Assembly: GCF_006345805.1 (NCBI RefSeq)
Contig: NW_021835954.1
Coordinates: 62,001-126,000 of the forward strand
Direction of reading: 5' to 3'
Length of the DNA: 64,000 nt
Source of the DNA: Octopus sinensis
Lineage: Eukaryota
Shown here: in pieces, positions 1 to 64,000 of the stretch
Numbering within the stretch: the first letter of the stretch is position 1
Layout of the letters: every line of letters begins with the position of its first letter
The notes under the pieces: model-generated
Seen by the model: only the letters and a program-made list of their open reading frames with translations
What the model was told of the DNA's origin: nothing
The model's database searches: none
Translations under genes and position numbers: made by a program

Positions 1-182
1 TAAGTTGAGAAGATCCTGTGGGGTCGAATGGCTCTAATGTTGAAGAACATCGAGAGAGAACCAATTCCACGTGAGTTATTGTTTCATTAAGGGGTTGGCA
101 ACTTACATTGAACACCAAATTCTGCAGTGTAGATTTTTCTGTTGGGGGATAAAAAAAATGGACAAAGATTAATAATCATTAA

Positions 183-606
183 CATCATCATCATCATCAT
201 TTAACGTCCGCTTTCCATGCTAGCATGGGTTGGACGATTTGACTGAGGTCTGGCGAACCAGACTCCAATCTGATCTGGCAGAGTTTCTACAGCTGGATGC
301 CCTCCGTAACACCAACCACTCCGAGAGTGTAGTGGGTGCTTTTATGTGCCACTGGCACGGGGGCCAGTTTAGTGGTACTGGCAATGGCCATGCCCAAATG
401 GTGCTTTTTATGTGCCACCTGCACAGGAGCCAGTCCAGCGGCACTGGCGACGACCTCGCTCAAATGTTTCACATGCCACCAGCACAAATGCTAGGAAAGC
501 GACGCGGTAACGATCACACTCGGATGGTGTGCTTAACATGCCATCGGCACGAAGGCCAGCTTGTTGCTCTGGCAACGATCTCACTCGTATGGTACTCTTA
601 GCGCAC
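183..606 (-). mobile_element. 5'-truncated RTE LINE 3' UTR copy (GAT-tailed, subfamily 2)
   Basis: Reverse complement of ...AACCCATGCTAGCATGGAAAGCGGACGTTAAA(TGA)n with upstream tandem units; matches the 3' UTR of the LINE at 28250-30817. Confidence 0.85.
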
Positions 607-3539
607 TTTTCCATACTTGGAAGGGCAGGATGAAGTTTATTGAAGCAGTCTCTGGCTTGATGCCCCTCCTGCCCTCTTGTTGTCAACCCTCACCTGTTTG
701 CAAACAAGGCAATATTTCTCCATGGCCTGACATGATTTCACAGAATATTAAAAACGGATAACACTGAGCCTTACAAAGGAGATGAAAAAGGACCAAGATA
801 TCTGGCACCTTGCTGTACTCAGGAAGACCTGGCCACCACAGCAGAATTGATACTGGTGTTGGCTCCACATAAAAAGTTCTCATGTTTGTACCACATTAAC
901 CTTTAGCACACTGTAGGTCCATCATGTCACTAAATGAGTTTTCTCCCTTGTAGTAAGAGGACATAACTACACAACCATGCTGGCACCAATTCATGAATAA
1001 AAATTATGAGGAAGAATTCTGTAAATTCTTTTAATCATATAGACAATAGAATGGCAATCAGAAGTAGAACACATCTATAGGATGTATGTGTTGGCATCAT
1101 TGGCCAAATATACTTTCTACATACAAAGAAAATTAACTGTCAACAGAAATTCTCATATCATGCCTTAATCTAAATGATTTAACTGGTGCACAGGAGATTA
1201 TAATTAAAATAATATGATGACATGTTTTGCAATTAATATTTATCTCTTATTTTAATCAATTTTGTCTCTTATTGCATAATATGAGAAGAACTGTATCAGA
1301 AAATGTTAGATATGATAGAATATTCTAATGTAACATGCACCTCTCTATAATTTGGCTTTACTTTAAAGATCCATTTTCCTTAAAAGGTCTCCTTAAAAGG
1401 TCCATTCTCATTTGCTGTTTCTAAGTCCACTTAATCTCTCTACTGTGGAAACAGCTGAAAATTAGAATTTAATCACAAGAAAGCAAAGCAGGAAATAAAT
1501 GCCTTCTTGTATTTGTGAGGGTCTGAATTCTAATTCAAAATGCGGAATGCATTGTGGTTATTATTGGTGGGCATTTCAAATTATGCCTGTCTCTCTTACA
1601 AATACTTACTCTTTATTTGGTTACTTGCTGCACCACATATCAGGCCACATTGGATATTTCCAGTAGCATATCAATTTTCCCTACAAGAAGGGTTAGGGTT
1701 AGCTGCTCACTCAACCTTTCTCCATAATTATAGAAAGAAATGCTTTGAGCATTCCCTGCGATATATGTCTATATATATCAAACAGAAGCCAATTTTGTGC
1801 AGTGGTATATTATCCATGTGTTTTTATATTTGATCCAGCATGAACTTCATTTTAGATATTTACATGGACTTGAGTCCCCTATCCAAATTTTTTTATGAGA
1901 ATAAATAACAACGAAAGCTTAATATGATTAAATCACATTGGATCTTAGCAGTCATGTTTTCAGCTCATTGCTAACACAATGTCCTACTCAAACCAATTCT
2001 AACAAACATATTTTGGAAAATGTGTTTAATTTATTTGTATTGTTCTTCTTTTAAACATTTTATTTCTTAGAAAAACCACAGCCCTTCTAAACACCCAGTG
2101 ACCCCGCCCCCCCTTATGTTCACCTTGTGATCTGACAATGACCACAAGGTGGTGTTACTGCTCCTTAGGTTAAGAAGTTCTGTGTTAGAGCGACAGATGA
2201 GATGCTGTGTTGTTTCTGTGTCAGCTCCACGATGGCCGCTGACAGCATCTGGGATAATACCGGTGCCGAGTTGTATCAGCATTTGGCTTTCCATTGAGAA
2301 ACAAATAAGTCATAGAAATAAGATACTATCAAACACGGGCATCTGTTAGTATTCTCCCAAAAGCCTCCTTACCCAGATCTAAGTTATGTTGAGGAAATTT
2401 TCAGCTGCAGATCTTGGGTTTCATTGGGCATTTGGAGCCTCCTTCCCTAGATAGTTACTCTTAAAAGACGAGATGGTCACAGCTGGACTGCCTTTGATCA
2501 TAGGTCTGTTCCATCAAGGTTGACCCGAGGAAAAACAACAGCACTCATGTCTGTGAAAGGAAATAAACAAGAAAATTAATTAAAAGTGTTGTTGTTTAGT
2601 TAATGATTTCTGAGGTTGATAACTTTATATTTGCTGCATCAAAGAAAACCCTTGGTCAGTCTTCCTTAGTGCTGCTCATTCAACACAACCTGCTTTCAAC
2701 GGAGTATTTGATTATATTGACGATTGGCTTGAAAGAAACCTGTGATATTCCAATTTATGTATATTTTCCCAATTGATTACATTCATTAAATAAAGATTTC
2801 TTCTTTCTTCTTTTTTTCTATAATTCAGGTCTTGTCGCTAATGATAGCAATAGATTTTTTTCTCTCTCTCTCTCAAAGCTATTTTTTTGTTCTCAATTCA
2901 CCTCGTTAATTAGTCGAAACGAGAAGTTGTGAGGATAAGTATTGATTACACAATCTGGCCAAATGTTCTGAGCTCAAATCTGCAGCTGAAACCTTATTGT
3001 ACATAAAAGCTCGATACATTTGCTGTTTGGAAATATGAATGTTGCCAGCAATAGACTATCGGTGTGTCCAAGGGAGAATAATTTCTCATCTGGATGGATG
3101 AAAGGCAAAAGGACAAAGTCTTTCTGCACCGTAGATAAGCTGGTGCATTCTTTGGAATAATCATATTAACTTCTTATTTAATTTTAAGAGAACCTTTAAT
3201 AGAATCTGATGACTACAATAATAAAGATCATGATACTTTTCATCCTCAATCCTTTCAATTAACTGTGTATGATCCAGTGAAGAAGACTTGGTGGTCACAG
3301 CTTACTCAATAGATTTTCTCAGTCAATGCTAACTTCGTTTCTAAACAACTGTCATCAATAAAAATCAATTCCGCTATGAGAAAGGATAATTCTGCTGAGG
3401 TATTGATAAATGTATATCCTGTTTGAAAGTTATCATAGACTTATGAAGCCAGATGAGAATGATAAAATAGATTTATTTTTATTAAGTCTGAGGAGATACT
3501 GAAGCCAGTTACTTTGATGAAATTGAAAGGCCTCCATTA

Positions 3540-3931
3540 TCTCTCTCTATATAAAGCTGAAGTTGTCTGTGTATGGCAGGTTTGGTAGCCTTCAACTAAC
3601 ACTATCTCCTCCGAGACCCTGTGGCACAAGTTGACTAAAATTGGTAGTATGATAGAAGAAGGCTTGCTCTTCCTTCCGTAGAAGAAACATTTCAAATCGG
3701 ACCATGTTAACACCAAAAATTATTTACATCAAAAAGTGGTTTTTTTTCTATGAAAATTCCCATTTTTTACGATTTTTTTACTGCTATGTTGCCATTTTTC
3801 AGTGTATTTCAACCAGAAAAATGTTCACTTAAAGAGAATAACAAGCTACATAATGCAAAAGTTTTACTTTTCAAAAATTCCAATTCTAAGAGGTCGAAAC
3901 AAACCCGAGCAACGCTGGGCGATACTGCTAG
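3540..3931 (+). mobile_element. Non-autonomous Helitron
   Basis: Starts A|TC (TCTCTCTCTATATAAAG), ends with hairpin CCCGAGCAACGCTGGG then CTAG|T; canonical Helitron termini and A/T target. Confidence 0.7.
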
Positions 3932-4029
3932 TATTAAATATTCATATCTTTTATCTTTTTCAACCTCATTCCTTTCAATTAACAGTGTATGATCCACTGA
4001 CTTGATGGTCACAGCTTGCTCAATATATA

Positions 4030-4177
4030 TACGATGGGCTTCTTTCAGTTTCTATCAACCAGATCCACTCACAAGGCTTTGGTTGTCTTAAGGATATGGT
4101 AGACGACACTTGCCCAGTGGGATTGAACCTAAAACCTTGTAGCTACAAAGCAAGCTTCTTACCACACAGTCATACTT
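4030..4177 (-). mobile_element. tRNA-derived SINE family B, 5' fragment
   Basis: Reverse complement of the family-B head (TGTGTGGTAAGAAGCTTGCT ... CCTTGTGAGTGGA). Confidence 0.75.
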
Positions 4178-4687
4178 CAGAATCTTTTAAACATAGTATT
4201 TTACCACCGACATACAGACCCAGTAGTTTCCAGTTCAAACAACAATATGGTCAGATATCAATACCAACCCATTATAAGTTTAGAACATTGATAAAACCAG
4301 AATTAAGCAAGGGTGCTGTAGATTATCAAGACACTTCATTTATATTGGTCTAGTCCATTCAGATGAAATGGGTACCACTCAACAAAAGCTGGAGGTTAAC
4401 CTTGCAACACACTGGTGTCCTATCCAGATAAGATGTCTTGAACTGTCAGTCACTAAAACACCTCCGAAAATGAAATAAATCCAGACTAATTAGTTTCTGG
4501 GCTCAAGACAGTTTTTAAGTTTCACTAATTATCAGGGTATTAATCAATAAAATAAAATCAACAGAACATTGTTTTAAAGCAATATCAGAAAAATGTATAT
4601 TTTAATTACTTTGTTGCTGTTTAGCCCCAGATGAATCAAACCTACGCTAATAGGTATTTCAGATGTAATTATATCATCTTTTTAAGT

Positions 4688-4885
4688 GCTGGCATAGCTG
4701 TATGGTAAAAAGCTTGCTTCTCAATCACGATGTGGCACCTTGGGCAAGTGTCTTCTATATAGACCTGGGCTGACCAAAGCCAACACCAGCTGTCAACACA
4801 AGTACAAAGACACACACATAGATATACACTTATATATTTGGTGGGTTTCTTTCAGTTTCCATCTACCAAATCCACTCACAAGGCT
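4688..4885. mobile_element. Rearranged SINE family B fragments (plus-strand head joined to minus-strand body)
   Basis: 4688-4780 matches the head in plus orientation; 4790-4885 matches the body in minus orientation. Confidence 0.6.
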
Positions 4886-4886
4886 C

Positions 4887-5009
4887 TGCCAGATCAAGAT
4901 TGGAGCCTGGTGCAGCCATCTGGTTTGCCAGCCCTCAGTCAAAATCGTCCAACCCATGCTAGCATGGAAAGCGGACATTAAACAATGATGATGATGATGA
5001 TGATGATGA
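4887..5009 (+). mobile_element. RTE LINE 3' terminal fragment (GAT tail)
   Basis: GCCAGATCAAGATTGGAGCC...CCATGCTAGCATGGAAAGCGGACATTAAAC(AATG/GAT)n. Confidence 0.85.
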
Positions 5010-5153
5010 CAACATCATCCAACATTTCTTTCTCCTTTTAAGATGACAGGGTGTGATTTGATGAGGGAAATTTGGCTGCAATTCCTAACAGGATGGGTAA
5101 CCACACACACACACATATATATAGACACACACATGCACACGTGCACGCACGCA

Positions 5154-5340
5154 TACGAGAGGGTATTAAAAAGTTCCTTGCTTTGGATAAAAGAAAATAC
5201 TAGAAGCTCAGTTAATTATGATTTTATTCAACATATTCCCCTCACAGATTCACACACTTCTTGCAGTGGTCCTTCAGTTTTTCTAAGCCCTGTAAAAGAA
5301 CTTGGAAGGTTGGGCCTTCAACCAGGCTTATCATGATACC
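5154..5340 (+). mobile_element. Mariner-type terminal fragment / MITE remnant
   Basis: Begins TACGAGAGGGTATTAAAAAGTTCC, a mariner-like TIR resembling those at 40285 and 42892. Confidence 0.45.
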
Positions 5341-5924
5341 CTTAAAGCCAGGAACTTTGCAGCAACTCCTCGAATATATATATATCGTTGCTGTTATGTT
5401 AAACAGTCATATGTCCAAATTTGGCCAAATGGATCTTTATCAATATTCAATTCTGCTTGCAATAGCCAGTTCTTTTCATGAAACTATCGTATTTGCAACT
5501 GCTTCAGATGAAAACTGTCAAAGTGTAGTACAATGGTTTAGCATTTTTCAAAAGTGTAGTAAGCCCCACATACAACAGTTTAGCTAAAATATTTCTGACT
5601 GACAATATCATACATGCATGGAGTTATGATTTTATGCACCCAACAAAGTATTATTGTTAAGCTGAAACTGTTGCTAATGTAAAAAGAAAATTTTAATATC
5701 TGGATGTTCATTCACATATACAACAACCCCTGTTGCTAACTGTGAACTATAAAATTAACTTTTTTCAGCTTATCGTACTTCGATATGGGAAAAATTCACA
5801 ACCTTCTGTGTCAATAAACCACTATTGTCTCTGAAAGTTGTTTTTTATACATTCTACAGATTGCTTGAATCTCACTAACTTCCTACACCTTGATCCTTGG
5901 ATCTTACCGTTATATATATATAAC

Positions 5925-6235
5925 ATTCAAGCGAAGTCGTTGCTAGTGCCACTGGACTGGATCCTGTGCAGGTGGCACGTAAAAAACACCATTTGAGCAT
6001 GGCTATTGCCAGTGCCATCTTACTGGCCCTCATATCGGTGGCACGTAAAAACACCCACTACACTCTCGAAGTGGTTGGCGTTAGGAAGGGCATCCAACTG
6101 TAGAAACACTGCCAGATCAAGATTGGAGCCTGGTGCAGCCATCTGGTTTGCCAGCCCTCAGTCAAATAATCCAACCCATGCTAGCATGGGAAGCAGACGT
6201 TAAACGATGATGATGATGATGATGATAATGATGAT
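5925..6235 (+). mobile_element. 5'-truncated RTE LINE 3' UTR copy
   Basis: Two tandem units, conserved core and (GAT)n tail. Confidence 0.85.
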
Positions 6236-6283
6236 ATACATACATACATATGAATATGTATATATATATGTATATATATATAA

Positions 6284-6541
6284 ATCATCATCATCATCAT
6301 CATCATTTAGCATCCGCTTTCCATGCTAGCATGGGTTGGACGGTTCAACTGGGGACTGTGAAGCTGGAAGACTGCATCAGGCCCAGTCTGATCTGGCAGT
6401 GTTTCTACGGCTGGATGCCCTTCCTAACGCCAACCACTCCGTGAGTGTAGTGGGTGCTTTTTACGTGCCACCTGCACAGGTGCCAGACGGAGCTGGCAAA
6501 CGACCACGAACGGATGGTGCTTTTACGTGCCACCGGCACAG
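6284..6541 (-). mobile_element. 5'-truncated RTE LINE 3' UTR copy
   Basis: (CAT)n tail at left, conserved core, flanked on both sides by (TA)n. Confidence 0.85.
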
Positions 6542-6544
6542 GTA

Positions 6545-6586
<42 letters not shown>

Positions 6587-6587
<1 letters not shown>

Positions 6588-6785
6588 TTTATTTAAAGCA
6601 GCAGAAAATTCAACAAAACCTGTTACTCTGAGTTTCACGTTGCCGTTCATCGGACAGTTTTTGCTAGCAACGTGAACGGCAACGTGAAAATCAGAGTAAC
6701 AGGTTTTGTTGAATTTTCTGCTGCTTTAAATAAAGCATATTACTCTACCACTGGTATTTGAGTACTCTTTTTTCCACCTTGTTTC
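6587..6785. mobile_element. Fold-back (palindromic) Penelope-type non-autonomous repeat
   Basis: Arms about 6587-6646 and 6676-6735 are near-perfect reverse complements; flanked by (TA)n; contains a hammerhead core. Confidence 0.6.
6620..6657 (-). ncRNA. Minimal type-I hammerhead ribozyme (U4C core variant)
   Basis: Minus strand CUGU-CCGAUGA-ACG(GCAA)CGU-GAA-ACU(CAG)AGU-A-ACAG; helices I, II and III all pair; GUA cleavage triplet. Confidence 0.6.
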
Positions 6786-7048
6786 ACATTTATGTGTTTA
6801 CTCCGATATATATATATATATATTTTGATGTAAAAAGGTTGAATGTAGATTCGTCCTTTAATTCGGAGGTTTCCAAAAAAGATTTCTAATATTGATTCTT
6901 TATATTTTGCTGGTAGTTTACAGGCGTAAATTTGTGAATATGAAAATAATAATTGTGTATGATGTGTGGTGAATTTATGGAAAGAAATTCCATAAAACTC
7001 AGCAATTTAGTTACAATTGGAGAAGACAAGGTGTTAAAATATATAAGA

Positions 7049-7494
7049 GAATTTTAATTGAGGCAGACGATCGTTTTGTACAGAGATATAAAAATAATGG
7101 AAATTCATGACTGAACTGAATTAAATTAAATTAATTAATTATATATCAATGTACTCTGCAGTGTAGGAAGTATAAACAAAGTTTTTACAATGAACAAGAG
7201 AAAGGAAATAGCAGGAGAATAGAATCTAGAAGATTCATATTTATCTTTATGAGAAAGAGATGTGAGTCCAGTTAGGTATTAACTATAAATTATGAATTTA
7301 CGAGATACTATTCTCCTGCTATTTCCTTTCTCTTGTTCATTGTAAAAATTTTGTTTATACTTTCTGCACTGAAGATTACATTGATATATAATTAATTAGT
7401 TTATTTAATTAATTTAATTTAATTCAATTCAATCATGAATATCCATTATTTTTATATCTCTGTACAAAATTATCGTCTGCATGAATTAAAATTC
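7049..7494. repeat. Large AT-rich fold-back element; part repeated directly at 7620-7770
   Basis: Arms about 7049-7225 and 7300-7494 are reverse complements; 6960-7110 recurs at 7620-7770. Confidence 0.65.
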
Positions 7495-7543
7495 ACCACG
7501 CATTATACACACACACACACAACACACACACACACACACACAC

Positions 7544-7588
<45 letters not shown>

Positions 7589-7769
7589 TATATATAATAT
7601 ATATATATATACACATATAATGTGTGGTGAATTTATGGAAAGAAACCCCATAAAACTCAACAATTTTGTTAAAAATGGAGAAGAAAAGATGTTAAAATAT
7701 ATAAGAGAATTTTAATTCATGGAGATGATCATTTTGTACAAAGATATAAAAATAATGCAAATTCACCAT

Positions 7770-8055
7770 GATAGATTGCTAGCCACTAAACCTTTTTTTA
7801 TTCTCTCCCTGTTTTTTTCTGTGTTCCTTTCTGTCCAAGAGCATAGGCTCGAAATGTAAAAGACTTTCTCACTTCCCAAGTTCTCCAGCTCATAGATCAC
7901 CGCCTACCACATTGTTATAAAAGGTAAGGCCAGTCATGAAAAATTAATTGTGGCACCTCAAAATGAATTAACCCTTACATGAATAAGTTTACTAATGCAT
8001 CTGTTTGTTGTTTACACACCCATCTTCGTCTTTTGTTTTTTTGTAAATTCTCATT
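7770..8055 (+). mobile_element. Degenerate hammerhead-type repeat (related to 34400-34600) interrupted by a 105-bp insert
   Basis: GAGC-ATAG-GCTC-GAAA helix II retained, but the core is decayed (CTGTCCAA); pyrimidine-rich flanks resemble the 34.5 kb copy. Confidence 0.45.
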
Positions 8056-8063
8056 ATATATAC

Positions 8064-8374
8064 AAGTAACAAGGATGTCCAGGTATTAATATATTACGGA
8101 CGTTTTGAGAAGCTCCATTTAATTGATCAATGATAATATTACATCAATTTGAAAGAAACCAGTCTCCTCAGACGTAGACGATGATATAGATTTCCAACAT
8201 AAAGGATAAACCATTGTTATGAATGGTCTATCCTTAATGTTGGAAATCTATGTGGTCGTCTACGTCTGAGGAGAGTGGTTTCTTTCAAATTGATGTAATG
8301 TTTTCATTGATTGATTAAATGGAGCTACTTGCAATGGCTGTAATGTATAGGTATCTGGACATCCTTGTTACTTA
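8064..8374. mobile_element. Fold-back Penelope-type repeat with a decayed hammerhead in each arm
   Basis: About 150-bp arms are reverse complements; both carry CTGAGGA-GAG/GAC...(G)AAACGGCCGTA-like remnants; tail GGACATCCTTGTTACTT resembles the 24.3/51 kb family. Confidence 0.6.
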
Positions 8375-8536
8375 TTTACAATTTGTTCACCTAAATTAGA
8401 GCTGTGTGGACTATACCGAACTGGTTTGGTGTCTCAGTTCAAGTATCTAATTCAACTGAATCTTATTTTATATATATGAGTGTGTGTATGTGTGTGTGTG
8501 TATGTATATATGTGTGTGTGTGTATATATGTATATG

Positions 8537-8984
8537 TAGTCTGATCAATAAGTATCCAAACTGTTGCCATAGTAACGAAGCTAAAGCACATGTATATATT
8601 TCCCCTCACAGTTCTGCTGATTGAGGGTCTCCCAGAATGTTCATCAATATCAACATTTTTCAACCATCTTGGAAACATCTGAACCACTCGTACACTTGTG
8701 TGCGACTCATACACTCCTCTCCATACACTTTCTGTAACTTAGTGTAGGCCTCTGAACAGGTATCACCACGACAACTTACTCTGTCATGGTCAATGCAACA
8801 ATCACACACTACACACCTTCCTTCCAAGCACTGCTGTAAACGGTGGAAGTGAGCTACAATGTTAAAACCCAGTGCACATGCACAGCAAAGCTGAAGGTCA
8901 AGCTGTGCCAAGCAGCTTTACTCTGCATGTTTTAGCTTCGTTACTATGGCAACAATCCAGACACTTATTGATCAGACCTTCGGA
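8537..8984 (-). mobile_element. Internally deleted mariner (MITE-like)
   Basis: About 45-bp TIRs (GTCTGATCAATAAGT...GTTGCCATAGTAACGAAGCTAAA) at both ends; internal CSEAYTKLQKVYGEECMSRTQVYEWFRCFQDG...DEHSGRPS is a mariner HTH N-terminus. Confidence 0.85.
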
Positions 8985-8994
8985 TGTATGTGTG

Positions 8995-9027
<33 letters not shown>

Positions 9028-9042
9028 ACACACGCACACACA

Positions 9043-9830
9043 CAGAGTGTGGTGAACAAATTGTCATCTAAATTATGCAAAAATGAAAATAACACTGATA
9101 CCTCATTTTAACAGATATGTTTATCAAAATTACATAAAAATATGGAATACTAAAAAGTAAATTCATTCAATAAAACCGCCATTGGATTCAACCACGAGCC
9201 TCCAGATGACCATAATCATTGCCTTCAGTTCATCTTTGGTGTTACAAGGAGTTTTGTTGGTCTCTTGCTTAACTGCACCCCACACATAATAATGAAGGGG
9301 GTTGTAGTCTGAGGAGTTAGGTGACCAGCTGCTAGGGGTGATGTGGTTGTTGAAATTGTCTGAGAGCCATGACTGGGTCCTCCTGCTTGTGTGGCATGGT
9401 GAAGAGTCCTGTTGTCAGACATAGCATCTTCCTGCAGTCACCCTCTTGACCCAGGTCAGCACTTGATGTAGACCTCTGTGTTGAGTCTGAGGCCATAGGG
9501 GAAGATGAATGGAAATATAACGTTGCCATGATGTTGACTGGATGTTTGATTTTTATCATTCTCAGTACATGACCTCACATTGCACAATCCTCAGATTGAC
9601 ACCCAAACACTCTGAAATGTTCGTATTAGAGCTTCTGGCATGAATGCCAAGCAGTACAGCATGTTGTTTCCAAATTTCTGGCAGAGTGAATTGTGTCATG
9701 GTGTTGTTTTTCTCACAGACGGTGCCCAACTGACCCTACTATGCTTAGTAGTCAACAAAATCAAAAACAAACAATGTGCATGTGTGAAATTAAAAATATA
9801 AAATGGCAACAATTTACCCATCGCACCCAG
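9043..9830 (-). mobile_element. Internally deleted Tc1/mariner (DD37D/maT-like) transposon
   Basis: Degenerate TIRs at both ends; minus-strand frames give HAVLLGIHARSSNTNISECLGVNLR and QDSSPCHTSRRTQSWLSDNFNNHITPSSWSPNSSDYNPLHYYVWG. Confidence 0.75.
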
Positions 9831-9867
9831 TATGTGTGTGTGTGTATATACACATACATATATACAC

Positions 9868-9910
<43 letters not shown>

Positions 9911-9913
<3 letters not shown>

Positions 9914-10388
9914 TCATCATCATCATCATCATTTAGCGTCCGCTTTCCATGCTAGCATGGGTTGGACGGGTCAACTGGGGTCTGTGAAGCTGGAAGGCTT
10001 CGTCAGGCCCAGTCAGATCTGGCAGTGTTTCTACGGCTGGATGCCCTTCCTAACGCCAACCACTCCGCGAGTGTAGTGGGTGTTTTTTACGTGCCACCTG
10101 CACAGGTGCCACACAGAGCTGGCGAACGGCCATGAATGGATGGTGCTTTTACGTGTTACCGGCACGGGACCAGGCGATGCTGGCAACGGACACGAACGGA
10201 TGGTGCTTTTACGTGCCACCGACACGGGGCCAGACAGAGCTGGCAAACGGCCACGAACGGACGGTGCTTTTACGTGTCACCGGCACGGGGGCCAGGCAGA
10301 GCTGGCAAACGGCCACGAGCGAATTGTACTTTTACGTATCACTGGCACGGGTGCCAGACGAGGCTGACAGCGGACACGAACGGATGGG
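9911..10388 (-). mobile_element. 5'-truncated RTE LINE 3' UTR copy with about 5-6 tandem units
   Basis: (CAT)n tail, conserved core, repeated GGTGCTTTTACGTG units. Confidence 0.85.
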
Positions 10389-10465
10389 TCACTTAACCCC
10401 TGCTTTTTGATATATGATTTGATTTTGATTTTGATATATATATATATATATGTATGTTTATATGT

Positions 10466-10510
<45 letters not shown>

Positions 10511-11029
10511 TACATATATATATATATACATATGTATATACATTCATACATACATACATATGTGTGTGTGTATGCAGTTTTTCATAAAAACATATACATG
10601 CATACACATAACCAATGATCTTTTGAACTTTCTTGATGATAGCAAATTATTATATTTTTGTGTGTATGTCGTGTGAGAAAGAGTATAAAGGAGATATCCA
10701 CAGTTACTCTTGCTGAGAGACAGAAAACTTTACAAATAATGGCAGCCATATGAGTTTTACAAGCTGTTATTCTGATATCTCCATTGTCTAGAAAGTCTCT
10801 TGTACGTATTTATTAACTAAATAAAGGAGATACAGTACATAAAAAATACAGATATGGTCAAGTGAAATCTACTTTACTAGGTGCTAAATTATCAATAAGT
10901 AATTTGAGTGAAAAAGAAATAAAACATTTCTAGTGTGGTGTTAGTGTTGTTAAATAATTATTGAAGAAAGATAATGTCTGATAGGTTGTCTGTTATGTTC
11001 TTAATGGCCTCATAATGGTTTAGAATTTT

Positions 11030-11228
11030 GGTACAAGGCTAGAATTTCATGGGAGGGGGTACTATGTCAATTACTTCGACCCCCAGTACTCAACTCAACT
11101 TATTTTATCAACCCTGAAAGAATAGTATTCAAAGTCAGCCTCAGTAGAATTTGAACTCAGAACATAAAGTTGGATGAAATGTTTCTAAGCATCTTGCCAA
11201 GAAGCTCATGATTCTGCCAGCTCACCTC
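11030..11228 (-). mobile_element. tRNA-derived SINE family D, diverged copy
   Basis: Reverse complement of GAGCTGGCAGAA...TTCTGAGTTCAAATTC...GGTTGATAAAAT...; matches the 57828 copy. Confidence 0.65.
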
Positions 11229-11261
11229 TTTCTTGGCCACACTAATATTGGTATTAGTTCT

Positions 11262-11492
11262 TACTTCTCTATTGCCCACAAGAGGCTAAACATAGAGGGG
11301 ACAAACAAGGACAGACAGATGGATTAAGTTGATTATATCGACCCCCGGTGTGTAACTGGTACTTATTTAATCGACCCCGAAAGGATGAAAGGCAAAGTCG
11401 AACTTGGCGGAATCTGAACTCAGAATGAAGCAGCAGACGAAATACTGCCAAGCATTTCGCCCAGTGTGCTCACGTTTCTGCCAGCTCGCCAC
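11262..11492 (-). mobile_element. tRNA-derived SINE family D, near full length
   Basis: Reverse complement closely matches 57828-58060, including TTTGCCTTTCATCCTTTCGGGGTCGATTAAATAAGTACCAG. Confidence 0.8.
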
Positions 11493-12426
11493 CAAGTGAG
11501 CTTTTATTATCAAACTTTTATTATAAGCTTTTTTTATCAAGTAACATTTGCATTTACATACATAGAACAGTTGAATAAATAGAACAACATCCAAGCGATA
11601 TCAAATGGAATAAGTTCAAGTTTCACTGCAGAATATACTAATTAGTAATATAATAATTAGCTCATAATTGAGAATGAATTAAGTTGAAAGAAAGAGAACA
11701 CCTTATCCCAAAACTGACTTTGAAAAACTCCTCAAGTCATTCTGTCTGGGAATTCAAAATCCCAACTTCTTATAATACTCAGTGGAATTCCTAGAATGCT
11801 CAACCAGGCTATTTGATCAGAAGACTCCAGTTTATTTGGTCATAAGTCATGTTCATGTAAGAGTTAATTCATTTTGTGGTGCCACAATTAATTTTTCATG
11901 ACTGGCCTTACCTTTTATAACAATGTGGTAGGCGGTGATGTATGAGCTGGAGAGCTTGAGCATCATGGTTCAAAATGCAGAAGGAGCTTTACTATACATT
12001 TAAGAAAGAAAATGTAATTTCAGAATGGCAGCAGAAAACATAAGCACCTAAGCATGTTAACAGTAGTTTTTTTGGGTTTTTTTTTTGACTGGATAATAAT
12101 TTTCAAAAATGCATTTAGCTTGGCTTTCTCGATGCCATTATTTTGGAAGTTTACTGCATATATTAACAAGTTGAAGAAGATTCTATATTTCACTGCTTAA
12201 GAATTGTGGAATTAAAATGCTCTCTAAATTAGACATGAAAGTTATAGGAAGGGAGAATGCAAAGTTGGGGCATTTTGCTTCTCTTCTTGACAGTACTTAG
12301 GCAGATATTTGCAGTTCATAAGAGAGGAAAGACTGACTAAAATTCAAAGAGAAATGCTAAGTTCTTCACTCTTCACTGAGTTTCATTTCATTCCTAAGAT
12401 AATGATCAGATTAACAACATCACTTG

Positions 12427-12537
<111 letters not shown>

Positions 12538-13257
12538 TCTTTATTGATCTATGGCATTCAGTCTGGATTATTTCTTTAAATTTAGGATAAATTTCAGAAT
12601 CTGAGGAAACTAGTGATGGTCTGTGTTAGTAATAAATAGAATTAGTTCATTGAAGTTCTTCAATGAGTGGAATTCTGTGAGAAGTGGAGAAATTGATATT
12701 TCAAGTTGTTTGTATTAGTCTGAAAGTGAAGAGAGAGAGGGGGGGAGGGGGAGAGAAAGTGATGTTGTTAACCTCATCAGTTATCTCTTTCCATTCACTT
12801 ACATTACTAAAGCAGTGCTCTGGCACTCACTCCCCTGACTCAGTGTCCACAACTGAGTCTGACATTCCTGTGGCTCACTGTGGGGGATAAAGTTCATCTC
12901 ACTCTGATATATATATTGTGTTTTTAGCACTACACATCTATCATCTCAGATAAAAACCACAGCATCATCCTTACAAAGCTACATGTGATTGATTTTGAGT
13001 TTTTACATGACCCCCTCTACCTGCTATAAATAACAGCCAAATCTCCTCAAATCTCACTCTACTGTCTTCAATAATGGGAGGACACATTGAAGAACATAAA
13101 CCAAGACATTCTCCTAGAAAGATGGTGTGGTCACTTCTGGAAAGTCTTTGAGTATAGATCTGCTCTCAGTCAGAGCAGACACGAGGTGGTGGAGGCGGCG
13201 GTGGCGGCAGCGGTGGTGGTCTATAGGTAAAAAAATGATTGAGCAATACCGATTTAG

Positions 13258-13435
13258 AATATTGGCAAGCTCATTAGAACCTCAGAAAAAATGCTTGTTG
13301 TGTTGGTTCCAGGTCTTTACATTCTGAGTTCAAATTACATGGAGGTCATCTTTACCTTTTGGCTCTGCAGGGATCTATAATGTAAAGTACAGGGGTTGAT
13401 GTGATCAACTAACTGCACCACCACCCCCTGTAAAT
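13258..13435 (+). mobile_element. SINE family D, diverged fragment
   Basis: AAAATGCTT...TTCTGAGTTCAAATT...GGGGTTGATGTGATCAAC similarity to other family-D copies. Confidence 0.5.
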
Positions 13436-13560
13436 TGTGCCTAAATGAGAAGCAATACAAGTTGGCCATTTTATGTGCCTAAAGCAAAAGATTCCCAATA
13501 TTTGATATAAACACAAAATTACAATGACTCCCAGATTCAATATTAGAAAATAATTTGATA

Positions 13561-13898
13561 ATTCTGTTGTGTCTGGGGAGAGTCATTTTCTTTTTGTGCT
13601 TTATAATATAACACACTCACCATTAAAATTTCCACTTTTTTCTTATTTTTATTTTCCTAAAATTTTCGTTGCGTCTTGCAACCTTTTCAATAGTTTTGAC
13701 TCTCAAGACTATTGAAAAGGTTGCAAGATGCAACGAAAATTTTAGAAAGATAAAAAGAAATGAGTAAAAATTTTACCGGTGAGTGTATTACATTATAAGG
13801 CACAAAAAGAAAATGACTCTCTCCAGACACAACAGAATATGCTTCAACATGCAAACTCATATAAAGAATCTTGCAAACCAAATCCAAAAACGAAATTT
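13561..13898. mobile_element. Asymmetric fold-back element (same family as 45782-46081)
   Basis: About 140-bp arms are reverse complements centred near 13703, with a 60-bp unpaired extension; a second copy lies at 45782. Confidence 0.75.
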
Positions 13899-13911
13899 AA
13901 AAATTCCATAC

Positions 13912-14287
13912 CATCAATGATGTAATATCCACGAATAGCTTCACGAGGTGATGACTTCCAGTGAATATTCTTTTGTTTCTTTGAGGTCATATACTGGTAT
14001 AAACGGATCATATAATCTGGTGCTGAAGTGTGGTTACTCCAAGTCGGACTTACTTCAGAATCGAGATTGGACAGCAAATAATATTCTACCATTTGATGAA
14101 ACATTCGCAGGTCAGCATGACTTTTGGGCTTTGAAGTAGTTGGCTCAGTTATGGTTGTCCCACAGTTGGTGCAGCTTGCCGTTGTAGTTGAGCTTCTTGC
14201 TCTAGAACTGTAAAATCTTTGGGTGTTTCCATTTTGCTCACTTGAAACAAAGGCACAGAGAAGTATTATCGGAAGCCTAATAAGCAT
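13912..14287 (-). CDS. First coding exon of a putative TGF-beta superfamily ligand (signal peptide plus N-terminal prodomain); rest of gene not found in window
   Basis: ATG at 14287 opens MLIRLPIILLCAFVSS (hydrophobic signal peptide), then SCTNC (CxxC as in activin/myostatin prodomains), LRMFHQMVEYYLLSNL, SAPDYMIRLYQ (cf. BMP/GDF P-x-YMLxLY) and EAIRGYYIID (cf. NTVRSF). Ends after 125 codons + 1 nt at a G|GTATGG donor, the phase-1 intron position known for BMP2/4 and myostatin genes. Confidence 0.7.
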
Positions 14288-14750
14288 AATATATTCAGAG
14301 GTATTTTGCTGCACTAACTTATCTTTTTCAATTTGATAATAAAATATATAATTATTGTAGAGTATCCCCTTGCATATAAATATCAGAAATATTTAAGAAT
14401 ATAAGAAATTGACTGTAATATTGACTTGCATTCAACAAACACTTCAAACCCTTACTCTATATCATCACAGTAAAATGTTTTTTGTATGAAAGCATATCAT
14501 TGTGTTTTATGTTGTAAGTGATGGTAGTAACCAGTCAAATATTGTATGGTCTTGAAATAATGTCTGCTGGTTATTATAAATGCATACACAGATACAAACA
14601 TATATGTGCATGTATGTGTGTGTATATATATATATGTATATATATATATATACACACATGTCAAAGGACCTGCATACTGTACTTGAAATTCTAATGAGCG
14701 GAAAAATAGAACTGCCGACTAAACAAACGTCAACTTGTTGACAAGTCAAT
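14288..14750 (-). promoter_or_regulatory. Putative 5' UTR / proximal promoter region of the TGF-beta-like gene
   Basis: Non-repetitive sequence directly upstream of the ATG (apart from a short TA/TG tract). No in-frame upstream ATG. No TSS can be fixed from sequence alone. Confidence 0.3.
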
Positions 14751-14779
14751 GTCATGTAAAACAGAAATTGTATATATTA

Positions 14780-14827
<48 letters not shown>

Positions 14828-15060
14828 TGTGTGCATGTGTGTGTATGTGTGTGTGTATGTGCGTGTGTATAATTATGCATATGTGTACATATATATGCAT
14901 GAGTGTGTATATATACATATATATATATATCTCTATATATAAAGAAATATATGTATGTATATATGTATGTGTGTATATATTTGATTTTTGATTTTGATTT
15001 TCCAGTTTCAGCTAATGAGCTGTGGCCATGCTGGGGCACCGCCATTTATATATATATATA

Positions 15061-15379
15061 TCATCATCATCATCATCATCATTTAGCGTCCGTTTTCCAT
15101 GCTAGCATGGGTTGGACAGTTTAACTGGGGTCTGTGAAGCCGGAAGGCTTCATCAGGCCCAGTCAGATTTGGCAGTGTTTCTACGGCTGGATGCCCTTCC
15201 TAACGCCAACCACTCCGTGAGTGTAGTGAGTGCTTTTTACGTGCCACCTGCACAGGTGCCAGACAGAGCTGGCACACGGCCATGAACGGATGGTGTTTTT
15301 TCGTGCCACCGGCACGGGGGCCAGGCGAGGCTGGCAACGGACACGAACGGATGGTGCTTTTACGTGCTACCGGCACGGG
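15061..15379 (-). mobile_element. 5'-truncated RTE LINE 3' UTR copy
   Basis: (CAT)n tail, core and three units; abuts a SINE B head. Confidence 0.85.
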
Positions 15380-15790
15380 GGCGCAGGAGTTGCTGTGTGG
15401 TAAGTAGCTTGCTTACTAACCATATGGTTCCGGGTTCAGTCCCACTGTGTGGCACCTTGGGCAAGTGTCTTCTGCTATAGCCTCGGGCTGACCAATGCCT
15501 TGTGAGTGGATTTGGAAGATGGAAACTGAAAGAAGCCTGTCGTATATATGTATATATATATATATGTGTCTGTGTATATGTTTGTGTGTCTGTGTTTGTC
15601 CCCCTAGCATTGCTTGACAACCGATGCTGGTGTGTTTACGTTCACGTCACTTAGCGGTTCGGCAAAATAGACCGATAGAATAAGTACTGGGCTTACACAG
15701 AATAAGTCCTGGGGTCGATTTGCTCGACTAAAGGCAGTGCTCCAGCATGGCCACAGTCAAATGACTGAAACAAGTAAAAGAGTAAAAGAG
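15380..15790 (+). mobile_element. tRNA-derived SINE family B, full length
   Basis: GGCGCAGGAG..GCTGTGTGGTAAG (A box) ... GGTTCAGTCCC (B-box-like), central TA/TG microsatellite, tail GACTGAAACAAGTAAAAGAGTAAAAGAG. Confidence 0.9.
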
Positions 15791-15798
15791 TATATATA

Positions 15799-15864
<66 letters not shown>

Positions 15865-15869
15865 ATATA

Positions 15870-15941
<72 letters not shown>

Positions 15942-16534
15942 TATACATACACATGTATGCATTTATATATATGGAGGGTGTATGTGTGTGTATATATATA
16001 TATATGTGTCTTTGTTTTATTAGAAACAGAAAAAATTCACAAATTATTACCATACACAAATACCTGACACACACACACATAACCACCTATAAGCACACAC
16101 ATGCTGAAATAAAAGTTTCATATGCCAATAGCCAACACTAGACTGTGTGATATTGAGTTATTATTTCGTCAATAACACTGTCTGATATTAAATTTATTGA
16201 GCCAATCGATACAATATTGAATTGAAGTTATTGAATCAAAAATACTTTTTGAAATTTAATCTATTAAGTGAATAAATAGTGTGTGAAATTAAATTTGCTG
16301 AGTCTGTAATTGAAGCCAGAATAATGTTGCCAATTCACCTCGCTTTTGTCTTCTGTAGCCTTCTGTAGGCGTCAGAGAGTTTGCATCTCCTTCCTTTGTT
16401 AAGAACTAAAAGACAGCACGTTGCTTTTGCTGGAAACCTATTATTATTTTCCAGCAATGAAGAAACGGTTGAGAATTTACTCCATATCATGTGCAATTTG
16501 GACAACCTATATCAGTTAATAAAACAATTATACT

Positions 16535-16926
16535 GGTAGCTTTGTGTTAAGAAGCTTGCTTCCCTACCACATGGTTCCGGGTTCAGTTCCACTGCATGTC
16601 ACCTTGGCCAAGTGTCTTCTACTTTAGCCTTCGGCTGAACAAAGCCTTGTGAATGGACTTGGTAGATGGAAACTGAAAGAAGCCCATCTTATATGTGCAT
16701 GTATGTGTGTGTGTGTGTGTGTGTCCATGTTTGTCCTCCCTACCACCACCACTGCTTGACAACCAGTGCTGGTATATTTACATCCTTGTGACTTAGCGGT
16801 TCGGCAAACAGACCAATAGAATAAATACCAGGATTTAAAAACATGAATACTTGAGTCAGTAGATTTCATTAAAAATTCTTCAAGGCATTGTCCCAGCATG
16901 GCCACAGTCTAATGTCTGAATCAAGT
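16535..16926 (+). mobile_element. SINE family B, diverged near-full copy
   Basis: Colinear with 15380-15790. Confidence 0.8.
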
Positions 16927-16952
16927 TGTGTGTGTGTGTGAGTGTGTTTTAC

Positions 16953-17362
16953 TTACTCTTTTACTCTTTTATTTGTTTCAGTCATTTGACTGCAGCCATG
17001 CTGGAGAACCGCCTTTAGTCGAGCAAATCGACCCCGGGACTTATTCTTTTTAAGCCCAGTACTTATTCTATCGGTCTGTTTTGCCGAACCGCTAAGTGAC
17101 GGGGACGTAAACACACTAGCATCGGTTGTCAAGCAATGCTAGGGGGACAAACACAGACACACAAACACACACACGCACATATATATGTATACATATATAC
17201 GACAGGCTTCTTTCAGTTTCCGTCTACCAAATCCACTCACAAGGCATTGGTCAGCCCGGGGCTATAGTAGAAGACACTTGCCCAAGATGCCATGCAGTTG
17301 AACTGAACCCAGAACTATGTGATTCGTAAGCAAGCTACTTACCACACAGCCACTCCTACACC
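16953..17362 (-). mobile_element. SINE family B, full length
   Basis: Reverse complement of 15380-15790. Confidence 0.9.
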
Positions 17363-17424
17363 TATATATATATATATATTTCATTACTAAACAAATAGAA
17401 CAGAAAAAGCAATGAACTGGGAGA

Positions 17425-17630
17425 ACCTTTGGTGTGTCAGACAAAATGCTTAGCAGAATTTCTTTTGACTCTTTACGTTCTGAGTTCCAATCTTGCTAAG
17501 GTCAAATTTGATTAAAACTTTTTGGGGATCGATAAAATAAAGTAGGGGCCAGAAACAAGAGTTGATATAATCTATTTGCTGCCCTTGCCTAAACCGAAAT
17601 TTGCTGACCTTGTGCTAAAATTAGAGAAAA
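17425..17630 (+). mobile_element. SINE family D, diverged copy
   Basis: AAAATGCTTAGC...TTACGTTCTGAGTT...GGGGATCGATAAAATAAAGTA...TTGCTGACCTTGTGC. Confidence 0.6.
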
Positions 17631-17836
17631 ATTAGAAAATAATTTGTATTTCATTTTGGAAATCTTACTTAGCAAGTTTATAAAAGCATTTGAATGTTTG
17701 CAGACAAGTGTGTGTATGCTTGTATATGTTTGAATTTATAAGAGTGTTTTTATGTATGGGTGTGCTTATAACAAAGGAATATATATGCATGAGTATATAT
17801 ATGTAAGTGAAAGAGTGAAAGAAAAGACGTTGTATA

Positions 17837-17878
<42 letters not shown>

Positions 17879-18189
17879 GATAGACAGAGGCAAAAAGAGA
17901 GCAACAGGGAGACAGAGAGACAAAGAGAGACAGAGAGGCAAAGAGTGACAGAGAAGCAAAGAGAGACAGAGAGAGATAGCGATAGATAAAGAGAGACAGA
18001 GAAAGTGACAGTGTTTTGAATTTGATTGTATGATGAATACTTTTTAAATATGTAAGATAAAAAAAAAATATTTATAATTTTGATTGTGTTTGCATTTGTG
18101 CAAACGAGAATAAGAAATCAGTGGAGCTTTTATACGTTTTGTTTTTGTACATGTTTGAAATAGGATACGGATGGGGTTTATGGGTGTGT

Positions 18190-18266
18190 GTATGTATGTA
18201 TGAGTGTATACATATATATATGCATGCAACGAGAGTGGTTTGCATATGTTTGTGTCTGCATGTATG

Positions 18267-18298
<32 letters not shown>

Positions 18299-19100
18299 TG
18301 GTTGTTTGTATGTATGTATGCATGTATGTATGTATGTATGTATGCATGCCTGTATGTATGTATGTATGTATGTATGTATGTATGTATGCCTGTATGTATG
18401 TATGTATGTATGTATGTATGTATGTATGTATGGTTGTTTGTATGTATGTACGTATGTATGTATGTATGCATGTATGCATGTATGCATGTAGTATGTATGT
18501 ATGTATGTATGTATGTATGTATGTATGCATGTATATATGTATGTATGTATGTATGTATGTACGTATGTATGTATGTATGCATGTATGCATGTATGCATGT
18601 ATGTATGTATGTATGTATGTATGTATTTATGTATGTATGTATTTATGTATGTATGTATGTATGCATGTATATATGTATGTATGTACGTATGTATGTATGT
18701 AGTATGTATGTATGTATGTATGTATGTATGTATGTACGTATGTATGTATGTATTATGTATGTATGTATGAATGCATGCATGTATGTATGTATATGCATGT
18801 ATATATGTATGTATGTATGTATGTATGTACGTATGTATGTATGTATGCATGTATGCATGTATGCATGTATGTATGTATGTATGTATGTATGTATTTATGT
18901 ATGTATGTATTTATGTATGTATGTATGTATGCATGTATATATGTATGTATGTACGTATGTATGTATGTATGTATGTATGTATGTATGTATGTATGTACGT
19001 ATGTATGTATGTATGTATGCATGCATGCATGTATGTATGTATGTATGTATGTATGTATGTATGTATGCATGTATATATGTATGTATATATATATATGTAT
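18190..19100. repeat. About 900-bp (TATG)n tetranucleotide array
   Basis: Direct reading; source of several spurious MYVC/HTYI ORFs. Confidence 0.95.
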
Positions 19101-19196
19101 GTAAAATATTATTAGAGACAAAACCACTATTTTGCAAAACAAACAAGGAAAGACTTAATCAATACATAAAATTTTAATAAATAGTCAAAAAAACCG

Positions 19197-19239
19197 CCAC
19201 TACAATCGTTTCTTGTCTTGATCGACAATCTTCAGGTGG
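19197..19239 (-). ncRNA. Minimal type-I hammerhead ribozyme, intact core
   Basis: Minus strand CCAC-CUGAAGA-UUGUC(GAUCAA)GACAA-GAA-AC(GAUU)GU-A-GUGG. Confidence 0.75.
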
Positions 19240-19271
19240 ACTTCCAATAAGTCAGTTTCAAATTATGTATA

Positions 19272-19307
<36 letters not shown>

Positions 19308-19664
19308 TGTATGTATTATGTATGTATGTTTGCATGCATATACTTTTGTCAATACGAAGGTACGCTCATGTCTGTTTTAACAGGGAATGCAGATGTGTTG
19401 GTGACGGGAGGGCAGATTTAACAGCCGACTAGTTTCAGAGGTCAAAGGTAATTTTAGGGGTTATTCTATCAATTTTAAAAAAAATTCAAATGTGTCCAAT
19501 GTTGACATTTTCCTATGAGAAACTTTTTGAAGCAAGGTAAACATTCTGGTTGGCTGTTGGGTAGATTGAACCCTTGTAGCAACATCTCTCACATACACTC
19601 ACTCTATACCTCCCATCTTCCCTCTTCTCAGTTACTCTGTCCATGCACTCCCAATAATGGTAAC

Positions 19665-20155
19665 ATCTTCATCGTCCTCCTCCTCCTCATCATCATCATC
19701 ATCAGCATCATTACCATCATTGACGTCATCATCGTCATCATTATTGTCATCATCATGATCATTGTCATCATCATCATTGTCATAGTCGTCGTCATCATCA
19801 TCATCATCTTTATCATCAGCATCGTCATTATTATCATCATCATTGCCATTGTCGTCATCATCATTATTATCAACATCGTCATCGTCACCATTATCATCAT
19901 ATCATTGTTATTATCATCACCATCATTGTCAGCATCATCATTATCATCATCATAATCGTCGTCATCATCGTCACCATCATCCTCATCCTCATCATTGTTA
20001 TTGTCATCATCATCATCATCATCATCATCGCCATCATTATCATCATATCATTGTTATTATCATCACCATCATTGTTATCATCATCATCCTCATTGTTATT
20101 ATCATCATCATCATCATTATCATCGTTATCGTCATCGTCATCATCATCATCATCA
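19665..20155. repeat. About 490-bp degenerate (ATC)n array continuous with an RTE-type tail
   Basis: Direct reading; joins CATCATTTAACATCCACGTTCC at 20156. Confidence 0.9.
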
Positions 20156-20310
20156 TTTAACATCCACGTTCCATACTGACATGAGATGCACAGTTCAAGG
20201 GGATCGAGCAAACCAAAGGACTGTGTTGAGCTCCAATGTCTTACTTTGGCAGAGTTCCTAAGGCTGGATGCCATTTCTAATGCCAACCACTCTACATTGT
20301 GTACTGATAG
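20139..20310 (-). mobile_element. Old diverged RTE 3' UTR copy
   Basis: TTAACATCC...GGCTGGATGCCATTTCTAATGCCAACCACTC similarity to the younger copies. Confidence 0.6.
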
Positions 20311-20830
20311 CTATCCTCAAGGTAATGGCACTAGTGAAATGGCCTAAAAACTTGCAAGACAAAGAAAGTCTCTTGACTAAACGAGGCCATAATAGAGAGA
20401 GGCGTTAACTTTATACTAGGTATTGAATGGCTAAAATATTATTGAGGGTCAGGCATGGATATCCTGGTACAGAGGAAAGACATCAAAAGGCAGTTGTAAA
20501 TGAGCACCACTGGCATCATGCAGTTTCGTGTGTTTCCAATCTTCTGAGAAACATTTTCGGCTTCAAGCAAATATTTTGCTTGCAAACTGGTTGGTCAGTG
20601 ACAGCATTTCAATTTTACCAGAAATGGAAGAGGTGCATGCACTGAGAGAATGAGTAAAAGCCTCACCCTCGTTGTTTCTAGCAGAGGCAAAAGCTCGGAA
20701 ATTTGTGGTGATTCTATTGACCAAGTGTTTATCTAGTATATATTTTATTGACTCTGAAGAAATAAAAGGCAAAGTTGACCTAGATGGAATTTGTCAGTGC
20801 TTCTATTTATTTTGGCACTAAATCCACTAT

Positions 20831-21323
20831 CATCGAAATCAAATTCAATGACTGGCATCCGTGCTAGTGGAGCGCTAAGGGAACCATATGAGTGAGATCA
20901 GGGCCAGAGCAACAAGCTGGCCTCTGAGCCAATGGCACGTTAAAAACACCATTTGAGCGTGATTGTTACCTGTGTCGCCTTACTAGCACTTGTGCTGGTG
21001 GCACGTGAAAGAATGTTTGAGCAAGGTCGTTGCCAGTGCTGCTGGACTGGCTCCTGTGCAGGTGGCACATAAAAAGCACCATTTGAGCGTGGCCGTTGCC
21101 AGTACTGCCTGACTGGCTCTCGTGCCAGTGGCATGTAAAAGCACCCACTACACTCTCTGAGTGGTTGGCATTAGGAAGGGCATCCAGCTGTAGAAACTAT
21201 GCCAGATCAGACTGGAGCCTGGTGCAGCCATCTGGTTCGCCAGACCTCAGTCAAATCGTCCAACCCATGCTAGCATGGAAAGCAGATGTTAAACGACGCC
21301 GATGATGATGATGATGATGATGA
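20831..21323 (+). mobile_element. 5'-truncated RTE LINE 3' UTR copy (subfamily 2)
   Basis: Colinear with the reverse complement of 183-606; (GAT)n tail. Confidence 0.85.
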
Positions 21324-21349
21324 CTTCTTTTTTATTAAAATCAGTGAGT

Positions 21350-21830
21350 TTTGTGTTAGAATCTACAAAACCAAGAGAACTAATGTAACCCATAATTTCT
21401 TTATAGATGATATAAAGATCTATACCAGAAATATTTATAATGTTGAGAAACAACTGGGTTTGCTAAGATTTTCTGCTGATATAGAATTAGAATTCAGCAA
21501 AAAGAAATGTTTTTTTTTAACAAAACTGATTCCCCAAACTAAAATCTTTACATAAATTGTTTCACTTTCTTTCCTCTTCCACATTATGAGTGCAACAAAT
21601 TTCTAGTATTTGATGAAAATTAAGATAGATTAATCAAAGAATATTATCATACACTTTAAAAAGTATTGTAGTCAGAACTTTCTTCTTATGAGACAAAATT
21701 CACAGTGCATTTACAGTACCAATGTTGACACCAACATTGGGGATACTGTGATGTCCTGTAGAGGAAATCTACTCAATAGATACTAAAATCTATAAGCTAG
21801 TGATAGATTCTGTTACAGAAGAAAAGATTG
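21350..21830 (+). pseudogene. Degenerate non-LTR RT fragment, R4/Dong-like by motif recall
   Basis: THNFFIDDIKIY...LRFSADIELEFSKKKC (RT catalytic region) and, downstream, AFTVPMLTPTLGIL*CPVEEIYSIDTKIYKL. Confidence 0.55.
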
Positions 21831-22314
21831 GGAAAGATCAGTAATGTGTCTTAGAGTACAACATATTATCACTCTGATATTTTCTAATCAGTAGCAGCTA
21901 AAATAAATACATCAGCCAAGTGCACCCAAGCGAAAAGAACAACATTTTATGGGTCAGGAGTTAACTCTTCAAGAAGTGTTCACTTCCTAAGGACCTCCCA
22001 TTTAATTCCAGAATTTCTGGACTAGTATACTTCAACTAAGATCTGGAAGAGAAACAATCTGCACACCACAGAAGAGGTTATGCATGAGTATATGCATGAG
22101 TATAAACTCGAGCTTTGACATAAAATGTTGCCTCACCTGGACTCATAACTGTTAAATCATATCACATTGCAAAGGTTTTGCTTTTGCAATCCAAGAGCTG
22201 GAGATATCTATGAAATACCTAAGGAATAAAAGAGATAGAAATGCCCTTAAATAGCCAAGATGCAGCCAAATGTTGACTATGTCACATTTCTGTGAATGAT
22301 TCATGGTACTGGGG

Positions 22315-23172
22315 GATGATTCATCCCCCCAGTTGTAATTGTAGGATTAGATCGAAATGTCCAATATCTGGCCACTGTTTGGTCCAAAATGTAATTTATG
22401 AATGTACAATAGTGACTTCAAATAATAACTATCTTTATTTTGGTTGTTCAGTGGATTTAAAAAAAACGTTTAAACAATCATTTTTCCTCCTTTAGGCTTA
22501 AATACAAGGCATGTTGCACAACATTGTCTAGTAAAATTTGGGAACTGAAAAGGAATAATATAGAATTCAACCTGAAATGGGATATAGTAAGGAAAGCACG
22601 GCCTTATAAAAATAGTAGGGATGGTTGTGAACTTTGTTCTTTGGAAACATATGAAATTTTAAAACATAGGCGCAGGAGTGGCTGTGTGGTAAGTAGCTTG
22701 CTAACCAACCACATGGTTCCGGGTTCAGTCCCACAGCGTGGCATCTTGGGCAAGTGTCTTCTGCTATAGCCCCGGGATGACCAATGCTTTGTGAGTGGAT
22801 TTGGTAGACGGAAACTGAAAGAAGCCTGTCGTATATATGTATATATATATAAGTGTGTGTGTATATGTTTGTGTGTCTGTGTTTCTCCCCCTAGCATTGC
22901 TTGACAACCGATGCTGGTGTGTTTATGTCCCCGTCACTTAGCGGTTCGACAAAAGAGACTGATAGAATAAGTACTGGGCTTACAAAGAATAAGTCCCGGG
23001 GTCGAGTTGCTCGACTAAAGGCGGTGCTCCAGCATGGCCGCAGTCAAATGACTGAAACAAGTAAAAGAGTAAAGAGAGAGTATAGGAATAATACAAATCT
23101 ATTAAATAACCGTTCTGAACTAGGAGCATCTTGCATACATCGCACAACCCGTACGTTTAAATATTTTAAATA
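22315..23172 (+). pseudogene. Penelope-like (Neptune-type) GIY-YIG endonuclease C-terminus, split by a SINE
   Basis: CNCRIRSKCPISGHCLVQNVIYECT...YLYFG; LSSKIWELK...LKWDIVRKARPY...CELCSLE; after the SINE the frame resumes RNNTNLLNNRSELGASCIHR. Confidence 0.85.
22669..23080 (+). mobile_element. SINE family B, full length, nested in the Penelope ORF
   Basis: Full consensus match; ATAGG on both sides. Confidence 0.9.
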
Positions 23173-24189
23173 ATAATATTTTGACCATTCCTAAATTTTT
23201 CAAATTTTAATTCTTTATAACTAAATCATCATCATCATCAGGAATGAATATACCATACTAGCTTTTAATTCAACATGCATAGATTACTAAAAAACTTCAT
23301 TGCATACTTAGAATTAAATTCTCTTTTTTTATTTTTTTTTAATAATCTCCTATATTAAATAGTATAAATTCTATGTCCCTAAGGAAACTACTCGGTTCAT
23401 CTTGATTACCTCACTTCCATTTCTTGATATATCATTAACCCAGGATATCTTTACCTAACTAATTAGCTTCTCTCCACGAGTAATAAATATTATGTCAAAC
23501 AGATTCATTAATTTAATTCATTAATAACAATTCACTATCTACTAAATCTGAGTAATTTACTCTTCTTAATTACTTCTCTTCATAAAAATTAATCACCTTC
23601 TACTAAACCTAAGAAAAGTACTCATCTTGATTACTCCTCTTCCAGTTTTTCTAATATATATATTTGACCCCTAATATATTCACTTTATTAATAAGACTTT
23701 TGTCCTCAGTTATTGAGTATTATACCTACTCATAATAAATTATAGATTATTCTCCAAAATTAATAAATATTAGATTTATAATTTCTCCTTTAATCCAACA
23801 TATCAAAATAATCAACTCCTACTAGCTAAGTATAAAGCCGATCTATATAAGTATAAAGGAATCTCTGTATTCTCTATAAGTTTTTGGTATATAGGTGGTC
23901 ATTGTGACCATCTAGCATTGACCTAGTTTTCTCCATACAAAATCTGTTTGCCAAATTGTAGTAAACAACTTCTAGGGCATTATAATCCCCTCTCTACTTT
24001 AATTTCTTTAGGAATAACTTCTAACATTTATTTCACCCCTATTTCTATAAATAGAAAACCTCTTTTGTCTCCATTCAACTGAATATCCTTCCCCACTTTC
24101 TAGCAGTTCAAAATAACTTAAAGAATATTCTTCAGTCAGAAGATAAACTCTAATACCTTAATGTTCTTAAAATTCAAATCAAAATCTCT

Positions 24190-24480
24190 GTCTATATATC
24201 TACCCTCTCTATAATGTTATCAATTAATATGAAAATAGGTATTAATGGAAAACCTCTATAAATGGCTGATGATTGCTCAACATTTTAAAACTGTTGTAAT
24301 ACTTACAATGTTTAATAAAATGATGTAGCGTGAAACAATCGTACCAAATTACCGAAGATATTCTTGTTGCTTATTTTGATTATAATCACCCCACGGATTT
24401 ATATGGATAACACCATACAAAATTCTGGTGCAACTAACTTAAGTACCATATTCATTTGAATCTAAATTTTGCTGAACTTA
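24190..24480 (+). mobile_element. Hammerhead-bearing Penelope-type repeat (same family as the 51 kb fold-back)
   Basis: Colinear with 51300-51535 and with the reverse complement of 50994-51210; ends ...TCTAAATTTTGCTGAACTT followed by (TA)n. Confidence 0.7.
24263..24346 (+). ncRNA. Type-I hammerhead ribozyme with extended helix II
   Basis: UGG-CUGAUGA-U-UGCU...AGCG-U-GAA-AC(AAUC)GU-A-CCA; U-U at the first helix II position. Confidence 0.55.
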
Positions 24481-24663
24481 TATATATATATATATATATA
24501 CACACACATATATTCAGTCACACATACATATGTGCATAGATAACTACATGCATACATAAATAGAGATACGTGTGTGCATACATATATACTCACATACAAA
24601 CACATAAATATACATACACATGCATACATACACACATATATACATACATGCATGGATACATAC

Positions 24664-24700
<37 letters not shown>

Positions 24701-24821
24701 TATATATATATATATAGACACGCATACATACTCACATACATGCACACATACATGCACACAGACATACAGACAACATACATACGCATAAATACATACATAT
24801 ATACACATAAATATATACACA

Positions 24822-24857
<36 letters not shown>

Positions 24858-24981
24858 CAAGATAAGGGCAAAAGAAAAATTCTAATGCCAAATATGCCGA
24901 AAAAAAAGACAAAATTGTCAATAACCATTATAATTTATGCGTCTCAAAACAAACCGATAGAAATTTCTAAAAAATCCGTTA

Positions 24982-25041
24982 TTACCGTATTGGTCCAATT
25001 TCAGGGTTAGTTCGTAAGAATTTTCCCCTCTTCAGCGATAA
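24982..25041 (-). ncRNA. Type-I hammerhead ribozyme, intact core, AUA triplet
   Basis: Minus strand UUAUCG-CUGAAGA-GGGG...CCCU-GAA-AUUGG(A)CCAAU-A-CGGUAA. Confidence 0.7.
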
Positions 25042-25086
25042 ATACGTGAGATATAAGTGAAATACTTACTCATACCCATACATTAG

Positions 25087-25172
<86 letters not shown>

Positions 25173-25807
25173 TCGTGTGTATGTGTGTGTGTGCATATTA
25201 TACATGCACATACATACACATACACACACATATGGACATACACCTGCCAGCACAAAGCTTTGACCTTATAATTCCAAATGCCTCCATCGCTTCATGCTAT
25301 TGGATTGCAAACCTCCTTTCAGATAAAACTGAACCGTATTAGTGGAAACACACACGCACACACAAATGCATGTATATGTACGTATGTATATATGTGTGTA
25401 CTATTTGTGTGTGTCTGTGTGTCTTTTGTTTTCTTTATGCTGTAACCTGCATCTGTATTTTGTATTCTATGTCAATACACAATGTAAGCCTACTAGCAGT
25501 CATCTGCCTTCCTACATATATCTATGTGTGTGTGTGTGTGTGTGTGCGTGCGCGCGTGCGTGTGTGTGTCTGCACGTGTGAATGTTTGTATGGATGTGTG
25601 TATATGTGTGTATGTATGTTTGTGTTTGTATGTATATATATATATACTCATTACATACATACAGGCAGTTATCTACCTTCCTACATATATGTGTGTGTGT
25701 GCGCGTGCGTATGTGTCTGTGTCTGCGTGTGTGCATGTTTGTATGGATGTATGTATATGTATATATATATATGTGTGTGTGTATGTATATATATATATAT
25801 ACTCATT

Positions 25808-25973
25808 ACATACATACATACATACATGCATGCATGCATACATACATACATACATACATACATACATACATGCAAGCATGCATGCATACATACATGCATA
25901 CATTCATACATACATACATGCATGCATGCGTGCATACATACATGCATACTTACATACATACATACATACATAC

Positions 25974-26004
<31 letters not shown>

Positions 26005-26265
26005 CATGCAGGCATGCATGCATACATACATACATACATACATACTTACATACATACATACATACATACACACATACATACATACATACATACATACATA
26101 CATACATGCATGCATGCATGCATGCATACATACATACATACATACATACATACTTACATACATACATACATACATACATACACACATACATACATACATA
26201 CATACTTACATACATACATACATACATACATACATGCATGCATGCATGCATACATACATACATAC

Positions 26266-26296
<31 letters not shown>

Positions 26297-26345
26297 CATA
26301 CATGCATGCATGCATGCATGCATGCATACATACATCCATACATAT
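25808..26345. repeat. About 530-bp (CATA)n array
   Basis: Direct reading; opposite orientation to the 18.2-19.1 kb array. Confidence 0.95.
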
Positions 26346-26867
26346 GTATCATCCTCATCATCATGATTGAAAGAAGACGTTAAGCGATGATGATGATGAT
26401 GATGATGATATATATGTATGTAATGAGTACATGTATAAAAAAGGAGAGACTGAGAGAGACAGAAACAGAAAGACTGAGAGAGAGAGAGAGTGAAAGAAAG
26501 ATAGAAAGAAATCTTCTCTTTCGGATTCCATTTCTATTGAGGAAATAAAACTGTTTAAATCTATGGAAACTGTCTCCATCAGCCTCCGTTCATCATTAGG
26601 TTGCAGTTTATTTTGCTATTAATTAAGATTACTTTCTTTTATTTTGTATTTTTTCGTTTTTGTTGTTGCAGTTGCTGTGGTTGTTTATTTTATTTGTTAA
26701 TTCTTTAATTTATTTATATTTATTTATTTATTTATTTATTTATTTATTCCAGGGAAAGTATGAAGAGTGCACAGGAAATTGGTTGTTGAGTATGTGTGCA
26801 GAGCGACAAGATTACATGTATATAGATATCTTTATGTATAATTTATGCATATACATGTGTGTGTGTG

Positions 26868-26914
<47 letters not shown>

Positions 26915-26989
26915 GTATATATATATGATTTATTTATGTAGGAACAAAGTGAGTGAAAAGTAAGAGATAGGCAGAGACAGATGTGTAAA

Positions 26990-27076
26990 CGTATGTGTGT
27001 GTGAGTGTGGTCGTTTGTGTGCATTTGTGTATGTGAATATATATGTGTGTGCATGCATTGCACACACATCTGTATG

Positions 27077-27124
<48 letters not shown>

Positions 27125-27228
27125 TATATGTGTATATATATGTATATGTATATATATATATGTGTATATATGTATATATATATATATATATATGTATATG
27201 TATATATATATATGTGTATATATATATA

Positions 27229-27277
<49 letters not shown>

Positions 27278-27300
27278 GTGTTGTGTTGTGTGTGTGTGTG
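26990..27300. repeat. Compound (TA)n/(TG)n microsatellite
   Basis: Direct reading. Confidence 0.9.
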
Positions 27301-27595
27301 TATCATGATGCAAAGCATGACAAGCCTCTACCTTTTGAATTAAAGATACAATCCACGGCTCAGACAGGGACTAAAAAAATTGGCACTTGCCGAAGATTCT
27401 AGGCATTAGGAGCATCTTTGGCAGATATGAACATGTGTATATCAATATATGATTGTGCGTCTATGTGTACATATATATAGAAATAATTATGTATATACAT
27501 ACATATATCTATATGACTGTCTGTCTATGTAAGCATTTAATTATCTATCTAACTATCCACACACACACATATATATATATATATAATATATAAGT

Positions 27596-27793
27596 TAGAG
27601 ATAAAACCACTATTATGCAACTCAAACAGTGATAGACATAAACCAAAAGATAAATAACAAATAACATAAATTTTTATAAAACATATAACTAATAAGTAGA
27701 TCTCAAAAAGTATAAAAATGAATGATCGATATATAATAAGTAAAAGAAACTATGTACGTTTTATGAGTTGCATAATAGTGGTTTTATCTCTAA
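27596..27793. mobile_element. Short element with 30-bp perfect terminal inverted repeats
   Basis: TTAGAGATAAAACCACTATTATGCAACTCA ... TGAGTTGCATAATAGTGGTTTTATCTCTAA; the same motif ends the hammerhead repeat near 19110. Confidence 0.65.
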
Positions 27794-28009
27794 TTTATAT
27801 TTTATATATTTATTCTGTGAAATTTGATTTAATACTAAATTGAATATTTTCCTGTAAGTTTGGAGTTATACTCCCTAATATTATTATATATATATATATA
27901 TAATAAAGGATAAAATCCCTTTAATGATTTTATCAAGTGGTCAGTGCGAAATAAAAACCTCATAGGTAATTTTTATATACTATATCAATAATTATACACA
28001 TAATTATAT

Positions 28010-28191
28010 CAAGGGATCAGACGAGCCTCTTCTCATGCTGAAAATAGATGTTAAATGGCATTAAAAAGCACGATTGACCAAAAGTCTGATTTATTATTTT
28101 TTATTTGCCTGTGCTATAGAACATTTAAGGTGGTTTTTTAGTGCCATTAGGTGTCTATTTTCAGCATGAGGAGAGGCTCATCAATCCCTTG
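28010..28191. repeat. Fold-back element with about 58-bp imperfect arms
   Basis: CAAGGGATCAGACGAGCCTCTTCTCATGCTGAAAATAG... versus ...CTATTTTCAGCATGAGGAGAGGCTCATCAATCCCTTG. Confidence 0.65.
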
Positions 28192-28237
<46 letters not shown>

Positions 28238-28249
28238 ATATATATATAA

Positions 28250-30817
28250 TTTGCCAATGTCCTGCGCCGTGAGGATGAAAGACTTGAGGTATTTCGTGTT
28301 GCAAGACAGTGTGTGAGAGAGAATCGTGATGTGGTAGGAGAGAAATGTGTTCGCATGGAGGATGGTTCACTTGCGCTAAATGAGGATGCAAAGAGAGAAG
28401 CTTGGAGACGCCACTATGAAAGGTTACTGAATGAGGAAAATGAATGGGATAAAGAGAGTCTGCCGAATGTTGACCCTACAGAGGGACCAGCTATCCGAGT
28501 TGATAGTTCCGTGGTAGCTAAGGCAATTAGAAGCATGAAGACAGGAAAGCGCCAGGCCCATCAGGAATTACTGCAGAGATGCTCAAAATATCTGGCAGTG
28601 TCGGCTATAACCTAGTCACCCGTATAGTCAACCAGGTGATACACGAAGGAGTCATACCCAATGACTGGTGCAGCAGCATACTAGTCAACTGCTACAAAGG
28701 TAAAGGTGATGCCTAGATACAAATAATTACAGAGGTATCAAGCTGTTGGATCAAGTAATGAAGGTTACGGAGAGGGTCATAGCCCAACTAATTAGAGAGA
28801 GAGTAGTTTAGATGAGATGCAGTTTGGGTTCGTGCCAGGGAAAAGTACCACTGATGCTATATTCCTGGTAAGGCAGCTGCAGGAGAAATACCTAGCCAAA
28901 GATAAGCCCCTGTACCTGGCTTTCGTTGACATGGAGAAAGCTTTTGATAGGGTCCCCCGATCCCTTATCTGGTGGTCAATGAGGAAACTAGGGATAGATG
29001 AATGGCTGGTGAGGACTGTGCAAGCCATGTACAGAGATGCCGTAAGTAAAGGTAGGGTTGGCAACATGTACACAGAAGAATTCAAAGTAGAGGTTGGGGT
29101 CCACCAGGGTTCAGTACTCAGCCCCCTCCTATTTATCATAGTACTCCAGGCAATTACGGAGGAATTCAAGACAGGCTGTCCCTGGGAGCTCCTCTACGCT
29201 GACGACCTTGCTCTTATTGCTGAGTCACTATCAGAACTGGAGGAGAAGTTCCAGGTGTGGAAGGAGGGTTTAGAATCAAGGGGCCTTAGAGTCAACCTAG
29301 CTAAAACCAAAGTACTAATAAGTAGAAAGGTAGACAATCCACAAATATCTTCAGGAAGATGGCCCTGCTCGATCTGTAGAAAAGGTGTGTAGGTAGAACT
29401 CTATAAGATGTACCCAGTGTAAGCTATGGACACATAAGAGGTGCAGCAATGTCAAAGGTAGGCTAACTGGGAAGATAGTTTTTGTATGTGGCAGATGCTC
29501 GGGAGCATTAACCTCCGAAAATCTGCAGAAAACAACTTCCGTCACTTTCCAGGGGGAAAAACTAGAAGTAGTTGATAGCTTCCGTTATCTAGGTGACCAA
29601 GTCAGTAGTGGGGGGGGTGGGTGCGCTGAAAGTGTAACTGCTAGAATAAGAATAGCCTGGGCAAAGTTTAGGGAGCTCTTACCTCTGCTGGTGACTAAAG
29701 GCCTCTCGCTCAGAGTAAAAGGCAGACTGTATGATGCGTGTGTACGAACAGCCATGCTACATGGCAGCGAAACATGGGCCGTGACTGCTGAGGACATGCG
29801 TAAGCTCGTGAGGAATGAAGCCAGTATGCTCCGATGGATGTGTAATGTCAGTGTACATACTCGACAGAGCGTTAGCACCTTGAGAGAAATGTTGTACCTA
29901 AGTAGCATCAGTTGTGGTGTGCAGAGAGACGATTGCGCTGGTATGGTCATGTGGCGAGAATGGATGAAGATAGGTGTGTGAGAAAGTGCCAATCCCTAGC
30001 AGTTGAGGGAACCCGTGGGAGAGGTAGACCCAGGAAAACCTGGGACGAGGTGGTGAAGCACGACCTTCGAACTCTAGGCCTCACTGAGGAAATGACCAGA
30101 GACCGAGACCTTTGGAAATATTCTGTACGTGAGAAGACCAGGCAGGACAAGTGAGCCCAGCCCACTTATGAATGCCTTTCCTCCCTTGGACACAAAGACC
30201 GGCTGAAGCAAGCGAAGTCGATATAGAACCTCATCCGACGACAGACACCCATGCCAACCCCCCATGCTTGCGAAGACATGTTGGGGCAAGCGAAATCGAA
30301 ATCGAAACCGAATTGAACCAGCCAGGATCCCATGCCTGGTGGTACGTAAAAAGCACTATCCGACTCGTGGCCGTGGCACGTAAAATACTCCAATGCGACC
30401 GTACGACAGGCACCCATGCAACCTCCTTTGCTTGTGAAGACATGTTGGGGCAAGCGAAATCGAAATCGAATTGAACCAGCCAGGATCCCTGGTCTGGTGG
30501 TACGTAAAAAGCACTATCCAACTCGTGGCCGATGCCAGCACCGCCTCGACTGGCTTCCGTGCGGTGGCACATAAAATACACCAATCTGACCGTGGCCGTT
30601 GCCAGCCCGCCTGGCACTGTGCAGGTGGCACGTAAAAAGCACCCACTACACTCACGGAGTGGTTGGCGTTAGGAAGGGCATCCAGCTGTAGAAACATTGC
30701 CAAATTAGACTGGAGCCTGGTGCAGCCTTCTGGCTGCCCAGAACCCCGGTCGAACCGTCCAACCCATGCTAGCATGGAGAACGGACGTTAAACGACGATG
30801 ATGATGATGATGATGAT
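28250..30817 (+). mobile_element. 5'-truncated RTE-clade LINE: RT, PHD-like Cys cluster, C-terminus and about 660-nt 3' UTR with (GAT)n tail; frameshifted
   Basis: QFGFVPGKSTTDAIF, AFVDMEKAFDRVPR, GVHQGSVLSPLLF, LLYADDL, CSICRKGV..CTQCKLWTHKRC..CGRC, HGSETW, RRLRWYGHV, RGRGRPRKTW; stop at 30154; several frame changes; inserted in (TA)n. Confidence 0.95.
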
Positions 30818-30837
30818 ATATATATATATATATATAT

Positions 30838-31084
30838 ACTCTTTTACTCTTTTACTTGTTTCAGTCATTTGATTGTGGCCATACTGGGGCACAGCCTTTA
30901 GTCGAAGGAATCGACCCCAGGACTTATTCTTTGTAAGCCTAGTACTTATTCTATCAGTTTCTTTTGCTGAACCACTAAGTTATGGGGATACGGAGATGTA
31001 AGCACACCAGCATTGGTTGTCAAACGATACTGGGGTACAAACACAGACACACAAACATATACACACACATACATACATACATGC

Positions 31085-31119
<35 letters not shown>

Positions 31120-31257
31120 CACGACGGGCTTCTTTCAGTTTCCATCTACCAAATCCACTCACAAGGCTTTGGTCAGCCTGAGGCTATAGTAGAAGACACT
31201 TGTCCAAGGTGCCACACAGTGGGACTGAACCCAGAACCATATGGTTGGTAAGCAAGA
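30838..31257 (-). mobile_element. SINE family B, near full length
   Basis: Reverse complement of the family-B consensus seen elsewhere in the window. Confidence 0.85.
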
Positions 31258-31679
31258 TATAACAGCAATTTAAGATTAAGCTGAACAATAGCTCAATACT
31301 TTTTTAGTACAAGGTAAAGGTTGACAATGACTTTGATGTTTCAACTTGCTCACCTTCATGAAACACCTGTTTTAATATGTGCATACATACATTTATGAGT
31401 CTGCATGTGTAGAGAGAGAGATTATTTGTGTGTGAGGGTATGTGTATGTGTATATGCGTATGAGTATGTGTATATGCATGCATGAGTGTGCTTGCATGTA
31501 TGTATACAGAGAGAGGGGGGAAGAGAGAGATGGGAAGAGAGAGATGGGGAAGAATGAGTGAGAATGAGAAAGAGAAAGAGAGAGATACCTATATGATATT
31601 TTTGTGACATGCATAGTAAAAAAGCAGACACAGGTATATATGTACACACACACAGTTTAACAAGCATAAAACATATATA

Positions 31680-31765
31680 CATACATACATGCATACATAC
31701 ATACATACATACATACAGACATACACACATGAGCATGTATATATAGATATATATATGTATGTATG

Positions 31766-31817
<52 letters not shown>

Positions 31818-31934
31818 TATATATATATGTATATATATATGTCTATAAATATATATATATGTATATATATATATATAATATATATATATATATATGTTAT
31901 ATATATATATATATATTATATATATATATATAAT

Positions 31935-31968
<34 letters not shown>

Positions 31969-31995
31969 TGTATGTATGTATGTACGTATGTATAC
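31680..31995. repeat. Compound (CATA)n/(TA)n/(TATG)n microsatellite
   Basis: Direct reading. Confidence 0.9.
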
Positions 31996-32456
31996 ATGTA
32001 TATATGTTAATATGTAGGAGTATGTGAACGGGTGTGTATGCGAATACACACATGCATACAAAATTGACTAACTACAAATAAATGCATAAAAGATAATTAA
32101 GAAAAAAAATAAATAAACGAATGCAGAAAAGATTCTTAGTCAAATTGATAATCTCTTGAGTTGGAAATAAGATGCTTTTCTTTAATTAGTAGTGATGACA
32201 GCCATGGTAACGAGCCTTGCTCTAATGACGTCAATAGCTGTGATGAATTATCACAGCCAATCTACTCTCGCACACATGTTAATCGAAAAGAATGTTGATA
32301 TGGAGAATGAGAATTGGTCTCATCACAGAATTTCAAGAGTGATGCTCAATGTTGAACTGTTTTGTTTCCTCTACAATGGTAGAGAGAATCTCTCTCTCTC
32401 TCTCTCTCTCTTTCTCAACACACAACACACACACACACACATATATACATATATAC

Positions 32457-32502
<46 letters not shown>

Positions 32503-32814
32503 AAAATATATATATATATTCATACATTTATATTTGCATACATTTATGTATATATAAATACATTATACACACACACATATATACATATATATACATATAT
32601 ATACATTTATATTTGCATACATTTATGTATATATAAATACATTATATTTGTGTGTGTGTGTGTATGTGTGTGTGTGTGCTTGTCATCATCATCATCATCA
32701 TCATCATCATTTAACGTCTGCCTTCCAAATGTATATACACACATTGCACATTGTATGTACAGGTATGGCTGAGTGGTAAGAAGTTTGCTTATTAATCACA
32801 ATGGTCTATATATC

Positions 32815-33005
32815 TTTTATCATTTATCTTTTACTTGTTTTAGTAATTAGACTGCAGTCATGGGTGGGGGCCCAGCCCTGAAGAGCTTTTAGTCAAATGA
32901 ATTGATGCCAGTGCTTATTTATTTTACCAATCTCTTTTATCAAACTGCTAGGTTACGGCGACACAACCACACCAACACCAGTTGTCAAGCTGTGGTGCAG
33001 ATCCA
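32815..33005 (-). mobile_element. SINE family B, diverged 3' half
   Basis: TCTTTTACTTGTTTTAGT...GACTGCAGTCATG...GCTAGGTTACGG similarity. Confidence 0.6.
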
Positions 33006-33044
33006 ACACAAACACACACACACAAACACACATGTATATGTATA

Positions 33045-33090
<46 letters not shown>

Positions 33091-33393
33091 GTAAAAGCAC
33101 CATCCGCTTGTGCCCGTTGCCAGCCTCGCCTGGCCCCCATGCCGGTGGCATGTAAAAGCACCATCCGTTCATGGCCGTTTGCCAGCTCCGTCTGGCACCT
33201 GTGCGGGTGGCACGTAAAAAGCACCCACTACACTCACAGAGTGGTTGGCATTAAGAAGGGCATCCAGCCGTAGAAACACTGCGAGATCAGACTGGGCCTG
33301 ATGCAGCCTTCTGGCTTCACAGACCCCAGTTGAACCGTCCAACCCATGCTAGCATGGAAAGCAGACGCTAAATGATGATGATGATGATGATGA
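33091..33393 (+). mobile_element. 5'-truncated RTE LINE 3' UTR copy
   Basis: Units, core and (GAT)n tail; (TA)n on both sides. Confidence 0.85.
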
Positions 33394-33440
33394 TATATAT
33401 ATATATATACACACACATACATATATATATATACACACAC

Positions 33441-33515
<75 letters not shown>

Positions 33516-33559
33516 TTATGTGAGAGGTATTTGAGGACCTATTTGGTAGTTTAATAAAA

Positions 33560-34395
33560 CTAATCTACCAAATACCAAATGTATTTTAATTAGTATTTGT
33601 GCAAATGCTCTCAATAACCTTTTTTTATTCAATGAATTTGCCTCCTTCAGCTTTGATGTATGCTTCAATGCAGGACTGGAATCATTGAAATGCCTACACT
33701 AAATGGTCCTTATTCTTTCCAGACATCACCTGGACATTGGCAGTCATCACTAAAGCTATGAGATTGTGAAGTTGTCAGTTTGTCTCCATTTTAACCGCAT
33801 ACATGTAGCAGGTCATGGGATTTAAATCTGGAGAGTTTGGAGATCACAAGTTTGGTGCTACATGAATATTAGAATTATCTGACATCCATTGTGAGAAACT
33901 GAGTTCTGTTGAAACATGTATGGCCTTCCATTGCATGGCCATCTATCCTGGACTTAACAACTGTCTGTTTCGCCTCAACATATCCAGTAGCATTTATTCC
34001 GAGACCCTGTGAAAAGATGTGAGGTGGCATGACACGAACTTCATTACTCCTTACTCCTACAACCTTCACAGTTACTGGAAACTTAATGCTCATTACTCTG
34101 GGAACAACAGAAGCATCTGCAAATAACCATCTATAATTTCTCCTGTTAAACTCTTGGTCGTTGTTAAAGTTTTTCTCCTCAGAGAAGAACCAAAACATGT
34201 CATATTCATGCTGGTTTCTAACTTTGTTATGGAACTACTTGCCATGGTTCAGATGCTTTTCCTGTGTTTTTACAATCAAGAATTGGCTTCTCCCCAGTAC
34301 ATGCAACTTGTATCAAATGTCTACAATTCCAATAAGCTCCTCAAATATCTAAAGTTCTTTCGTAATAACCATACCCACACGCACACCTTAAGAAT
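33560..34395 (-). pseudogene. Tc1/mariner DD37D (maT-like) transposase remnant
   Basis: WFFSEEKNFNNDQEFNRRNYRWL...VPRVMSIKFPVTVKVVGV..NEVRVMPPHIF; downstream degenerate NSPDLNPMTCYM; same family as 9043-9830. Confidence 0.8.
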
Positions 34396-34461
34396 GTGAC
34401 TGCATGTGTATTGTTGGCGATTTTTTCCTCCATCTTCCCTTCCTTGGATCTTTCCTTTTCC

Positions 34462-34537
34462 TATGTTTCTGATGAAGAGCTCTGCTCGAAACGTTAAATC
34501 CTCCTTCTTTCTTTCCTTTCCTGAGCGTCCAATAACA
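34462..34537 (+). ncRNA. Type-I hammerhead ribozyme candidate with long pyrimidine loop III, GUC triplet
   Basis: CUGAUGA-A-GAGC(UCU)GCUC-GAA-ACGUU...AGCGU-C; helix I is weak (first pair mismatched). Confidence 0.5.
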
Positions 34538-35361
34538 CTATACTTATTCCACGTCCTCGCATTGTTGTGTTTTCTCTTTGTGTTTTCATGTTTGGATTAA
34601 CTATATATATATATATATATATATATACACAAAAAGCATATATATATACATAAGGCAGTTGTTTAGCAGAATCATTAGAGCATCATTTTTGCAAAGCAAT
34701 ATAACAAGGAAGCATCCGTAGTCACTCAGCCTGCTAGAAATAGTAAGCAATCTCCCTAAAATGACATATAACTATCTTTAAAAAAGCAAAGATACAACGG
34801 GCATTGTAAACCTTGAATATTCAAAAAAGGACAAGAATGTTCACAGCTAGAATTCTTTTGCTCAGAGGCCTGTCCAGTTAAGGTTGACCTGGGGCTATAC
34901 AGCAACAAGAATTTGCTCAAACATTTTATGCTAAATTTCCATATTGATAGAAACATGAAAACTTTGCCAGTGCTGGAAATTATCTTTAAAAATCACTGGC
35001 ACTGCACCAAATGACCTTTTGCCCTTTTCTGCGCGGATGATCAGAAGGATGGAGCTATCTGATTTAATGATCTGTTTTTAGGGTTGCTGCAAACAAAACC
35101 TGAAGTCTCACCAGAAAATGTTTTCTTGAAATCAATAAAGACAGCATCATCATGAACAACTGTTCCACCAGAACCAACGCTAACATCTCTAAAACCACCA
35201 CCAACCACTCCCCCACCACCACCACCGCCGCCTTTCTCTCGTATTTCCCACGCACAGAGATTGGCTGCAGCCGACATTGCAACCGTTTCCTTTTACTGCC
35301 AAATCTCAATATCGGAAATCCAAGAAATGTGTGTCTATCCATGTGGCCTTTATTGTTGCTG

Positions 35362-35825
35362 CATGTGTGTGTGTGTGAGTGTGTGAGTGTGTGTGTATGT
35401 GTATGCATGTGTGTGTGTATGTGTATGCGTGTGTATGAGTGTCTGTTTATGTGTGTGCATGCATATGTGTGTGTGTATGTGAGTGTATGTATTTGTGTGT
35501 GAGTGTATGCACACATGTGTGTGTAAGTGTGTGTGAATGTGTGTGTGAGTGTCTGTTTGTGTGTGTGTGTGTGTGCATGTGTGTGTGCGCGTGCATGCAC
35601 ATGTGAGTGTATGTGTTTCTGTGTAACAGTATGCACACATGTTTGAATGCACATGTGTGTGTGTACGTGTGTGTGTATGTGTATGCATGTGTGCGTGTGT
35701 GTTTGTGTGTGTGTGTGCATGCATATGCGTGTGTGTATGTGAGTGTATGTGTTTGTGTGTGAGTGTATGCACACGTGTGTATGCACATGTGTGTGTGTCC
35801 GTGTGTGTGTGTGTGTGTATTTCTG
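35362..35825. repeat. Degenerate (GT)n-rich array
   Basis: Direct reading. Confidence 0.9.
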
Positions 35826-35942
35826 TGTGAGTGCATTTGCTTACTCGACTAACGTCAGCTGTATTTTTCCTTTTCATCCTATCAAGATGTCTGTGTTGTT
35901 TATAAAATATAAAAATGTAAATTTGGCCACCACTACACACTT

Positions 35943-35987
<45 letters not shown>

Positions 35988-36342
35988 TGTGCAGCTGTAG
36001 GAGTTTCTGTCATCAATAATTCTGGATAAACTACAGGAACATTAACCATGTCAACCTCTGGAATGCCTGCAACAAACAGGGGCACAGCCCACCCCTCTCC
36101 AGACACAACAACAACAACAACAACAACAACCACTGCTTCCACCAACACTACCGCCGCCGCCACCACCACCACCACCATCATCAACATCATTTTAACATCT
36201 ATTTTTTCCATGCTTGGATAGATTCATAAATCTGCCTCAATAAATTCTATGAATTTATTGAGGCAGATTTTCTCTATTTGGATGCCCTTCCTGTCACAAA
36301 CTCTTGATTGTCTCCAAGCAAGGTAATTTTCCCCCATGATTA

Positions 36343-37770
36343 AATATGGGCGGACCTCGCGGTGATGACATTCGTCTCGATGGTGATTTTCAATCCCATG
36401 GAGCCAAGTGTGTTAATTAGATCTTTCCTAAGCCTGTCTAGGGTGTGCCCGTTTGCTCCTCTAGAGATGGCCAGGGTGTCATCTCTGTAGAGACCAACGA
36501 GGACAGAGAGGAACTTTTTCTTAAAGATATCAAGGATATACAACCCTATGAGATCGCATACACCAGCACTGTCGCAGGCACCCGTCGCTACGCCAAAGGA
36601 GCCTGCAGGGGTCGGGTTGTTTGACCCAGGTCGAAGCTTAATTGAACAGCAGTGATTTTCTGGCGTGCATAACGTCAGTGAAGCCTAGCAAAGGAAAGTG
36701 CCTCGACCAATAACCTTTTTGTGATAGACGGGTAAAAATCGACGGTCAAACTGGATGAACCTTGCTCTGCCTCTCCCCTTATTGGTATTAAACCATGCAA
36801 TCACCTTGTTGGTGCTTGGCCATAGGGAAAAGTTGGTGGTTCTCCTTATGTCGTTATTGATGTTTCTTAGTATATGCTTGCTCGCTAGACCGATCTCAGA
36901 TTTGGCCGGATTATTCAGGTGGCATTTAGGGTTTGGGACAAAGTTCGGTTTATGATCTTTGGTGGTAATAAAGATGTTGCTTTTGGCTAAGATCTGTACA
37001 CTATCAGCTATACCTAGGTCGCTGGCTAATTGTTTGGCCTCACTGTTGATGTCGTCTGTGTGTTGGGAACCACACCTATAATTCTGTGTAATATTGTTTT
37101 CTAGCATCGTATCGTAATTAAGGGTGTCTATCCTATATAGGTTTTTAAGGACGTATCCTAGCTTTTTTTAGCAATCTAATGTCGGCACGGAACTTATGTT
37201 GGAAGGAGCAAGAGGACTTACGGAATTTTAGCTTGGAAATGACGCCCTGTAGTTCCGTTTCGAAGGGCTCGAGGTCCTTGATCTTGGGTGGGTATTTTCT
37301 AGATTTGACCCCATAGGTATTGCTCTCCAGGAATAGCGTGGCTAGGTTGTGGTAGAAGGCTTTCCATCTCCTTCGCCTTATTACGTCCATCATTTTTGTT
37401 TCTAGCAGCATTCGAGTGTACAGCTCATTAGATGTGTAGGTATATTCTTAGTGAAGTACCCAAGGTCAAAACGTTCCATATTCATGAGAGACCAAGTGGT
37501 TTCCGTAAATATGTATAAGCGCGGCCTACGGGCCAGCTATTTGACACAAACCACGTGGTCTTTGTAAAACACTGGCTACGGAGCGAGAAGGTAGAACATA
37601 AATCCGAGAAAAGAAGCACACTCTAAGTTATAGAGCAGTATATAATATAAATAAAGTTAGATAAGCCCGGTTTATGAGATTACCCCAGGTTTCACGTCCA
37701 TAAAGCACGTAGCTTTACGGCGTATCGTCAAATCCCAAACGCCAGAAAAACAGTGTCCTTCAATAAAGGT
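36343..37770 (-). mobile_element. Penelope-like element (Neptune-type): 5' hammerhead region plus frameshifted N-terminus/RT, 3'-truncated
   Basis: MNMERFDLGYFTKNIP; RRRRWKAFY..YGVKSRKYPP..FETEL; FITTKDHKPNF..NPKC..NPAKSEIG; FIQFD; GLYRDD. Confidence 0.9.
37676..37736 (-). ncRNA. Hammerhead ribozyme (C3U variant) upstream of the Penelope ORF
   Basis: Minus strand GGGAU-UUGACGA-U-ACGCC-GUAAAGC(UACGU)GCUUUAU-GGACGU-GAA-ACC(UGG)GGU-A-AUCUC. Confidence 0.65.
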
Positions 37771-37789
37771 TCGACTTGAGTCAATAAAA

Positions 37790-37910
37790 ATAAGTACCCT
37801 TTGGGGGTCAATAAAATAAGTACGAGTTGAACACTGGGATCAATATAATCAACTTACTGCCTCCCCAAACTTGCTGGCCCTGTGCCAAAATTTGAAAGCA
37901 ATAATTAATA
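37790..37910 (+). mobile_element. SINE family D, 3' fragment
   Basis: GGGGTCAATAAAATAAGTAC...TTGCTGGCCCTGTGCCAAAATTTG. Confidence 0.65.
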
Positions 37911-38128
37911 GGTCCCTAAATAATAATTAGCATACCCCTCTGCAGGGTTTGAACTCGGAAATTTTATTTAGTAAGCAAAGATTTCAGGACTCTTAACCAG
38001 TTATCACAATCCTTTATATTTTTTTCTACACTTCATTAGCAAATTTGTCCATTCATCCCTCGTTTCAATTAATTTTGATCATAATGAATAATTTAGTAAA
38101 ACAATTTTAATACGAAATTTTGATGGAA

Positions 38129-38287
38129 GGCGTAGGAGTGGCTGTGTGGTAAGTAGCTTGCTTACCAGCCATATGGTTCTGGGTTCAGTCCCACTGCGTG
38201 GCACCTTGATCAAGTGCCTTCTACTATAGCCTCGGGCCGATCAAAGCCTTGTGAGTGGATTCGGTAGGCGGAGAAGCCCGTCGTATA

Positions 38288-38320
<33 letters not shown>

Positions 38321-38545
38321 CTGTGTGTGTGTGTGTCTGTGTGTTTGTCCCCACAATATCGCTTGACAACCGATGCTGGTGTGTTTACGTTCCCATAACT
38401 TAGCGGTTCGGCAAAAGAGACCGATACAATAAGTACTAGGCTTACAAAGAATAAGTCCTGGGGTCGATTTGCTCGACTAAAAGGCGGTGCTCCAGCATGG
38501 CCACAGTCAAATGACTGAAACAAATAAAAGAGTAAAAGAGTAAAA
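38129..38545 (+). mobile_element. SINE family B, full length
   Basis: Full consensus match. Confidence 0.9.
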
Positions 38546-38871
38546 AAAAGAAGTTTTAAATATAGATCCCTAAAACCATGTTACCATGTTTCTGTTGAAA
38601 TACGTTACTTTCATCTCAATTATTTTTGAAAATAATGAAGAATTTAATAAAATAACTTCACCATTATCAAGATGGCGTTTGGAACATAAATTAGCGCGAA
38701 ATTTTGACAGATGGTTTGATTCCGATTACTTTGAAACAGGATCCAGAGCCAGTCTCAAATGAATTGATATCAACAGGGCACTGGAGGGTTAATTGAAGAT
38801 TCGATTGCTGTAGTTTTAATTAAATCATAAAAGCTCTGTTAATGACTTGTAATTATTATGTCATAGGATTC

Positions 38872-39175
38872 TTTCTTTTGCTCTTCTACTTGTTTCATTT
38901 ATTTGACTGTGGTCATGCTGGAGCACCACTTTGTAAGATTTTAGTTGAACAAATCACCCCTAGGACTTACTTCTTAAGCTTATCAGCCGCTTTTGCCGAA
39001 CCGCTAAGTTATGGGGACGTAAACACACTAACACTGGTTGTCAAGTGGTGATGGGATACAAACACAAAGACACACACACATCATACAGACACACATACAC
39101 ACATACATACATACATGCATACATACATACATACATACATACATACATACATACATACATACATACATACATACA

Positions 39176-39208
<33 letters not shown>

Positions 39209-39356
39209 GACGGGCTTCTTCCAGTTTCTGTCTACCAAATCCATTCACAAGGCTTTGGTCGGCCCGAGGCTATAGCATCCTAGGTGCTACACAATGGGAC
39301 TGAACCTGGAACCATGTGGTTGGTAAGCAAGCTTCTTATTACACAGCCACGCCTGT
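38872..39356 (-). mobile_element. SINE family B, full length with (CATA)n expansion
   Basis: Reverse complement of the consensus. Confidence 0.85.
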
Positions 39357-39579
39357 AGAGCTGCGACAAACAAAAGTTTGTTTCACAAAAGTATCCAGTG
39401 ATTACGGAATTAACATAAAAAGGAACACTACTATCACCAATGAGAGAGCCTCTACGTGGCTGTTGTGTCTGCTAGAAACAATAATCAGATATCTCTCATA
39501 TTTCACCCTGCTATCTTAGAAAAGTAAAAATGCACTGGATGAGGTAAGAAACGTTGCTGGAAATAAAAACGAGATAATC

Positions 39580-40230
39580 TTAGAGCTCACAACAATACTA
39601 CTGCAACGGGAGGGAACGTCTTCTCTGCACTTTTCGGGTGCAGTCGGTGCAATCACTTTCCGTTGCTTTAATATCCAGATTCCACCAGTCAGAAACAACA
39701 AGACGCAGACGTAAGAAATATATATCTACTTTATTCTCTTATGACAGTAACAAATAAGTGGTGTATCTGGTATCCCTTTGGTATGGATGTGTCAGAGCTG
39801 AACTTTATCGCTGTAGAATTTACAGTGTTCAAATGCAAACGACACTGGTCAAGATGGCGTCCGGAGGGAGAAGATGATGCGGTCTGCAACAAATGCTGGT
39901 TAAAAGTCTTTTGGTAAAGGCTGCTGCTATGATCAAGTCCGGAGAGAGAAAGAATTACACGTCTGTTGCCTTCGATAGCTGTGTCTCAAGTCACTGCCTA
40001 CTGGACGCTGGTGGTCAACGTCCTACGCTCCCCTTGCCTCGCGGCTAAACTGCCACGTAGGCAAATGGTCCCTCTTCCGGTGGTGAAAGCACCAACTCCG
40101 CACGCGCGAAACAGAAAAGGACGGTGCGCGCGCGCACCGTTATATAGGATCACTACACTACCATCACGACCATCACCACTCACGACAAACACCAAGCCTC
40201 TATATGTTTACTTGATCTGCTATATAAAGC
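39580..40230. promoter_or_regulatory. CpG-rich island with promoter-like motifs
   Basis: Many CpGs compared with flanks; CAAGATGGCG (YY1-like), CTTCCGGT (ETS-like), 20-bp palindrome 40121-40140, CTATATAAAG near 40219. Confidence 0.4.
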
Positions 40231-40284
40231 AGCAATATTCTTTCAAATTGCTTCCTACCAAGGAGGACGATGTAATGCTAAATA

Positions 40285-40480
40285 TGAGGCTGTATTAAAA
40301 AGTCCATAGGCTCACTATGAAGGAGTTATGCTTTAATTCCAACCCTTCTTATTATTATTAACTGAATTGTTTCTTTCCAGGCAAACTGACATCTGACTGT
40401 TCAATGTTGACTCCAAAACTAATTGGTAGTGACTTCTCTTGGAAATGGACAAAATTTGGCATCATGCTGTATTATAAAGC
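40285..40480 (+). mobile_element. Mariner 5' end (TIR plus MDKIWHHAV)
   Basis: TATGAGGCTGTATTAAAAAGTCCATAGGCTCAC resembles the reverse complement of the 42860-42892 end; ATG GAC AAA ATT TGG. Confidence 0.65.
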
Positions 40481-40487
40481 AATCTTT

Positions 40488-41765
40488 TGCCGCTGTGTTA
40501 TCTGTCTTTGTACGACGGTTGTTGCTCTGACAGATATTGTTATATTCCGAAGTCGTCGATAAAATCTTTCTATCTGACCCTGTACAACTGGAGGTCGTAT
40601 AGTGTTATTACCCTCAAATGGTTGGACCGTTATAACGTCCACTCAGTATCACAGTATAATTACTAGATATGTACAAACACGACTATCAACACAATCTACA
40701 CGTACTCTCGTATTCTACGCACTCTCTCGATACTGGCCGACGTCACCTTACTTATAGTGACAGACCCATTCTACTCGTCACGTGGGAGGAGTGTACCATT
40801 ATTACTAATTCCCTGCAACTTCTCCCCTTTTAAGTTTTTCTTAGTAAGTGTCATTTTATTTAGCATTAATATTTTTATTTACCCCCACCACCCCTTTTTT
40901 CGTTTTTTTTTCCTACAATTTATTTTTGCGCTTGGCATCTATTTTCAGGAACTCTGTATGTTTTTTCTTCCTCTCACTTGTACGCCTGAGTTCAATCTCC
41001 TGCCGTGGCGTTGGTACTTGGAACGTATCGTACAACCATTCCATCGGTTCCTCCAACTTCTTTGGTTCGCTTTCCACGAATCTCTTTTTCAGTTGGTTCC
41101 TGCATCTCTTTTGTATACCTTTTCTACTTTTTACCCGATACATCATTTTACCAATGCATTTGGTACCTTCCTCATCTTCCCCACTCTGCTTTCCATTCTT
41201 GTAAGCCTTCATATACATCTTTTCACCAACTTTAAAGAATCTTGCTATGTCTTCCCTGGCACTTTTTTCTTTTCTTGACAGACAGCAATTTATCAAAAAC
41301 TGATTTTACTTTCCTTGCAAACAGAAGCTTCGTTGGTGAACAACCTGCAGTTGCATCTGCTGTTGTTCTTCTTCTTTCAACTGTTGGTGTTGCTGTTTTT
41401 GCAACTCAAGCAAACTGGCCAATAAATCTTCCATAATTTTACAATTTTTCGTAAAATTTACACAACAACTTTGTGTGTTTATTAACACCTCTACGAGTTT
41501 CTATTAACTCCATGTGAATCGGTTAATCCTCGCTGAGTTTATCAATTTCTCGTGAGTTGCTTAAATGCTCTTTGAGTTTCTATTAACACCACGGGAATTG
41601 GTTTATCCTTGTCGCCACTGTTGTATCTATCTTTGTACGACGGTTGCCCCTCTGACAGATATTGTTATATTCTGAAGCTGTCGATAGGATGTTACTATCT
41701 GGCACTGTACGACCCCCACTCGTCACGTGGGAGGGGTGTAGCATTATTACTAATTCCCTACAACA
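40488..41765 (-). mobile_element. Internally deleted Ty3/gypsy-like LTR element
   Basis: Related direct repeats 40488-40820 and 41610-41765; polypurine tract AAAAGGGGAGA adjacent to the 3' LTR; gag-like MEDLLASLLELQKQQHQQL and pol C-terminus-like FKVGEKMY...CIGKMMYRV...RCRNQLKKR...RRTSERK. Confidence 0.65.
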
Positions 41766-41880
41766 TGCTTTTCATCCTTTCGGGGTCAATAAATTAAGTA
41801 TCAGTGAAACACTGGGGTCAATGTAATCAACTAGTCCCCTCCCTGCAAATTTCAGGCTTTGTGCCTTTAGTAGAAAGGAT
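41766..41880 (+). mobile_element. SINE family D, 3' fragment
   Basis: TTTTCATCCTTTCGGGGTCAATAAATTAAGTA...(TTA)n. Confidence 0.75.
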
Positions 41881-41901
41881 TGTTATTATTATTACTATTA
41901 T

Positions 41902-42892
41902 TGGGTTTAGCCCCCAACAATATTCATGATGATATGGCTGCTACATTCTTGAAGATGACCCAAGATCTGGACGTCCTGCAACTGCCACCACCAAGGAAAA
42001 CATTGATCACGTTCACCACATGCTGATGGATGACAGGCAATTGACTATAAATCAAATGGCCAATGCTATTAGCATATTCTGTGAGAGGGTTGAAAATATT
42101 CTGCATAATAAATTTGGCATGATGAAGGTGTCTGCGCGGTAGGTGTCTCATTTGACAGCCAATCAAAAGTGCACCAGGTTGAACACATCACTGCAAAATC
42201 AGACATTCTTTCAAGCAGATCCAGCTGGGTTCCTTGAACGTTTCCTTAACCAGGATCAGTGTTGGCTTCACCACTTTGAGACAGAGACAAAGAGACAATT
42301 CACGGTGGAAACACCCCTCTTCGCCTACTCTAGAGAAGTCCAAGGTCATTTAATTTGCAAGGAAGACGATAGCCTCAGTTATTTTGAAGATGAAAATGGT
42401 ATTGCATTTAATATAACTATCTTTAAAAGGGCTACATCATCAATGGAGAGAACTATGCCAGCTTGCTGAGGCAGTTATCAAAGGCTATCAAGACCAAATG
42501 TCCAGGGTTTTGTTTCATTAGGATAATGTTCCAGCACTCAAGTCTTTGCTTTCAAAGATTGCTGTGCATGCCTGGTGTTTTGAACTGGTTGAGCACCCTC
42601 CCTATTCTCCTGGTTTGGCCCCATCTCACTATCTTCTGTTCCCCAACATGGAAAAACACTTGACCGAGAAACAGTATCACAGTGATGATGATGATGATGA
42701 TGCCATATCTGCTGTTGATGACATTTTTAACCAACAGGATGAAAGCTTCTTCACAAATGTGAGCCAAGCACTGCAAGACTGACAGAAGAAATGTGTGGAA
42801 TGTAAGGAGTATTACATTGAAAAATAAACCTCATTTGATCCCATTCGATGAAAGTATTTTGGTCAGCCTACAAACTTTTCAGTTGTCTCTTA
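41902..42892 (+). pseudogene. Mariner transposase remnant (continuation of 40285-40480) with 3' TIR
   Basis: GLAPNNIHDDMAAT, LEDDPRSGRP, DQCWLHHFETETKRQ, EHPPYSPGLAPSHYLLFPNMEKHL; multiple disablements. Confidence 0.85.
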
Positions 42893-43019
42893 TATAAAGA
42901 TGGGATGATTGAAGCTAGAATAGTCTCAGAACTTTGATCAATCAAGGCTCACTTAAGTCTAAAAAAGAGCAGCAACATCAAGAGTCAAGTTCCCTAAAAG
43001 AAATCTTTATGGCATTTTT

Positions 43020-43295
43020 TGCCATCAACCAGATGTCTGCACATTCTGAGTTCAAATTCCACTGAGGTTGACTTTGCTTTTCATCCTTTCAGGGTCAATA
43101 AATTAAGTACCAGTGGAACACTGGGTCAATGTAATCAACTAGTCCCCTCCCTGAAAATTTCAGGCCTTGTGCCTTTAGTAGAAAGGATTGTTATTATTAT
43201 TATTATTATTATTACTATTATTATTATTATTGGGGTCAATGTAATTGATTTACCTCCTCCCCCACAATTGCTGGCCATGTGCCAAAACTTGACAT
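43020..43295 (+). mobile_element. SINE family D copy with internal (TTA)n and duplicated 3' end
   Basis: TTCTGAGTTCAAATTCCACTGAGGTTGACTTTGCTTTTCATCCTTTCAGGGTCAATAAA. Confidence 0.75.
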
Positions 43296-44497
43296 AAATA
43301 TTACTTATGTCCACAGTAAAATACTTTCATGGTTATGTGTTGGTCATATGTGGACTGATTTGGATTTCTATAAACATCTCCAACACTTAACAGAAAGACT
43401 GATATTTATCAGGAAGTATTGATTTTTAAATAAGAAGCCAGAACCAGTTTGCTTTAACTTGACAAATGCTGTCATGAGAGTTGCCACTAATCTTTGGTCA
43501 CCTCGACCACAGGAAAAAGATGTGAATCAGGCTCCACCACCATGCAGTGGGCCCCTATGTGGTCACTTGACCTACTAGAAACAGCAAACAGTTCTCCCTC
43601 AAATCTCTACCATCTTATAAAAAAAGATATATTGTTTAGTTCAGATATGTCATGTCTGAAAAAAAAAAATAAATGCTTACAATATGAACACTTCTGATTG
43701 ATCAGAGATGATATGGAGTTATAAAACAACAAAAGCAACACCAAAAACAACAGTGTAGTGAACAGCTACAGAATAGCCAAAGCAGGGTTTTGAAACCAAA
43801 TCCACAATTTTATAGATTGACAAACAAATTTCTGGTCTATTGTTTTTCTCCTCTCTACACTCAAGAGATTAATGTGAATGAGTTGACCTCAAAAACCTTC
43901 TCAAGTCATAGAAAGGTCAGAAGAGATAATACTGCAAAAGTCTATAGTCTTAGATTCACCTGGTTTATTCGGTAACAATATCAAAACACAAGCATATAGC
44001 TATCTTTCTGTCTTTGTCATTTCAGCTGCTGAAAGAAGAGCAAACTTACAATTTTTCTCTATTTATAAAGGCACTTTAATCCTTCCCTCTCGCTGGCAGC
44101 ATAGAGATGAAACAAGCTCCTAAACAGAATGAATCATGGCTCCACAGAAATTGTTCTTCAGCATTTACAAACAATGTGTACACACAAGCAACTCATCACA
44201 GTTGCTAATTGTATTTTGTAACAACTAATATTATAAACAACTGAATAAATGCCCCCATCTTCATAATGAATATTGTTCTGTTCTTCAATCATTTCTCTGC
44301 AACAAAACTTCATCTTTGTTACATTCTGGTGGCAACAGTATTCAATTTACCACCATCACCCATTCTCCATCTTTCACTCTCTCATACTCTTTTGCAATCT
44401 CTTCTCACATGCACACTTCTGGTTCTTCTGTCCCCATTCACTTTTACTCCCTTTGTACTTTAAGGATCCACCTACACACCTCATAACCATGATGTGT

Positions 44498-44797
44498 GGA
44501 GGCACATGGCCTAGTGGTTAGGGCAGCGGACTCATGGTTGAGGGATCGCAGGTTCGAATCTCAGACCGGGTGATGTGTGTGTTTATGAGCAAAACACCTA
44601 AGCTCTATGCAGCTCTGGCAGACGGTAATAGCAAACTTCTGCTGACTCTTTCGCCACAACATTCTCTCACTCTTTTCTCCTGCATCTTGTAGCTCACCTG
44701 TGATGGACTGTCCAGGTGGGGAACCTATATACCAAGGAAACCGGGAAACCGGCCCTTATGAGCCAGGCGTGGCTCGAGAAGGAACAAAAAAAAAAAA
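44498..44797 (+). mobile_element. tRNA-derived SINE of a third family, poly(A) tail, 12-bp TSD
   Basis: A box TGGCCTAGTGG, B box GGTTCGAATC, V-domain-like TGATGGACTG..TCCAGG, poly(A); TSD AACCATGATGTG at 44485-44496 and 44796-44807. Confidence 0.85.
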
Positions 44798-44984
44798 CCA
44801 TGATGTGCACCTTCTGCTGTAAGAAACTTGTTCTGTTCTGGACCCCTTCTCTCATATTTAACCTCTCACCTCTTAGAATAAAGTTGCTTTTGGTGGGGTT
44901 CATAATCTTGTAAGCTGCATGGCAACTTTATTAGTGCTGAGACCATGAAAAAAAGCATTTAGTACATGGTGCAAAGTTTTTGGT

Positions 44985-45118
44985 GTTAAGAAGGGCATCC
45001 AACCAAAGGAACCATACCAGAGTAGACACTAGAGCATGATGTATTACAGAACCTGTTGTTTGCTGACGACCTGATCAGCCCTTGCCAGTATGGAACATAG
45101 ATGTTAAATGATGATGAC
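44985..45118 (+). mobile_element. Old RTE 3' UTR fragment
   Basis: GGTGTTAAGAAGGGCATCC...GATGTTAAATGATGATGAC. Confidence 0.55.
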
Positions 45119-45781
45119 ATACAAAGCTAGTATTTGAAATCATTTAATTTCTTTTTGGAAACAAATGAAAAATAAAGTAAGAAAAACTCAAAAAGTGTCT
45201 CAGAATGGTTTTATATATTCAAGATTCAAGTACAGTGAATTGATCTAGCGAAGCTTTTAGGTGATAATGAACAAATGGTATGGTTGTACTTTTGAAGACT
45301 TTAGCATACAGTCTATCTGATAAAGAATTGGATTTCTGATGGTTGAGGATATAGACTTGGTAAAAATCTGCAACTAGAAGCCTCGGCTAGGTCTCATCAA
45401 CTGACAGAGTTATTACTCTATTCAAAGCATCCTGGAGGATAAATAACCTACTTGGAATACTGTTTGGAAGGGTTGGGAATGTTTTATGTAGGCATTAATC
45501 AAATTTTTTTGGTGATAATATAATAATAATGTTGATTTTTCTAACATGAGAAATAATAATAATAATTCATCCTCTTCCTTTTGAAATGATCAGTTTTCCT
45601 TTCTAAATCGATCACACTTCATAGTTGTCCTCTTCCAATAGTTTCCTATGTTGGTACTGTTTCAGTTGTATTCTCCACTGTCGGTAACCAATCACAGCTG
45701 TTGTTCCATACAAGAATAAACAAATGTAACCAATTATCTAGAAAAATAAACAAGAAAATATTCATTAAAAATATATAAATC

Positions 45782-46081
45782 TTTCGTTTTTTGGATTTGG
45801 TTTGCAAGATTCTTTATATGAGTTCGTGTGTTGAAGCATATTCTGTTGTGTCTGGGGAGAGTCATTTTCTTTTTGTGCCTTATTATTTAACACACTCACC
45901 AGTAAAATTTCCACTTATTTCTTATTTTTATTTTCAAGAGTCAAGACTCTTGAAAAGGTTGCAAGACACAATGAAAATTTTAGGAAAATAAAAATAAGAA
46001 ATAAGTGGAAATTTTACCAGTGAGTGTATTACATTATAAGGCACAAAAAGAAAATGACTCTCCCCAGACACAACAGAATAT
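45782..46081. mobile_element. Asymmetric fold-back element (same family as 13561-13898)
   Basis: Arms TTCTGTTGTGTCTGGGGAGAGTCATTTTC... and its reverse complement; same 60-bp unpaired 5' extension. Confidence 0.75.
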
Positions 46082-46457
46082 AAATCTTTATTTTTTGTAA
46101 CAAAAAAAATGCTCAGGCTTTTGAACCAGCAAACATATATTTAGCAGGTGAAATTTCATTTGATTCTATTCCAGGAAGCTGCAAAAGTCGGTGGCCACAT
46201 GACATCATGTTTATGGCTGAAAATAATGAATTTTCTACCAATTAGCAAGCCATAAAACACACACACAAAAAAAAAAAACATGTGGCTGCCTTTGTTTTGC
46301 ATCACCCAGGAGTATAGTCTAATGAGAATGAGCCCACAGAAGTGTATGCATGGGTTCAAAGGGTTAGCACTACAATGCCCATCGTTAATTATTCTTCCTG
46401 CTTCAAATACAAATTCTTTAAAAGAAGCAGGTCCCAAAACTATAATTTGGATGAACT

Positions 46458-46688
46458 TTAACCCTTTAGCATTCAAATTATTCTGTCAAATGTTAATGCT
46501 TAATTATTCAAATCGGTTTGAATTAATTTTGCATTATCTCATAACTTCAATATTTCAATGATGGAATCGGTTGTTTCTAGAATAATATTGTAGAGTAGTT
46601 GTTAGATGCCAGGTCTGGCTGGTTTCAGCATAAAACCAGGTAGAATATTTGGGTCAGATATGGCCAGATTAAATGCCAGTGGGTAAAG
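46458..46688. mobile_element. Possible piggyBac-type MITE
   Basis: TTAACCCTTTAGCATT at left; degenerate AATGCCAGTGGGTAAA at right. Confidence 0.4.
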
Positions 46689-46948
46689 GGTTCTTTACAT
46701 TTGAATATTGCTGCCTGTGAGCAATTACAAAACCTGGTGGTTGTTACAAAATTAAATTTTTACATCAAACATACTCTGTAAATGAGCTGAAAAAAAAGGG
46801 ACAAATACACATCACACTTCTACACACATATACACTCCAAGAACTCCACACACCACTACACCATATGCCTACTTCCAGACACAAGATATGCTCCTATTCT
46901 TGCACATACACACCCAGACACTGCTCCTTTTCTTAATTCCTCCCTGCT

Positions 46949-47405
46949 CCGTGCCAGTGGCACATAAAAGGGCATCATTCGAGGGTGATCGTTACCAGTG
47001 TCACCTTACTGGCACATGTGCCCGCGCTAGAAGGGTACCAAGAGCACCATCCGAGCACGGTCGTTGCCAGAGCAGTCAACTAGCTTCCATGCCGGTGGCA
47101 TCTAAAAGGGCACCATTCGAGCGTAATCATTACCAACGTCCCCTTACTGGCACCTGTGCTGGTGGCATTTGTAAAGAGATTCGAGCGAGGTCATTGCCAG
47201 TACCGCCGGACTGGCCCCCGTGCCGGTGGCACGTAAAAAGCACCCACTACACTCTCGGAGTGGTTGGCGTTAGGAAGGGCATCCAGCTGTAGGAACTTTG
47301 CCAGATCAGATTGGAGCCTGGTGCAGCCATCTGGTTTGCCAGCTCTCAGTCAAAATCGTCCAACCCATGCTAGCATGGAAAGCGGACGTTAAACGATGAT
47401 GATGA
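46949..47405 (+). mobile_element. 5'-truncated RTE LINE 3' UTR copy (subfamily 2)
   Basis: Several units, core and (GAT)n tail. Confidence 0.85.
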
Positions 47406-47585
47406 CTCCGTCAGTTATGAAGATGAGGGTTCCAGTTGATCCAATCAACAGAACAGCCAGCTTTTGAAATTAACTTGCAAGTGGCAGAGCAATCTGCAGA
47501 CGTGTGTAGCCTCAACGTAGTTCTCAGGGAGATTCAGCATGACACAGAATATGACAAGGTTGATTATTAATGCTGAGTCATAGTG

Positions 47586-47941
47586 CTAGTGCATGCATAT
47601 ACAGCTGCATGCATGCGCACATACACGCGAGTACTGTCCAAATCTCCGACCAATCACATACAGCTAGCTGGCATTCAATTGGCATATCAAGTTTTGGGCA
47701 TTTTGATTGGGTTTTGGATAGAAAATTCACAAAAAAGTCACTTCTATTGATTTTTTTTAATGGCTTTGCGGACTGACTGGGGAAATGTAAAGATGTGCAC
47801 GACCACCCTTGGACGGTTTTTGAATGACCATAGAAAGTGCGATCCCTCTAACTGAAAAATTGTGGATTTGTATAAACGACATGCACACACACACACACAC
47901 ACACACACAGACAGACATTTTGCCGTTTATATATAGAGAGA
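47586..47941 (-). mobile_element. Helitron-like non-autonomous element
   Basis: Minus strand starts A|TCTCTCTATATATAAACGGCAAAATGTCTGTCTG(TG)n; candidate 3' hairpin TGCATGCA..TGCATGCA then CTAG, but not followed by T. Confidence 0.5.
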
Positions 47942-48778
47942 TACAGGTACTACTCATTTTTGCTAGCTGAATGAATTCCCTATTCCTACCTGCTGAACTG
48001 CATTCTCATCTAGCTCCTAACTCCTTCTTCATTTTTATCTCCTTACCCACACAGCAAAAACCATTAGAAATTCTATAGGTTTCCCTAGTAAACACTGAGA
48101 ACAATGAGATGAGAACAAATGGCAGGCAACTTAGAGAAAGGGAGAGGAGGGGGAGAGAAAGGAGAAAGGGAGGAAGAGACAGAAGAGGAAACTGGGACAA
48201 ATGTTGATTGAGATGATAGCAGTAAAAGATAAGAGGGGAAAAAAAATAATAAAAAGAAAACAAGAAACAGCTGAATCGATACTGACTTATAATCTTACAC
48301 ATCATACATGTCTGTGAGCGTGCACACACACACACGCACACACCCACCTATATATACATCCACTGACAACTCTAACAGTTTGTTGTGGTGATGGTGTTTG
48401 TCGAATGTTGGTTAAATGGAGGTGGTGGTAGTTTCTAGAAGTAGTAAAGAATTGACAGCAGGTTATTTTATTTTTGTGGACGGAAATTAAATATATATAC
48501 ATTATGTGATTTAAGATATATCTTAGGACAGGTAATTATTGTCAACCTGTGTCATTAGTGTCACATGACTACCATAACTGCTGCCAACAAACAACTGCCA
48601 CCACGAATAACAAATGAACATCATCCCTGCCACGACCACCACCATTGGCTCTCATCTCTTATTCTCCTTTATCTCACTCTCTCTCTTCTCTCTCTCTCTC
48701 TCCACTTTTTCAATTACTTCCCTGAGCATGATGCAAAAAGCAACTAGTAATGTACAATTATGAAAATATACAGATATA

Positions 48779-48953
48779 GGTGCAGGAGTGGCTGTGTGGT
48801 AAGTAGCTTGCTAACCAACCACATGGTTCCGGGTTCAGTCCCACTGCGTGGCATCATGGGCAAGTGCCTTCTGCTATAGCCCCGGGCCGACCAATGCCTT
48901 GTGAGTGGATTTGGTAGACGGAATCCGAAAGAAGCCTGTCGTATATATGTATA

Positions 48954-48989
<36 letters not shown>

Positions 48990-49190
48990 TGTGTTTGTCC
49001 CCCTAGCATTGCTTGACAACCGATGCTGGTGTGTTTACGTCCCCGTCACTTAGCGGTTTGGCAAAACAGACCGATAGAATAAGTACTGGGCTTACAAAGA
49101 ATAAGCCCCGGGGTCGATTTGCTCGACTAAAAGGCGGTGCTCCAGCAAGGCCGCAGTCAAATGACTGAAACAAGTAAAAGATTAAAAGAT
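48779..49190 (+). mobile_element. SINE family B, full length
   Basis: Full consensus match. Confidence 0.9.
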
Positions 49191-49344
49191 TATATATAAT
49201 GAGCTTCTTTGCAGCCTCTATTTACCAAATTTCCTCAAAGGGCACTGGTTGATCTTGGGATATAGAAGAAGACATTATCTCAAGGGGTCAGGGCAGTGGG
49301 ACTCAACCCAAAACCACATGGTTATAATGTGAACTTCTTATGCT

Positions 49345-49408
49345 TGTACATGGATGGATAGATGGACTGACAGATGGATAGACAGATAGATGGATAGATA
49401 TATGGATG

Positions 49409-49439
<31 letters not shown>

Positions 49440-49560
49440 GGATAGATGGATAGATAGATAGATAGATGGATAGATGGATGGATGGATGGATGGATGGATG
49501 GATGGATGGATAGGTGGATAGATGAATAGATAGGTGGTTAGGTAGATGGATGGAATAGAT
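49345..49560. repeat. (GATA)n/(GATG)n microsatellite
   Basis: Direct reading. Confidence 0.95.
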
Positions 49561-49996
49561 AAGCAGTAAGATAGCCGGTCAATTTGAAAATGAATGTAAG
49601 TATGGTGGGGGGTGTTTCATGTGTGATGTATAGAACTATGAAATTCTTACATTCTTTCAATTTCCTGTAATTCAAACTGCCTCATGGTTCTAGGAGACAA
49701 AATGGGAAAGGCATTGCCCCAGAGGATGGTGAGAGAGATGCACTGGGAAAGTCACTCTGACTCATGGGGCCTGCACTCGTGTATAGCCATTTCTGTCATG
49801 ATAGCAGTAAGCAGGGATAATATGGTCTGGGGACTGAAAACAGCACTGGGTGGATGGGTGGATGGATGGGTGGATGGATGGACGGATAGACAGACGGATG
49901 GATGGAGGACAAACAGACAGTTGGACCAAGAAATAACTATTTTATATATGCATTACAGACTTCTAAATGTCTGAATATCATTTTTATTTCGTCAAC

Positions 49997-50406
49997 ATGA
50001 CTGGCCTCTCGCCTTGACTGGCTTCTGTGCCGGTGGCACATAAAAAGCACCAACCGATTGTGGCCATTGCCAGCATCCCCTGGCACCTGTGCCAGTGGCA
50101 CATAAAAAGCACCAACCGATTGTAGCCATTGCCAGCATCCCCTGGCACCTGTGCCGGTGGCACATAAAATGCACCAACCGATTGTGGCCGTAGCCAGCCT
50201 CCTCTGGCCCCTGTGCCGGTGGCACGTAAAAAGCACCCACTACACTCACGGAGTGGTTGGCGTTAGGAAGGGCATCCAGCTGTAGGAACACTGCCAGATC
50301 AGACTGGACCCTGGTGCAGCCTCCTGGCTTCCCAGACCCCGGTCGAACCGTCCAACCCATGCTAGCATGGAAATCAGATGTTAAACGATGGTGATGATGA
50401 TGATGA
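49997..50406 (+). mobile_element. 5'-truncated RTE LINE 3' UTR copy with about 4 tandem units
   Basis: About 60-bp units GGCACATAAAAAGCACCAACCGATTG..., core and (GAT)n tail. Confidence 0.85.
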
Positions 50407-50808
50407 ACATCGCCATTGATCAGTTGCGACAGTTAACATTTCTGGCTTCCAATGTCTTCTTCATTTCTGATACAAAGAAAAAAACTTTTTATGTTTGCAT
50501 ACGTATTTAGTTATATATGTATGCTATCATCATCATCATCATCATTTTAGCATCCATTTTTTCATGTGTGCAAGGGCCAGATGGAATTCATTGCTGTGGA
50601 TTCTCTACAGCTGGATACCTTCTTGTCACCAATCCTCACATGTCTCCAAGCACACTAATAATTCCTCATAACCAGAAAATGTTTTTTCACAGAAGACTGG
50701 CAGCAAATGGCATTGCTGGTATGTTGATGACATTCATTTAGAACAGTCACATGACGTCAAGACAAGGGGGGGGGGACACAAAAACACACACACACACATA
50801 CATACAAA

Positions 50809-50975
50809 GGTGCAGGCATGGCTGTTTGGTAAGAAGAGTTTGTTTCCCAACCATATGGTTCAGGGTTCAGTCCCACTGCATTGACCCTGGGCAAATGTCT
50901 TCTACTATAACCTCAGTCCAACTAAAATCTTGTGAGTGGATTTTGGTTAATGGAAACTGAAAGAAGCTCATCGTA
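50809..50975 (+). mobile_element. SINE family B, 5' half
   Basis: Head to GGAAACTGAAAGAAGC. Confidence 0.75.
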
Positions 50976-51125
50976 TATATATATATATATATAAGTTCAG
51001 TAAAATTTAGATTCAGATGAATATGGTACTTAAGTTAAAGGCACCAGAATTTAGTATGGTATTATCCATATCAATCAAATGGAGTGATTATAATAAAAAT
51101 AAGCAACAAGGATATCCAAGGTAGT

Positions 51126-51211
51126 GTAGTACAATCGTTTCATGCTACTTCATTTCATTAAACACTGTAAGTATTACATCAGTTTTAAAATGCCGAGCAA
51201 TCTTCAGCCAC
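51126..51211 (-). ncRNA. Type-I hammerhead ribozyme, extended helix II
   Basis: GUGG-CUGAAGA-U-UGCU...AGCA-U-GAA-AC(GAUU)GU-A-CUAC. Confidence 0.6.
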
Positions 51212-51410
51212 TTATAGAATTTTCCATTTAAACAGACTATGCACATTCTTATCTTTATTTCGTTTGCCAACATTATAAAGAAGTTAGATATATAGACATA
51301 TATATCTACCCTCTTTATATATCTGTCTATATATCTACCCTCTTTATAATGTTGGCAAACGAAATAAAGATAAGAATGTGCATTGTCCATTTAATTAAAA
51401 AATTCTATAT

Positions 51411-51496
51411 GTGGCTGAAGATTGCTCAACATTTTAAAACTGATGTAATACTTACAGTGTTTAATGAAATGAAGTAGCATGAAACGATTGTACTAC
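51411..51496 (+). ncRNA. Type-I hammerhead ribozyme, extended helix II
   Basis: Same core as the left arm: GUGG-CUGAAGA...GAA-AC(GAUU)GU-A-CUAC. Confidence 0.6.
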
Positions 51497-51541
51497 CCTA
51501 CCTTGGATATCCTTATTGCTTATTTTGATATATATATATAT

Positions 51542-52158
51542 AGGCACCCATGCCAACCCCCTTGCTTGCGAAGACATGTTGGGGCAAGCGAAATCAAATC
51601 AAATCAAATCGAATTGAACCAGCCAGGATCTCTGGTCTGGTGGTACGTAAAAAGCACTATCCGACTCGTGGCCGATGCCAGCGCCGCCTCCACTGGCTTC
51701 CGTGCCGGTGGCACGTAAAATACACCAATCTGACCGTACGACAGGCACCCATGCCAACCCCCTTGCTTGCGAAGACATGTTGGGGCAAGCGAAATCGAAA
51801 TCGAATTGAACCAGCCAGGATCCCTGGTCTGGTGGTACGTAAAAAGCACTATCCGACTCGTGGCCGATGCCAGCGCTGCCTCGTCTGGCTTCCGTGCCGG
51901 TGGCACATAAAATACACCAATCCGACCGTGGCCGTTGCCAGCCTCGCCTGGCACCTGTGCAGGTGGCACGTAAAAAGCACCCACTACACTCACGGAGTGG
52001 TTGGCGTTAGGAAGGGCATCCAGCTGTAGAAACACTGCCAGATAAGACTGGAGCCTGGTGCAGCCTTCTGGCTTCCCAGATCCCCGGTCGAACCGTCCAA
52101 CCCATGCTAGCATGGAGAACGGACGTTAAACGATGATGATGATGATGATGATGATGAT
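51542..52158 (+). mobile_element. RTE LINE 3' UTR copy, long (shares upstream repeat units with 30230-30817)
   Basis: AGGCACCCATGCCAACCCCC..GCGAAGACATGTTGGGGCAAGCGAAATC units as in the LINE itself. Confidence 0.9.
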
Positions 52159-52162
52159 ATAT

Positions 52163-52577
52163 TATCTTTTACTTGTTTCAGTCATTAGGCTGCAGCTAGG
52201 TTGGGGCACCAGCTTCAAGAAATTTCTTTAGTCAACTGAATAGAACCCTGTACTTAATTTTTTTTTTAAAGTTTGGTACTTATTTTACTGATCTTTTTTT
52301 GCAGAACTGCTAATTTACGGAGACATAAGCACCTCAACACCAGTTTTCAAATGGTGGTGGGTGACAAACACAGCCACAAAGACACATGCACTCACACACA
52401 AACACAAACACACACACACACATACAATGGGCTTCTTTTCTGTTTCCATCTAACAAATCCACTTACAAGACTTTGGTTGGTGCAAAGCAATAGCAGAAGA
52501 CTCCTGCCGAAGATGCCACGCAGTGGGGCTGAACCCAGAACCATGTGGTGGGAAAGCAAGCTTCTTACCACACAGTC
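52163..52577 (-). mobile_element. SINE family B, diverged full length
   Basis: Reverse complement of the consensus. Confidence 0.75.
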
Positions 52578-53236
52578 GCATATGTGCATGGGTGTGCATG
52601 TGCACGCATACATGCATGCATGTATGCATGAGTGCGTGCATGTGGGTGTGTAAAAGAGAGCTGCAACACCACAGCAGTTGGACCAGACTGAGTAGCAGAT
52701 AAGTAAGTTTCATTAAAGATATGAATAAATAATGAGAAAATGACAATTGAGAATAGAGAGAAGAGATAATATAATATGAAAAGCTGTAGGAGCGGACAGT
52801 GAAATGTCAATGAGTCTATTCAGGAGTTAAGTTGCACTTACCACTGATAAAATCAGTTGCTGTATAGTTTGGTGAGTGACGCCCACTTGCATTTTCTCAT
52901 AAAAATCAAATGCGCTGGCCACAAGGGAAGCTCCAACAAGGTAGAGAAATGCGAATATGGAGTAAGCAATCATGTCCTGGGAGGAGGAGAAAAACGTATT
53001 TATAAAACAGAATTAACAGTAATAAATATAAAGCAAATAAAATATGATGTTGCTATGACAGAAAAAGTGAAGTACTGAATAAATTAAAACATGCTGGGGA
53101 AATTATGTGAGACAAGTGTACGGTCAGTAATGCCGTTGTTTGTCAAGGTTTAATGAGACATGAGGATGGCCTTCCTTTTTTTTGGTCAATAATAATAATA
53201 ATAATAATAATTATTATTATTATTATTATTATATTA

Positions 53237-53620
53237 GGCGCAGGAGTGACTGTGTGGTAAGTAGCTTGCTAACCAACCACATGGTTCCAGGTTCAGTCCC
53301 GCTACGTGGCACCTTGGGCAAGTGTCTTCTACTATAGCCTCGGGCCTACCAAAGCCTTGTGAGTGGATTTGGTAGACGGAAACTGAAAGAAGCCCGTTGT
53401 ATATATATATATATATGCGTGTGTGTGTCTGTGTTTGTCCCCCTAGCATTGCTTGATAACTGATGCTGGTGTGTTTGTGTCCCTGTTACTTAGCAGTTCG
53501 GCAAAAGAGACCGATAGAATAAGTAGTGGGCTTACAAAAGAATAAGTCCCGGGGTCGAGTTGCTCGATTAAAGGCAGTGCTCCAGCATGGCTGCAGTCAA
53601 ATGACTGAAACAAGTAAAAA
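53237..53620 (+). mobile_element. SINE family B, full length
   Basis: Full consensus match. Confidence 0.9.
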
Positions 53621-53627
53621 AAAAAAA

Positions 53628-54035
53628 ATAATAATAATAATAATAATGAAATTATTGTATACAGTGCTCAGGTGCACCACAACTTGTCAAAAGTGCATAT
53701 AAAGCATATGCAGTAATGTACAAATGTCTGGGAAGCAAACAGTGTATGAGTCAGATACATGCTTGCGTGTGTATGGAGGGGAGAAAATCAGGTGTAGTGT
53801 TGACGAATCTCAGGAAGCATGGAAGTTATGAAGGATGCAGTGCTCCAAAAACTAACAACTGATGCCGGCAGTTTGTTCCATGCTTCAGCAACTCTCAGCA
53901 TGAAAAAATGTTTCCTAAAGTCATGGGAGCTGTGCTGTTTTCTGACTTTGTAAACATGTCCACGGGTGTTAGACAGATGGAGTTTGAAAAAGTGCTCAGA
54001 GTTATTGTTTGTAACATGGTTAATAATATTGATTT
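53628..54035 (-). mobile_element. CR1-clade LINE 3' end
   Basis: NTRGHVYKVRK...RKHFFMLRVAEAWNKLPASVV...; 3' UTR ending in (TTA)n. Confidence 0.85.
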
Positions 54036-54104
54036 CCTTGGACTTGGTTATACAAGGCGAAGTGACACCTACTATCCCTTTTGATATTAACCTGCCTAAA
54101 GGTA

Positions 54105-54530
54105 GTGAGATGATAGAACTGTTAGCATGTTGGGAAAAATGCTTAGAAGCATTTTGGCCATCTTTATGTTCTGAGTTCAAATTCCATTGAGGTCGACTTG
54201 GCCTTTCATCACCTCAGTGTCAAAAAATAAGCACCAGTTAAGCGCTAGGGTCAATGTAATCAACTTACCCACTCTCCCAAAAATTGCTGGCCTTGTGCCA
54301 AAATTTGAAACCGATATTAACATACCTAAAGATAGCAAGTTGGCAGAATTGTTAGCTTGCCAGGCAAAAAGGTTAGCAGCATTATGTCCGTTTTTACATT
54401 CTGAGTTCAAATTCTGCTGAGGTTGACTTTGCCTTTCATTCTTTCAGGGTCAATAAAATGAGTACCAGTTGAGTGCTGGGGTCGACGGAATCGACACCCC
54501 CCCTCTCCAAAACTTTCCGGCCTTGTGCAG
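54105..54530 (+). mobile_element. Two tandem SINE family D copies
   Basis: TTCTGAGTTCAAATTC..GAGGT(C/T)GACTT.GCCTTTCAT at about 54170 and 54400. Confidence 0.75.
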
Positions 54531-54699
54531 TCTAAGACTACACTTAGTTCTATGACACAAATACACTGTTTTAAAGTCACCGAAATTATAAACTTTCATC
54601 AAAATTTCTTGTTAATATATGTTCCAAATACTATCTTGATAATGCTCAAGTTATTTGACTAAATTCTTCGTTATCTTCAAAGTTAATTGAACCAAAAAC

Positions 54700-55172
54700 A
54701 GTGTATTTCAAATCTAAGTAGAGATTTCAAACTTAAAATCTTCAAAGCCACAGTCGAACCAATTCTACTATATGGCTCAGAAACCTGGACGTTATCAAAG
54801 AAGCTTGAGAGGCGGTTGGATGGAACCTACACTCGCCTCCTTATGAGAGCTCAAAATCTCTCGTGGAAGCGTCATCCAACCAAAGTACAAATATATGGGA
54901 AATTACCACCTGTATCATCTCTTATGAAAGGTAGGAGAGTCCAGTTTGCAGGACATTGTTGTAGAGCTGAAAACGAGGTAATTTCTACTCTTCTCCTCTG
55001 GAAGCCATCTGCTCGCGATACCAGAGAGTGCATACTCTCCTACCCTGATATAATCTCCAGGGATACAGGCATCCAGCAACAGGACCTCTGTAATGCTATG
55101 ATGGACCGTGAAGTCTGGCGTAACATAGTAAACTCCATTGTCTCAACCACGGTCGAACAATGATGATGATGA
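54700..55172 (+). mobile_element. 3' end of a second RTE-clade LINE (no 3' UTR, (TGA)n tail at the stop)
   Basis: KLKIFKATVEPILLYGSETWTL...RRVQFAGHC...MMDREVWR; stop runs directly into TGATGATGAT. Confidence 0.85.
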
Positions 55173-55179
55173 TTTCAAC

Positions 55180-55395
55180 AGAAATATTGATTTCAAATTT
55201 TTGCACAAGGCCAACAATTTCGGAGAAGGAGTAAGTCGACTGCATCGACCCCAGTACAAAACTGGTACTTATTTTATTAACCTCGAAAGGATGAAAGGCA
55301 AAGTTGACTTTGGCAGAATTTGAACTCAGAATGTGAAGACAGACAAGGTGTCACTAAGCATTTTACCTGGATAATAACTCTGCCAATTCACGAGC
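55180..55395 (-). mobile_element. SINE family D copy
   Basis: Reverse complement of the family-D body. Confidence 0.75.
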
Positions 55396-55830
55396 AACAA
55401 AATCTTTAGTGGTGCATAATTTCATCAGCTCTAGATTTGATGAAAAGAAAAGCTGAAAATCCGAGTTAGTCAAGAAGTAAAATATTTTCTGCTTGGGATC
55501 GGCAGAGTTTTAAAATGGTAGAACAATGAACTAATTACAGTATTTAGTTTCGTTTGTGTATATTCCAAGTCTAAAGTCTGCTTTGGGAGGCAAAAATTAC
55601 CTGAACTTTCTGTAAGGTTAAGAAAATAAGCACCAGTCATGTAATAAGTACCCTTTTAATTGGCTCTAGCTCTCCCCAAAGAACTTGAGATCCCTAAACC
55701 ATTAACCAGCATTAAGAAATTACCATCATTTTCTGTTTCTGAAAAGATTACCTTCATAATCTTGAGGAAAATATTTGAATCTGCATGTCTTGCACTTCAG
55801 ATATTTTTTTAAGAAATTCTCATTGTAACA

Positions 55831-56187
55831 GCAGGCATGGTTGTGTGTTAAGAAGCTTGCTTCCCAACCACACGGTTCTGGGTTCAGTCCCACTGCATGG
55901 CACCTTGTGCAAGTGTCTTCTACTATAGCCTTGGGTCAACCAAAGCCTTGTGAGTGGATTTGGTAGATGGAAACTGAAAGAAACCCATCATATATATATA
56001 TACACACATACATGTATGTGTTTTTGTGTCAGTGTTTGTCCCCCGTCATCATTTGACAACTGGTGTTGGTGTGATTCAGCAAAAGAGACCAATGGAATAA
56101 GAACCAGGTTTTTGGAGTCAATTTTTTCAACTAAGTCTCTCCAAGGCAGTGCCCCAACATGACCATAGTCAAGTAAAAGATAAAAGA
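55831..56187 (+). mobile_element. SINE family B, diverged with deletions
   Basis: Head, body and GTAAAAGATAAAAG tail. Confidence 0.75.
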
Positions 56188-57082
56188 TGAAAAATCATCA
56201 TCATCATGGCATGGCTGAGAAGCTTGCTTCCCAATCATGTGGTCTCAGGTTCAGTCCCACTGCACGAAACTTTGGGAAAGTGTCTTCCATTGTAGCCCTG
56301 AGCAGACCAAAGCTTGTGAGAGTATTTGATAGACAGAAACTGATTAAAGTGTTTTCTGAAGAGTGTGCTGGGACAAGACATAATGAGGAAACTGAGATAA
56401 GTCAGGGGAGCGCACTTAGAGGGTTTAGTCAAAGGTGAGTTTTGTTTGAACAGAACTATGATCAAAGTTGTCTAAAAACTTCCTTCTTTCTTTTTTTTGA
56501 GCTGGCTGGGTATAATTTGAGATTTGGCTGCTATTTCTAGCAGGTCAAGGGACCATTTAAAGGTTCCATCATCGGCTCATTCAAATGGTTTTATATAAGG
56601 TGTGAGTGTGTGTCAGTGGCTTGTTACATGTGTAACAAAGTTACATATCTGAGCAGGGTCTGTAATAACTAGTATCCTGTGTCCAACTGGTAAATAAGGG
56701 TGTGGTTCAGGTTTTGCCCTTTGCAATGCCAAATGCATGTTCACAGATGGATAGAAGAGGAAGGAAGATGAGAAAGAGGAAAAGAAGGAAACAGAAAAAT
56801 GGTAGTTTTGTGAATACTTACAAGGAAGTACCAATTGATGGGGAATGCACTGGAAAGTCCGATAGCGTGGAATGTCCAGACAACAAAACTGCTGAGCAGA
56901 GTGAGAACCAAAATGAAAACCATGATACGAAAATGCCAACAGAGCGGCAAAGACAGGTAACCTCCCTCATGTCTTCCAGACGTTGTTAAACACACGAGTG
57001 ACACCACAGAAAATATCTGGAAAAAATACAAAAACACTTATATTTAGATATTATTACAAATTTTATTATAGTTGATGAACAA

Positions 57083-57492
57083 GGCGTAGGAGTGGCTGTG
57101 CGGTAAGTAGATTGCTTACTAACCACATAGTTTCGGGTTCAGTCCCACTGCATGGCACCTTGGGCAAGTGTCTTCTACTATAGCCACGGGCTGACCAAAG
57201 CCTTGTGAGTGGATTTGGTAGAGAGAAACTGAAAGAAGCCCATCGTATATATGTATGTATGTGTGTGTATGTGTTTGCGTGTCTGTGTTTGTCCCCCCCC
57301 CCAACATCGCTTGACAACCGATGCTGGTGTTTACGTCCCCATAACTTAGCGGTTCAGCAAGACAGACCGATAGAATAAGTACTAGGCTTACAAAGAATAA
57401 GTCCCGGGGTTAGATTCGCTTGACTAAAGGCGGTGCTCCAGCATGGCCACAGTAAAATGACTGAAACAAGTAAAAGAGAGAGTAAAGAGTAA
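57083..57492 (+). mobile_element. SINE family B, full length
   Basis: Full consensus match. Confidence 0.9.
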
Positions 57493-57827
57493 GTTGCAAA
57501 TTTTTAGAAATTTTTGATGTCCAAGTCAGAGAAGGAATGGTAGCACATGTGATTTCTTTTTATCTGGTTCTCCACAATTGGTAGAGAAAATAGATGAACT
57601 CATGAACTTTGAATTATCTTTAGAATGAAGACTGAGTTTAAATGTCTGTGAAAGAGTGAACTCCACTAAAGGTACCCAAAGCCTGGATGCTATCATTGAA
57701 CAGAATGACAAGTTAAGTCTACCCACTGAATACCTGCAACAGACACAGAACTTTTAATGGGTTTCCATGTACCCAGTTTCACTTACAGGCTTCACTATGC
57801 CTAAGTCTATAAAAGAATACACTTTTG

Positions 57828-58060
57828 AAGGCAGCGAGCTGGCAGAAACGTTAGCACGCCGGACGAAATGCTTAGCGGTATTTCATCTACCATTACATTC
57901 TGAGTTCAAATTCCGCCGAGGTCAACTTTGCCTTTCATCCTTTCGGGATCGATAAATTAAGTACCAGTTACGCACTGGTGTCAATGTAATCAACTTAATC
58001 CCTTTGTCTGTCCTTGTTTGTCCCCTCTATGTTTAGCCCCTTGTGGGCAATAATGAAACA
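57828..58060 (+). mobile_element. tRNA-derived SINE family D, full length
   Basis: GGCAGCGAGCTGGCAGAAACGTTAG (A box-like) ... GAGTTCAAATTCC (B box) ... TTTGCCTTTCATCCTTTCGGGATCGATAAATTAAGTACCAG. Confidence 0.85.
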
Positions 58061-58379
58061 AGAATACACTTGCTCATAGTGCCACTAACTAGGATCAAAA
58101 CCTATAACTATATGATTGCCACACAATCTCAGCCACTCAGCCATACGCGTATCTATAAGAGACCTTATAGTAGTTAGTTTCAATCTCTTGCACTTTGTAA
58201 GTTTGTGTCTACTGCGAGAAGTGAATTTCTAATATTTCAAATAACGTTCGTTAGCAGAGAAGAAAAAGAAGCAAACTCTCTGACAAAGAATTCCACCAAA
58301 AAAGTGGAAAAGATGATCCAATGCCTCAAGGAAAATAGCTTCTAAATATGTTGTTCACAAGAACTCAGCTTTGTCACAC

Positions 58380-58850
58380 AGCATGAAAATCACATACTGA
58401 TAGCAGACTTAGATATCAAGGAGTGATGTTTGTAGAGGCCACAGCCCATGGAGAATTAGCCCAAATATTTAGGAAAGCTCTGAAGGAGGCCAAACTCAAC
58501 ATTAAGACCATTGAAAAGCCAGGGAGTTCTATCAGATCAGAATTATGTAGGACGTACCCGCATGCATCAATGAGAACTGCAGGGTATATAAGATTAACCG
58601 TGGCATTAACTGTAGAAGTAGAAATGTAGTCTACAGCATAAGGTGCATAGAGGGTGCTTGTAAAGACAAGAGCATGACATACACTGGTGAGACATCTAGA
58701 AACATTGCAGGAAGACTAAATGATCATTTAAGAAAATATGACAACAAAAAACAGTCCTCCATACTCTTCCAACATGCCAAAGATCAACATAGAGGCACAC
58801 TGGGTCAACGCGACATCTGCATTGAGTACGTCCTCATAAATTAAGCATCC
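58380..58850 (+). pseudogene. Penelope-like linker plus GIY-YIG endonuclease remnant (different subgroup from 22.3 kb)
   Basis: YQGVMFVEAT...IEKPG; shifted frame CINENC...NCRSRNVVYSIRC..C....YTGETSRNIAGRLNDH...SILFQH. Confidence 0.75.
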
Positions 58851-59397
58851 TCAATACTAAATAGGAGATACACATAGTAGGTAGTGATACCCGATACACA
58901 CAGTTTATACATATGCAGATTTGTTAGTAAGTTGTTATGTAGACGTATATAAGTAGGTAAATGGATATGTAAGTAACCTGATAGATAAATAGACAGGTAC
59001 ATAGGTAATACGGACAAAGAAGCACACACACACACATACACAAAAGAAGATTGAAACACACGACCATGGGCACACACGCACACTTCACACGCATAAACAA
59101 GGATACATATGGAGACAGACATCCATGCATAACAGACGCACGTACATAGTCACACAAACCGATACACATAGACACACTCAAACAAGACAGAGGTACTCAC
59201 ACAAATACACACACGCACAAACACATGAATATGCAGAATACATACATACAAACGCACACACACGCGTACATATATATATGCATACACACACGCGCATACA
59301 TACATACACATGCACACTGACGCACACACATGCGCACAAACAAACAACAAAAGGAATGCAACTCCAATAACGGACAGAGTCAACGATTATTGAAGAC

Positions 59398-59945
59398 ATT
59401 GCATACACGAAGAAGATAGCCTCTGTGCAGCATATAAGCTACTGGGAAAGACTCAAGAGATTAAGACTCTATTCCTTAGAGCGTAGGCGAGAAAGATATG
59501 CCATAATATACATCTGGAAGATCCTAGAAGGACTTGACCCAAACTTTGGCATCGAGAGTTACACAAATGCCAGAACTGGGCGCCACTGCACAGTGCCAAG
59601 GACTCCAAATTTGCCATCAAGATGTAGGACAAGATTCTGTGATAGCCTGGGCTTCAGAGGCCCACAGCTCTTCAATATCCTCCCGAAGAACCTGAGAGAC
59701 CTGCATGGGGTAGATGCAGATGTCTTTAAAATAAAACTGGATCTCTTCTTGTCAGGTATCCCAGATGAACCAACTTCACGGCAGGAGGTGCGGATGAGGG
59801 CAGCTGCATCGAACTCTCTCATGCACCAAATGGCAATTGCTAAAAAGCATTCGTGAAGTAAAATCATGTAGCTACACCAAATGGCGGTGCCCCAGCATGG
59901 CCACAGCTCGTGAGCTGAAACTAGATAAAATAAAATAAAATAAAA
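59398..59945 (+). mobile_element. CR1-group LINE 3' end with 3' UTR related to the SINE B tail
   Basis: SYWERLKRLRLYSLERRRERY..GPQLFNILP..FKIKLDLFL..IPDEP; stop at 59856; tail GGCGGTGCCCCAGCATGGCCACAGCTCGTGAGCTGAAAC then (TAAAA)n. Confidence 0.85.
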
Positions 59946-60036
59946 ATGAAATCGAACCGGTGAGTGTGTTAATTAATAAGGTATTAAAACAGAATGACTT
60001 TCCCCAGACACAATAATATATATGTATATATATACG

Positions 60037-60295
60037 TAAATGTCGAACAACGAGAATGAGTACTCAACACTGCATTGGTAGATAAAATTTCTTTATTTGT
60101 GTATTAAGGCTACCATTGGTTTCATGTTAAGAAAAATATCTTAAAATCTTTTCAAACCAATCACATGTTCACCTCCCATCCAAAATGGAGATGAACACCA
60201 TTCCTACATGTGAGCGGCTTGAAGAATTGTTAAGATATTAAGATATTTTTCTTAACATGAAACCAATGGTAGCCTTAATACACAAATAAAGAAAT
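60037..60295. mobile_element. Fold-back Penelope-type repeat with a hammerhead remnant
   Basis: Arms about 60087-60165 and 60215-60295; tail AATAAAG..TCTACCA..GAGTACTC shared with the 6.6 kb element. Confidence 0.65.
60216..60274 (+). ncRNA. Hammerhead ribozyme candidate (C3U variant)
   Basis: GGC-UUGAAGA-AUUGUUAAGA...UCUUAACAU-GAA-ACC(AAU)GGU-A-GCC. Confidence 0.5.
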
Positions 60296-62339
60296 ATATA
60301 TATATATATAATCAAAATAAGCAACAAGGATATCCAAGGTAGTGTAGTACAATTGTTTCATGCTACAATATATATATGAAGTATAAGGAAAGGAAGAAAT
60401 TGTAGGTGTAGACGATTTTATACCACAATCATACCTTATAAATTGGCGTGTTATGCTTGAGTGTTTTCTGTTCACATTAACGATGAACAAAGATATAAAA
60501 CAGGGTCTTACGTTCAATATTATCTAACATCCCTGGGATTCTCAGTTGTTATTAAGTAAAAAAAAAAAGGGGTGGGGTATCTTTGTTTGAGCAAATTTAC
60601 TACATGAAGGAAGATGATTGAATTCTAAGAAACAACCCTTTTGACTAGCTGAAAGAACACATTAAAAGATGTGCTTTTATCATTCAATCAACATTCTAAT
60701 TGTGGCTTTAACGTCATTTTATGAAATATGCTCGTGTTAGAAAATATTGTTTGAAATTTGATTCCTCCAAAGAAGAGATATTTACAGATTAACAATTGTA
60801 CAAACTGAGTAAAAAAGAATAAATAATGGCCTGTAGATTTGTATCAACTGACAGCTGGGTGCTCTCACTCTGCACTCATTATCTGGCTGTAAAGCAGAAT
60901 AACGAAGATTATCTAAAAGCGAAAACAGAATAGTTTTGGTTTGCAGTGCCAAAATCAAATCAGAAATTAATAGTCATGAGTATTTGGAAGGGGTTCATCA
61001 TTTAAAGCCACTTTTCATACTGCTATACATGGACTGAATGGGACGCCACAGTCTGAATTTAGGGTTATTGCCATCTTTGATGGTTCAGAAGATCACATTT
61101 CACTTATAGGTTGCGTTTTTTTGTTGTTGTTGTTGCTTGGTTTCTATAGCCAAATGCCTTTCCTTACACCAGTATACCTTTGAAGGTATATTTTTATAGG
61201 CAGACAAGCACTAAAATGTTTCTCATTTCCTTGTCAAGACTACAGAATCCTCTCTTCGATGTCCCTGTTCACCAATAACTTCAATGAATGCACAGGTTGT
61301 ATTGTTTCGTGGTACAAGCACAAACAAAAAGAAATAGTCATTGATATTTTTAGACAAGTGTAAAAAAAAGTCGTTCAAATACACAATTTTTTATTTATTT
61401 ATTTTTCTATCGATTCAGATTGTTTGTTGCAATTGTAGTAGTCATGTTTGAGCTGTCATTATTTCCAATCACCTCCCGTCGAGATCGATATTGTACCAAA
61501 CAAACTCCCGTAACTTTCAAATCGTCCGCTAACATCAAATCGTACTTATTGTAACAAGTAACCGTTTACAAAAGCCACATTTTCGAATAGATTCGTTTCA
61601 TATTGTACAGGTTGATAGAATCTATGCTTGAATAACTCTATGAAACCCCGACTCAATTCTTCCGTCTATCATTTGTCGATGTAACCATTCACCCTTGCAT
61701 TTTCATTTTCACTTTGAGCATTTTCAAATCATATGACGAACCAACTTTGAAATGTTTGCTTTTGTTATTCTCGTTAAGTCAACACAAACAACTGACACAG
61801 CTGGGGAGGCAGTTTACCTTTTAATTCAATTTAAAGTTATTGAAATTGTGATGATGCAAGAATTCCCAAGATAGCAGAATCAGATATTTCGCAGACAGTA
61901 AAAACTTCTGTCGCTAGGTAACAATTGTTTCAATGTTTACATATTTTTTTCTCAGTTGTATTAAGCTTGTTTCCATCAATAAACCTCGCCCTTTGAGATG
62001 ATTTTGAAATATGATGTAATATTAAGTGCTTTCATAATATCTTCCCGGATGAAAAACAACTCACTATCGCTATCAATCGTTGGGTGAGTCCATTAACAGA
62101 ACTAAAAAGAAATTTCTGATGATTTATTTGCCAGGGGTGATATTGCTGATACTATTTAATAGAATTTATTTCTTTGTCAATTTTTTTCATATGTAACATT
62201 GGTTTTCAACAAATCTTTGCTGAAAACTCTATCATTAAGATGTCGTTTATCAACAACATGGCACGGTAGTGATTCGAACCCCAACCACAAAATATCCAGA
62301 GTATGAACCGCTACAGTTCCACGTGATTGATAATCCGAG

Positions 62340-63693
62340 CGTTCCAATGTGAACTTGGAGTAACAACGACGGATCCTTCAGGTCTTACATAGATAGGATT
62401 ATAGTTAATTCTAGAGATAAGTTTAGTTTTATCTGTCCACAATTTACCTATGTCTCCTATACGGATCACAAATTAGTGACGTGTAGGATGCATATAGATA
62501 AGTTACAAAGACAGGGATCTGGTTACTGGAAGTTGAACAAATCCCTTTTGGCTTGCGAAACTTATCGGAGTCAGATTAATTAGTAATGAGGGCAATAACC
62601 GGTGGTGGTGTGCCCTAAAACGAGCCTTAAAAATTGAGTCAATTAGATTTAGTAAACAGTTAAGTTTAGAACAGGCTAGAGTAGAAGGGAAGTTAGTTAA
62701 GGATTCAGAAAAGGCGCTTAGAGTGGGCTCTGCACCCCAAGTTTTGGCGGCGAGATCGGTCTTGGACCGACACCTCAATTCCAAACACGAAGGATGCAGG
62801 GTTCAGGCTAAAGTACGTGCATTGGGCCTCGAGGGTATCAACATTGCCGGGTGGGCTCGCTCGGTAGAAACCCAATGTGGCATTGAAGCTACGATAAGGT
62901 CTTTGGTCGATGAAAATGGACAGGAGATCCAAGACAGGAAGAGATGTGTAAGGTCTTTTACGAGCACCTCACCGCGTTGTTCGGGAGCGACGGGGCGCTG
63001 GACCATGAGAGTGCCCCGCGGGACTTCCTAGTCCGTGGCCCGCGTATCTCGGCGCGTGAGGCTGGGCACTATGAAGGGCTGATCACAGCCGCGGGGGTTA
63101 TAAAAGATGCTTTCCGAGTGCCCCGTGGACAATTCGCCGGGATTGGATGGTCTACTGTACAAATTCTATAAAAGTATGCCAGACTTGTTCGGGGACATAC
63201 TGGCCGGTGTATACGCGAATTGGCAGCAGAATGGGAGAATTCCCAAATCTATGAACCGGGGAGTAGTAACACTGATCAGGAAGGACCCGAACAAGGGGGA
63301 TAACATTAATTATTTCCGGCTCATAACCCTGCTAAACACAGAGTTAAAGATTTTGGCCAAGGTGCTAGCTAAGAGAGTGAGGCTTGTCGTGCGCGACCTG
63401 GTGGGAGAGTCGCAGACATGCGCTATCCCAGGAAGGACGATATGCGACAACCTTCACCTCATTCGCTACACCTTAGATCGGGTTAGTAAAGTTCCTAGCA
63501 AGGGTGGAGCACTAGTGAATTTGGACCAGACTAAGGCATTCGATATGGTTGACCATCGGTATCTGGCGACGGTCCTTCGGGCGGTCAGACTGGGCCCAAC
63601 TTTCCGTAGCTGGATCCAAACTATGTATAGCGATATCGAATCCGTTGTCCGGATGAACGGTTTCTTCTCGAAAGATCTGAATATCTTTCACCA
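62340..63693 (+). pseudogene. L1/Tx1-clade LINE ORF2 fragment (end of APE endonuclease, linker, RT N-half)
   Basis: SYIDRI..TDH; GSGYWKLNKSLL; SPGLDGL.YKFY; RLITLLNTELKILAKVLA; QTCAIPGRTICDN; LDQTKAFDMVDH; frameshifts present. Confidence 0.9.
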
Positions 63694-64000
63694 GTGAACG
63701 AAAAACTGCTACTCCTCCATCCCAGACTGGTCAACAGAAGAAGGCCAATCATTCTTCTTGACAATACTCGACCACATGTTTCACTAATGATGCTCCAGAA
63801 GTTGACAGAACTTGGCTACGAAGTTCTTCCCACCCAGCTTATGCCATAGACCTTTCTCCTACCGACTACCACTTTTTCAAGCACCTTGATGGTTTCCTGC
63901 GAGAGAAGGATTTCAAAATCAAATCGATGCTGAAAGTTCATTCAAAGGGTTCATCAGTTCCAGAACTCCAGATTCTTATGTTACTGGAATAAACAAACTT
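63694..64000 (+). pseudogene. Mariner transposase C-terminal remnant (runs off the window)
   Basis: IILLDNTRPHV..QKLTELGYEVLPHP.Y..DLSPTDYHFFKHL. Confidence 0.85.

Follow-up and report, generated by a model that had tools for sequence, protein, structure and literature searches.

Within the TGF-beta superfamily, the ligands GDF3, GDF9, BMP15 and Lefty are without the interchain cysteine and form non-covalent dimers or heterodimers; the residue that they carry at the interchain position is Ser, not Phe. Myostatin has a first coding exon of 373 coding nt that ends in phase 1. In the prodomain, the motif PxYMxxLY is shared generally across the BMP subfamily (PMC7017013), and cysteine pairs upstream of the alpha1 helix are conserved in activins, inhibin-betas, Dawdle and myostatin/GDF11 and not in BMP members (PMC7017013). 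The locus compared here with these systems lies in a 64,000-nt stretch of Octopus sinensis DNA (contig NW_021835954.1, positions 62,001 to 126,000; hereafter the window), where an original prediction, made from the letters alone, had placed an isolated first exon of a divergent TGF-beta-superfamily ligand. The minus-strand stretch 14287..13912 is almost certainly the first coding exon of a three-exon O. sinensis gene encoding a pre-pro-protein, predicted to be secreted, that belongs to the BMP clade of the TGF-beta superfamily. The predicted family assignment is borne out by PF00019 in the full protein, by an RKKRR site and by a match to the BMP9 prodomain, and the mollusc host that had been expected is O. 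sinensis. Annotations of the gene already exist in RefSeq (O. sinensis, O. bimaculoides) and in GenBank (Argonauta hians); being in RefSeq, the gene is not a discovery. No paper on it turned up in a literature search.

An exhaustive phmmer search of 1.84 billion proteins with the exon-1 peptide returned a single match, P0001 (XP_036355991.1, 349 aa, "bone morphogenetic protein 4-like isoform X2", Octopus sinensis), with 100% identity over residues 1-125 and E=8e-78. Isoform X1 (P0002, 417 aa) has the same first 125 residues as P0001. Full-length and profile protein searches yielded four octopod proteins only, and the orthologues come from O. bimaculoides (XP_014781594.1), O. vulgaris and Argonauta hians (GAB1603580.1). 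The 125-aa exon found no match in a word-indexed homologue search; that index evidently does not reach ordinary BMPs, so neither this null result nor the octopod-only matches are informative on taxonomic restriction.

The gene encoding P0002 lies on contig VCDQ01001801.1 of assembly GCA_006345805.1, with which window positions 1..24287 are 100% identical. Concatenated genomic exons 1, 2 and 3 reproduce P0002 (417 aa) exactly, and exons 1 and 3 reproduce P0001 (349 aa) exactly. In window coordinates on the minus strand, exon 1 occupies 14287..13912, exon 2 occupies 138..-65, and exon 3 occupies -4304..-4977. The 125-codon minus-strand frame of exon 1 starts from the ATG at 14287, is part of a 156-aa ORF at 13844..14314, and ends in ...ATT GAT G directly before GTATGG, with the GT donor at 13911-13910. 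The predicted limits of 13912-14287 are therefore exact, with the ATG, the donor at 13911 and the spliced proteins all reproduced, and the predicted phase-1 end is confirmed by the split codon, G/AA (Glu) or G/GC (Gly). The features of the gene within the window are as follows.

1..138, minus strand: first 138 of the 204 nt of coding exon 2, (E)KSTLQNLVFNVSCQPLNETITHVELVLSRCSSTLEPFDPTGSSQL..., prodomain-arm beta2 and beta3
139..13911, minus strand: intron 1, GTATGG to CCCCCAACAG, 13,773 nt, phase 1, filled with repeats
13912..14287, minus strand: coding exon 1, 376 nt, 125 codons plus 1 base, phase 1, with exact genomic splicing
14240..14287, minus strand: codons 1-16, MLIRLPIILLCAFVSS, predicted signal peptide, read from the sequence
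14162..14173, minus strand: codons 39-42, C-T-N-C, two cysteines in the spacer ahead of the alpha1 helix
14063..14113, minus strand: codons 59-75, DLRMFHQMVEYYLLSNL, prodomain alpha1 helix (straitjacket), amphipathic
13997..14020, minus strand: codons 90-97, PDYMIRLY, the BMP-subfamily PxYMxxLY (alpha2) motif
13913..13939, minus strand: codons 117-125, AIRGYYIID, first beta strand of the prodomain arm and final codons of exon 1

Exon 2 is preceded by the acceptor ttttttttatcccccaacag and crosses the left edge of the window. It was missed by the original prediction, which had called exon 1 isolated and the only host coding exon; exon 2 begins at 138, within the window. Because it starts there, intron 1 measures 13,773 nt, and the first intron of more than 13.9 kb that had been proposed is not found. 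Intron 2 (4,238 nt, GTAAGT...TATTTTCAG) is also in phase 1, and both introns are GT..AG. The mature-domain exon, exon 3, lies ~4.3 kb outside the window and contains the remaining prodomain, the RKKRR site and a 140-aa mature region ending in a six-Cys cystine-knot domain. The expectation of a downstream minus-strand exon with a TGF-beta domain was right as to its existence and its place to the left of the window; the domain has six cysteines, not seven or nine. As had also been stated, 1..13911 holds no cystine-knot exon: tblastn with P0001 and with provisional vertebrate mature-domain sequences found none in the window, and the sole match of regex screens for knot patterns across the window was a mariner HTH fragment.

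Skipping of the symmetric 204-nt exon 2 gives isoform X2, whose product, as read from the sequence, would lack part of the prodomain arm. Exact-product look-ups with isoform X2 and with the exon-1 ORF read through to its stop returned none; the form on record is the longest isoform only.

Gene models and conservation are the basis on which the ATG at 14287 and the donor at 13911 are taken to be used. The O. vulgaris gene model P0005 (MGGID-EQNGN...) begins at a different exon, which the window also contains.

19603..19616, minus strand: mini-exon ATGGGAGGTATAGA, followed by the strong donor GTGAGT, used by the O. vulgaris gene model P0005

In P0005 this mini-exon joins an internal exon-1 acceptor (AG at 14242-14241), so that the product is without the predicted signal peptide; this 5' exon may be a genuine alternative or an artefact of annotation. 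The O. bimaculoides UniRef model A0A0L8GF51 (P0007, 464 aa) has 48 extra residues upstream of the ATG. Since the same frame in O. sinensis (window 14288..14431, minus strand; L001 9857..10000) has a stop, this upstream extension is probably an artefact. The leader MLIRLPIILLCAFVSS itself has Arg4, a hydrophobic core, V at -3 and S at -1, followed by Glu17. In Argonauta, a different in-frame Met lies upstream of the annotated Met and is followed by a hydrophobic stretch.

Comparison among octopods locates the constrained part of the exon. Of the 21 nucleotide differences in exon 1 between O. sinensis and O. bimaculoides, 14 are synonymous and 7 are non-synonymous; all six amino-acid changes (6/6) fall within residues 1-49. 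Residues 50-125 show five synonymous changes and no replacements between these two species, and the alpha1 helix is unchanged. Argonauta retains MVEHYLLSNLDSEV...SAPDYMLRIY...REAIRGYY with scattered substitutions only; there PDYMIRLY is invariant except for I/L changes, REAIRGYY is invariant, and the phase-1 donor falls one codon later than in O. sinensis. The spacer with C39-x-x-C42 is Ser/Thr-rich. Its CxxC pair is found in O. sinensis, O. vulgaris and O. bimaculoides; Argonauta has C-x23-C instead.

Intron 1 is ~2.6 kb long in Argonauta, ~8 kb in O. bimaculoides and 13.8 kb in O. sinensis, where its large size is repeat expansion. The window as a whole is AT-rich (GC ~0.37), and its other inspected ORFs of at least 110 aa are microsatellite read-through, repeat-derived or unassigned, with two of them reverse-transcriptase fragments. 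Within intron 1, a Mos1/mariner transposase HTH_48 fragment lies at 8663..8917 on the minus strand (E=1e-8). Just past the exon-1 donor, overlapping ORFs at 13569..13715 (plus strand) and 13687..13887 (minus strand) encode near-identical peptides (SGESHFLFV.YN..HSP.KF...); together (13569..13887) they look like two inverted copies of a short intron-1 repeat element, and a related copy lies 32 kb away at 45937..46085. A SINE-like element with internal ~62-nt tandem units (GTGCTTTTACGTGCCACCGGCACGGGG...) is present in many copies (10085..10387, 15230..15387, 33091..33225 and 50018..50237), and a repeat of ~410-430 bp recurs with 84-93% identity at 15380..15796, 16954..17365, 22666..23084, 38128..38543 and 48759..49198. 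These two elements are the source of most non-microsatellite ORFs. The long microsatellites, (ATGT)n with ~213 copies at 18260..19103, (CAT)n with ~165 at 19664..20156 and (TACA)n with ~134 at 25807..26344, yield spurious ORFs, the longest of 337 aa, on both strands. The RVT_1 ORF fragments, at 28817..29389 (plus strand, E=2.5e-27) and 63107..63694 (plus strand, E=1.5e-11), are decayed LINE-type retroelements; a Pfam search with the ORFs 54687..55160 and 59425..59853, near RVT_1 fragments, gave no match. Outside the window, ~1 kb left of its edge, intron 2 contains a partial exon-2 duplicate, NVSCQPLNETITHMELALSRCSSTLE (L001 25327..25413, 92% protein identity), which is probably a pseudo-exon.

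The Pfam check proposed for the exon gave a weak TGFb_propeptide (PF00688) match, E=0.075 over residues 65-106 (a span that takes in PDYMIRLY), which falls below the gathering cut-off of 25.8 bits; CBM_20 and PHD20L1 were equally weak. Against the PDB, the exon-1 peptide alone met only spurious S27e zinc-ribbon matches to its CxxC region. TGFb_propeptide scored E=0.016 for P0002 and 2.9e-4 for the Argonauta protein, both likewise below the gathering cut-off; though weak, these sub-threshold matches are specific.

A profile of three octopod prodomains, compared with 177,635 PDB sequences, had two matches only, the BMP9 prodomains of human and mouse, with E=0.0015 and 0.0048. The alignment extends over alpha1, PxYMxxLY and beta1-beta3, crossing the exon 1/exon 2 junction in the correct order. 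In it, DLRMFHQMVEYYLLSNL is aligned to the BMP9 stretch NLKMFLENVKVDFLRSLNL, PDYMIRLY to PPQYMIDLY, and AIRGYYIID falls directly after NIVRSFS of BMP9, opposite ...EDAISITATED; the exon-2 segment is also aligned to the BMP9 prodomain by the octopod profile. On the basis of this alignment, exon 1 comprises the straitjacket (alpha1, loop and alpha2) together with beta1, and exon 2 comprises beta2-beta3 of the arm. The octopus prodomain resembles that of BMP9 (GDF2; PDB 4YCG and 6SF2) in its alpha1, loop, PxYM(I)xLY, beta1 and beta2-beta3 (LFNxS...ITRxEL). The similarity is nonetheless weak, at 21 bits, and in the mature domain BMP9 is a poorer match than BMP2, BMP6 and BMP7 (7e-10 versus 1e-20). 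Taken at the level of sequence, these comparisons support, though weakly, a prodomain homologous to the TGFb_propeptide type, with straitjacket and arm.

The C-terminal 104 residues of the full protein match TGF_beta (PF00019; E=2e-23) with 83.8 bits for P0001, 83.3 for P0002 and 87.5 for P0004, relative to a cut-off of 27 bits. P0002 has one R-x-[KR]-R site only, RKKRR at 273-277, which in Argonauta reads RWKRR. The best PDB matches to the mature domain are BMP6 (1.6e-20, 76.8 bits), BMP2 (2.8e-20, 76.0 bits) and BMP7 (4.7e-19, 72.0 bits), followed by GDF5 (6.5e-15), BMP3 (2qcq; 2.4e-14, 56.5 bits) and activin A (1.9e-12), and at lower scores by BMP10, TGF-beta2, BMP9 (7e-10), GDF15, GDF11 (1e-6) and GDF8 (6.6e-6). 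By blastp, the mature domain is 32-38% identical to all human BMP-clade ligands compared, a provisional set of sequences that provides a lead and not a test; in that set GDF3 (90 bits), BMP2 and BMP7 rank highest at ~37% identity each, with human Nodal below them. The AlphaFold2 model built from a four-sequence alignment has a mean pLDDT of 28, too low for use.

The mature region has six cysteines as compared to the usual seven-Cys pattern. Phe381 (PAPFCVP) is aligned to the first Cys of the BMP6 CC pair, which is the interchain-disulfide Cys. The motif PAPFCVP / PEPFCVP is invariant, with Phe kept in 4/4 octopod sequences, including those of O. bimaculoides and Argonauta hians. The protein is in this respect like GDF3, GDF9, BMP15 and Lefty, in which the fourth (interchain) Cys is absent; because these are known members, the missing cysteine is no bar to membership of the superfamily. 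The octopod loss is most likely independent of theirs. As compared to BMP2/4 and BMP5-8 (BMP6, BMP7), the octopus protein has in common the single Cys before CxGxC, NSTNHA, PxYMxxLY and an RxKR-type cleavage site. It differs from them in its ~37% identity (provisional human sequences), in the Phe that replaces the interchain Cys, in its ...CACL end and in the Cys pair upstream of alpha1.

The gene may be a cephalopod- or octopod-restricted BMP-clade paralogue in which the interchain disulfide was lost and an activin-like Cys pair was acquired before the straitjacket. It may, with similar reserve, be a fast-evolving orthologue of another ancestral molluscan BMP-clade family (Nodal, ADMP or Vg1/GDF1-like) rather than a paralogue specific to octopods. 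The ...CACL end of the protein and its IIYAP are reminiscent of vertebrate Nodal, and its three coding exons also favor such an origin, as does its identity of 32-38% to every human ligand compared; with identities to all of these provisional sequences similarly low, every ligand class stays in play. Human Nodal, in contrast, scores under BMP2, BMP7 and GDF3 in the same set. Nodal-like and ADMP-like genes are present in scallops (PMC10763453), which again fits an ancestral class, and on cephalopod Nodal there is nothing in PMC5104510.

By the RefSeq names "BMP4-like" and "BMP2-A-like", the gene would simply be an octopus BMP2/4 (dpp) orthologue, and the PDB search does place BMP2 near the top (E=3e-20). 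We consider this orthology improbable. Mature identity to human BMP2 is ~37%, no more than to BMP7 or GDF3 (provisional sequences, a lead only), the PDB search leaves BMP6, BMP2 and BMP7 indistinguishable, with no clearly closer match to BMP2/4, and the interchain Cys is gone. Molluscan BMP2/4 orthologues are normally far closer to vertebrate BMP2/4 and keep seven cysteines. Since identity to the provisional set of BMP-clade ligands is evenly low, the RefSeq names are best taken as names of similarity, not of orthology.

Placement in the activin/myostatin or BMP3/GDF10 branch, which CxxC and YMIRLY...IRGY had brought to mind, is very unlikely. For BMP3, the mature domain has CSGxC and CAC, both of which are also in BMP3; for activin/myostatin, three Octopus species have CxxC upstream of alpha1, the kind of pair described for the prodomains of that branch (PMC7017013), but the pair is absent as such in Argonauta. 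PDB scores for activin, myostatin and BMP3 are far weaker than those for BMP2, BMP6 and BMP7. The octopus mature domain, unlike those of activin and myostatin, is without the nine-Cys pattern, with one Cys before CxGxC and no extra N-terminal Cys pair, and, with pro-activin, pro-myostatin and pro-TGF-beta all available in the PDB, the prodomain profile matches BMP9 instead. The mixed motifs that the original prediction had pointed out, CxxC, the helix and YMIRLY...IRGY, are all present; as a subfamily signal they are unreliable, because CxxC is not kept in Argonauta and because mature domain and prodomain alike point to the BMP clade. As a candidate, an activin/myostatin-like or BMP3-like exon was rejected on the PDB score ranking and the non-conservation of CxxC.

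It is scarcely credible that exon 1 is a chance or pseudogenic ORF stitched by annotation pipelines to a real TGF-beta exon: the exon alone is without a significant Pfam or PDB match and the O. vulgaris annotation has another 5' end, but between two Octopus species residues 50-125 show zero amino-acid versus five synonymous changes, the alpha1-to-beta1 block and the phase-1 donor are kept in Argonauta, and the BMP9-prodomain profile match spans the exon 1/exon 2 junction in the right order.

Family knowledge suggests how the product of this BMP-clade gene would work. The leader would target the pro-protein to the ER and the secretory pathway, where the straitjacket encoded by exon 1 (alpha1, loop and alpha2) would clasp the growth-factor fingers during folding and also after cleavage. 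A furin-type convertase would cut after RKKRR, and the mature dimer would signal via type I and type II Ser/Thr-kinase receptors. With Phe in place of the interchain Cys, this dimer, whether homo- or hetero-, is expected to be non-covalent, as in GDF3, GDF9, BMP15 and Lefty.

The locus is a case in which a TGF-beta prodomain exon was recognisable from raw sequence, with exact boundaries and intron phase. The result holds little surprise and is of modest interest to evo-devo specialists; what interest is left concerns the ancestral class of a fast-evolving, six-Cys gene and the effect of the lost covalent link on octopod signalling. If the gene is indeed a cephalopod- or octopod-restricted paralogue, then its product might pair non-covalently with canonical BMPs in heterodimers, or modulate them, instead of forming a classical covalent homodimer, and the exon-2-skipping isoform X2 would provide a form with a truncated prodomain arm.
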